Shown here in pieces: positions 1-64,000 of a stretch of DNA of 64,000 nt. A program made the position numbers and the translations under genes. Positions within the stretch are counted from its first letter, which is position 1. Each line of letters starts with the position of its first letter. The notes below the pieces were generated by a model that worked only from the letters and a program-made list of their open reading frames with translations, was not told where the DNA came from and ran no database searches. The stretch is from Cyanophora paradoxa CCMP329 (lineage: Eukaryota > Plantae > Glaucophyta), in NCBI GenBank assembly GCA_004431415.1, contig QPMI01000119.1:1-64000 (forward strand). The letters run 5' to 3'.

Positions 1-702
1 AGTAGTAAAAAAATAATTCAAACTTGGCGCCATTTCTGATGCTAGTCTACCCACCATGGAGCCCGCCATCATCCCAGCTGGTCTCCCAGGGCGCCAAGCT
101 CGACAAGGCCCTCAACATCTACCTTCAGCTGATCGAGCTGCCATGGCCCGAGCCAATGATTGCCCAGGCCTGCAAATCGCTCCACGTGGCGTTCGATGCG
201 CGTTCTCAGGTGACCCGATCAGATGATCCTGGACCAAGGAGCAGATAAAGGCAGACTTTGAGGCGCTTTTCTCATTTATGAGCAAGAAGTATGCCGAAAT
301 CGAAGCAGCCAAGGATGCCGAAGCCCAAGGCGGTGAAGACGCAACGCAGAAGCCCCAGCCCAAGGCCCTGCCGGCGACCAAGGCACCGAAGTTCAAGCGC
401 TGGCCCTGCAGAGGGCGAAGGCCAAGCGGACCTGCGACCGCGTAGGCCCAAGGACATAGCCAGGAGGCAAGCGGCCACAGGCCGACTGGCCGGCGCCGGC
501 GCCCTACCGCTACCTCAAGCTGGACAAGAGCAAACGATACCGGCTTCACCAGGAGGAGGTGGCCTGAGCCCTCAGGTGGCTGGAGCCAAGGGAGATCAAG
601 GCCGGAGGCGGTATCGAGCTAGCGCTAGCGCTGGCGGCGGCGGCGTGCAGACTTGGAGGAGCAGGCCCTGCTAGATACCATCAACTTGGCAAGGTAGAGC
701 TT

Positions 703-1349
703 ATATCTAGCTAGCTAGCGCTTGCTTAATTAACTCAACTGAAGTTACCTGACATTTACCTGAAGGGTTGCGGAGGTTACCGAAGGTCGCGTCATTTACG
801 TCAGCGTCATTTACGTCACGGAGTTTGCCGACTCGGACTCGGCCCAACTTCTCCCGGTAAGTTCGAGACTTGGAAAAATAGGGTATCCCTATTACTTATC
901 GTTATTATTACTATTATCGTTATTCACATTAATGAATGCTTAAATCTATAAAAGCTGTACCAGTATCGGTGGCTACTAGTACTAAGCTAGTAGTACTAAG
1001 TAGTACCAAGAGTACTAAGTAGTACTACGTAGTACTAGCGGTACTAGTAGCTACTGGTCGTGACGAACTTACCGGAGAAGTTGGGCCCGAGTCCCGAGTC
1101 GCCGGCAAACTCCGTGACGTAAATGACGCTGACGTAAATGACGCGACCCTTCAGGTAATTAATTAAGCAAGCGCTAGCGCTAGCTAGCTAGATATCGATA
1201 CCACCTAGCTAGTAGCACTAGGACACTAGGACACTAGGACACCGGGGGTACCCCCGCCGAGTTCAAGTCTCGAACTTACCGGAGAAGTTGGGCCGAGTCC
1301 CGAGTCGCCGGCAAACTCCGTGACGTAATGACGCGGACGTAAATGACGC
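703..1349. repeat. Imperfect inverted repeat (703-872 vs 1064-1195) around an AT-rich and GTAC-rich spacer, plus a third copy at 1264-1349
   Basis: CGTCATTTACGTCACGGAGTTTGCCG...CCCAACTTCTCC(C)GGTAAGTTCG (806-865) is the reverse complement of the blocks at 1064-1127 and 1271-1332; multiple TGACGT motifs. Confidence 0.85.
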
Positions 1350-2767
1350 AAATCCCATTGGAGCTACGTTCGCACACTCCGGACGCCTCCCACAATTTTC
1401 CAAGGTACCCAGCAAGCATGGACTTTGCTGACTGCGCAGGTATCAAGCAGGAGCCTGAGGACCTTCTCACCGCCGCCGCTCGGCGCCCAAGCAGCGCCGC
1501 CGCCGCGGGCCCAAGTCCCTCTGCTCCGAGCCCGAGATCCTGGCGGCTCCGGCGCGCGGCGGAGACCGTGGACCTGACCCTGGAGGAGCCGGCGCGCGGC
1601 CCGCCGCGCCTGCTGATCCTTGCGGCGGCGGCGGCCGCGCTCTACTACGCGCCCGGCGCCTGGGCCCGCAGCTCTCGGCCTGGTCCGGAACCTTTTCTAA
1701 GTCCCTCCTCAATGGAGGCCCTGCTAGATCTCATGGCCTTTGCGCTGCCCATCTTCTTCCTGGGGGCCTCAGCCGCATGGAGCGCGAGGCGCGCCAGCCG
1801 AGCGCGTCGAGCGCGGCCTCACCCCGCAGAGCAGCGCAACCTCACCGAGTGGGACCTGGCGCTCATGGCCGGCCGCATGCTCGACGGCAACCGGCTCGAG
1901 CCGGGCCACCGCCTCAAGCTAGAGGACGGGGCACGGCCCTCTGGGACGGCGAGGCCTGGAAGCACGATTCGACGGGCGAGCCGATGAAGCTGCTCGCCTC
2001 CGGCAACAAGTACTGGCGCGGCGACTCGATGGAGTTCCGGCGCCCGTGATTTTCTGGTCCCTCTTCTAGTAGAGAATGCCCGACCCCTCGCCCGACCCGC
2101 CGCAGGCGCCGAGAGCGGGCAGCTCGGACGAGTACTCCGAGCTCACGGATCCCGACCCCGACGAGCCCGGCGACGCCTTCGCGACGGAGAACGAGCGCTC
2201 CCTCATGCGCATCTACGAGGCGCTGCGCGAGGCGATCTACTGGAGGATCCCGCCTGGGAACCTGAATGAACTTTGCAAAGTTCGCGAGTTCATGTTCGCT
2301 ATGACGTGCCCTTCACCCGAGTCGTGCTCTGGGATAGGAACAGGAACTGGTAAAGGCATTGAATACAACAGTACAGAGCCCTACGAGCTAGAGCTGCTAT
2401 CGCCCGAGTCCAGGCGCGCCTTCTTGGCCTTGGAGCGCGGAGGCGGGAGACGTACTGCAGGCGCAGGTTGCGCACTAGGAGCTCGCCGGCCGTGGTGCCC
2501 GGCAGCCCGGGAACCGAGTCGTGGGCAGCAGCTGTCCCTCGCGTATCGCCTTGTACGTCTTGCGCTTGTTTGAATGCAACCTTCTCCGTATCCTCCGCGA
2601 CCGGACCTCCAGCGCCAGCGCGCTTGGCCTTCTTGACGGAGACTGCGTTCGCACGCTCCAGCTTCACTCCGGCTCCAGGGGGGTAGGGCGACTGCGTTCG
2701 CCACCGGGTTCTCAGCGAGGAAACACGGGGGGAAGAGCCGCCGCGGGGCATGGTTCGCTCAGTTTAC

Positions 2768-3092
2768 CTAGCGTTTAGAAAATAGCGCGCGAGCCTCGAG
2801 CACCAGGAGACCCGCCACAACCGCTGCGGCGATGACAACGGCCACCTTGAGCCAGTGCCAGAAGCGCTCGGCCCCGTCCGTCAGCGCGCGGCCCGCCTTG
2901 CCCGGTGCGGTGAGCGCGGAGCCCAGGGCGCCCGCCGCAATGTCGGCCACGCGCCTCCGTCGCCGCGCAGGACGTTCTCTCGGTTCTTCGTCTCCACCGT
3001 GGCGCCAATCGCCGCGTTGATCTCGCCGAACTGCAGGCGCGGCTGGCCCTTGGGCCGAAGGTCTTCGTGAGCAGCGCATCAAGCCAGCTCAT
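2768..3092 (-). CDS. Small predicted membrane protein (apparently frameshifted)
   Basis: ATG at 3092. C-terminal hydrophobic helix WHWLKVAVVIAAAVVAGLLVLEA lies in the overlapping 2768-3082 frame. Confidence 0.35.
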
Positions 3093-3934
3093 CCTTGGCT
3101 AGCTTCCAACCGAGGTTTCGAAAAAACTATCTAAATGACCAGGCCGCGCAGGTACCAGACCAATCAGGAGCGAGCCGCCCAGCGCCACCAGCAGCGGCAG
3201 GTGCCCGTCCACGGCGCGCCGCATGCGGTTGTCGCACAGCTCCTGGCAGCTCAGCCGGTGGCTCGTCGAGTAGGCGCTCACGGCGTAGGGCGGCCGGCCG
3301 GCGGGTGCAGCCCCCGGCCAGGCACGGTAGGCCTCGCCTGGCGCCGCGCGGCCAGCGCGCCGTCGCCGCCGCTGCGCCGCCTCCCTCTGCCCCGGCGCGA
3401 TCGCCACGAGGGGCAGCGCCCCACGTCCTGCCTTGCCCGCCCCTTGATCGTTTTCAGCGACGCGGCCGGGATCTGCCGCCTTCACCTGGGCCCTCCGCCC
3501 CGCCCCGCCTTAGCCCTCGCCGCCTCGCCGATCTTGCTGCATCGCGAATCCGATTGAAACCGGTGCACAGCAGCTTCTCTACCGCGCTCGACATCTTCGA
3601 ACGTGTAACGAGAATGAAAAAATTAAAAGGGAACGCCAACGGACTTGGAACTCGGAAAGGGGAGGGGAGAATGAACTTTGAAATGTTAGCGCCCGCGGGC
3701 GCATGCCGGCCGCGGCCTGCGAGCGCGCCGGGGGCGTAGAGGGACTTGCGGCATAGCCAAAGCCCACGCCTATGACCGCCGAGGCCGGGGGTGCCGCCGA
3801 GAGCCAGGTGAGGGTCGCGGCGAGGGCTCCAAGGGTGTAGTGGTTGGGATAGGAGTCAGCGAAGGCATGGTTCGATGTCTGAATTTAGAAAAACTGCCAG
3901 TGTGTCTGCAGACTTTTTCTAAGCTCTAGCAAAG

Positions 3935-4584
3935 ATGCAGGGAACAGCCGGAAACTGCATAGAGGTGAAATTATCAGGCAAACATGGCGAGGGCCTGCAC
4001 ATGCTCATCGATGCCGAGGACTACGAGCGAGTGTCGAAACATGGTTGGAGCGTCAACTACCTGGGCTACGCAAAGGCATACATGAAATGGAACGGAGAAG
4101 GAAAACATCGAAACGTGCTGATTCATCATTTCATCATGGCAAGCCGCCTGCAGGAAAAGAAACGAACCACATTAACAGAAACAAGCTCGACAATCGGAAA
4201 AGCAACCTAGAGTTTGTCACTAAATCCGAAAACTGCAGGAACAGAGCCAAGACACGTGCACCAGCTGGTCGTGAATTCACCTCGAAGTTCAAGGGTGTGG
4301 GCTTCCGGAAACGAGAGAAACTCTGGGCGGCCAAAATAAAGGTGCCCGAAGAAAGTGAAAGAGTTCTACTTCAAAACAGAAATGAAGCAGCTCAGTGCTA
4401 CAACATTCTCGCCTTGGAGCATCATGGACGCCATGCTGTTCTGAATGAGATCCGGCGCAGGCGATACCGCACTGCCGATTCCAGACACCCTCCCCGCCTC
4501 CCTAAGGCGCACCCCTTCCCACGAACTTGCAGGCAGCCATGTGTACAGATGCGTAGTTTGAGTGGCCTTGAAAAAACACAGTGA
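3935..4584 (+). CDS. HNH endonuclease with AP2-like DNA-binding domain (frameshift near 4137)
   Basis: LIDAEDYERVSKHGW...VLIHHFIM in the first frame; NHINRNKLDNRKSNL (HNH) and TSKFKGV...KLWAAKI...EAAQCYNILALEHHG (AP2-like) in the second frame. Confidence 0.8.
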
Positions 4585-6375
4585 CTCGAGCAGGGGCAGG
4601 GAGCCGGCGCCTTGGCCTCCGCCATCTCGACGTCTGCGTCTGCAGGGCTCGGCTCCGTCTTGAGCACTGGCGCCGCAGCCTGCGAGCCCTCCGCTACGAA
4701 CCCTCTGCGGCGCGGGGCAGGGTTAGCTAGCTATAGCGCACACGAGGCGGGGCGGCGTGGCGGGCGGGGCAGGAAAGGGCGAGTGGCGCGATTGGAGAGC
4801 CCAGCGCCCTGCAAAAGGGGCTCAGGTCGGGGTCAAGGCAGGCGGCGGCGCACTCACCGGGGCCAAGGACGGCGCCCTGACCGCTGGGCCAGCGGCGGCC
4901 TCCCGCCCCATGGGCCCTGCGTCGCGCTGAGCAGAGATCCGGGCCAGGCGCCGGCGGGCGGGCTTAGCTAGGCGGGCGAAGAGGTCGGGGGCGCGGGGGG
5001 CGGAGCCGAAATCGGGGCCGGGAGCGCCGGGCCAGCGCGCTGGAACGCTAGAGCGTATCTAGAGCACGTGGGACGTGCGCAGCTTGCAAGCGCGGGCCCC
5101 CGGGATGCGCAGGACCAGACTCTCGGGTGCACCTGCACTGCGAGGCCCGAGTTTCAGCCGAGGGCCGGAGCAACGGGCCGCGGCTCCGGAGCGGTTCAGC
5201 GCGGCTAGTACAGCACCGCAAGAGCGAGCGCGGGGCGAGAACAGCGGGCGCGCACCTGAAGAGACCGCGGGTCGGGAGAGCTCGAGCGCTGGTCAGACTC
5301 GGAGAGCTCCGAAGGCCGGCGGCCGCGGCGATCGGGCCTGCGCAAGGCGGCGTCAGTCGGGCGTCGAGAGAGCCTCCAATCGGGGCCGCGCCGCAGCTAG
5401 AAGGCGTAGGCTGCGTGGCTCGGGACTCGGGACGCGGGCCGGGCCGGGGCGCACGTACACTCGTACACGGGCGAGGCAGCCGCGTCGACATGGGGCTGCT
5501 CGGCCACGATGCACGGCTCTCGTCACAGTGCGTACGGTTCCGGTGCAATGCCTCTACGGGCAGTCTACGAGGCTACGACACGCGCTGGCCTCTGCAAGCT
5601 CGCCGAATCGAGCGGGCTGCAGCTGCAGAGAGCTCAAGGCCGCAGCAATGCACCGGTTGCGCAGCGCTGCAGGCGTCGGCCCGGCGCGCAGCTGCCCTGA
5701 GACTGACTTCCGACGGTCGACAGCACCGACTCCGAGCTCAGCGAGCACTGCCAGGCTGAGCAGTGCGGACTCCCGGACTCTGGCAGGCGCGCGGCTACCG
5801 GCGCTGCACTGTGCACCGCACTACCGTAGCACCGTAGTTCGGTGCTAGGCCGCTCAGCGGCTATAGCTGGCACAGCCTAGCAGCCCGGCGGGCCGCAGCG
5901 GCCTAGCACAGCCTAGTACTAGCCCACTACTAGCCACTAGACCACCGGGCCTGGGTGGGCCAGCTACTACTGGCAGCTAGCTACCGACTCTAGTACCGAG
6001 TAACCTAGTAGTACCAACGCCTGCCGTACGTACCGCCGGTACCGGTAGTACCAGCGCAGCTAGCACTACTACGTACCGTACTAGTAGCCACCGGCGGTTC
6101 GTGGACCGTCAGACTCTGAAGCTCAGACACGTTTTTTTGTCGACCAATCACCCTCGAACACGTGGATGCACACGGCCGTCCCACAAATTTCTAAACCCAG
6201 GCTAGCTAGCACTGCGGCCGCCGGCGCGCCGGGCCTAGAGACTGGAGCTCGAGCCCAGGACCGACGGGACTAGGCCGGCTCCCCTCCACCTGCCGGGCCT
6301 GTACCCTATTAGGCTAGGGCGCTCAACGGGGTCCGGTTGAGTGAGTGCTAGCTAGGCCGAGGTCAGGCCCAGGCC

Positions 6376-6675
6376 TGTTACACGCCCCTCGTCCGACTGT
6401 TACACAGGGCCCGCGGCTGTGTTACACGGGCCCCCGCCTGCCGCCCGTCTCTCACAGCTAGATCCACGCGTGTTACACAGATCCACGTGTGAAGGCCCCA
6501 GATCCATCCTTCAATTTTACTTCTGAAGTCGTCGGACGAGTCCCTTCCCATACAAAACTGTGTAACGTACGCTTGAGATCTGTGTAACAGAAGCTAGACT
6601 CTTGTGTAACAGTCCGACGTAATTGTGTAACACAGCCTCAAATTCTGTGTAACAGACAGACGAAGTCGTGTAACA
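6376..6675. repeat. Iteron-like array: 4x TGTTACAC opposed by 6x GTGTAAC, 21-22 bp period
   Basis: Forward copies at 6376, 6398, 6420, 6471; reverse copies at 6560, 6582, 6604, 6625, 6647, 6668. Confidence 0.85.
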
Positions 6676-6768
6676 GTGCTAGCCTATACGGCCGTCCTAC
6701 AAATTTCCAAACTACAGCCAGACAGCAACAGCCATCCCAGCTTTCTTCTTATTGGACGGACGACGGTA

Positions 6769-6818
6769 CTGTCCGGACCTTTCCGATAATCTATATGATT
6801 CTAGGAGGGTCCGGACAG
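6769..6818. repeat. Palindrome with AT-rich centre; inverted copy of the 10114-10568 repeat core
   Basis: CTGTCCGGACC-tttccgataatctatatgattctaggag-GGTCCGGACAG. Confidence 0.85.
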
Positions 6819-6908
6819 CTGCAGGTGCAAGTGGGCGAGCGAACTCATTCGAAGCCCCCGAGCCTTGCAGTGCAACCCCAAAAATTCTGAGCACAGGACA
6901 TCGTAGGA

Positions 6909-9900
6909 ATGGCGCCGGCCAGCGTGTGCAGCGACGAGCTCCTCTCGCGCCTTCCAGGTGTTCAGACCATCAGCTTTAGCGACGAAGAGGCCACCTTCTT
7001 GCTTCGCTTCCTCTCGTCTGTGCTACCAAGAGCTGGAGCCCGGTGCTGGGCGCCGTCGTATGCATTGCCCACCCGCCTGGAATTACACCCAGCTGCTTTT
7101 CGGGAGCCGGCGACGAGACGAGCTGTGCGGCTGCTCGCGCGTACGTGGATAAATACGGAGGCCTCACGTTCTCTCGGCCTGTGTCGAATAGCCCGCAGCT
7201 GCGAGTTGCTTACGTCGTTCAAAACCAAGAGGTCTGTGCCTTTGCAGCCTGGGTTCTCGGCTCATCTGGAGCGCTCGAGCTTCAATTCGATAGCGGCACT
7301 GGCGCGGCGGCTCTTCGGTCGATTCCGGACGGCGGCGCTCATGATCTTGCGACGGACACTTGCACCTCGGCTTGGAACTCGAATCCCGCGGCGGATGCTG
7401 TAGCTGCAGCTAGCTCAGTTTCGAGCTCGAGCGCCATTTTCAAACGATTCCTTGATCTTTTGCACGAGAACAAGCTGGTGCGAGATGAGCTATGGCGAGC
7501 TGGTCAGGCTCTGCGCATCAGCATCGACTTGCACGACCACCGTCGAGTGCAAGATCTCCAGCCCGGGCCCGATGGCTCCATACTAATACTCATTAACTGC
7601 CCCCTAATTGCGAGTCCAGGGACAGCATTCGCGTTTAGGATCACTATACGCGCGTATGGGATCGAGGTGGAGCCTGAGGGCAGCTCGTCCGCTGCGCGCG
7701 CTTTCGGGCAGTATTTCACAGACCCAACCCAGCCCGTGGCATTTGACATTGCGCTACCGACGCTTCTGCTCGCACTCGAGTCCGCAGACATGGTTCCGTC
7801 CTCTGTGAGCTACGAGCTCGTGGACGAGCGCTTCCTGACTCGCGACATTCTAACTTCCACTTTCGGCGAGCTGCCAGCCCAGCCGACCCACGCTCAAGTG
7901 GATGTCATCTGCTCGGGTCTCAACACTGGGAAAACGCAGGCGCTCATCGACACATACCTGCGGCCGGCCCTAGAAAGCGACTGGCACGTGATTCTCGTAA
8001 CCTGTCGTAGAGCTTTTAGCCGTGATTTGAAGCGACGTCTGGACGCCGCGAACCTGCCGGACAACGCCTTGTTGTACATGGACATTCAGAAGCCACCGAA
8101 ACACTCGAAGGGGTCACACGGCGAGTACGGTTACCGCCATCCGAAGTGCAGGTGCGTTATCATCACGTTGGATTCTCTGCACAAAGTGCTTGAGGACTGG
8201 AAGGACCGGACACCTATCTTGGTGGTCCTCGATGAAATTTCGTCGCTCACGAAGCATCTGACTTCGAGTGGGACTCTCGAGCCTGTTGGCCTTGACTTCG
8301 GCGTGCGATCACTCCCTCGCAACGAGCGCTGCGTGGGTCTCTGGAGGGGTGTGATGCAAGCATCTCGCATTGTGGCTATGGATGGATTCGTGCGACCTGT
8401 TGACCTTGCGTACCTAGCAGAGTCTGCGCGAGAGAGGGGGCGAGCCTTCGACTGCTCTACAACTCCAGGCGGACCTGCTCGTGGAAAATGCGTGTCACGG
8501 ACAGCCCGGATCACGTGGAATCCGATTTGATGATCCAGTGCCGCCCTGGTCGTCACCGCGCTTTGGTCATCACAGAGACGCCCGCAAAGGCAATGGAGAT
8601 TGCAGAGAGCCTAGCAAGGCAAGCGCAGGAATCGGCACGCGATTGGGCTGACGAGTCTGCCTCACCCTTCGTGATTGGCTTGATCGTCGGTCAGGCGAAG
8701 GAGAAGAGCTGTCGCTTCATCAAGGAGGGGCCCGTTCGCATCTCACCCGTCGATCTATCGGAAGAGGGAGCGTATAAAGCTTGCGACGTGCTGATCGCTA
8801 CATCTGCGCTCGGGGCAGGCGTTGATTTTCCCGAAGCGCACTTCGACAAAATTTACGGCATCTTCCACGTGGAGCCCGCACAGCTGGAGTCCGAAGACAT
8901 CGTGCAGCTGCTGTTTCGAGCGAGAGCTCTGCGTGAGCAGCTGCAGGGCGATCCGCCAGGGGGGGAGCACCTGCTCGTCGCCGTCCGCAAGAATCGTACG
9001 CCGCAAGTGCAGGTGCAGAAGGCAATCGGGCACTGGCACGAGAGTGACGGGAGCGACGATGCAGATGCGCAGCGCTTTCTGGATCTGAAAGCAATTCACC
9101 ACGGCACTCGGCGAGCCGGCATGCCGACCCGCCGCCTTGCTGTCGCCGCTCGACTTCGGCTCCTCTCTACCTGCCCGTGGATGAATGTGCTAATCACGGA
9201 GGACCAGGGACCGAATGCACCTGCACAAGAGCGGGCGAGGCAGAAGCGAGAGATCGAGAGCGTGCTGAACGCCGGTGTCCTCGGCCCAGCCGCGCTCAAC
9301 GACCTCGTCCAAGAGTGGAGGAAATCCCGCAAATCTCTTGCGCAGCTCGAGTCCGATAAGTTGCTGTCGCTCACTCGGGCAGCTGTCGCTGCATTTCTCG
9401 TTAAGAGTTCCGACGAGCTGACCGAGGATGACGTCTCTTGGATGTGGAGCACGATGTACTCGATTCCGCTGAAGGCGACGATCCACCTGGTGCTGAAATA
9501 CGACATGCCCCTTGAAGAGATCGTGCCTTCGACGGAGCGCCTAAAGGTTTCTAAGATCGTGTCGCTTTTCAAGAAATTGTTTGGTTGGAAGGGGTACGGC
9601 AAGCTGGTGGGGCGCGTCCTCTGGTCGAAGGAGGCCTACGAGGCGCTCGCCTCCGCAGACGGTCGGGAGGCCTATGCGGCACTGCAGAGTTTGGATGAGC
9701 GTTGCCCTCGCTTGGATGCTACGGCCGAACAGCAAAAGAAGCTCTCGCAGCAGTGCTGGCAAGTGATCAAGTACCTGCTCGAAAAGTACATGGGAGTGAG
9801 GCGCGTTTTCAGCGAAGAGGACGGCGGGCAGCTGGGACATCGCAAGCGCAGATACGTCACGTGGAAGGAGGACATATTTGAGGATGCAGTCGAGCGGCAG

Positions 9901-10005
9901 GCGCAGCAGGGTGCTGCATTCGCGGCGCTAGGCGCAGCCCCGAGTATTTCGGAGGTGTACACCGTCTTTCGCGATTGCTACTCGTTGGTTCACAGGCGTA
10001 TCTAG
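6909..10005 (+). CDS. Replication origin-binding protein-like SF2 helicase (herpesvirus UL9/NCLDV OBP family); two apparent frameshifts (near 7040 and 8438)
   Basis: Walker A-like SGLNTGKT, VILVTCRRAFS, ITLDSLHKV, Walker B VVLDEISS, IVAMDG, then DVLIATSALGAGVDF and QLLFRAR (motifs V and VI) in the 8488-10005 frame. The second frameshift sits at a G5 run. Confidence 0.75.
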
Positions 10006-10113
10006 ATCTAGATCCGATCTTTGAGATGTCTGTCAAATTTACACGAGTCGTGCGCCCACTTGAGCTCAATCGATTTGCAATGTCGAGCATGCACAGATGG
10101 CGTTCCAAAATCA

Positions 10114-10568
10114 GTGTCCGGACCCTCCCTAGAATCATATAGATTATTGGAAAGGTCCGGACACTACCTAGTCCGACGAAGCGCTGTCCGGGTCATTGGA
10201 ATATTGGGGACGAAAGTCGTACGCCCAACAGATGTGTCCGGACCCTCCCTAGAATCATATAGATTATCGGAAAGGTCCGGACACTACCTAGTCCGACGAA
10301 GCGCTGTCCGGGGTCATTGGAATATTGGTATTTGTCTTACAAGGGCCTGGGACGAAAGTAGTCCACCTAAGAGATGTGTCCGGACCCTCCCAATAATCAT
10401 ATAGAGTATTGGAAAGGTCCGGACACTACCTAGTCCGACGAAGCGCTGTCCGGGGTCATTGGAATATTGGTATTTGTCTTACAAGGGCCTGGGACGAAAG
10501 TAGTCCACCTAAGAGATGTGTCCCGACCCTCCCAATAATCATATAGAGTATTGGAAAGGTCCGGACAC
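10114..10568. repeat. Tandem array of four 120-142 bp units, each with palindromic arms GTGTCCGGACC...GGTCCGGACAC
   Basis: Units start at 10114, 10234, 10376 and 10518; the array lies between the convergent helicase and YqaJ genes. Confidence 0.9.
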
Positions 10569-11203
10569 TAGAGGAGGGCGTACGACTTAAACTCGCGCAG
10601 CGCCGCCTGCTCCTCGCTGAGGTTCTCTGACTTCATTCGATCGCTGTAGGGCTCGGGCGGCGTCCCCGCCTTGACGTGTGACCAGAATAGCTGTAAGCAC
10701 TTCCTCATGAGCTGAATGTACCTCTCGTCCCGTCTGACGTACCACGTTTGCACGCGCAGAGGCGTGAAGCAAAAAAGTTCGGCCCAGTCGCGGCCCGTGA
10801 TGTCCAGCAGGCCTTGAAGTTGAGTCATGTAATAGGTAGGAACGCTATCGTAAAGTTCGCCCTTGTAAGGGCATTTCACCTCTAAAATCCTATCATTTCC
10901 TATCAGTCCGTCGGGGCTACCGGCGAGGAACGGCATTTCTTTGTGTTCGTGTAGTCCGGTATGTTTAATGTCAACGTTATCGTTCAGTGCCTTGTAGATA
11001 GAGACCGCGAGGGGCTCGTAGTCGTGCCCGTAGGTTAGGGCAGGGTTGTCAAAGTTGTTTTCCCCCGCGATCCCGCTCAGCTCCGCCCAGAGGCGGGCCC
11101 TGGATTTCCACGGGTTGATGCCGCACGCGGCGGCAAAGTTCGAGGCGGTTAGCTTTTCGCGGCGCGCAGCGTGCCACGCCGCGCTCCCCTGTTGTAGGTC
11201 CAT
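10568..11203 (-). CDS. YqaJ/lambda-exonuclease-family viral recombinase nuclease
   Basis: QGSAAWHAARREKLTASNF, YGHDYEPLA, FLAGSPDGLI, LEVKCP, YYMTQLQ (PD-(D/E)xK motifs). Start moved to the ATG at 11203. Confidence 0.9.
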   Translation of the reverse strand: MDLQQGSAAWHAARREKLTASNFAAACGINPWKSRARLWAELSGIAGENNFDNPALTYGHDYEPLAVSIYKALNDNVDIKHTGLHEHKEMPFLAGSPDGLIGNDRILEVKCPYKGELYDSVPTYYMTQLQGLLDITGRDWAELFCFTPLRVQTWYVRRDERYIQLMRKCLQLFWSHVKAGTPPEPYSDRMKSENLSEEQAALREFKSYALL

Positions 11204-11246
11204 CGTTGCAGTAGCGTTTAGAATTTCTCGATGTGTGCAATTGCAA

Positions 11247-11825
11247 ATGTCATACCCCGAGCTAACAACGAGGGACGAGGTGAAGGGAATGGTGGAGAAC
11301 GTTAGAGATTTGATCCCCTGGATAAGAGCGAACACGGGGGCCAAGCGCAATGGATACGTACCTCCGTACAACAAGCTGAAGCCGAATCTCTATTTGGCCA
11401 TGAACGCGTTCGGGGATAGCATGGACATGCGGCCCGCCGGACCCTACCGCTGGGGCTTTGGGGAGTACGGTATCATAAACGTACTGAAACAGCTCTGGAT
11501 GGCATTCGTGAGCCGGAAGAGCATGATACCGCACCTCCCAGAAGAGATTCAGCGGCTCATCTTCGAGAAGTGGTGGACGGCCGAGCGGCCTCTGACGACG
11601 GCAAACGAGCCCTACCAACCGTTGGAGGTGTTCCGTAACTGGGTAGTCGATTACTTCCACATCCGCGACAGTTACAATCGTCAGATGCCGCGGCCCCTGC
11701 TACCCTGGCAGGAATCACTCGAGGAGAACTACACAATGCCCCTGGAGATGCTACCCCCCCGCTGGCAGGAGCAGTACATACGCGAAGCGGAAGAGAAGGA
11801 GGCGAAGCGTAGGAGGCTCGAATGA
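11247..11825 (+). CDS. Hypothetical protein with F-box-like motif; paralogue of 12634-13374
   Basis: LWMAFVSRKSMIPHLPEEIQRLIF resembles LWTAFANRKSQILALPAQIQQRII; basic C-terminus KRRRLE. Confidence 0.55.
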   Translation: MSYPELTTRDEVKGMVENVRDLIPWIRANTGAKRNGYVPPYNKLKPNLYLAMNAFGDSMDMRPAGPYRWGFGEYGIINVLKQLWMAFVSRKSMIPHLPEEIQRLIFEKWWTAERPLTTANEPYQPLEVFRNWVVDYFHIRDSYNRQMPRPLLPWQESLEENYTMPLEMLPPRWQEQYIREAEEKEAKRRRLE

Positions 11826-11843
11826 GGTACCCCGACCGGGAGT

Positions 11844-11879
11844 GGGGGTACAGGTAGATATTCTCAGCGAGCCGCGAGC
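11844..11879 (+). promoter_or_regulatory. 36-bp repeated gene leader, copy 1
   Basis: GGGGGTACAGGTAGATATTCTCAGCGAGCCGCGAGC, 2 nt before the ATG at 11882. Confidence 0.7.
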
Positions 11880-11881
11880 GA

Positions 11882-22680: not shown

Positions 22681-23409
22681 TTAAGATAATATTTTAAAAC
22701 GCCTCTTTTTGGGATGAACAGGCGAAGACTCTTCTTTTTTAGACTCTTCTTCATTCTTAAGCCATTTAGAGAAACGAAAACTCTTATCTTCAATCGCTTT
22801 ATCAACGTACCAGGCAGTATCATACTTCGTTCCATCAAGGACTAGACACTGATAATCATGCGCCCAAGTTTGGAACAAAGCAATAAATTCGTCTTTCGGG
22901 AGATGACTAAACTCTCTATAAATTGCCTCGAGTTCAGTATGATTAGAGTAACTGAAGAAAAAACAATAGTCGGAGTTCGATCTTATAGATTGACTCAATG
23001 CTGTAAGCTTTTGGGTCATAAGAATCGTACTGATATTAAAATGACGACCTTGTGTAAAAAGTCGATTAACGGTCTTGCTATTTCGCAGATCAACAGTTTC
23101 AGAGGCGGCAACAAGATCGTCCAAGACTAGCAATATCTGCGGCGCTTTCTTTTTGTTTTCAATCAAATTGCGCTGTGAATCAATGATTTCTGCAACGATA
23201 GATGGCTGAAAATCGTCGTAAAGCTCATTAGTTATTGCCGAATATTCGCCATTGAATTTGGTGGCTGTAAACACGACGACTCGATTAATCTTTGGATAGA
23301 GCAGCCGCAGCAGATGCTTGGTGCAGTAGAAAGACTTGCCGCTATTAGATTTCGATATAAACAGGGCCTTAAATGGGACCCTCATATCGTTAGGCTGGAA
23401 CTGATCCAT
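22681..23409 (-). CDS. A32-like FtsK/HerA genome-packaging ATPase
   Basis: Walker A SKSNSGKS, Walker B LLVLDD, QGRHFNIS, TQ...IRSNSDY. Confidence 0.92.
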   Translation of the reverse strand: MDQFQPNDMRVPFKALFISKSNSGKSFYCTKHLLRLLYPKINRVVVFTATKFNGEYSAITNELYDDFQPSIVAEIIDSQRNLIENKKKAPQILLVLDDLVAASETVDLRNSKTVNRLFTQGRHFNISTILMTQKLTALSQSIRSNSDYCFFFSYSNHTELEAIYREFSHLPKDEFIALFQTWAHDYQCLVLDGTKYDTAWYVDKAIEDKSFRFSKWLKNEEESKKEESSPVHPKKRRFKILS

Positions 23410-23434
23410 CAAAAAATTAACTACCGAGATACGA

Positions 23435-24823
23435 CTAGAGGTTGACCTTGCGAAGGCCCGCAGCATCCACAATTAGGACAGTGTGCAGGAGAGCGCGAAT
23501 TTGGACGTAAATCTTGTTGTTTGCATCGTAAGCGGCAGGATTCATGATATTCAGGAAGCAGCTGCTGCTGTTGGTGAGATCTACGAAACCAGTTTGAGCA
23601 GCATTTCGAATCGATTTATCCCCACTAATGCAAAATGGCAAACCAGTCAGAACATACCGATTAAGAGGCGCGTCTAGATTTGAGCACTTGAAGACATCAG
23701 CGATGAGTTCAGCACCTTGCAATAGAGGGACAGGCTCATTTGAATAAAGTCGCTGGCCATTTAATTCGCAGGAAATAGTTATATCGCGAGCATTAGCCTC
23801 GGTTTTGAGGACACTGTGTTTTCCGTCAGTTTGGTTCATGTTTGGCTGCTTGCGAATGCTAACGAACAGGCCGTAGCATAGTCCACTGATTTGAGACAGA
23901 TTAATCCGGGTGGGCGCACCAGCACCAGCATAAGTAATTGAATCAGCATCAACCCAGCCGACATCGGTAGCGGGAATTGCAATTCCAGACGTTTTGACTT
24001 TCTCAATAACCTGGGCAAAAGTGGCCTCATCAACGTTGATGCAATGAGCAATAATCTTAGGATTAGAAAGCTCCGGATTGGCAGGGGTGACACTGAGAAC
24101 ATTGGGAGTTATATTCTGGCCGATGTTTGCAGGGGAAGCAGCGGCAGCTCCAACACTACCAAGGCCATCTTCTTTAGTGGCATCACCGCCGATGGCATAT
24201 TCTGTTACAAACCTACCACCATAGCTGGTTTCGACGAAGCCCTGGGCACGATCACGGAACCAAACCTCGACAGAAACCTCGCCAGATAGAGCACCAATGG
24301 GTAGCACTGAACCCTCCCATGGACAGGGGATTTTTACACTGAAAATACCTCCAGTGCGATTTGTCCCCTGAGGTGGTGTTCCATGTAGCCAGCCACCTGA
24401 CCGGTATTTCTTTTTGAGCTGAGCATCATCATTGTAAATCAGTGCGCTGTGAACAAGCCAGTCCTCGGGGACAATGTAGCTGTAGGAAGCATATTTGATT
24501 TCAATTCGCTTTACAAGAGCACCAACAGACCGCAGATAACCAGTGCGAACCAGGTCAGTGTCACCAGTAAAAGCGGTCAACTCGGGCAGGGTAAACTGGA
24601 GTTCGAGCCCCTGAAGGAAGTTGTATCGGGGCAGGAAATAAGTAACCCTCTTTCCGAAGCAGTCTCCATAGTCATTGCTTGGGTTGACAACAACACGAAC
24701 AGGCTTGGTTTGGCTCGTTAGACCCAACATAAGCTCATTGTTCATGAAGAAGTCCTTCGCTTCCTGCGGAGTTGTCAGGAGCTCTTTGAGGCCGAGCCGC
24801 TGCAAATTCTGAGTAACATCCAT
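23435..24823 (-). CDS. Double jelly-roll major capsid protein
   Basis: 462 aa, beta-rich; FGKRVTYFLPR...LELQFTLPEL...LVKRIEI resembles NCLDV/PLV MCP N-termini; lies between ATPase and pentons; homologue at 42472-43845. Confidence 0.8.
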   Translation of the reverse strand: MDVTQNLQRLGLKELLTTPQEAKDFFMNNELMLGLTSQTKPVRVVVNPSNDYGDCFGKRVTYFLPRYNFLQGLELQFTLPELTAFTGDTDLVRTGYLRSVGALVKRIEIKYASYSYIVPEDWLVHSALIYNDDAQLKKKYRSGGWLHGTPPQGTNRTGGIFSVKIPCPWEGSVLPIGALSGEVSVEVWFRDRAQGFVETSYGGRFVTEYAIGGDATKEDGLGSVGAAAASPANIGQNITPNVLSVTPANPELSNPKIIAHCINVDEATFAQVIEKVKTSGIAIPATDVGWVDADSITYAGAGAPTRINLSQISGLCYGLFVSIRKQPNMNQTDGKHSVLKTEANARDITISCELNGQRLYSNEPVPLLQGAELIADVFKCSNLDAPLNRYVLTGLPFCISGDKSIRNAAQTGFVDLTNSSSCFLNIMNPAAYDANNKIYVQIRALLHTVLIVDAAGLRKVNL

Positions 24824-24895
24824 CGATTTATATAATTGCAGTGAAAGAAAATAATTTGGGACGAAGTCAGGGGCCTTCTGGCTCCGCCGCTTAGC

Positions 24896-25861
24896 TCAGT
24901 TTGACGAATTGATCCAAGGATATGTTTTTGACCTTTTCTGGAGCTGAAGTTTTGCAAGTTCGTAGACAACATCACCATTGGGTTCGTCAGGACCATAACG
25001 AATTTCGAGAATAAATGACACAGGAGCTCCATTTAAATCAGCGATTCGCTGCATAAAATCGTATATCTCAATAGTCACAGAGTACAGGTCCAGCTTTGAA
25101 TAAACATACTTATACAAAGGAGTTGCTTCAGTTGAATCGTAGTAGGCTGTCTCACCAGGACGCAGGACGCTGGGAATGCTGAGCTTTGAGAAGAAGCCAG
25201 GAATTGAAGTATTGGGCATACTGACAAGGTCACCAATTTCAGGAATGCGTAGGAGCACATGATCATCGGGAGTGACATCAGGCTCATAAGCGCCTGCTAT
25301 ATATTCAGTATTTATAGATAATGTCTTTGACCGAATCGGTAGAATTGATCGCAAGCCTAGCAGCTTTGCAGTTCGCTGAGCCCTTGCAACAGCCTGGTAG
25401 TTTCTGATTTCCCGCCCACCCAGGTTCGGTGGCAACATCAGAGCAATAAAGAACTCGAAGCTAGCTGTGAACCCTATTGATTTAACCGCTGAATTATACG
25501 TGCACGTGATACCAGTTCCCGTCAACCTTTCGTTTATCTTTGTCACAAGCGAGGTGATGTCGTAATTTCCAGGTGGAATTGTAATGTTATTCCACTCTCC
25601 AAAACCTGGCTGAGGTGGGTCGGGTCCCTCATTTGCAGGATCATATTTGCACCAATATATATATAATATATATGTGTCAAACACTAAATCCTCTGCTGGA
25701 TCGAGTGCATCAACTGTGCTCATTGTGTTGGGGATCTCAGCAGATACCAGGCGCACGGCTTTTACATCCTGATAAGCTTTAGGCAGTCTTACTTTAAATT
25801 TTGAGGTGGATGTCAGCTCATCCGCTTGGTGGCTTGCAATGCAGACGTAGTCCGTCGGCAT
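24896..25861 (-). CDS. Minor capsid/penton-like protein 1
   Basis: FKVRLPKAYQDVKAVRLVSAEIPN, TIPPGNY, DLNGAPVSFILEI (single jelly-roll penton signature). Confidence 0.75.
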   Translation of the reverse strand: MPTDYVCIASHQADELTSTSKFKVRLPKAYQDVKAVRLVSAEIPNTMSTVDALDPAEDLVFDTYILYIYWCKYDPANEGPDPPQPGFGEWNNITIPPGNYDITSLVTKINERLTGTGITCTYNSAVKSIGFTASFEFFIALMLPPNLGGREIRNYQAVARAQRTAKLLGLRSILPIRSKTLSINTEYIAGAYEPDVTPDDHVLLRIPEIGDLVSMPNTSIPGFFSKLSIPSVLRPGETAYYDSTEATPLYKYVYSKLDLYSVTIEIYDFMQRIADLNGAPVSFILEIRYGPDEPNGDVVYELAKLQLQKRSKTYPWINSSN

Positions 25862-25888
25862 CTTTTTTATATCAGTTAGAGAATAAAA

Positions 25889-26809
25889 ATGGTCGAAGAC
25901 AAGCATCGACGCTGCGCCAGGCTCAGCTTTGACAGTAGAGACAGAAGGCCAATCGATTCAGAGGCAAACTTTGTGCTCGAAATCAATGAACCTATAATCA
26001 ATCCAGTTGCTGTTCGACTTACCCAGTGTGAGTTCGCAAACAGCCTTTACACGAGCATTAGAGATGAGTATCTTTCGATCACCTTCCCCAACATTTGGAC
26101 AGAAAATCTGGCGGTTTTTGAGCCTGGTATAATTACTACTGCAAATATGGGCGAAACAGATCTTTACAACTTTGGCCTATCGTTTAAGTTTGAACTGGGG
26201 GGAATCGTAATAGCATATTTCAAATTGTTTCGGGACCCAGAGACACTGAAGATGTCTGCCTTTTGCAACCGTTCCTGCACAGTGACCTGCCAGTTCAAAG
26301 CTCTATCGAATCTGCTCGGGCTGAACCGAAATGAGCCCCTCCAGCTGTCTCCTATCGTGATTGAAGGAGGGCAAAGATCAGTAACTGCAGCTGAGCGATA
26401 TCTAGAGGTTGCTGGCATTCCAGTAACACCTTCACACCCTGAATATGGCGTGGATTTCACAGAAAGAATGCGGAGTGAGCCACTTGGTTATGCTGTCGAA
26501 TTTCCAAAGATAATTGACATGAACAGCGACCAGTATCTCTTCCTAGTCTGTGAAGAGCTTCGACCATTTGCTTCAAAGCTTCGCCGTGGGGCCAAATCAA
26601 TGTGCAACTACGGGCTTGCTCGAATTCAAATGAGTCAGGACGTTGGCAAATTCGTTTATATAAATCAGGATCATCAAGGCGAATGGATCTCCATCGAAGA
26701 GCGTCTTGTGCTGACTTCCTTGCGACTGCGCATTGTAGACAGAGATGGTGATGATGTATCACTGAATGGATTGCCATGGTCTGGGGAGCTCCAGTTCAAA
26801 CTGATTTGA
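25889..26809 (+). CDS. Minor capsid/penton-like protein 2
   Basis: FDSRDR...VAVRLTQCEFANS; LRLRIVDRDG...SLNGLPWSGELQF. Confidence 0.75.
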   Translation: MVEDKHRRCARLSFDSRDRRPIDSEANFVLEINEPIINPVAVRLTQCEFANSLYTSIRDEYLSITFPNIWTENLAVFEPGIITTANMGETDLYNFGLSFKFELGGIVIAYFKLFRDPETLKMSAFCNRSCTVTCQFKALSNLLGLNRNEPLQLSPIVIEGGQRSVTAAERYLEVAGIPVTPSHPEYGVDFTERMRSEPLGYAVEFPKIIDMNSDQYLFLVCEELRPFASKLRRGAKSMCNYGLARIQMSQDVGKFVYINQDHQGEWISIEERLVLTSLRLRIVDRDGDDVSLNGLPWSGELQFKLI

Positions 26810-26939
26810 AAAGTCGCAGACAAGCCGAAGGCAAGGAGCCCGAAGGGCAAGAATGCCCATCTTGGCTTTCGCCTTCTTGGCTCCGCACAGCTCGGCTGTG
26901 CCTCCGCCCCGTTTTATTTCTTGGCACAATATATAAAAA

Positions 26940-27272
26940 ATGTCGCAGTTGATGCCCATAGCTCAGATTGAAAAGTACTTACCGTTGATGCGGGACAAAA
27001 AAGTATCACTTGTTGCGATTGGAGATAAGCCAAGCACACAAACAAACCTAGGTTTTCTGCAAGCTTACCGCCGATTTGGTCCTGACGGAATCAAAAAGGA
27101 GCTCGCAACCAAAAACACAACTTGGTATCAGCGAAGAGAGAATTACATTAAGAGGCGACTGGGAGGGCGTAATGGAGCACCATTTTGGGAGAAAGATAAA
27201 TCTGGCAGAACTATTCCAACACGTCTTGGACTCTCTCTGATTTCCTGGGCATTCATGCCGCCGCCTAATTAA
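26940..27272 (+). CDS. Hypothetical viral protein
   Basis: 110 aa after ATATAAAAA. The GFLQAY...WYQRRENYI...PTRLGLSLISWAF pattern recalls small proteins of algal viruses/PLVs (from memory). Confidence 0.6.
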   Translation: MSQLMPIAQIEKYLPLMRDKKVSLVAIGDKPSTQTNLGFLQAYRRFGPDGIKKELATKNTTWYQRRENYIKRRLGGRNGAPFWEKDKSGRTIPTRLGLSLISWAFMPPPN

Positions 27273-28749
27273 TGTAACGTCCCCGGAAATCAAGCCGGAA
27301 TGCATTCACATTTATAAATTCGTTTGTTATAATTTGCACATAGTTATATACCTGTGGGGTGAACAAATGCGAGTCACTATGCATTAGATCGAAGCCTGCC
27401 ATTGTTGGGTTCGCAGCAAGCACATTTGCTAGGACTGTGTTTTCAAATAGTGCCCCGTCTCGTAAATATCCTAAGTTGGTCAGAATGCTGAAATTAAATA
27501 GGACTCCGGCAGCAAAGGCTGGCCCATACATAATGATTTGATGTAGCTCAAAAGGCTTTGGAAATTCGACTCTGATCCAGGGATTAGGTAGAGTGCCACC
27601 TTGGAACCCTGTTGAGTTGGGTCGCACATGAGAAGGTGGGTGCAATTCCTCAAAGTCGTTGCTTATGATGTTTGCATCTGGAATTATAAACCAGTTGACA
27701 TCAAATGGCGGCTCAACTGTTAAAGTAGACGATATGATTAGTCTCTCATCGTTCAGTAGGTCATAGTTTGCCAGTAGAAAGCTGCAGAGTGCATTTATTT
27801 TAGCATTTATTTCGATTTGTTTCAGCCATAAATCTGTTGTGGAAATCAAATAAGAAATATTCGATGGGGAGGCATCATCAAGCTTGCTCATGACTGCAGC
27901 TGGCAGCGGAACACTTAAACGCCAGTATCTTGTTAGATTCCTATCCGCATCAACTGGAAGCAGTTCCTGCATTTGGAAGTGCGATTCCAGCTCGCTACCA
28001 GCCATTAGCATAGAAATGATTGGGCTGCCTGAGAGGGATAGGATCCAGCCCAGGGCGCCCCAGCCTGACGTCTCCGAATTCGAAAAGCCTGCAGTCAATT
28101 GCTCACTGGCTTGGACTTCACCACAGCTAATGCTCACAAGAACAATTGGATCTTCTGCATCGTAAATTTTACTGGCGTGGCTGAGTGCAGCAACTGAGGG
28201 ATTATTCAAACAGGCAATTGCCCCGTCAACAAGGTTTTTGTCCCCTAGAACCTTCGGTGGAAAGAATGTAGGCGCTGCAGAAGATGCTCTCACTGCATCA
28301 CGAATCAGCGTGCTTGAATATGGCCCATCCTTCGTAAAAACTACGGGCTGCATCCGAACTGTATCAAACGCTGTTATTAATACATCTTTTGTCGATTCTG
28401 CAATTGTGTAGTCCTGGGCAACGTCTGTGAGCACCGACTCCAGAGGGTTTGCATCATAGCGGCTGCCTGAGAGCAAGCTTGTCAGTGATCTTGGATTTGC
28501 AAATATTGTTGGCAGGTTCGTTTGATATAGACTCAAGATATCACCTGCAGAATATCGGTAAGCGAGAACAGAGCCTGGAGTTGATGGGATAGCCAAACCG
28601 GCCGCTATTATTGCCCCTGTCGAGGTGCCTGCAAAGAAATCAAACAGCTGTGGAATTGCTTTCCCAGTAATCGCCTCGATCCGTTGCAGAATTCTGGCAA
28701 TAATTATACCACGAGCACCTCCACCTGATAACGAGAAAATCACCTTCAT
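27265..28749 (-). CDS. Patatin-like phospholipase with C-terminal degenerate discoidin-like domain
   Basis: SGGGARG, GTSTG, SSAAPTFF, DGA; C-terminal PWIRVEF...IIMYG...FRLDFRG. Confidence 0.88.
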   Translation of the reverse strand: MKVIFSLSGGGARGIIIARILQRIEAITGKAIPQLFDFFAGTSTGAIIAAGLAIPSTPGSVLAYRYSAGDILSLYQTNLPTIFANPRSLTSLLSGSRYDANPLESVLTDVAQDYTIAESTKDVLITAFDTVRMQPVVFTKDGPYSSTLIRDAVRASSAAPTFFPPKVLGDKNLVDGAIACLNNPSVAALSHASKIYDAEDPIVLVSISCGEVQASEQLTAGFSNSETSGWGALGWILSLSGSPIISMLMAGSELESHFQMQELLPVDADRNLTRYWRLSVPLPAAVMSKLDDASPSNISYLISTTDLWLKQIEINAKINALCSFLLANYDLLNDERLIISSTLTVEPPFDVNWFIIPDANIISNDFEELHPPSHVRPNSTGFQGGTLPNPWIRVEFPKPFELHQIIMYGPAFAAGVLFNFSILTNLGYLRDGALFENTVLANVLAANPTMAGFDLMHSDSHLFTPQVYNYVQIITNEFINVNAFRLDFRGRYIN

Positions 28750-28773
28750 TTTTAAAAGGGGGCTTATATAAAA

Positions 28774-31700
28774 ATGTCCTATATCTTGAAGAAGCCAGTG
28801 CCACTTCGTAAAGCTCCAGATCTCGTGGATGATCGACATATAAATATTCGCGTTTTCGGAAGCATCTTGGCTGACTACAATGCAGATAAAGATATCCACA
28901 GGACCGAGTTCAATCGCCCAGCTGCATTAATTCTGCGGAACTCCCACGTTGGCGCCCCGGACATTGCGCAGAGATTTTGTCTGGGTCCAGCTGAAAATTA
29001 TGTTGCTGAAATAATCGGATCCAGGGCGTTGCCACGGCACCTGCGAATTGCCTCCTCAGGCACAGTTTCCAAGTATGATTCTGGTAGATTAATATTTAGG
29101 CTTCAAAACGATCGAGGGATTCACATATCAGCTCTACGTCTAATTGATGAATCCAATGCTGTCACAAACAAAACTGCGGCCCAAATTACAGGGAGAATTC
29201 TCCTTGGTGAAGATGCAGGGCTATCAGTGCTAGCATCACAAATTCAGCCGTTTCCCTGGGACTTACTATATACCGCTGCACGAGAAGCAAATATTTTATA
29301 CGGTTTTGATGTAAATCAAATCGATACCGAGCCAGCCACCAGGTTAGATATTCCTGGATGCACCTTTGGCTCGATCCTGATTGAGGCTGACAGGCACCTG
29401 CTCCCGGCGTTGCATGACAGTTACGATCTAGGGCTCCGCACCAGGCAGTGGCGAAATATTCATGGAACAAATATTTATCAGGATGGTAAGAAGGTTAGCA
29501 CTGAAGAGCAGGTTATCAACATTTTCAACTACTACTTCGGACCTATTGTCCCTATACCACCTCTTCCAGGGTTACCAAAGCCGCCAATCCCGGATGGACC
29601 TGGTCGAGAGCGAGTTGCTGATGAGACAGTTCCTTTCGGTCAACATATTGTCAGTTGGGAGCAAGTTCGCAATAAACCTATCTTCGAACCGAAAAAACAA
29701 ATAGATGAACAGTATTTACCTCCTGAAATCGATATATTAGAGCTTGATGATTACCAATTTGTCCCAGATGAGGAAGAGTTTTTACCTGACGGTTTCGACC
29801 CGCAAGAGTATGAGTATGATCAATACGACCCAAATGAGGAAGAGTATTTACCCGATGGTTTAGATCCACAAGAGTATGAGTATGAACAGAATTATGAACC
29901 CCATGAGGAATATTTAGCAGATGGTCTCGAACCACCAGTTGTGGATTATGAGCAACCTTATGAACCCCATGAGGAGTTTTTACCAGATGGATTACAACCG
30001 GAGCTTTTTGAGTTCTTTCCAGATTGGGAACAGATCAACAACAAACCAGCAAGATATCCACCAGAGGATCACAACCATGATTGGGATGAGATCTTGGGTA
30101 AACCTGAAAAATATCCACCTGAAGATCACAGGCATGATTGGGGCGATATCGATGGAATTCCACCTGAGTTTCCGCCGGAAGACCATAGGCATAATTGGGA
30201 CGAAATTGACGAACAGCCTACTTTTGCATCAGCAGGAAATGTATTATTAGGAGATATTAACAATGGTGTGAGTCTCTACCAAAATATAGACACACCAGAA
30301 AGATTACAATTAAACGATTATTATGTGAATCGTCAGGGAATCGATGCAGGCACCACAATGGATGGCGAATTGTATATTAGACCACCCACAAGGGATGTAA
30401 TATTACCACTTGGTGGTGGAATTGAAATTAAAAATACAAAACCAGGAATCTACTTAACAAACTACTACCCTGATGATGTCCCGATGACAGATAGTCTAAT
30501 TTCTCTACCATCTGATCCGGCAAACTATGATAACAAAGATGCTACTCTACAAATCAATGTGACTAATGTTAGCGATTTAGACGGATCAAGACCAAAATTA
30601 ATATTTAGTCGTGAACAACTCGCAGCAGAAACACTTCTAGGAGATCGTGACGATTATAAACAATGTGAGGTAGCATGGATTAAAACAAATTATAATGGTG
30701 GAGTTCCTGAGGGTCTTTTAGAAATCAATCAGAGAGCCTCAGCGAAAAACATTCATAACGAAAATATTTCAAGAGTCGTAACAGAAGATTATTTTAGATG
30801 GGATAATATCCCTGACGCACCCGAAAAATTCCCACCAGAAGACCATAGACACGATTGGGGAGATCTTGATAACGTCCCTCTAACGTTTCCACCAGATTTA
30901 CACAGGCACGATTGGGGAGATCTTGATAACGTCCCTCTAACGTTTCCACCAGATTTACACAGGCACGATTGGGGAGATCTTGATAACGTCCCTCTAACGT
31001 TTCCACCAGATTTACACAGGCACGATTGGGGAGATCTTGATAACGTGCCTCTAACATTTCCACCAGCATTACATCGTCACGATTGGGGCGATCTCGATAA
31101 TGTGCCTTTAACGTTTCCACCCAGCGCCCATAGGCACGATTGGGGAGAAATTGATAACGTCCCTCTAACATTTACACCATCGACACACAGGCACGTTTGG
31201 GGTCAAATAGACGAACAGCCAGTTTTTGCACAATTAAATGCAATTGGAAACGTTTTTAATGGAGTCACACTTTACCAATCAATTAATACACCTGAAAGGC
31301 TATTTTTGAATGATCATTATGTTAGTCTCAATGGGTCGTTTACAGGTGAAACAGGCACACCGATGGTGGGAACTCTTGCAGTAAGATTACCGAGGGATTC
31401 TATCGTGAATACAATTTACGATGGCGATTTTAATGTAGGAGTAAATGACACTTTCCCCAGTATCTATGTTACGAATTATCACCCCGGTGAAACAGGACAA
31501 GTAGCCGATTTTTCAGCAGCTATTCAAATAAACGTTACAGATCAAAGCCCATATGATGGAGCAAGACCTAAGATTGTGTTCACAAGGGAGAAAGTTGTAA
31601 ACTACCTTCCTGTTGTGGGACAACCCACAGATGATCACGGGAAATGTGAGATGGCGTGGATAAAAACAACATCAGGTGGCGCCTTAGAAGTCAATCAGAG

Positions 31701-33681
31701 AATGGCGGCGAAAAACTTACACAATACCACCCTTTCGGGTGTGGTTACAGATGATTACCTTACCAATAAAGGGTATCTTACCTCTGCAGACTTAAGCAGT
31801 TATACAACTGATGCAGAGTTAACAACAGCTCTTGCGAATTATCTACCTCTTACAGGTGGAACTGTCACAGGAACTGTGAATGCTACCACTCTACAAATTG
31901 GTGGAACAACAATTCCAAAAGGTTATGATTTCGACCAATTAGATGTTATTTCGACAGACAGATCTGCAAATAATTGGACTGTTACATGGGCATCAAGAAC
32001 AGGGCAAAATGGTTGCTACACCACACCACAAATTGATGAAGATTGCAGTGGTTGTTGGATGAGATGGCTCATTCCCACAGGTATGAAATCATTTTATATC
32101 CAGCACATGCCTTGGTATAATTGTAGATATTTTGATATCTATGGGCAAACAGTCAATGGATATCAACATTTCTTAAAACGAGTAAATGCCTATCAGGGAA
32201 TTCAAGAGGTGAATCAGGATGGAACACATAATACAATCTTGTTTGTCTCTATCAATTGCGAATTCTACAAATATATTTATGTCCAAGGTCGAAAAGGTCG
32301 CATTCATCTCACAGGTGTTTTTGGGTGGAGCAGACAGAGAGCAACTGATAATGAATTGGGCATGATCTCTTGGGATAATGTATTTAGTAAACCATCATTT
32401 TACTCAGCCGCAGACCTTCCACAAACCGCAACATGGGCAACAAATACATGGTTAAAATCAGTAGATGCAGTCGAGCGAATTTGGTTTGGTAATGGCGATT
32501 GCACATATATACGAGGGAGACCGAATGGTGACGGTGTGTCAATTGAATTTAGAGACTCAGCAGATGGAGCAATTTTAAAGTCTTATAACAATGGTAACTT
32601 TTGGGTGAAAAACACTATTACAGCACCCACTATTAATGCTACAACAGATCTTCAAATAAATGGTAATGCTGTTCCAAAGTTTCACACAGCAGATAAAACA
32701 GTAGGAGGTATTGCATTTAATAGATGTTCTGAGGGTTGGACATGGGCATGGAGTTCAGCATGGGATCCACATTATAATTATGGTTCATATGTTCATAATA
32801 ATCAAACGGATGATCAAACATCTACCGCTTGGATTGACTTCGATATACCTGATGGATACCACAAAGGAACAGCGTTTTTAACTTATTTACCTTGGACTAA
32901 CTCACGAATTTTTGAAATTTGGGGACTGAATCGACAAGGGAATGAAGTTTTTATTACATCAGTAAATAGTTATCAACCATACAGCACATCTCCTGATGGT
33001 AACCACAGTGGTATAAATAATGTTCCAATACATCTTGGTAATCGATTCCTCACAATTCGAATTAGACCAAAGATTGGAAGAGTTCATATTATGGGTATTA
33101 GTTACATGAAAATTTGGGTTGGAAATAGTTATGGCGGTCACACCGGCTATATTCATTGGAATAACGTTTATAGCAAACCCAATATCTTAACAGGAACTGT
33201 GGGGACTTGGTTTAATTCCAGTGATGGATATAATCGTATCCATTTCGGTAACCAAACTTCTACATATTTGAAAGGAGGGGGAGATATTCCCCTTGTATTC
33301 CGAAATGAACAAGATACTGATATTTGTTACATGTATCATGGAGGATGGATGTGGATTGGAGGTTATTTAACACAAGGAAGTGACATAAGATACAAAACCG
33401 ATATTAAAAAGATATCCGGCGCTCTTTCAGCAATAGAGAAATTAGAGGGAGTGAGTTTTAAACGAATTGGAAGTGAAAAAGATGGAGTTAAATTAGGTTT
33501 AATTGCACAAGATGTTCAAAAGGTAATACCAGAGGTAGTTAATGTTAAAAAAGACGATGGCTACCTATCTCTTGAATACACAGGTTTAATTCCAGTTCTC
33601 ATTGAAGCTGTGAAGGAGTTGTCCCAAAAATGCAAAGATCTACAGGATCAAATAGACCAAATTAAAAATGTCAAAGTATAA
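28774..33681 (+). CDS. Large fibre/spike protein with phage tail-fibre repeats and C-terminal peptidase S74 intramolecular chaperone
   Basis: HRHDWGDLDNVPLTFPP repeats, YLPLTGGTVTG, C-terminal SDIRYKTDI...GLIAQDVQKVIPEVV...LIEAVKEL. Confidence 0.85.
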   Translation: MSYILKKPVPLRKAPDLVDDRHINIRVFGSILADYNADKDIHRTEFNRPAALILRNSHVGAPDIAQRFCLGPAENYVAEIIGSRALPRHLRIASSGTVSKYDSGRLIFRLQNDRGIHISALRLIDESNAVTNKTAAQITGRILLGEDAGLSVLASQIQPFPWDLLYTAAREANILYGFDVNQIDTEPATRLDIPGCTFGSILIEADRHLLPALHDSYDLGLRTRQWRNIHGTNIYQDGKKVSTEEQVINIFNYYFGPIVPIPPLPGLPKPPIPDGPGRERVADETVPFGQHIVSWEQVRNKPIFEPKKQIDEQYLPPEIDILELDDYQFVPDEEEFLPDGFDPQEYEYDQYDPNEEEYLPDGLDPQEYEYEQNYEPHEEYLADGLEPPVVDYEQPYEPHEEFLPDGLQPELFEFFPDWEQINNKPARYPPEDHNHDWDEILGKPEKYPPEDHRHDWGDIDGIPPEFPPEDHRHNWDEIDEQPTFASAGNVLLGDINNGVSLYQNIDTPERLQLNDYYVNRQGIDAGTTMDGELYIRPPTRDVILPLGGGIEIKNTKPGIYLTNYYPDDVPMTDSLISLPSDPANYDNKDATLQINVTNVSDLDGSRPKLIFSREQLAAETLLGDRDDYKQCEVAWIKTNYNGGVPEGLLEINQRASAKNIHNENISRVVTEDYFRWDNIPDAPEKFPPEDHRHDWGDLDNVPLTFPPDLHRHDWGDLDNVPLTFPPDLHRHDWGDLDNVPLTFPPDLHRHDWGDLDNVPLTFPPALHRHDWGDLDNVPLTFPPSAHRHDWGEIDNVPLTFTPSTHRHVWGQIDEQPVFAQLNAIGNVFNGVTLYQSINTPERLFLNDHYVSLNGSFTGETGTPMVGTLAVRLPRDSIVNTIYDGDFNVGVNDTFPSIYVTNYHPGETGQVADFSAAIQINVTDQSPYDGARPKIVFTREKVVNYLPVVGQPTDDHGKCEMAWIKTTSGGALEVNQRMAAKNLHNTTLSGVVTDDYLTNKGYLTSADLSSYTTDAELTTALANYLPLTGGTVTGTVNATTLQIGGTTIPKGYDFDQLDVISTDRSANNWTVTWASRTGQNGCYTTPQIDEDCSGCWMRWLIPTGMKSFYIQHMPWYNCRYFDIYGQTVNGYQHFLKRVNAYQGIQEVNQDGTHNTILFVSINCEFYKYIYVQGRKGRIHLTGVFGWSRQRATDNELGMISWDNVFSKPSFYSAADLPQTATWATNTWLKSVDAVERIWFGNGDCTYIRGRPNGDGVSIEFRDSADGAILKSYNNGNFWVKNTITAPTINATTDLQINGNAVPKFHTADKTVGGIAFNRCSEGWTWAWSSAWDPHYNYGSYVHNNQTDDQTSTAWIDFDIPDGYHKGTAFLTYLPWTNSRIFEIWGLNRQGNEVFITSVNSYQPYSTSPDGNHSGINNVPIHLGNRFLTIRIRPKIGRVHIMGISYMKIWVGNSYGGHTGYIHWNNVYSKPNILTGTVGTWFNSSDGYNRIHFGNQTSTYLKGGGDIPLVFRNEQDTDICYMYHGGWMWIGGYLTQGSDIRYKTDIKKISGALSAIEKLEGVSFKRIGSEKDGVKLGLIAQDVQKVIPEVVNVKKDDGYLSLEYTGLIPVLIEAVKELSQKCKDLQDQIDQIKNVKV
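30826..31205 (+). repeat. 60-bp in-frame tandem repeat (about 6 copies) in the fibre gene
   Basis: CACAGGCACGATTGGGGAGATCTTGATAACGTCCCTCTAACGTTTCCACCAGATTTA-type units encoding HxH repeats. Confidence 0.85.
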
Positions 33682-33684
33682 TAA

Positions 33685-33993
33685 ATGGCGACGTATCCAC
33701 TTGGTGGAACTCCTTCTACTTCTTCTGAGCCTGTCGCTCTTGCTTTCGATACTATCAAACTTGTAGCCGCACTACAAACTGTCGAAAAAACAATACAACA
33801 AACTAACAAACTGTCACCGGTTGTTCATGAATATAAAAACCTCTTGGTTAATGTCCTTGCGCAATCGGCTTATGGTGATCCCGTAGCACGTTACGGCGAA
33901 TGTGATTCTAACCTTAAAGCGATGACAGCCAACCTTCAAGCTCTTTCTGTTGCTTACCAATCCCTTGGTTCGAATCTAATCACTTTGCCTTGA
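33685..33993 (+). CDS. Small helical protein directly after the fibre gene
   Basis: 102-aa ORF starting 3 nt after the fibre stop codon. Confidence 0.6.
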   Translation: MATYPLGGTPSTSSEPVALAFDTIKLVAALQTVEKTIQQTNKLSPVVHEYKNLLVNVLAQSAYGDPVARYGECDSNLKAMTANLQALSVAYQSLGSNLITLP

Positions 33994-34033
33994 TGGTAGT
34001 TTTATTTTTTTATCCTTCTTAGTAAAAGAAGCA

Positions 34034-34891
34034 ATGGGTGAATATAATCGGGTTCAGCTACCTATCTATTCCCTGGGATCCCCTGCAATGCACTTTCGTC
34101 AGCATGAAGTTAATGATGAGGTTCGCGGTCTGGAATCCACTGAACGACCTAATTCTAATGGTAACTCTTTTGACAAAAACTCAATGATTCGAGTAAAAGA
34201 ACTCCGAGCCGACAAAAACTCAGGAGTGGTTAAAACAACTCGACTTCTTGTGACTAATGCTAACTTCTTCCAACCAACTAATGGAGGTCCTGATGCTTAC
34301 AGTGTTGATCTAAAAGCCCTCGATTTCGACAAGAATTCTGCTGCTGCTACAATTCGTTCAGGTGGAGCATTTATTGGTGGTGGTTGCAGAGTTTCAGGTC
34401 AACTCTCTTCTTCGATTGCATACAATGATGTCCCAGATACGTTGCCCCAAAATGTAGAAGACCCCCAACGAATCCGTTTGTATGCTCCTGTTTCACAGCA
34501 ACCATTTATAACTTTCTATAATGAAATAACCGTTACTCTTCTTAACTCTGTCGTTCCTGATGGATTTCCAAATGAGAGAGTAGTATATAATAATCAGGTC
34601 CCCATGGCTTTACAATCTCTGTGTCGTCCTGCAAACAATCAAATCGGGCATTACTACTTATATTTCGTTCAACCACATTTACATTTTGGTCGCGGTTATT
34701 GTTCTGTTGGAAATGGTGGAGCTGCATCATATGATCTGCACGTTACTGATCTTGGAACCTATCGAATTCTGATTGTTGGAGCAAGAACAGATATTGCTGC
34801 TGTGTCTGCTCTTCGTGGATATAATCCCAATGACATTTTGAATACAGCATTTTACCAGGAACCCGATATTATCGATGATCCAACACCTTAA
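34034..34891 (+). CDS. Putative virion fibre/decoration family, paralogue A
   Basis: Shares RVKELRADKNSGVVKTTRLLVTNA...GGAFIGGG with 34915, 61124, 62491 and 63368. Confidence 0.7.
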   Translation: MGEYNRVQLPIYSLGSPAMHFRQHEVNDEVRGLESTERPNSNGNSFDKNSMIRVKELRADKNSGVVKTTRLLVTNANFFQPTNGGPDAYSVDLKALDFDKNSAAATIRSGGAFIGGGCRVSGQLSSSIAYNDVPDTLPQNVEDPQRIRLYAPVSQQPFITFYNEITVTLLNSVVPDGFPNERVVYNNQVPMALQSLCRPANNQIGHYYLYFVQPHLHFGRGYCSVGNGGAASYDLHVTDLGTYRILIVGARTDIAAVSALRGYNPNDILNTAFYQEPDIIDDPTP

Positions 34892-34914
34892 ATTATATAT
34901 TACTTTAATGTAAA

Positions 34915-35742
34915 ATGGCTGAATCAATAGAGCGTATTGTTACGGCACAACTATCTTTAGCCAGTCCTGCAAATCACGTTCTACAACACGCTTGTTTTGA
35001 TGATGTGGAAGGTCTTGAATCAACAGAAGTTCAGCCAACAATGAATACCTTCGGATCTACACATAAACTTCGATTGCAAGAACTCAGATGTGATAAAAAT
35101 AATGGTATAGTTAAGACAACAAAGTTGCTAGTTACGAATGCAGATTTCAGCTCACATTATGGAGATCCAGACAGTTATAGCTCCCCTATTTCGACTTATT
35201 CTTTCGAATCTAGGTCAGGAGCGATCAACTGCAAGACAGGGGGAGCATATATTGGTGATGGTTTGCGTGTTGGGGGAACAATCGGAGCTCCTCTCTTCGT
35301 GAACGACACGCCAAACCCGATCGACAATCTGACGCGGATTCGCACCTATGTCCCCGGTATGAATGCCCCCTATATAATCAAGATATTCCCCATTGTTGTT
35401 AATGAGCAGACATCAGTAGTTGATTCTCTGGTTGAAATTGGTGATCATTATAAGGTAGTAGTCGATATTCCACCAGATATTTATGCGCTCTGCCAGGTTG
35501 AGGGTGGAACTCCCAATATTACGGTGGTAATAACTCCTTACGATAATTTCGGTATTGCATATCATGGTGTAAATTTCGGATTAGAAGATTATCAGTTTTT
35601 AGTAAGAGCTACCAGGTTTGGTATCTACAAATGCATCCTTTATGCTGAACGAACCGATGCTATTGCTAAACAGAACACATATGCAGAATATGTTGGTACA
35701 AACAGGTATTTTCCTATATTCGGCAGCGATACGGCTCCATAG
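34915..35742 (+). CDS. Putative virion fibre/decoration family, paralogue B
   Basis: LRLQELRCDKNNGIVKTTKLLVTNA...GGAYIGDG; orthologue at 63368. Confidence 0.7.
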   Translation: MAESIERIVTAQLSLASPANHVLQHACFDDVEGLESTEVQPTMNTFGSTHKLRLQELRCDKNNGIVKTTKLLVTNADFSSHYGDPDSYSSPISTYSFESRSGAINCKTGGAYIGDGLRVGGTIGAPLFVNDTPNPIDNLTRIRTYVPGMNAPYIIKIFPIVVNEQTSVVDSLVEIGDHYKVVVDIPPDIYALCQVEGGTPNITVVITPYDNFGIAYHGVNFGLEDYQFLVRATRFGIYKCILYAERTDAIAKQNTYAEYVGTNRYFPIFGSDTAP

Positions 35743-35780
35743 CCGCATTCCTTTGTTTTTTTATATTTTTCCATTAATAG

Positions 35781-36107
35781 ATGGATTTGCTTCGAAAATT
35801 ATTGGATATGTTCCATCTCAACGTCACCAGCAAATTGAATTGTAGTTGCTGTGAGACGACCATTAATCTCGAAATATCGGACACTGAGGGCTCTCGAACC
35901 CCAGAAGCTCAGGTTTCGCCTATCAACACACCCAGGACTTCTAGGTCCAATTCTCCATTTACTCGAACTGACTCACCTATACCTTGGCTTGATGATGAAG
36001 GCCGAAGATTGTCGTGGCCTCCCCCAGATATCCCAAAGCCGCTGAAAAGAAAAAAGTCCTTGCTATCAAGTTTCAGAAAGGAGAAGCAATCCGATCTAGT
36101 GGAATGA
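35781..36107 (+). CDS. Small protein with amphipathic N-terminus and CC motif
   Basis: MDLLRKLLDMF...SCCETTINLEISDTE matches 45481-45714. Confidence 0.7.
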   Translation: MDLLRKLLDMFHLNVTSKLNCSCCETTINLEISDTEGSRTPEAQVSPINTPRTSRSNSPFTRTDSPIPWLDDEGRRLSWPPPDIPKPLKRKKSLLSSFRKEKQSDLVE

Positions 36108-36144
36108 GGCCGCACCAGAGCGCTCTTTGGGCACAAAGTGCTTC

Positions 36145-36610
36145 AATGTACTCATTCATATCGCCTAGCCTGAGCTAAACGCCTTTTCCTCACTCAGCTT
36201 CTTCGTACTCATTCATATCGCCTAGCCTGAGCTAAACGCCTTTTCCTCTGTCAGCTTCTTCGTACTCATTAATATCGTCTAGAATTATCCTAAACCTGTT
36301 TCCTCTGTTAGCTTCTCTGTACACATCAATATCGTCTAGACTATTCTGCCACGTTCGTCTGCAGACCGCGCTCAAGGGGGCAGCGCTCCTCTTCGTCTAT
36401 TCTAGTTGTCAGCTCTGCCTTGTATAGTCCTCAGATATTTCTTTGTTAAGACTCCGACCCGAGTCTGGTAGACCTGGGAATTTGAGTCTCGTAGACGTAC
36501 AAGGTGAATTAACTGAAGAGGGGCTGGAGGTATACACTGGAAACGCATGGAATCGGGGGCAAAGGAGCGAAGCGGAATTGCCCGGGTGTGAGGTCCATGC
36601 GTATACAACA
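36145..36610 (-). repeat. Right terminal inverted repeat of PLV-1, including about 57-bp subterminal tandem units
   Basis: Reverse complement of 14999-15380; GTACTCATTCATATCGCCTAGCC units at 36148, 36205 and 36262. Confidence 0.9.
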
Positions 36611-36616
36611 ATCAAC
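36611..36616 (+). repeat. Right target-site duplication ATCAAC
   Basis: Follows ...TACAACA directly. Confidence 0.95.
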
Positions 36617-38978
36617 TCGCCGCCCGCCTGCCGAGATTCACGGCATCCGTGAAGCGCCCCGCCTCGAACATTATCTTGCAGGCTGCAAAAGACGCCTCTG
36701 CGATCTGCCGGCGGCAGGATAGCTCCTCAGCAGAGCCCGCCGGCGGCCCTCCAGTGACCAGCTTCTCTTCCAGCTCGTCGGTCGTGTGAGTTGCAAGCGC
36801 CTTGTATCGCGTCTTGAGCTCCTCTGCAGACAGCTCTGATTCCCCGACCCTGGCCCGCTCGAGCCGCTGCTGCTCGTCTTTGAAAGCGCGCAGGGCGATG
36901 CTGAAGGACTCTGACGGGCTCTGGGGGTCGCTGATGATCAAATGTGGCAGGGCAGGGTTCAAATTCGAGAAGACGAGGGCACCTGATCGTGGGAAGAGGC
37001 TTGAGGGCAGATCGCCGCACGCGTCTGGAGGCGGCGGAGGAGATCCTCCGCCTTCTTGTACGCTGGGGTGCTGGACGTGGCCACTTGGAGGGCCATCCGG
37101 GCTGCAGAGAGCGCCTCGTCGTACTTCTTGCGCATCTCGAGCACCTGCCCGAGCTGCTGCCAAGCCTGCGCACGCACAACGCGACCAAGTCAGGGAGTCC
37201 AAGCGTGCATGCACGAGATTCAACCCGTGGTGCTTGCCTCGGCCTGCTCATCCGCGATCCCATGAGACATCGAGTTCTCAGCCGCGTTGCGCGCAATCTC
37301 TTCCGCTGTTGACATCGCCCTGGGATCTTCAGACAGTTGCGTTGTTGTGAGCTGGATGAGCTCCCTGCCAGCAAGGGACGAGAGCCGCCACGATTCCTTG
37401 GCGCCTGTGCGGTCTCCGACACTCTTGTAGATGCGAGCGAGCTCACTGAAGTCGTTGGCGAAGAGCTCTAATCCGTAACGGCACAGCATGTTGACCGCCC
37501 GACGATGCAGCATCAACGGCGAGTACTCCTGTGCCACGTTCGTTCGCGTCTCGCTAATGCGCTTCATGGCAGCCACGTTCGCATCGCTGCGTTTCTTGAT
37601 CTCCGGTGCGAAAACTTCTTGGTTTTGCTTGGCGAGACGGGCCTGCGCGATTGACAATCAGCGAAACATCGGCCGGCACCCGCGCAATGAAGCTGCGAAC
37701 GAGTTCAGCGCGATCCGAACAGTAGGTCTCTTGGATCCCGCCTGCGAAAATTTTCATTGCCCGCGAGTGCGAGCTGGGGAGCAGCTGCAGCGCCAGCTCA
37801 TTCGCCGTGCGGGCAACAGCGAGGGCCTCGGCAAGCCGCTCTTTGCTTCCCGACTCGCTGAGCGCAGTCGCAAGCATTCTGTACGCCTGCAAATGACTTC
37901 AACGAAGTTCAACAAGGACTCCACAAAATGGAGAGGAACCCACCTCGACACCGTACTCGTCGTTGGGGGTGCGCTCGATGCAATACCGAGCAAAGGTTTC
38001 GGCTTCCAGAAACATTTTGCTCTTCAGAGCAGAGAGGCACGCTTCGCGGGCTGCACTCGCACACACGTGCATCCAAGTCCGGAGCTTCTCGTCATCGAGC
38101 GCGTGGATCACCGTTTTTAGCCGCTCGTTGAACTCCTCCAGGATCGGGAATACCCCAGGCCGGCATTAGGAAGAGGCCCGCATTGGGATTTCGCCGATTG
38201 TTTTCCAGGTTTGCGTGTATGAGCGCCGGACCGCCGGGGCATACATGGTGAACTGTATAGGCGCCTGTCTGCGCCGCCACTACCCTTGTCTGGTTGGTTC
38301 ACTGTCGATTGTGCTTCGGGCCTTCGGGTCCTTCGCCTTTCGTCATAACCGTACAGCCGGCTTGGGCGTGTCTTATACATACTCTTCTTCTTCTTTGAAC
38401 TCCTCCGTCTTCGGTCCGGCGAGCTCAAAGAGCCGCTGCATGCGCTCGGGCTCTGGCATCGTTCGAGCTTTCTTCGCCTTTTGCAGCTGCTCCAGTTCCT
38501 TCTCGAAATCCATGATCGCTTGGGCGGCCGACTTTGCTGTAAGCACGACGCTGGATCCGGCTGCAGGCTGCTGGCCATGGGTAACATCGCGTCCAGGGAG
38601 CGCTTCGATCGGGCTGACAGACTTCTTCGGAAGCTTTGTGATGGACTGCTCGCGCCCATCGGTTGAAGGATCCGGAGGGGTACCGGTCGCAAGACCGAAG
38701 CTGCAAGTCTGGCGTCAGTGGACGCTCGGCAGTAACATTAGAGCCAAGCTCAATGCACCGCAGGCGGCACTCCATGGCCCGGGCAGGGTGCCCAGCCCTC
38801 TCCAAGAGCCTGGCGGCCGGCTCTGCAAATTTCCGCCCCGTTTTTGCTTCCTTCTTGTCTGCAGAAGCCAGGTTCGAAACGGAATGTGGTGTATGCACAA
38901 GCGCTATGCATGCTGCGCCTGCCCGCACGCACTGGCATCTGAAGCGCGCTGGAGCAGCAGTTCCGCCTCAGCGAGAGC
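36617..38978 (-). CDS. Middle part of the intron-containing host TPR-like gene, between PLV-2 and PLV-1
   Basis: Predicted introns 37943-37887 (GT-AG), 37237-37166 (GC-AG) and 36982-36921 (GT-AG) join the ORF pieces in frame. AWQQLGQVLEMRKKYDEALSAARMAL is TPR-like. Confidence 0.7.
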
Positions 38979-38982
38979 TGCC

Positions 38983-39078
38983 ACACATATTGAAAAACGA
39001 ATTTAAATCCCTTCGTTCATCTCGATCGCTTCGCGATCTCGATTCACTCTGGATTTAAATTCGTTTTTCAATATGTGT
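38983..39078. repeat. Terminal hairpin: perfect 28-bp stem, 40-nt loop
   Basis: ACACATATTGAAAAACGAATTTAAATCC (38983-39010) and its reverse complement (39051-39078). Confidence 0.92.
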
Positions 39079-39127
39079 TAATTTAATACTAAAATACATA
39101 TTTATCGATTAATTTCTTTAACTTTTT

Positions 39128-39800
39128 ATGCAAATTTTGTATAAAATAATGCAAATTTTGTATAAAATAATGCAAATTTTGTATAAAATAATGCAAATTT
39201 TGTATAAAATAATGCAAACTTTGTATAAAATAATGCAAACTTTGTATTAAAAATGATAAACGCGTTTAATTTAATGCATATTCACGATTGATTCAATCGA
39301 TATTATATCGATATAATATGTTCTTTGTCGATTACATATATAACTTCGATTGATTAACATTAAACTACTTAAAGAACGATATAATCGCGATTAATTCGCA
39401 TAAATTCGCATAAATTCGCATAAACTCGATATATCTCTTTGGTATTGAAGTAGACCACCGCCCATTCTGTATCGAAAAACGCAAAAAGTGTCACAGAGTT
39501 GCATTATGTCCAATTAAACAATCGATGGGATTGCGGATGTACATTTTTGCACCCAAAAAGTGTCACAGAGTTGCATTATCTCCAATTAAACAATCGATTA
39601 GATTGCGGGATTTTCTATTGGAATATATCGGTACTGCATTATGTCCAATTAAACAATCGATGAGATTGCTGATGTACATTTTTGCATTGAAAAAGTGTCA
39701 CAGAGTTGCATGGTCTCCAATTAAACAATTGAGAAGATTGGGGATGGGCATTTTCTCTTCGAAAAATTGTCACAGAGTTGCATGGTCTCCGATCGATCAA
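39128..39800 (+). repeat. Subterminal tandem repeats: 21-bp ATGCAAATTTTGTATAAAATA (about 6 copies), ATTCGCATAA x3, and about 70-bp units (39483-39800)
   Basis: Directly visible; GTCACAGAGTTGCAT...TCCAATTAAACAAT recurs 4-5 times. Confidence 0.85.
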
Positions 39801-39809
39801 TCGAAGTAG

Positions 39810-40032
39810 GCATCTTTGGTAGGCGGTTTAGGCGGTTAGGCACTTCTTAATCGAGAATTAAAAAGAAGTCCCAAATACATCAACTTGTGTTTTTCAAAAC
39901 GTTGATTTTAGTTTTTATAGAGAATTTCCAGAAAAGGTGCCTAAGTGCCTAACGTCAATTAAAAGTGCCTAACTTCAATTAAAAAGTGCCTACTTCGATT
40001 TTTAAAGTGCCTACTACACCATTTTCAGTAAG
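39810..40032. repeat. Internal inverted repeat, left arm (GTGCCTA iterons)
   Basis: Reverse complement of 48771-48996 with scattered mismatches. Confidence 0.9.
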
Positions 40033-40207
40033 CCCATCTGAAATTCTGAATTTCTCAGTGTCAACTAACTCGGAAATCGCAATACTCTATGTTTCTCCGA
40101 TTTCTCCAACCCTGAAAACACACCTGTTATTCTCTCATCTATCTCATGAGATACTCTTGTTTCGCCAAAAATTGACAAACGATTTCCCATCATGCTGTAA
40201 AGGAAAC

Positions 40208-40462
40208 ATGCCGATTAACCAGCAATATCACAATTTCCATGGGACTTACATCTTGATTGTAAAGAAACTCCCAGAGCATTATGAGATCTTCCAAGAGATG
40301 GGATTGCGAATTACAAGGAGATCAACCCTTTGTAGATTCTTGAAAAAGAATGGTGCTAAATGGGATAAGACAATTCGCAAATGGTATACAGAAGATCCCA
40401 AGAGTCCCCTTCTGGATGTTTTCGAAACAGTGAATTTGGATCGGTTTAATCATTACCAATAG
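40208..40462 (+). CDS. Small protein with DUF5710-like motif (possibly degraded)
   Basis: KKNGAKWDKTIRKWY. Confidence 0.4.
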   Translation: MPINQQYHNFHGTYILIVKKLPEHYEIFQEMGLRITRRSTLCRFLKKNGAKWDKTIRKWYTEDPKSPLLDVFETVNLDRFNHYQ

Positions 40463-41378
40463 CCAGAAACTCCAACTGGAATGAGTTGTCTATCCCATTC
40501 ATGTCTACAAGATCACCATAATAATCTCTAAACTCAACTGTTAACTCTCTAATGACCAAATTGCGATCGGTTATTTTTATGTATTCACTGTGCTCTCCAC
40601 TGTGATAAACATACTGTCCAATATCTTTACTTAATTGCAATCTGAGAATCGCCCCTTGATTCTGTGGTTGTGATCTTGGGACAATATTGTGGTTTGTAGC
40701 AAATGGGGAGAGTTCTTTAATGTGCATGTATAAATACTGTTCTGCATTCATATCTGTCATCTTGGATGCTTCTAACTTGTAGTTTAAGCGAGATGCCTCA
40801 AATTCATATCCTGTGAATGTTATTCCCCATTGGGGATGGTTTGGGGTGATTGGTACTCCTGCAAAATAGAGGAAATTTTCTGGGGCATATAAAGACCTTG
40901 CAGACTCTGGGAAATCGTAGATGTGCTCAATTGAAGCGACCCAATCAACAGAACTCACCCCAAGAAGTTTACCCAATCGCTGTGTAGATGCTACCAATTC
41001 GAATTGAACATTACTGTAAAACTCTAACTTGTAGGAAGTAGGGTTGTAGTAGACCTTGAATGCATATGTGAGATTGTTGCTCCCAGTAAAGGTGAAATTC
41101 AGACCATAATTATATGGACTGGTGACCCCGAAATGCCCTTGATTAATATACCCACTTGGGAGAAGGAAGACCTGTTTGGTTTCAGAGATGCCTTGGTAGA
41201 AGAATCTGACAAGAAGGTGGTCTGTTCCAATGGAATTATAGATGCTGTTGGGGATCTCTGCATACAAAACTCGACATTCTCTTGGTTTGGTTACTGGGGT
41301 TGTGAGTGCAACTTTGTAGGAGTTTTCTATTTGTCCATCTGATCGGTCTCTGCTATCTATATTGACCAGCCGAATCAT
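40446..41378 (-). CDS. Minor capsid/penton-like protein 2
   Basis: NIDSRDR...RVLYAEIPNSIY; DMNAEQYLY; orthologue of 25889-26809. Confidence 0.78.
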   Translation of the reverse strand: MIRLVNIDSRDRSDGQIENSYKVALTTPVTKPRECRVLYAEIPNSIYNSIGTDHLLVRFFYQGISETKQVFLLPSGYINQGHFGVTSPYNYGLNFTFTGSNNLTYAFKVYYNPTSYKLEFYSNVQFELVASTQRLGKLLGVSSVDWVASIEHIYDFPESARSLYAPENFLYFAGVPITPNHPQWGITFTGYEFEASRLNYKLEASKMTDMNAEQYLYMHIKELSPFATNHNIVPRSQPQNQGAILRLQLSKDIGQYVYHSGEHSEYIKITDRNLVIRELTVEFRDYYGDLVDMNGIDNSFQLEFLAIGND

Positions 41379-41406
41379 TTTAATATATGTTTATAGATAA
41401 AAGAAG

Positions 41407-42417
41407 ATGCCTGTGGATTACATTGAAGTGAGCTCTTTCAATACAATTTCGGGAGATGGACCTACTTCGAGTTTTATTGCTCGCCTCCCCAGCACATATG
41501 AATTTGTAAGAGCAGTAAGACTGGTCTCAGCAGAATTTTATAACAGCATTCCCATGGTGAGTGGTGAAACCAAACCAGGAGATGTGACAATAGATAATGC
41601 AATCTACCTTTATTGGTCTGAATATCTTTCTGGTGCAGGAAGCACTGGTATTCCAACTGATCGACCTGCTGCTGATTATGAATCATGGAAACACATTGTG
41701 ATAAGTCGCAGCACACCCATTCAAAACCACCAACAACTGGTGAATGTAATTAACTCCAAACTTGCATTGAGAGAGCCACCAGTAGCAATTCGCTGTAAAT
41801 GGGATGATACACTGAAACGAGTAATATTTCATTCCACCATACCGTTTTACCTGGCTTTCTCAACTGCAATAAACCCAACCCAGGCACAGATTCAGAGGTT
41901 TTTGAGTTCTGCTCGACTGCTTGGTCTTGATCCTGGGAGATATGGTAACACACCAATCCAATCACAGGTGTACAATACTCTTACTGATGGTATCTTCACT
42001 GGGTCGATGGTGCATGGTATTATATCTTCATTTGAACCCGAGAAGACCAGGGATAGTGTCCTATTTGTGAGAGTAAAGGAGTTGGGTGATCTTGTGCAAT
42101 GTGGTGATGGTCTCCTCACTGGATATTTCCACAAAATCGTGGTTCCTGATAAAGATTATGGTGAGCATGTCGTTTATAATTCGACAGAAGCCCATCCGAT
42201 TTATAAATACTATAACAAGAATCTGGGGCTCTCCACATTTTCGGTTGACATTGTGAATGCAATTAATGAACCAATTGATTTCGAGGGTCAACCTGTCCAC
42301 CTCACCTTCGAAATTCGATATGGTGATGAACCTGCTGGTGATCCTGTGTACGAATACTTCAAGAGGAGAATGGCCGAAACACATCCATCTTATCCGGTTA
42401 TTGCGAATTTTGCGTAA
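41407..42417 (+). CDS. Minor capsid/penton-like protein 1
   Basis: VRAVRLVSAEFYNS; YNSTEAHPIYKY; FEIRYG; orthologue of 24896-25861. Confidence 0.78.
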   Translation: MPVDYIEVSSFNTISGDGPTSSFIARLPSTYEFVRAVRLVSAEFYNSIPMVSGETKPGDVTIDNAIYLYWSEYLSGAGSTGIPTDRPAADYESWKHIVISRSTPIQNHQQLVNVINSKLALREPPVAIRCKWDDTLKRVIFHSTIPFYLAFSTAINPTQAQIQRFLSSARLLGLDPGRYGNTPIQSQVYNTLTDGIFTGSMVHGIISSFEPEKTRDSVLFVRVKELGDLVQCGDGLLTGYFHKIVVPDKDYGEHVVYNSTEAHPIYKYYNKNLGLSTFSVDIVNAINEPIDFEGQPVHLTFEIRYGDEPAGDPVYEYFKRRMAETHPSYPVIANFA

Positions 42418-42471
42418 AATCAAGGATCATTGGTGAATTTTTTATGTTGCAGTATAATAAAAGAGATAATC

Positions 42472-43845
42472 ATGGATATTACTTCGACCCTCCAACGTCT
42501 TTCTCTGAAAGAAGCTCTAACAACCCCAGAAGAAGCCAAGGCGTTCTTCTTGGACAACTCTCTCATGCTTGGTCTTGAATCCAAGTCGAAGCCAGTTCTT
42601 GTTGTTGTGAACCCAAGCAACACTTTTGAGAATAATGCTGGAAATCGCATTTCTTTCAAGCTCCCTCGCTACAATTTCTGTGGAAAACTCGAACTTGCGT
42701 TTGACCTTCCAGCTGTCACTTTTGCTGGTGATACCGACCTTGTTCGCAATGGATACGTTCGCCCAGTTGGTGCTCTTGTCTCTCGACTTGAAATCACCTA
42801 TGGATCTTACACTTTCCATGTGCCTTCTGATTTCCTTGCTCATTTCCCTCTTATCTATTACAGTGAGGATCAACTCGCCAAGAAGAAGCGTTCAATGGGA
42901 ATGGTTCATGGTATCCCTGCCCATGGAACCAACCGACTTGGTGGGTCATTTTTCACTGAAATCCCAGTCCCATGGCTAAACCACTACCTACCTCTTGGTG
43001 CTCTCTCAGGAGAAATGGTGGTAACTGTCTGGTTCAAGGATGCTGGAAAGGGTTATGTTGAGACTTCTTATGGTGGTCGTGCTCTTCCTGTTGTTGGTGG
43101 AACAGCTGCTGATAAGACAGAGGATGATGGACTTGGTGCTACTGCTAATGCTACTCTTGCCCATGTTGGTCAACAGATCACCACTTTTGGAATTGGTGCA
43201 ACAACAACCCCCGAAATTAAAGTCACTTCTCCTCGTCTTTACATGCATGCTATTAATGTTTCTGATGAACTGTTTGCTACTGTCATTGAGAAGGTGAAGA
43301 CCACTGGTATGGCTATTCCTGCTCTGGATATTGGTTTTGTTGACAGTGTCAATTTTGCTGCAAAAGGCAATGCTCAACCAAATCGTATTAACCTGTCACA
43401 GATCTCTGGTCTTGTCTATGGTCTTCTTGTTTCAGTTCGTGATGCCGCAGGTATTGATGGTTTCAATGGTTCCCACAGTGTCCTAAAAACGCATGCTAAC
43501 TCAAAAGACATCACTTTCACTGTTGAAATTAATGGTCAACGTCTCTATGCTACTGAGCCCATCCCTCTCCTCAAAGGTGCCGAATTAATTGCGGATGCCT
43601 TCAAGTGCTCAAATATGGACAAGGTTGCAGACAAATATGTCCTTAGTGGTCTACCATTCTGTGTTGATGGAGAGAAAGCGATTCGCAACATTGCCCAGTC
43701 TGGCTATGTTGATCTCACGAACTCCTCCTCTTCTTTCCTCACTCTATACATGCCTTCTGACCAGACAATCACAGTTAATGTTCGTGCTCTCATGCACAGT
43801 TTCATTATTGTTGACAAAGATGGTCTCCGACGCATTAATCTGTAA
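42472..43845 (+). CDS. Double jelly-roll major capsid protein
   Basis: Colinear homologue of 23435-24823 (MDITSTLQRLSLKEALTTPEEAK...GLRRINL). Confidence 0.8.
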   Translation: MDITSTLQRLSLKEALTTPEEAKAFFLDNSLMLGLESKSKPVLVVVNPSNTFENNAGNRISFKLPRYNFCGKLELAFDLPAVTFAGDTDLVRNGYVRPVGALVSRLEITYGSYTFHVPSDFLAHFPLIYYSEDQLAKKKRSMGMVHGIPAHGTNRLGGSFFTEIPVPWLNHYLPLGALSGEMVVTVWFKDAGKGYVETSYGGRALPVVGGTAADKTEDDGLGATANATLAHVGQQITTFGIGATTTPEIKVTSPRLYMHAINVSDELFATVIEKVKTTGMAIPALDIGFVDSVNFAAKGNAQPNRINLSQISGLVYGLLVSVRDAAGIDGFNGSHSVLKTHANSKDITFTVEINGQRLYATEPIPLLKGAELIADAFKCSNMDKVADKYVLSGLPFCVDGEKAIRNIAQSGYVDLTNSSSSFLTLYMPSDQTITVNVRALMHSFIIVDKDGLRRINL

Positions 43846-43907
43846 AACCATGATCAGTAACATTTCGTTATTTTTATCTATCTTTATTAAGAAAGATCCA
43901 CAAAGCC

Positions 43908-44690
43908 ATGAACGATTTGGAAGAATTTAATGCAGGCGAAATGATAACCCCACCATTTCGTGCTCTTTTCATAGGAAAGTCTGCAACAGGCAAGTCAGAA
44001 TGTGTGAAATATTGGTTGAAACAGCTGCATGATGCGAAAAAGATCGATACTGTTCTTGTTGTGAGTGGGACGTCCTTCAATCATTTCTGGGATGCAGTTG
44101 CAACATTGCAACTCGGGAAATGGGATGCTGCTTACATTTCCAAATTACTGGATGAAAGGCAGGAGAAAATCGAAAAAGGGGAACCTGTGAATCAAATGTG
44201 TATTGTCCTTGATGATTTAATAGATAATGAGTTAGTCGATTTAACTCGCGATAAAATTGTTGGCTCTGTTTTCAATAGGGGGCGCCATGCGATGGTGTCC
44301 TGTGTCTGCATAACTCAGAAATTGCGTAAGGTTTCTTCAACAATTCGAGTAAATTCGGATTATGCTGTGTTCCTGAGTGCTGCAAATCGAAAAGAACTCG
44401 AAGCCATTGAAGAGGAATACAATATCATGCGAAACAAAGACGATTTCTATAAGATGTTTGAGGAGTATGTGCACTCTTACCAATATCTTGTGTGGTCTTC
44501 TGCGAATTATTCGGTGAACTATTATGTTGATAAAGCGGATCTGGTCAAAGATTTCCCATTTCCTCGGTTCCACAGGAAGCCCAAAAAGAAAGAAGATGAA
44601 CTACCATCACCACAGAAAGAGGAAGCCCCCAAAGAGGTCAAGAGTGGTGTTCATTCGAATAAACTGATGCGATATAAGAGAGGTTTGTAA
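43908..44690 (+). CDS. A32-like packaging ATPase
   Basis: GKSATGKS, CIVLDD, RGRHAMVS, TQK...IRVNSDY. Confidence 0.92.
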   Translation: MNDLEEFNAGEMITPPFRALFIGKSATGKSECVKYWLKQLHDAKKIDTVLVVSGTSFNHFWDAVATLQLGKWDAAYISKLLDERQEKIEKGEPVNQMCIVLDDLIDNELVDLTRDKIVGSVFNRGRHAMVSCVCITQKLRKVSSTIRVNSDYAVFLSAANRKELEAIEEEYNIMRNKDDFYKMFEEYVHSYQYLVWSSANYSVNYYVDKADLVKDFPFPRFHRKPKKKEDELPSPQKEEAPKEVKSGVHSNKLMRYKRGL

Positions 44691-44718
44691 AATAATCTCT
44701 GCTTCTAATAAATATACA

Positions 44719-45453
44719 ATGCCTTCCAAACGCAAAGTTGGTGTTCCTGCTGGTGCTATGTCATATTCTGCATCCTCTGGAACCGGTTCTATTAACACAG
44801 AGCCCATGAAATTCAATGGTGTCAATGAAGTTAAAGCATCACAGCAACAGGAGGATCCCCTCAATGCTGCTTACGAAGAATCACCAGATGCTAAAGCGCC
44901 CCAGACATCCACCAGTGATCAATTGAATATTTCACCCGAAACCTCTAAGATGAAGGCAGTTGGTGAAGGTGCTCGTCGAATTATTGGTGCTGCTGATGAC
45001 AAAGGATTGGGTCTGCAAGATCTCTCACTTGCCCGAAAAGGTGAAGGTGTCTCCAAGGAATCTGACAAGGTAATTCAATCCATGGCTGGCGAGGTCACCT
45101 ACAAGGTCGCACCTACACAGAATATTCATCGAATTCCCAAAGCCCAATGGGACGAAATGACTGCGAAACTTAAAGATCTGGAAGCGAAATCCAGTGCACT
45201 TGAACAGTATGTCTCTGAGAAGAAAGAGAGAGCAAAATTGAAGGAGATGCTGCGAAAGGAGGTGTACAGAATGGGAATTACTGGTCTCCCAGATAAGCAG
45301 TTCATTGGTAAGAAAGAAACTCAAATCGATGAGCAGGCAGTTGATGAGATGAAGACCAAAACCCAGAAGGGCACCATTGAACCTGGTGCTACCAAGGCAG
45401 AGGTTGATAAAGGTGTTGCCCCAACAGTATATAAACGACGAGTTTGGCTATAA
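44719..45453 (+). CDS. Conserved coiled-coil protein (possible core protein)
   Basis: Homologue of 22039-22671. Confidence 0.7.
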   Translation: MPSKRKVGVPAGAMSYSASSGTGSINTEPMKFNGVNEVKASQQQEDPLNAAYEESPDAKAPQTSTSDQLNISPETSKMKAVGEGARRIIGAADDKGLGLQDLSLARKGEGVSKESDKVIQSMAGEVTYKVAPTQNIHRIPKAQWDEMTAKLKDLEAKSSALEQYVSEKKERAKLKEMLRKEVYRMGITGLPDKQFIGKKETQIDEQAVDEMKTKTQKGTIEPGATKAEVDKGVAPTVYKRRVWL

Positions 45454-45480
45454 TTATCTCGCTTTAAGAGAGAGAATATC

Positions 45481-45714
45481 ATGGATTTTCTGCGCAAAAT
45501 CATTGAAATGTTTAATCTCCACATTGTGAGCAATTGTCACAGTGGTTGCTGTGACACCAAAGTCGAAATCGAGTTCTCAGACACTGAAAGCCATGGATCT
45601 GGTGGAAGGAGATTATCCACAGACTCGGTGGATTTCGAAGAGCATATTAAGACAGAGACAGTGAGGCGAAGGTCTGTATCTTTCACAGATCCGAAATTAA
45701 ATCTCGGTAATTAA
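45481..45714 (+). CDS. Small CC-motif protein
   Basis: Homologue of 35781-36107. Confidence 0.7.
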   Translation: MDFLRKIIEMFNLHIVSNCHSGCCDTKVEIEFSDTESHGSGGRRLSTDSVDFEEHIKTETVRRRSVSFTDPKLNLGN

Positions 45715-45915
45715 TATCGAATGCTCAGTCTCCCTGAGATCTATGCTATCCTGGACAGGAAATCCGCTGAATATGCAACAGAAGCCGCAATAAAAAAGCG
45801 TAGACAGGAACTGGTCTCGATCTGCAAAAAATGACAAGGGATTTAAGGGTAAGGTGTGTTTGATTGGTGAACCCGGACAAATTATTTTCTCGTCCAAATA
45901 TAAGGAACATATCAA

Positions 45916-46143
45916 ATGGAAACTGAATCTGTGGTCGAATTCGAACTTGCAATGAGCGAAATGGATCCCAATGAGAGGAAAAGGTTGTATGACCGCTTGT
46001 ACTTCCAGAAACGTTATCAAGATGAGGAGTTCCGTGAATTATATCGTAAAAAGGCACTGGAACGATATTATCGCAGGAAAGCTGCTGAGATGGATCCCAA
46101 TAATCCAGTAAAACGCCCAGTTGGTCGTCCCAGGAAATACTGA
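45916..46143 (+). CDS. Small basic protein with AT-hook
   Basis: C-terminal KRPVGRPRKY. Confidence 0.65.
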   Translation: METESVVEFELAMSEMDPNERKRLYDRLYFQKRYQDEEFRELYRKKALERYYRRKAAEMDPNNPVKRPVGRPRKY

Positions 46144-46330
46144 ACCGCCCCCAAAGTCCCAAATATCCGCTGAATCCTTTTTGTTACCATGATCGATCGA
46201 CTTTTCGATGGATCATTACCATATATCGAGCGCCAATCGGAAAACCCAAAGGTATTTAAAGGTTAGCCGCCAAAAAATGACAAGGATCCGGAGAAATTAA
46301 TTTCTCCATTAAGTATAAGAAGACCCCAAG

Positions 46331-48724
46331 ATGTTCAACTCTCAGCAACCGAACGGACTTAAAATCGCTCTCTTTGAGAAGGTGGATCGCTCCACTCTCA
46401 AATACCTGATTGATAATTTCGAGACTTTGGAGTATCGACCTGATATTGATGCAACTGCTACTCTCACCCTTCTCCAACGTTATTTCAAGGATTTGAAGCG
46501 AGATGGGCGCATTGAAGTTAAATATCATCAATGCAAGCATAATACTGGTCGTTATTTCGTGAATCTTGAACACATCAAGAAGAAGCAAGCATCAATGCAA
46601 GGAATGCCCAGAGAATTCCGCCACACTCTTGCTCGCGATTTCTACTACGATATCGATATGAAAAATGCGCATCCCACACTTCTCATTCAGTATTGTGAAA
46701 AAAATGAAATCGTTTGTGAGGGTCTCACTGATTATGTCGACAATCGTGATAGTATCATTGCTGATATAAGCAAGAAATCGGGACTTTCTCGCGAAGATAT
46801 CAAGAAAGCGTTTCTTTCTGTTGTAAACGGGGGTGGGGGCTCAATTGATAACAAGGAGCTGCTGAACCACCCCAAGTTCAAAGCAGTTAAGAACGAAATC
46901 ACAGGAATTCACGCTCAAATTGCAAGCATGCCCGAAAACCACAACTTCTTCTTGATTTGCAAGCGAAAGAAGGAGTATAACATCTTTGGTTCAACCATTA
47001 ATATGGTTCTTTGCAAATTGGAGAATGAATGTCTGATTGCGCTTTGTCAGTATTTAACCTCACTTGCTGTGAAAGTCGGTGTTCTCGTTTATGACGGTTG
47101 TATGGTTGAAAAAGCCCTTGAATTACCCGAAACTCGTCTCCACAATATTCTCTGTGATGCTACCAAGTATATTGAGAATATCACTGGCTACAAGATTGAG
47201 TTGATGATTAAACCAATGGATCAAGGATTTACGATTCCAACAAATTCAAAAAGTGTATCCTCTCCTCTTAATATTGTTCGGGATGATCGTGAAGCTGCTC
47301 TCACATTTGTTAAATCGATTGAGGGGCGAGTGGTCATGTCTGATGGTCGTATATTCGCTCAGACAGACGATTTTCTGTGGACTGATGATTCCACAATGGT
47401 CTACAATATAATGTTGAAATTGTGCATGCAGTGCTTCATGTTCAAGGAGGATGACAAACGTAACTTGAAGCCATATTCTACCAATCTTACTGGGGCAGAT
47501 CGAATTATCAAGACAGCCAAAGCATTTCTGCCCAATAATCGTGTGTTCTACAATGATATTATGTGGTCATCGACCATTGGGAAATTGTGCTACCGAAATG
47601 GTGTGTATGATTTCGAGACAAAGAAGCTCACACCATGGGACAAATGTGACAAGATCTATTCTACCACTCGAACTGAGAGGGATCTTCTTGTTGACAAAGA
47701 TGGATATGTGATCAAGCCATCTGATTCGGATATTCAAACCCTTTTCGACAAGATTCTGGAACCCGTTTTCGGAACTGATTCGATTTCTTCTGCTCTGGAA
47801 TTCACAGCTCGTGCAATGGCTGGGAAATACGAAGATAAACAGTGGGGATTATCAATTGGTGAACGCAATTGTGGTAAGGGGGTTTATGTGAATCTCAATG
47901 AAAATACCTGGGGAAGTGGATATGTGCACACCATCAGTGGGGAGGCATTCTTGCTGAATAAGAACTCAGATGACAACGATACCTCCAAGTTAAAGTGGAT
48001 GAAACCTTGTGAATTTCGTCGTCTGACATTCACCCAAGAGATGAAATTCGATGTCTCAAACACAAATATTAAGGTGAATGGTGCAATGATCAAAAAGAAG
48101 GAATCTGGTGGTGATGTTCAATGCATGCGTGTTCTTTATGAAAATGAGGTCAATATTCGCCTCCAAAGTCGTTTGTGGATGATCATGAATGATGTTCCAC
48201 CCATTTCCCCATCTGATACCCTTCAAACCATGGTATTGTTCAAGCACCCCCACAAATTCGTTGATCAAAAGACTGTTGAGGAAATGAACTCTCCTTGTGT
48301 GAGATTGGCTTCGGAAGATATCAAGAGTGTTCTGCTAAAAAGTCCTGAGATAATTAGAGCATTCGAATGGATGGTGTTTGAAGCCTACAAATCTCAGAAA
48401 TTCGTGGTGTCTGGGAAGGTTGCTGAGGATATTAATGAATTCCGGGAAGATGCAGGTGATGAAATGTCTCTGATCAGATCAGTGTTCGAATTCACTCGAA
48501 ATTCATCCGATTCTGTAACTTCCAAGATGGTTGAGCAAGAGATCAAGCAACTGAGACTGAATATGTCTGCAAATCGCATTAAAACTGTGATGGGTTTGCT
48601 TGGAGCGAAATATGACAAGAATGCAGTTCGCAAGAAGGTTGGTACTGGTTATGATCGTGGCTACAAGGGTGTGAAGAAGATTGATAAGACACCTACTGTT
48701 GTTGAGTTTGATGATGATGAGTAA
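46331..48724 (+). CDS. TVpol (PolA-related primase-polymerase) fused to a D5-like superfamily 3 helicase
   Basis: GRYF, SMQGMPREFR, YDIDMKNAHP (motif A), VLVYDGCMV (motif C); NGVYDF, Walker A GERNCGKG, IMND. Confidence 0.85.
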   Translation: MFNSQQPNGLKIALFEKVDRSTLKYLIDNFETLEYRPDIDATATLTLLQRYFKDLKRDGRIEVKYHQCKHNTGRYFVNLEHIKKKQASMQGMPREFRHTLARDFYYDIDMKNAHPTLLIQYCEKNEIVCEGLTDYVDNRDSIIADISKKSGLSREDIKKAFLSVVNGGGGSIDNKELLNHPKFKAVKNEITGIHAQIASMPENHNFFLICKRKKEYNIFGSTINMVLCKLENECLIALCQYLTSLAVKVGVLVYDGCMVEKALELPETRLHNILCDATKYIENITGYKIELMIKPMDQGFTIPTNSKSVSSPLNIVRDDREAALTFVKSIEGRVVMSDGRIFAQTDDFLWTDDSTMVYNIMLKLCMQCFMFKEDDKRNLKPYSTNLTGADRIIKTAKAFLPNNRVFYNDIMWSSTIGKLCYRNGVYDFETKKLTPWDKCDKIYSTTRTERDLLVDKDGYVIKPSDSDIQTLFDKILEPVFGTDSISSALEFTARAMAGKYEDKQWGLSIGERNCGKGVYVNLNENTWGSGYVHTISGEAFLLNKNSDDNDTSKLKWMKPCEFRRLTFTQEMKFDVSNTNIKVNGAMIKKKESGGDVQCMRVLYENEVNIRLQSRLWMIMNDVPPISPSDTLQTMVLFKHPHKFVDQKTVEEMNSPCVRLASEDIKSVLLKSPEIIRAFEWMVFEAYKSQKFVVSGKVAEDINEFREDAGDEMSLIRSVFEFTRNSSDSVTSKMVEQEIKQLRLNMSANRIKTVMGLLGAKYDKNAVRKKVGTGYDRGYKGVKKIDKTPTVVEFDDDE

Positions 48725-48770
48725 AATACTTCTGTTATGATTCTGATTTCTATATACATTCTTTTTATAC

Positions 48771-48996
48771 CTTACTGGAAATGGACAGTAGGCACTTGAA
48801 TAATCGAAGTAGGCACTTTTCAATTGAGGTTAGGCACTTTTAATTGACGTTAGGCACTTAGGCACCTTTCCTGGAAACTCTCTATAAAAAATAAAATCAA
48901 CGTTTTGAAAAACGCGACTTAACCTTTTTAAGACTTCTTTCTTACTCTCGATTCAAGAGTGCCTAACTGCCTACAAGTGCCTACAAAAAATGATGC
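48771..48996. repeat. Internal inverted repeat, right arm (TAGGCAC iterons, about 21-bp period)
   Basis: Begins 47 nt after the TVpol-helicase stop codon. Confidence 0.9.
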
Positions 48997-49027
48997 GATT
49001 TCAGAGATGGGATCCAAGAGCACCACA

Positions 49028-49339
49028 ATGACCACATTCTCAAAAGAAGATTTCGCCCGACTCAATCATGAATGCTATGGATCTGATCCAGTTCTGACAG
49101 ATGCAGAGCAAAGAAAAAAAGTGCTTCGGTTGATCTTGGAGAAAGGAGGATGTAAATATGATCAGATGCCCAGGCATTTCAGAAAGAAATTAGATAGATA
49201 CTGCGAAAATGGTAGAGGTCACCAGTGTGCAAATGATTTCGAGGAAATGAGAGCGGGGCAGGGTCGTCATGATGTGAACCATGCAAGAAAGCGACTTCAA
49301 GATAAACTTTCAAAACGCGTTCAAAACGCCCGAAAATAA
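49028..49339 (+). CDS. Hypothetical protein
   Basis: Charged ORF between the repeat and polB; start uncertain. Confidence 0.5.
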   Translation: MTTFSKEDFARLNHECYGSDPVLTDAEQRKKVLRLILEKGGCKYDQMPRHFRKKLDRYCENGRGHQCANDFEEMRAGQGRHDVNHARKRLQDKLSKRVQNARK

Positions 49340-49360
49340 TATGTTCCCTTAAAGTAAAAG

Positions 49361-52300
49361 ATGCCCCGCCAATCCAATAGAATCATCAAAGAGAAGAAAA
49401 ACGAAATACTCGGTCTTTTAGGAACCCTTTTAGTCACTGGTGATATTACAGAATTCGAATATGATCGCCAGGCAGCAATCTTGGATAGGAGACCAAGATT
49501 ATCTCAACTCACAGAAATTACAAATCGACTGTATGATCGTTTTGAGAAAATGGAGGAATTCAGGGATGAAGGTTTAAGGTTGGGAGCGATTGCACCAGAG
49601 ATTGAAGATGGGAAGCAATGAACAAAGCATATTCTTGGTTGACCTATCGAGCCAGAGGGAGGTTATCCAAGATGGGATTGAATTCTTGGAGAGAATTGCA
49701 CCCACTCTACCTCAGAGACTCAGACAGAAACTCCAAGACCTGCGAGCAATTAAAACTCGGTTGACCTTCATTTGTAAATTCACCAAAGTGAGTGATCAAA
49801 GGGTGTGGATCACCAAATTCATTTACAGTGATTACTTTGTCATCACAAGATCACGAAATATTGATGTTGAACTGCGAAATGCCCTTCAATCTATGCAGGA
49901 ACAGATGATGCAGGTTGACAGTTACAGACTGGATCGCATTGAGATGCTGAGAGTGGTAATAATGTCTTATGCTCCTGTGGGTGGTTGCTTCTTCTCGACA
50001 CCTGAGTGGATTGGATCAAAGAGAGCAACTGTGAATGTCAAGAATATTGATGGTCAAGACTGCTTCAAGTATGCAATCTTGGCTTACCTGCACCGAAATG
50101 ATATTAATAAACACAAGAGCAATGAACCCAGCCAGTATAGAAGATGGTTAAACGAACTCGATTTCGAGGGCATCCAGTTTCCAGTTGCCTGTGATGCAGA
50201 GGTTATTGATCGATTTGAGGAGCAGAACCCTGAACTCTCAATCAACATTTATGGTGCAGATAATCAAGCACAGTGTTTCTATCCTCTCCACCAATCCAGC
50301 AACCCCAGGAGAAAGACCAAGATTAACCTTTTATTAATCGAAAACGAAGAGGATGATAGAGGGTATTATATCACCATCATGTCTCTGAGTAGACTTCTGA
50401 AAACCACCTTTGATAAAGCCCATGATGGTCGCATTTATTATTGTGAGACCTGTCTGTCTCGTTTCAGAACTCAGGAGAAGCTGGATGTACATATAGAAGC
50501 AAATCGCTGCATTGATTGGAGGGAAAGCAAAGGTAAATGTCCGAAATCTGGAAGTCACATTGCATTTGGGCTTCAACACCTTCGCAAAACTGTGTGGCTT
50601 CCCACTATCTGCTATGTGAAAATGGACAGTCACTCGGTTCCAATTGATGAGAACCGCAGTAAGAGAGAGGTTAAATCGGTTTCTCTAACAGTTGTGATGG
50701 GGGATGAGGTGATCTCTCATTATTTCGAGGGATCAGATCCACTTGGTGCTCTGTTTACCACTCTCACAGAGATCAGACCCCAAGTAATCCGCACTCTATT
50801 CACCAATATTCCAATGCACCCACTCACAGAGGAGCAGAAAGCACAATACAAGATTACTAAACACTGTTATATCTGTGCTGAACGATTTACCCATGAGAAT
50901 TTCCCAGTGAGAGACCATTGTCATCAATCAGGAGCATTTATTGGGAAAGCATGCAGAAACTGCAATCTCCACAGGAGAATCTCGAAACAAACCAAGGTTG
51001 CAATAGTGGTGGATCACATGGATGAATGTGGACACGAAATATTCCGCAAAATTGCACAGCAAGATGATAAACTTCGTGTTGAGATTCTGAGCAAGAATTT
51101 CGATCAATACCTCTCTCTGCAATGGGGCATGTGGAAATTCATAGATGCTTCGCACTTCATGGACTTCCAGGCAGTGGATTCTGGTGATCTTATGAGTAAA
51201 TTCCAGACATTCCGAGAATTGGCGTTTACACAATATGGATTGGATCCTGCCCATTATGTGAGCGCTCCTGGATTATCCTGGGATGCAATGCTCATTTATA
51301 CCAGAGCAAAGATCGAGCAGATCAGTGATGTAGGGCAATACGAATTTATTGAGAGGGCAATTCGAGGTGGGTTTGCTACAATGCCTACTCGATATGCAAA
51401 GGTGGATAACCCAGATGACCATATAGTTCTCTTAGATGCAAATAATCTGTATGGTTATGCTCTCAGTCAAGAACTGCCCATTGGAGATTTTCGATGGGAA
51501 GATATCACAGAGGCACTTAAAGAGACCCCAGGACGAAGTGCCTTTATTGAAGTAGACCTGGAATACCCACAAACTCTCACAGATCATTACGATTTTCCAC
51601 TTGTAGTGAATAAAGAACATGTCACCACCGAAATGCTGGGTGGGTATCAAAGAAAGTTACTGGATATCACAGGTGAGAAGATAAGCAAAGACCCCAAACT
51701 CACTGCAACATTCTCACCCAAAAACAAGTATGTTATCTCCCAACCTCTCTTGGTCTATCTTGTGAGCAAAGGTATTATAATTAAGAAGGTTCACAGGGTT
51801 CTCTCATTTGCAACCTCTGCATTCATGAAGAGTTATATTGATCTAAATACGAAACTGAGGCGCCAATCTGTCACCAGATTCGAGTCTGACTTCTTTAAAT
51901 TAATGAACAATGCAATCTATGGTAAATGCCTCGAATCATGCAGGGGTCGATCTGTGGTAAAGATTGCTAACAGTGAGAAACTCTGCAAGAAATATGCTGC
52001 AAGTCCATTGATCAAGGCAACCAATGTATTAAACGAAAATGCTGTTGCCTTTGAGATGTACTCAAAGCATGTTCACTTAGATAAACCAGTAGCAATTGGT
52101 GCTTTTGTGCTGGATTTCGCCAAACTCCATAATAGCAGGTTCTTTTATGATGTGGTGAGGAGAACTTGGGAAACAGCAGAGCTGCTGTTCCATGATACAG
52201 ATTCTTTCTGTCTACTGCTGCATACCAATGATCTAAATAATGAGATGAAGCGAATTGCTGAACACCTGGATTGCAGTAATTATGATCCAGCCCACCCTCT

Positions 52301-52640
52301 CTTTGATAGGAGCAATCGTTTGATTCCAGGTAAATATAAAAACGAGTTTCCCCATGCAAAGATTGTGGAGTATGTAGGTCTGAGATCGAAACTCTATGCT
52401 TTCAGAACTGAGACCTTTGATAAAATAAAAATGTCTGGAACCTCCTCAAAAGAGGTTTACTTTGATGATTTCAAGAGATGCTTGTTTGAAGGCATCACCA
52501 AAACAGTAGCAGTAGTAAACAAGCGAAGACAAGACCACAACCTATATGATTTGGAGAGCAGAAGGGTGGCTCTAAACCAACTCGATAGCAAAAGGAAGAT
52601 ATTAGACGATGGAATTCACAGCATTCCATTTGGGCTCTAA
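49361..52640 (+). CDS. polB: Protein-primed family B DNA polymerase with C2H2 finger and endonuclease VII-like insertion; degenerate exonuclease; probable frameshift near 49610
   Basis: CFKYAILAYLH, YCETCLSRF...H, CYIC...RDHCH...CRNCN, YGLDPAHY, DANNLYG, KLMNNAIYGK, HDTDSF, GLRSKLY. Confidence 0.88.
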
Positions 52641-52823
52641 TCTACTTCATTAATCTTTCTTTTTCTTTGGTTTCGCTCTCCAAGAAGTAATAAACCGCGA
52701 ATTAAATGCAGCAGCCAAATACATCTTAATCCAGGATCATTGGGCTCGATTGCAAAATAGTTTGGAATTGTGTTCTCTTTCCACACAGACTCTTGCATTT
52801 ATTATATGAGAGATAAGGTAAAG

Positions 52824-54224
52824 ATGCCTTCAACACAAATAGGATTGAGACAACCACCAAGAATTGTGAGAAAAGAGGCAATTGAAGATCGAGGGAATAT
52901 CCTGCCCATCACAGTTCCAGTGGAGGAGAAGAGCAGTCGAATATTAAAAAGATCAGAGATGGTCAAGCAATTAATCCCAGAGACCCTCCCAGCTGAGACA
53001 GCAACAAAAGAGTCAAAGATTGCTAAGAAGTTCTATGATCCCAGGACAGGCTACAAAGGATTTACTGCAATGAGACAGGAACTACCAGAGGAGAACTACA
53101 AGAAGATGAGAGAATGGTATGATAAGCAGGAGGTTGTCCAAATTAATGCACCCACTCTATCTCGAAAGAGAGATCCCATGATTCCAATTAGGCAACCCCT
53201 TGATACATATGTGATTGATCTGCTCTTCTTTCCTGCATACAAAAAGCAGAATGATGGTTATGATACATTTATGAGTGCAATGGAATCAACCCTGAGAACA
53301 GGGTTCATAATTCCAATGAGAGACAAGAGTGCTCTTACTACTCTTGCAGCATTCAAGCAACTTGAACAAAGAGTCCCCAGACCGATTGTTCGCATTCAGA
53401 GTGATAGTGGAAGCGAATTTACCAATGTGCTATTCACAGATTATTTGGGAACCAAAAGCATAGAGCATCAACTAAGTGATGTTGCAGATCACAGAACCCA
53501 AGGTCGAATTGAAGCCTTTAACAGACAGATCAAAAGATTGATCACAAACTACTGCATTGCAAATAATACTGCACGATTTTTTGATGTGTTGGGTGATATT
53601 GAGTATAATTATAATAATACCATTCACTCTGCAACCAAGAGAAAACCAGCAGAGACCACAGAAGCCCACTACAAAGAGATTGTGAATATGGAGGATCAGA
53701 GATTCAAGAAATCGATTGAGTATCTTGATGCTCTGAAACCTGGAATGTTTGTGAGAGTAAAAGTTGAAAAGAATCCATTTGCAAAGCAGGGTGTTAATTG
53801 GTCTCGAATTGTTTATAGTGTGGAGGGCAGAGAGGGCTTCAAGTTCAGAATCAGAAGTCCAAGTGGTGAGATAGTTGATGGTAGATTCGCTTTTCATGAA
53901 CTGCTGCCCATCAAAGGTGTTGAGTATCATGAAACTCCCACAGTGGATGCCCTTGAACATGCAAAGGAGGAAGCCAGGGTTGATTCTGCAATCAGAAAGG
54001 AGGGCATAGAAAAAGCAAGTGAAGTACCAAAAGAACCCCTCACAGAAGCAAGAGCACAAAAGAAGGGTAGAGTAGAGAAGGAATTAAAGAAGTTGACCAT
54101 AGCAGGAACCCAGAAATTATCAGAAGTTAACAGTCAGAGGTGGTATAATGACTTTTCAACCACCAAGGAAACATATACTGCACCCCAAACTCGATTTAAT
54201 CTACGAAGTGGGCAGAGGAAATAG
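52824..54224 (+). CDS. int: Retroviral-like (rve) DDE integrase
   Basis: YVIDL, QSDSGSEF, QGRIEAFNRQIK, YNNTIHSAT; start uncertain. Confidence 0.92.
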   Translation: MPSTQIGLRQPPRIVRKEAIEDRGNILPITVPVEEKSSRILKRSEMVKQLIPETLPAETATKESKIAKKFYDPRTGYKGFTAMRQELPEENYKKMREWYDKQEVVQINAPTLSRKRDPMIPIRQPLDTYVIDLLFFPAYKKQNDGYDTFMSAMESTLRTGFIIPMRDKSALTTLAAFKQLEQRVPRPIVRIQSDSGSEFTNVLFTDYLGTKSIEHQLSDVADHRTQGRIEAFNRQIKRLITNYCIANNTARFFDVLGDIEYNYNNTIHSATKRKPAETTEAHYKEIVNMEDQRFKKSIEYLDALKPGMFVRVKVEKNPFAKQGVNWSRIVYSVEGREGFKFRIRSPSGEIVDGRFAFHELLPIKGVEYHETPTVDALEHAKEEARVDSAIRKEGIEKASEVPKEPLTEARAQKKGRVEKELKKLTIAGTQKLSEVNSQRWYNDFSTTKETYTAPQTRFNLRSGQRK

Positions 54225-54225
54225 A

Positions 54226-54468
54226 TTAACAACGCTTTCGGAATCTCTTAGACCTCTGGCGAATTCTCCTCATTTGTCTATCTTTTTCAAGAATTTCCAA
54301 GAAGAAAGTTTCAAGGTTTGAGACCAGCTGGTAATTGTAAACAAAGAACAGTCTCACATGCTCTGGCTGTGACATGAAGAAATTGTAATAGAAAGCAGTT
54401 TTGAAATCATGGACCCAGTCTGATTGGGCAGCATGGATGATAGCAGGGTCTTGGTAGATGGGATCCAT
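54226..54468 (-). CDS. Hypothetical protein
   Basis: Short ORF convergent with the integrase. Confidence 0.4.
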   Translation of the reverse strand: MDPIYQDPAIIHAAQSDWVHDFKTAFYYNFFMSQPEHVRLFFVYNYQLVSNLETFFLEILEKDRQMRRIRQRSKRFRKRC

Positions 54469-54629
54469 AGCAGAAGTTGAGAGAATCCAGAAAATCCTTG
54501 TCAATTTTTTATTTTGTTAGTGCCCGATCTCAACGAAACAAGAACGGCGCTGTCGAGAGGATTCCGAATCTGTTTTCAGAATTGAAAACGGAGCAGTTGG
54601 TAATAAAATACATATATATGACCGATATT

Positions 54630-55036
54630 GAAGTTTCGGTGAAGTTTCAATGAAGTTTCGGAGCGAAGTTTCAATGAAGTTTCGGAGCGAAGTTTCAACG
54701 AAGTTTCGGAGCGAAGTTTTTATGAAGTTTCGGTGAAGTTGCGAATGACGTCATGAGTGTCTTTTCGGTTCGCGAATAATTAAGTGGACATGGCGGCGTC
54801 CCGTCGTTTTTTTGAAGAGGTGTCCTCGAAAATGGTGCCCCGTCATTTTCGTGAAACGGTGTCCTCGAAAATGGTGCCCCGTCATTTTCGTGAATCCTGT
54901 TGAACAAAATGGTTGCTCGTCATCGCAACCAGGTTGCGCAACCACTCAATCGGAAAAAAATTGGGTGCGCAACCACTCAATCGGAAAAAAATTGGGTGCG
55001 CAACCACTCAATCGGAAAAAAATTGGTTGCGCAACC
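54630..55036 (+). repeat. Non-coding cluster of tandem repeats
   Basis: GAAGTTTC units (54630-54740), 2x GGTGTCCTCGAAAATGGTGCCCCGTCATTTTCGTGAA, 3x GCGCAACCACTCAATCGGAAAAAAATTGG. Confidence 0.85.
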
Positions 55037-55507
55037 AGTATGACGTCATGACATCACGTGTTTCATGACAAATATATATACCATACATTTCGTGTGACAC
55101 AGAAGCCCCCAGTCGCCGACCGACCAATCCGCTATTTTATGGTCAAAATGTATATATGCGCATATATACTTGACGGTTCGCGTTACCACTGTCGGCATCG
55201 AATAACGTTCCTACTGTGGTGCTGTCGGCATCTTCAAATGCTTGTATCTCGTCACCAGAACATCGGATTGCGACCGTCGACATAGCGCTGGAAAGCGCTT
55301 GCAAAGACCTACACGACAATATAGGTGTCGAGTATATATATGTATATATATCATACATATATTTCGAAAAAACGACTTGTCGGCTACTTTCTACTGCAAA
55401 GAACATGCAGTAAAATAATGCAAAAATACAGTAGCTACTGTAAAAATCGCCATAATGTGGGCGAAGATACAGTAGCCACTGGATCATACGTCAGGAATTC
55501 TGAAATA

Positions 55508-57049
55508 TTATACACTTCGAATAAATGCACCTGTAACATCCACTCTCATTGTTGGGGTATTTATATATACAATTGGATAAATACGAATATACCTTGTCCT
55601 CAGAGGGTAGCCAATATAGAAAACGTCTTTAATAGAGGTGGGATACCCAGAACTGTATGAGACATCACCACTGTTATGGGCATTATTAATTGTTTCACAC
55701 ATGAACACTCTATTCACACCTTCATACTTGATAAATGACCAGGAGACACCATCTTGTGAGGTTGCAACATTGAAGGTCTTAACAAAGGCATTGGTCACAC
55801 CAGACCCATATGCAATTATAGATGCTACCTCATATATATATGGGAAGGATACTTGGAGATACTCAGTGGGAACACTCCATATCCCATCAGGAGCAGATGC
55901 ATTTGCCTCCCAACCAGTTAATGAAGGTCTTGCTTTAAATGCCTCCCTTCCAATTTTTGATGATGAAGCAGTGAATGCACCATCTGATAGAAGATACCAG
56001 TTAGCATCAATGGGAGGTATGTTATTCAGAGTGGATGATATATAGAACCTTGCAGGGTTCTTGATTTCGTAATTTGCAACCAGTAAATCACAGAGTCTAT
56101 CAATCATCACAGTGTTTGCTGCTATGTACATTTCGGTTGCATCTATCATATCTGGGATCTTAGAGGTATCATCCAAAGAGTTTACTATGGTCTTTGGAAG
56201 TGGAACAGAGAGTCTATAATATCTTGCATATCCTTGATCATCATTGTATGGGAGAAACTCTTGCATCTTTTCCAGAGCAGAGAGTTCACTTGCAGCCATC
56301 AACATATTAATTAATGGACTCCCAGAGGTCGAAGCAATCCATGAGAGAATGCCCCAGCTGTTGACATCTTCATAGGAATATCCCACATTTGGGGCATCTG
56401 TTTCATTGACCTCACCACAGGATATACTGATCACAATTATATCATCATCATCATCATAGATCTTTTTAGCATGGCTGTAACCACATACACTGGGATTGTT
56501 GTTACCTGATATTGCACCATCAATTAGAGACATCCCATCATAGTTCACAGGTGAGAAGTAAGTAGGTGCAGCAGAGGTGGATCTTGCAGCAATCTTGCTG
56601 GGGATGGATTTGTAGGAATTATCATTGGTGATAAAGATGGGCTTCATACTCACAGTATCAAAACTTGTTATCACTACATCTTTTAGAGAGTCTTGAATGA
56701 GAGACTCACCAGTAACAGTGAGAATGGCTGTCTCCAATGGGGTCACATCATACTTGGTGTTGAAAAGGGCATTATCTATAATATTTCTGGGATTAGCAAA
56801 GATTAAAGGCAATTGATTGAGATAAGTGGAATGCAAATCGGTTGCAGTGAGTTTAGGTTCGTTTGGGAATTCGGGATTTTTCACATTGAGACCAATCGCA
56901 ATTATCCCACCAGTGGATGTACCACTCACCAGGTCAACAAGGTCTATTACTCTTTTTCCTGTTCGAGTTTCGATTTCTTTAAGCAATCTCGTAATAATTA
57001 TACCACGAGCTCCCCCACCTGAGAGACTGAGGCAAATCTTCAAAGGCAT
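55508..57049 (-). CDS. Patatin-like phospholipase fused to a C-terminal discoidin (F5/8 type C) domain
   Basis: SGGGARG, GTSTG, TSAAPTYF, DGA; FTASS...EYLQVSF...FVKTFNVATSQDGVSW...TRYIRIYP...MRVDVTG. Confidence 0.9.
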   Translation of the reverse strand: MPLKICLSLSGGGARGIIITRLLKEIETRTGKRVIDLVDLVSGTSTGGIIAIGLNVKNPEFPNEPKLTATDLHSTYLNQLPLIFANPRNIIDNALFNTKYDVTPLETAILTVTGESLIQDSLKDVVITSFDTVSMKPIFITNDNSYKSIPSKIAARSTSAAPTYFSPVNYDGMSLIDGAISGNNNPSVCGYSHAKKIYDDDDDIIVISISCGEVNETDAPNVGYSYEDVNSWGILSWIASTSGSPLINMLMAASELSALEKMQEFLPYNDDQGYARYYRLSVPLPKTIVNSLDDTSKIPDMIDATEMYIAANTVMIDRLCDLLVANYEIKNPARFYISSTLNNIPPIDANWYLLSDGAFTASSSKIGREAFKARPSLTGWEANASAPDGIWSVPTEYLQVSFPYIYEVASIIAYGSGVTNAFVKTFNVATSQDGVSWSFIKYEGVNRVFMCETINNAHNSGDVSYSSGYPTSIKDVFYIGYPLRTRYIRIYPIVYINTPTMRVDVTGAFIRSV

Positions 57050-57076
57050 TTTGTCACTTTAACATTGACGGATATT

Positions 57077-57787
57077 TTAAGAATTGTTTACTAATCGGTA
57101 ATCCTCATCAAACTTTAACAAGTTTGCACGAAATTCCTTTGCCTTTGAAAATGCATCTTCCTCTGTGTATTTTTTAAGTGTGAACCGTTTCGAATGTGTT
57201 TTCAAATTTCCAGTGTCATCTTTAATTGTTACAATAGCGCAAATATACCAAACATTCCATCTCTTGTCAAACGATTTGAAAATGTTCGAGGATTCATGAA
57301 CAAATTTCCGATTGATTGAATTTACCCTCTGAGATACAATTCTGAGATTCTGTTTCCTATTATCAGATCTGATCTGATTAATGTGATCAATACATTCTTT
57401 TTGCTTTTCCCTTCATACTTCATTACAGCTCTATGCATATGTCGAAACTTGCATGTGTTTGATGAAACATAACCATTGTGCGAATGCCAAATATGAGAAT
57501 CCAGAATATCAAAGTCTTCCACATCAATTAATCCAAGAACATCATTCTGAGTTGTGAATTCAATCGTTTTATCATCAACATATCGATATTTGTTAAACAC
57601 TTTTCCCTGTGCAATACAAACTTCTTTCAAAGCACTTTCGGCTTCATCTTTCGTATCAAATCGCTTTTCCTTTCTATTACCGATTTTGTCAAAATACTTC
57701 ATCAACCACTTCTTTTACAGTCTGTTCTTTTTGAGAGATAGACAGTTCCACCATACTTTGCGATGTTATCACTGTAAAGCCACATTT
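57077..57787 (-). CDS. HNH endonuclease (frameshifted)
   Basis: LIDVEDF...WHSHNGY...MHRAVM, then a shifted frame CIDHINQIRSDNRKQNLR that runs to TAA at 57077. Confidence 0.75.
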
Positions 57788-57908
57788 TGCTCCGTTACTC
57801 CTCCTTATAATACTTATCCTTAAATACTTTTTGACATCATTTTTGAGGCGAAGGGGCATCTTTACTTAACTCAACTTTAATAAATCTCTATAAGTAGAGT
57901 AAACAGGG

Positions 57909-60900
57909 ATGAGTTTCAATTACCCAGCAAACCTACAAACCATTCCCTCATCAGGAAGAGGGAGGGCAGATAACAAACATGTAAATTTCGATAACTTGAC
58001 AGCCAGAGGGTCAATCTCAATCGACCATAGTGCAGATGAACCCTCAAAGACTCACCGAAGAATGCATGCACTTTCAATAAACGAAATGGATCCTGAAAAA
58101 GAGGATGTGAGTGTTGCTTTCAGCATGGGGAATGTGAAATCGAATCAGGTAGCCCAGATTAAAGCAACCAGGAGCAGACCAAGAAAACTGAAAACCAGTG
58201 GAACCCACCCAGATATTCCAACTCGATTCGATAGTGGTAGGTTAATATTCAATGTTCAAAATGAGAAGGGTGGGCATCAGAGTGGTTTAAGAATCTATAA
58301 TGAAGGATCAAATGCAATTGCACAAATTCCCGAAATATTACAGATAGCCCCCCATGGAGAAACCAACAAAATCGAGTTCACTAACAATGTTTATCCAAGA
58401 GATATTGTGGCGAATTCGGCTTCTAATGCGCAATTCGGTTTCCAACTACCTGGTGATACAGCAAAGAATAAGGCGTCTTTCACTGTCAACAGTAGCCCCA
58501 CTCAACCAGTAACAATTCATTTACATCCAGACCTTGTCGAAATGGATAGGCACCTTTTACCTCTGGTAACTAATACCAAAGATCTTGGTATCAGAACCAG
58601 GCAATGGCGAAATATCCATGGAAGCAATGTCTATGCAAATGGAGAGAAACTTGTTAGTGAGAAGACCATCAGAGAAATATTTGAATATTATGGACCTGTC
58701 CCAGTTCCCTTTCCTCTTCCATGGGATCCACCAGATTTAACACCCAAAAAGCAACCAGGAAGAGAGTACACAGCAGATGAGACAGTTCCTTTTGGTCAAC
58801 ACATTGTGAGTTGGGAGCAGGTTCGCAATAAACCGATAATTGAACCAAGAAAGCAAATTGATGAGCAATATTTACCTCCTGAAATCGATATTTTGGAGCT
58901 TGACGAATACCAATTCGTTCCAGATGAGGAGGAATACCTACCTGATGGTTTCGACCCACAGGAGTATGAATATGATCAATATGCTCCCAATGAGGAAGAG
59001 TACTTACCAGATGGCTTAGATCCACAAGAGTATGAGTATGAGCAGAATTATGAACCCCATGAGGAATATTTACCAGATGGTCACGAACCACCAGTTGTGG
59101 ATTATGAGCAACCTTACGAACCCCATGAAGAATTATTACCAGATGGATTTCGACCTGAGATTTGGGAGTTCTTTCCAGATTGGGAGCAGATCAACAATAA
59201 ACCAGCGAGATTTCCACCAGAGGATCACAACCATGACTGGGATGAGATCTTAGGTAAACCAGAGAAATTCCCACCAGAGGATCACAGGCATGATTGGGGT
59301 GATATTGATGGAAAACCAACTGAGTTTCCACCAGAAGACCACTTGCATATTTGGAGTGAAATACGAGAACAACCCACTTTTGCATCAGCAGGTAATGTAT
59401 TATTAGGAGATATTAACAATGGTGTGAGTCTCTATCAAAATATAGACACACCAGCAAGATTACAATTAAATGATTACTATGTGAATCGAAAGGGAATAGA
59501 TGCAGGCACCACAATGGAAGGCGAATTATACATTAGACCCCCTACAAGAAATGGAATATTGGGACTTGGTGGTGGTATTGAAATTAAAGACACCAAACCA
59601 GGTATCTATCTTACCAGCTACTATGCAGATGACATCCCAATGACAGGAGGTTTAATATCTTTACCTTCTGATCCAGCAAACTATGATGATAAAAACGCTG
59701 CAATCCAAATTAATGTTACTGATGTGAGTGATTTAGATTCATCAAGACCGAAATTAATATTCAGCAGAGAGAGATTGTTACCAGATGCACTTTTAGGAAA
59801 TCGAGACGATTATAAACAGTGTGAGGTGTCATGGATTAAAACAAATTATAATGGTGGAGTGGGTGAGGGAGTCTTAGAAATCAATCAGAGGGCAGCAGCA
59901 AAGAATATTCACAATGAGACCATATCAAGAGTGGTTACAGAGGATTATCTGAGAGACAATGGAGCAACAATCATCGCAGGAATTGCTGTGGAGGGTGCTT
60001 ACCTTCCTCTCACTGGTGGAACTGTCACAGGTGATGCTCATGCTCCGAATTTCCTTGTTGATACTCCAAATGCTCAGACATTTCCTGTTGTTCACCCAGG
60101 TGCTGAATATATATTAGATGCAAACACTCCAATTAGTAGAGTCGAATTACCAACGAATTTCACCTTTAATCTTGTGGATGTGTTCCCAAACAGCCATAAT
60201 CTCATGTATTTCTCTTCTGAGAATTACCTTTCAGGTGCATTTTCGCCCATTGAACTCTCCATACCAAAGCAAAAGGTGAGCTACAAAGAACTCACAGATG
60301 TCCCGGCAGGATTTAGTGGTAAATGGACTGATATAACGGAGAAGCCAACTTGGAGTAGTTTAGCATTCACAGGTGATTACTATGATTTATCAAGAATTCC
60401 CGATTTCACCACTTATATACCTCGTTGGATTGATCAAAGTGTAATTATATCAGAATCTACACTCCCTTTCAATGGGACATGGGATAGACTATTTACTAAA
60501 CCGAATTTGCATGCTGTGGCTACAAGTGGTGACTACAATGATTTAACTAACACCCCTACTGCACCGACCTTGCATGCTGTGGCTACAAGTGGGAGCTATA
60601 CAGATTTAGTTAATACACCTAACCTCCACGCTGTGGCTACAAGTGGAAATTATGATGATCTGATTAACACACCTACTTCGCCACCCACTCACAATCACAG
60701 CATAGAGTTGCTCACGAATTTCGGTAATTATGTGAATGCAAATGCATATGTGCAACAGGGGACAGCGAATGTAGTTTTGGAAAATAGAATATACAATGCA
60801 GGAGAGACCTTTCAGTTATCGGGAACGGTCGTATTCTCTACCCCATTTTATAGTGATGCAGTGATTACTACCTCTATCGAGAATAGCTACAACTCTGTAA

Positions 60901-61103
60901 ATTGGGAAATGACCAACTGTGTATATATCGGACCTGAGTATGTTAATAATGAGAGAGTAGGACTAAAAACTAAGTTTACATGGATCGTTAGATTCACAGC
61001 TTTTGCATCAACTAATTTCACAAATGTCACAACAGCAAATCGCACCCTTAAACTCCATTGGATTGCTGTCGGACCTCTCCAAAACAATAATATTCTCACG
61101 TAA
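57909..61103 (+). CDS. Fibre/spike protein homologous to 28774-33681, with a different C-terminal half
   Basis: Shared acidic and HxHDW repeats and YLPLTGGTVTG; then 3x LHAVATSGxYxDLxNTP; no S74 domain. Confidence 0.82.
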   Translation: MSFNYPANLQTIPSSGRGRADNKHVNFDNLTARGSISIDHSADEPSKTHRRMHALSINEMDPEKEDVSVAFSMGNVKSNQVAQIKATRSRPRKLKTSGTHPDIPTRFDSGRLIFNVQNEKGGHQSGLRIYNEGSNAIAQIPEILQIAPHGETNKIEFTNNVYPRDIVANSASNAQFGFQLPGDTAKNKASFTVNSSPTQPVTIHLHPDLVEMDRHLLPLVTNTKDLGIRTRQWRNIHGSNVYANGEKLVSEKTIREIFEYYGPVPVPFPLPWDPPDLTPKKQPGREYTADETVPFGQHIVSWEQVRNKPIIEPRKQIDEQYLPPEIDILELDEYQFVPDEEEYLPDGFDPQEYEYDQYAPNEEEYLPDGLDPQEYEYEQNYEPHEEYLPDGHEPPVVDYEQPYEPHEELLPDGFRPEIWEFFPDWEQINNKPARFPPEDHNHDWDEILGKPEKFPPEDHRHDWGDIDGKPTEFPPEDHLHIWSEIREQPTFASAGNVLLGDINNGVSLYQNIDTPARLQLNDYYVNRKGIDAGTTMEGELYIRPPTRNGILGLGGGIEIKDTKPGIYLTSYYADDIPMTGGLISLPSDPANYDDKNAAIQINVTDVSDLDSSRPKLIFSRERLLPDALLGNRDDYKQCEVSWIKTNYNGGVGEGVLEINQRAAAKNIHNETISRVVTEDYLRDNGATIIAGIAVEGAYLPLTGGTVTGDAHAPNFLVDTPNAQTFPVVHPGAEYILDANTPISRVELPTNFTFNLVDVFPNSHNLMYFSSENYLSGAFSPIELSIPKQKVSYKELTDVPAGFSGKWTDITEKPTWSSLAFTGDYYDLSRIPDFTTYIPRWIDQSVIISESTLPFNGTWDRLFTKPNLHAVATSGDYNDLTNTPTAPTLHAVATSGSYTDLVNTPNLHAVATSGNYDDLINTPTSPPTHNHSIELLTNFGNYVNANAYVQQGTANVVLENRIYNAGETFQLSGTVVFSTPFYSDAVITTSIENSYNSVNWEMTNCVYIGPEYVNNERVGLKTKFTWIVRFTAFASTNFTNVTTANRTLKLHWIAVGPLQNNNILT

Positions 61104-61123
61104 TTATAAAGAGCAATTTAAAG

Positions 61124-62080
61124 ATGACAACTGTATTCACGCCTGTGTTTTCTTTGAGTGCAAGTGCTGTCCACAATGTCCAACACACTGTTTATGATTT
61201 ATCTCCAAGCCACCCTTCAACTGAAACAGCCAAAACCGATTCTTTTAATGAACAAAGCATACTCAGAGTCAAAGAACTCCGAGCTGACAAGGCTGATGGA
61301 GTCGTTAAAGCTACTTAAATGATCGTATCTAATCGACCCGCAATATCTTCGGGGCTGGTCACCAAAGAAAATCTATATGAAGGTCAACAGGATTCCAAAA
61401 CGGCTTTTAATCCGGCTGATAGGAATTCGGCGGCTTTTCAAGTTTACAGTGGTGGGGCATGGATTGGGACTGGACTGAGTGTGAATGGGACAATAACAGC
61501 GACTTCTTATGGGGCTGTGAGTGCAACCACTGGGACGTTTTCAGGTCTCTTGACAGGAAATGGTGGAGTGAAAACAACTTCTGTCGATTCAGGAGCAGAT
61601 TCTGATATAGTTTTGAAGCGAAATAATACAACGATAGCCACCATCACAACTTCTGGTCTCAGTTTGGCGGATACTAAATATTTGAAGGCTAATTTGTACC
61701 CATCATGTCGTGTTTATCATGCAACATCTACTGCTTATACAGCTGGTCAGGTGATCAAATGGGCAAACATTTACTACAATGTTGGGGGATGCTATAATTC
61801 AGCTACTGGTATTTTCACATGCCCTGTGGCTGGGATGTATGTTGTATCTTTTGGTGCATATGCTGATTCATCTACCTGTGATGTTGTGTGTCGACACAAC
61901 GGTTCATCTACATTTTTAAGTCTTTTGAGTATAAAAACAACTTCAACACAAGGAGGAAGCCCTTGTGCAACATTTAAAGCCAATTCGGGCGATTACTTTG
62001 ATGTTGTTGTGTCCCAAGGGACAGCAACAATTATCGCAAGTCAACAGAGTTTCTGTGTTGCATTAATTTATGCAGTATAA
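61124..62080 (+). pseudogene. Fibre/decoration paralogue with C-terminal C1q-like domain; in-frame TAA at 61316-61318
   Basis: LRVKELRADKADGVVKAT*MIVSN aligns with VVKTTRLLVTN/IVKTTKLLVTN; YNVGGCYNSATGIFTCPVAGMYVVS is a C1q signature. Confidence 0.7.
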
Positions 62081-62101
62081 TAAAATGTTTTGCTATAATA
62101 A

Positions 62102-62365
62102 ATGTCGAACATCTACCAAGTGGTTCTAACTGATACTGAAAAACTGGGAATGGAATACTGTGCCTACTCTGTTCAGGATTGGATCGATAATGCTGCTCAT
62201 AATCGGGCGAGAATTGCGATTGATGAGATTGTGGACAAAGAAGTTAAATCGTGTATTGCTGCTGGAATTCCGATTCCACTCACAAAGGAAGCGATTGTAG
62301 AGCAAGCCTTTAATCGGGGGACTGTTCGAAAGGCAAGCGAAATTCCTGTGAGTGCTCCTATGTGA
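62102..62365 (+). CDS. Small phage-like protein, possible fibre assembly factor
   Basis: LTDTEKLGMEY...DWIDNAAHNRARIAIDEI recalls small proteins found beside tail-fibre genes in aquatic phages (from memory). Confidence 0.55.
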   Translation: MSNIYQVVLTDTEKLGMEYCAYSVQDWIDNAAHNRARIAIDEIVDKEVKSCIAAGIPIPLTKEAIVEQAFNRGTVRKASEIPVSAPM

Positions 62366-62490
62366 AGAATTCGAAGAATGAGAGATGGGTTTATTGTTAT
62401 TTTTCATAGATCATGCATAAGAAAGGCATGTATCTTGCATGTCCTTCTTGAAAGTCGTTTATTTTTCTTTCCTTCTTAGTAAAAGAAGCA

Positions 62491-63344
62491 ATGGGTGAAT
62501 ATAATCGAGTTCAACTGCCCATATATTCCCTTGGATCCCCAGCAATGCACTTTCGCCAGCATGAAGTTAATGATGAGGTTCGTGGTTTAGAATCAACAGA
62601 GAGACCCAATTCTAATGGTAACTCATTTGATAAAAACTCGATTATTCGAGTAAAAGAACTGAGAGCAGACAAGAATTCTGGTGTGGTTAAAACAACTCGA
62701 CTCCTTGTCTCAAATGCTAACTTCTTCCAACCTACTAATGGAGGTCCTGATGCTTACAGTGTTGATCTGAAAGCCCTCGATTTCGATAAGAATTCTGCTG
62801 CTGCTACAATTCGTTCAGGTGGAGCATTTATTGGTGGTGGTTGTCGAGTTTCAGGTCAACTTTCTTCATCGATTTCGTATAATGATGTCCCAGATACTCT
62901 TGAACAAAATGTGGAGAACCCACAACGAATTCGGTTCTATACCCCAGTTGCACAGCAACCTTTTCTGCATTTCTATATTGCATCATCTGTCACTCTTGAA
63001 AATTCAGAATTGGTTTCCATTACAGGAACTGATCGAGTGAGAAGGAATATTCCTCTTCCCACAGCAATGCTCTCAATGTGCAGAGCAAATAATAACCAAC
63101 AGGGTCACAATTACCTATTCTTTGTTCAAGCATCAAATCATTTCGGTCGGGATATTGTGTTTATAACAATCTGACATTTACTTATGATTTGTTTGTCACT
63201 GAGGTTGGAGTTTACAATACTATGATTATGGGACTGAGAACAGATATAGCAGCTGTTTCAGCACTTCGTGGGGTAAATGTTGCAGATATATTCACAACCG
63301 GATTCTATGCGGAGCCAGATATTATAGACGACCCCACCCCATAA
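62491..63344 (+). CDS. Orthologue of 34034-34891 (frameshift near 63150)
   Basis: Near-identical N-terminal half; the shifted frame ends EPDIIDDPTP*, as in PLV-1. Confidence 0.75.
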
Positions 63345-63367
63345 AAGATATATCTGTTTAATATAAA

Positions 63368-64000
63368 ATGGCTGCCCCAGCACCAGTAGAGCGAATTATT
63401 ACACCCCAGCTATCATTAGCAGCACCTGCAAATCACGTTTTACAGCATGCTACCTTTGATGATGTCGAAGGTCTCCAATCCACAGAAGTACAACCTACCA
63501 TGAATACCTTTGGTTCAACCCATAAACTGAGATTGCAGGAACTCAGGTGTGATAAAAATAATGGTATAGTTAAGACAACGAAACTCCTTGTCACAAATGC
63601 AAACTTTTCTGCCCATTATGGAGACCCAGACAGTTATGGTGATCCTCTTTCTACTTATTCTTTTGAATCTCGGTCGGGAGCTATTAACTGCAAAACGGGG
63701 GGAGCATATATTGGTGATGGTCTTCGGATTGGTGGAGCTGTTGGTGCGCCTCTTTTCGTAAATGATCAACCCAATCCCATTGATCCCAACACCAGAATTC
63801 GCACCTATGTCCCCAGTATGAATGCACCATACATTATAAAGATCTTCCCAATTGTTGTGAATGAGCAGACATCAGTAGTTGATTCTCTTGTTGAGATTGG
63901 TGACCACTACAAGGTGGTCGTGGATATTCCACCAGATGTTTATGCTGTCTGTCAAGTAGAGGGTGGAACCCCAAATATTGCAGTTGTAATCACTCCATAT
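63368..64000 (+). CDS. Orthologue of 34915-35742 (truncated by the window end)
   Basis: MAAPAPVERIITPQLSLAAPANHVLQHATFDDVEG...; open to the end of the window. Confidence 0.8.
   Translation, partial: MAAPAPVERIITPQLSLAAPANHVLQHATFDDVEGLQSTEVQPTMNTFGSTHKLRLQELRCDKNNGIVKTTKLLVTNANFSAHYGDPDSYGDPLSTYSFESRSGAINCKTGGAYIGDGLRIGGAVGAPLFVNDQPNPIDPNTRIRTYVPSMNAPYIIKIFPIVVNEQTSVVDSLVEIGDHYKVVVDIPPDVYAVCQVEGGTPNIAVVITPY

Follow-up and report, generated by a model that had tools for sequence, protein, structure and literature searches.

A probable accessory TVpol-helicase cassette beside an exonuclease-less pPolB in a polymorphic family of integrated elements in Cyanophora paradoxa

The window analysed here, a 64,000-nucleotide stretch of the Cyanophora paradoxa CCMP329 assembly, contains two related integrated elements of about 42% GC against a host background of about 60%. 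The first, PLV-1, is complete at 14999-36610, with TG..CA ends, 380-bp TIRs (80% identical) and a 6-bp duplication, and it has neither a TVpol gene nor the iteron arms described below. The second carries both TVpol and pPolB; it begins at 38979, with single-copy host contigs breaking off at 39009-39011, and its right end lies beyond position 64000. Its features are as follows.

38979..39810, no strand: left end of the element, starting with TG, with a 28-bp perfect hairpin (38983-39078) and then 21-, 10- and 72-bp tandem arrays
39811..40032, no strand: left arm of an inverted repeat, candidate origin, with four TAGGC, a 92-bp core of 73% AT and five inverted GTGCCTA
40449..45453, no single strand: capsid module, with minor-capsid candidates, major capsid protein (MCP), A32 ATPase and a 244-aa ORF
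40449-41378, minus strand, and 41407-42417, plus strand: two probable minor-capsid genes, assigned by position only
42472-43845: MCP gene, whose features match Capsid_N/Capsid_NCLDV clusters at 0.98
43908-44690: A32 ATPase gene (Pfam Pox_A32)
45916..46143, plus strand: 75-aa basic ORF just 5' of the variable slot, at family depth (contig 45899-46109, depth 1677 in run X1)
46328..49312, plus strand: variable cassette of TVpol-helicase, right arm and 110-aa ORF; most copies have other sequence here
46331..48724, plus strand: TVpol-helicase gene, with a predicted PolA fold (aa 1-298) and D5/SF3 helicase (aa 307-788) ending in a predicted winged helix
48771..48992, no strand: right arm, candidate origin, with five TAGGCAC (spacing 21, 21, 20 and 8), a 92-bp core of 70% AT and three inverted copies
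49007..49339, plus strand: 110-aa ORF inside the cassette, matching no Pfam family
49361..52640, plus strand: pPolB gene with an HNH/EndoVII insert, Pol A-C intact and Exo I-III lost; its 5' part is split in the window copy
52806..54224, plus strand: rve-type DDE integrase gene, by Pfam and BLASTP
55508..64000, no single strand: patatin lipase, fibre-like, C1q and further genes common to PLV-1, running off the window

The element has the double jelly-roll MCP and A32 ATPase expected of a PLV, and its capsid module has homologues in PLV-1 at 31-56% identity; a scan of IMG/VR with the MCP returned no relatives. No Pfam match to an Ulp1/adenain protease occurred among the ORFs scanned, which include part of the small ORFs of an element cut by the window end. 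Neither the 110-aa nor the 75-aa ORF has a homologue in the loci we fetched (best E 0.9 and 0.06, respectively).

Several further observations concern the surroundings of these genes. The hairpin at 38983-39078 has a 40-nt loop and sits at the extreme end of the element, and in the host flank the stretch 38168-38366 has a depth in the thousands between single-copy contigs, as a high-copy repeat would. Candidate promoter motifs, AAAATTGA or AAAAATGAC, occur at 40168, 45827 and 46273, 5' of a DUF5710-like ORF, the 75-aa ORF and TVpol, respectively; they resemble the giant-virus early promoter reported upstream of the PgVV TVpol. Tandem arrays of 24, 39 and 31 bp, absent from PLV-1, lie between integrase and lipase (54629-55037). 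The fibre genes of the two elements (29617-30798 and 58773-59954) are 84% identical across 1.18 kb, whereas their MCP genes match at about 69% and in short stretches only, a contrast that suggests recent exchange between the two families. A third element at 6757-13400 encodes a UL9-like origin-binding helicase (PF02399), split over 7790-8530 and 8488-10005, and a YqaJ nuclease; it also has 142-bp repeats with 52-bp palindromes and an inverted copy at 6757-6817.

A reading of this locus from sequence only had described an intact fusion of a PolA-type TVpol with an SF3 helicase, and our analysis bears this out. The ORF at 46331-48724 is open over 797 codons. In its predicted model, residues 1-298 align to the Klenow fragment (Z 16.3, rmsd 4.1, 282 aligned) and residues 307-788 to the D5/E5 and SaPI5 PriRep helicases (Z 25-27); the SaPI5 primase-helicase is the top Foldseek match, and the alignment to PriRep5 runs through residue 788. 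The catalytic residues are in place: 37 of 37 aligned TVpol domains share D107, K158 and D255, and R74 and R97 do not vary either; the RxxxK of the fingers HTH (R154xxxK158) and the conserved hairpin arginine are present in the sequence; and the Walker A GK515-516 shows no variation in 15 of 15. The gene thus has the features of TV-Pol, namely a PolA palm with two catalytic aspartates, a C-terminal D5-like SF3 helicase and no nuclease domain. Pfam detected neither DNA_pol_A nor DNA_pol_B_2 in the two polymerase genes, a PDB sequence search with the TVpol-domain profile gave nothing significant, and a single-sequence TVpol scan of IMG/VR found no relatives; the PolA assignment is one from predicted model and motifs. 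Primase and polymerase activity of the TV-Pol family is itself a prediction (Iyer 2008). The proposed dN/dS check shows an excess of synonymous change in TVpol: the window ORF differs from the dominant contig at 20 listed positions (24 in the whole contig) in 18 codons, of which 11 changes are synonymous, 7 non-synonymous and none a stop, giving omega of about 0.17 (binomial p 2.5e-4) from substitutions that cluster and so are not independent.

The pPolB downstream is a more unusual protein than that reading had supposed. The distance it gave, about 0.6 kb, stands: an 86-codon ORF at 49361, 0.64 kb from the TVpol stop, aligns with residues 1-71 of P0023, a 1083-aa relative that is 47% identical, and thus is the true N terminus of pPolB. 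The gene is not a canonical pPolB, however. Its best fold match is the phi29 polymerase (E 2e-18; a PDB sequence search gave nothing significant) and Pol A, B and C residues are all present, but all four acidic residues of Exo I-III, each kept by 146-147 of the 150 best relatives, are absent, with a deletion of about 100 residues around Exo III, near aa 518. P0023 has the same loss and is its sister with support 1.0 in a FastTree phylogeny of the polymerase part only (midpoint root; 151 rows, none dropped). Because the loss is shared with P0023, it predates the cassette, and we rejected the idea that it is decay driven by TVpol. P0103 and P0164 lost the exonuclease separately and form a second lineage of exonuclease-dead pPolBs. 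Mavirus-type pPolBs likewise lack the Exo motifs, so the gene still counts as a pPolB variant. No genomic context was retrieved for P0023, and a metagenome scan gave only relatives of 28-42% identity.

Compared with the dominant contig, the window copy has one single-base indel at 49609 and another at 49656, and these split the pPolB frame. At 49609, 17-18% of the depth lacks the majority form in two of the four runs and none does in the other two. The vOTU domain keeps its Cys, and its His, present in 148 of 150 relatives including P0023, is Tyr in the window copy. The pPolB region of PLV-1 consists of three ORFs (16405-17280, 17295-17765 and 17795-19729). The integrase that follows, as had been claimed, is supported by Pfam at E 5e-4, below the curated cut-off, and by BLASTP at 1e-24 to an integrase beside a Polinton pPolB; the adjacency of pPolB and rve integrase is a Polinton feature.

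Comparison of contigs from several sequencing runs revealed that most copies of this element lack TVpol. More than half of the words of 44000-53000 occur in 20 of the 23 listed runs; all are from one organism, probably one strain, and thus replicate the assembly rather than the biology. We compared contigs from four runs over 37001-57000 and from two runs over 45601-49900, taking contig depth as a rough measure of copy number, from a source that filters its records. TVpol contigs have depths of 404, 690, 756 and about 292 against 74, 118, 123 and 44 for the host flank, or 5.5-6.7 times as much in the four runs. In run X1, the family flanks on both sides lie at 21-23 times host-flank depth, and an alternative allele at 19 times. 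The contig of this allele tracks the window to 46327, three bases 5' of the TVpol start, and then diverges; at 49313 other sequence rejoins the window, and both loose ends recur in two of two runs. Thus, by contig depth in four runs, the family has about 21-23 copies, 5-7 of them with TVpol, and 46328-49312 is an alternative allele carried by about 22% of copies. Because no single contig spans both borders of the majority allele, we infer their junction from depth; this allele occurs nowhere else in the window.

The cassette itself is continuous with its surroundings in the contigs. Its left border is bridged by a single contig (46286-48858), the outer edge of the repeat by another (48946-49212) and the right border by a third (49106-49407). 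No unique contig bridges the repeat core at 48859-48945, so that the inter-arm segment may lie either way round; both replicase genes stay in one element whichever way it lies. The claim of one element with two replicases accordingly holds up in the contigs, which give no sign of a chimeric join or of independent nested elements.

The internal iterons noted earlier are present as well, as part of a larger structure: a 222-bp inverted repeat (86%) with arms at 39811-40032 and 48771-48992. In both arms, TAGGCAC-type repeats point towards one another from either side of a 92-bp core that is 70-73% AT, and the right arm begins 47 nt past the TVpol stop. Relative to TVpol, the collapsed arm core, read at 39911, has a depth of 2.02, 1.92 and 2.06 in runs X1, X4 and X9 (run X17, where overlapping contigs were summed, was left out). 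Since this is the depth of two arms per TVpol copy and none elsewhere, the arms appear to be confined to TVpol copies, with the limit that arms less than 85% alike in other copies would escape detection. A contig at about single-copy depth skips the left-arm core (39845-40005) in four of four runs, possibly representing one copy that lost that origin. We rejected the arms as the true TIRs of the element, which starts 830 bp further left, and no duplication was seen at the arm ends.

This layout resembles a known type of origin. In SaPIs, the origin is reported just downstream of rep, where opposed iterons around an AT core are bound by a winged helix (PMC9371898; bioRxiv 10.64898/2026.10.17.759575), and the right arm is built the same way, with two or more opposed iterons flanking its AT-rich core on either side, a short distance 3' of the replicase gene. 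We scanned for this layout in 77 IMG/VR TVpol contigs with 79 loci, which are the best 80 of 145 matches less two repeats of one contig. It occurs in 16 of these 77 contigs from the best 80 of 145 matches, and in 14 of the 16 it lies within 500 bp of TVpol, where random placement predicts 2.4 and an intergenic-only null 7.6; it was found in 0 of 21 pPolB loci and gave no matches in five block shuffles. The thresholds behind these counts were chosen after viewing the window arm and seven loci, they miss the left arm of the window itself, and some of the scanned TVpols are related, one pair being 98.6% identical. Five free TVpol contigs have similar arms in pairs, separated by 7-11 kb. Elsewhere in this set, inverted arms tightly bracket TVpol in the manner of a minimal mobile replicon (L017 3610-6733, L029 9440-12497, L033 53-2808 and L038 9524-12311), L033 and L044 have Sputnik-type capsid genes, and the contigs of L050/L051, L055/L057 and L081 carry two inverted TVpol gene copies.

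Outside this family, the two replicases were not seen together in the loci scanned. The suggested search for co-occurrence succeeded within the family, where about 22% of copies have the TVpol slot, and failed in IMG/VR, where three local profiles detected pPolB in 0 of 79 TVpol loci among the best 80 of 145 matches, many of them partial (median 12.8 kb); local profiles likewise found an rve integrase in 0 of the 79. Pfam annotation, covering 25 of the 77 records from the same best 80 of 145 matches, shows PF03175 in 0 of 21 whole single-contig TVpol records, and its only matches are in two of four giant-virus bins, on contigs not tied to the TVpol gene. Conversely, 0 of 18 loci fetched with pPolB queries contain TVpol. 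Given the absence of pPolB from the 79 loci and 21 records, TVpol usually works alone.

Published accounts agree with this picture in part. Three papers treat the two replicases as alternatives (PMC12220804, PMC10675990, PMC13215967), and Yutin 2013 describes the combination of pPolB with a primase-helicase as uncommon. The pairing is nevertheless not new: according to Barth et al. 2026, a second replicase, PolA or AEP, has joined individual elements that also have bracketing repeats, and these authors report that pPolB pairs with DDE integrases while PolA genes can be acquired without an integrase (bioRxiv 10.64898/2026.10.13.758929). The co-occurrence of two replicases is thus already known. 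In a literature search that covered few subscription journals and neither figures nor bioRxiv supplements, we came across no publication that deals with iteron origins in TVpol viruses, with allelic replicase slots, or with exonuclease-dead HNH-type pPolBs; what we did not find described is therefore the polymorphism within a family, with its co-segregating origins, and the exonuclease-dead HNH-type pPolB.

We favor the explanation, with a probability of roughly 0.55, that a pPolB-rve family gained an accessory cassette of TVpol plus origin, which is kept under selection in a subfamily. This explanation draws on the polymorphism of the slot, on depths that place the arms in the same copies as TVpol, on the intact catalytic residues and on the synonymous excess. 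The two inverted iteron repeats likely serve as origins for the TVpol-helicase, so that TVpol copies would be able to start DNA synthesis at internal sites in addition to using protein priming at their ends. If the protein works as SaPI PriRep does, hexamers of the helicase may dock on the facing heptamers by way of the winged-helix domain, melt the AT core and then unwind the duplex, leaving the PolA domain to prime and extend. Parsimony suggests that the cassette was gained by the family and not lost from it, and pPolB and integrase would be retained for the element ends and for insertion. With TVpol absent from about 78% of copies, the cassette is accessory rather than essential, and an obligate division of labor between the two replicases, one of the options originally put forward, is unsupported. 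So is repair by PolB in the proofreading sense, since the exonuclease motifs are gone.

Alternatively, the slot may provide the exonuclease-less pPolB with its helicase in a division of labor like that of mavirus, with TVpol-SF3 having displaced a resident helicase and perhaps also priming. This would fit with the link drawn by Krupovic 2024 between exonuclease loss and helicase gain in pPolB systems, with a separate SF3 gene in mavirus (PMC11161782), with the position of the slot directly 5' of pPolB, and with our failure to recognize a second helicase in the portion of the element that lies in the window. We consider it unlikely, because the iteron arms track TVpol and a mere helper would not need them, and because TVpol occurs at loci without pPolB (0 of 79 by profiles, 0 of 21 records, both among the best 80 of 145 matches).

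The replacement in progress that had also been proposed is plausible if it stands at an early stage, at which the copies are still polymorphic. In a fuller form of this idea, pPolB would be decaying in TVpol copies specifically, its terminal-protein frame broken and its vOTU protease inactive. The two 5' indels and the His-to-Tyr change in the window copy point this way, the 17-18% of depth without the majority form at 49609 in two of four runs is close to the TVpol share, and a contig of TVpol-like depth departs from the window over 50345-50487, which covers the His codon (50364). Yet the majority form makes up all of the depth at 49609 in the other two runs, and both indels lie in short base runs. 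Short base runs are a frequent site of assembly errors. Furthermore, the pPolB of PLV-1 is also split although that element has no TVpol, the exonuclease loss common to P0023 is older than the cassette, and 3 kb of the pPolB frame is still open. On balance we regard a replacement already under way as rather improbable.

A quite doubtful extension of the cassette idea is that the 9.2 kb between the inverted origins, with capsid genes, packaging ATPase and TVpol-helicase, forms a self-contained mini-virus genome, copied out upon activation without pPolB or integrase and borrowing fibres from full-length copies. If true, it would offer a one-step route from a pPolB virus to a TVpol virus. Depth outside the right arm is 0.86-0.98 of TVpol depth; with depth equal inside and outside the arms, we rejected free amplification of the inter-arm segment, and hence of such a mini-virus, in the sequenced cultures.

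Finally, it is very improbable that the locus consists of two separate elements, nested or in tandem, or that the assembly is a chimera with its join at the repeat near 48900: inverted repeats do bound 39811-48992 with its capsid genes and replicase, and the repeat core does lack a unique bridging contig, but the two halves together make up a single PLV-1-like gene set in which no gene occurs twice, family depth is equal on the two flanks, the depth steps fall at 46327 and 49313 and not at the repeat, the DNA outside the right arm is at TVpol depth, and no target-site duplication is seen at the arm ends.

Swapping between pPolB and PolA-helicase replicases in virophages and PLVs has so far been inferred mostly from trees and single contigs. 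In the family described here, a single genome contains both replicase states in about 22 near-identical copies, which differ in a defined 3-kb slot and in a candidate cis-site that accompanies the newcomer. A swap can thus be followed from one copy to the next, with questions such as which of the enzymes replicates the element, whether TVpol primes at an iteron origin and whether pPolB decays later. The proofreading-dead HNH-type pPolB lineage is also relevant to the link that has been proposed between losing the exonuclease and gaining a helicase. Together, the polymorphic slot, the co-segregating origins and the exonuclease-dead pPolB make this a useful and testable variant.

The TVpol-SF3 proteins of Sputnik (V13), OLV (OLV25) and PgVV are reported with the same domain order and catalytic residues and no nuclease domain, as sole replicases that usually accompany a tyrosine recombinase (PMC2579912, PMC3671162). 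SaPI5 PriRep is likewise described as a fused primase-SF3 helicase with a C-terminal winged helix and an iteron/AT-core origin just downstream (PMC9371898), whereas the window protein has a PolA-type N-terminal domain, belongs to a eukaryotic virus and is accompanied by two inverted copies of the candidate origin. The window pPolB, by its HNH insert alone, would be a pPolB2, and it shares with Polinton pPolB2 the HNH/EndoVII insert and the integrase link; Jeong 2023 reports exonuclease motifs conserved in Polinton pPolBs of all groups, while the window protein has lost all three (bioRxiv 10.1101/2023.08.22.554363).

A pPolB without proofreading is also reported for mavirus, an element that has an SF3 helicase gene and an rve integrase as well. 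In the window element, by comparison, the helicase is fused to a PolA domain and missing from most copies, the pPolB belongs to the Polinton type with an HNH insert and has a shrunken exonuclease region where mavirus lacks most of the exonuclease, and the capsid matches no virophage Pfam family. A further close parallel is found in the multi-replicase polisuviruses (Barth, Ha, Aylward, Fig. 6C, D, F), which likewise are shown with a pPolB-DDE pair, an integrase-less PolA or AEP gene and non-terminal repeats nearby. In the text of that study the words 'iteron' and 'exonuclease' never occur, and we saw no copy-by-copy polymorphism in its text. In polisuviruses the repeats are described as bracketing the replication genes apart from the capsid module, whereas in the window element they bracket the capsid module together with TVpol.
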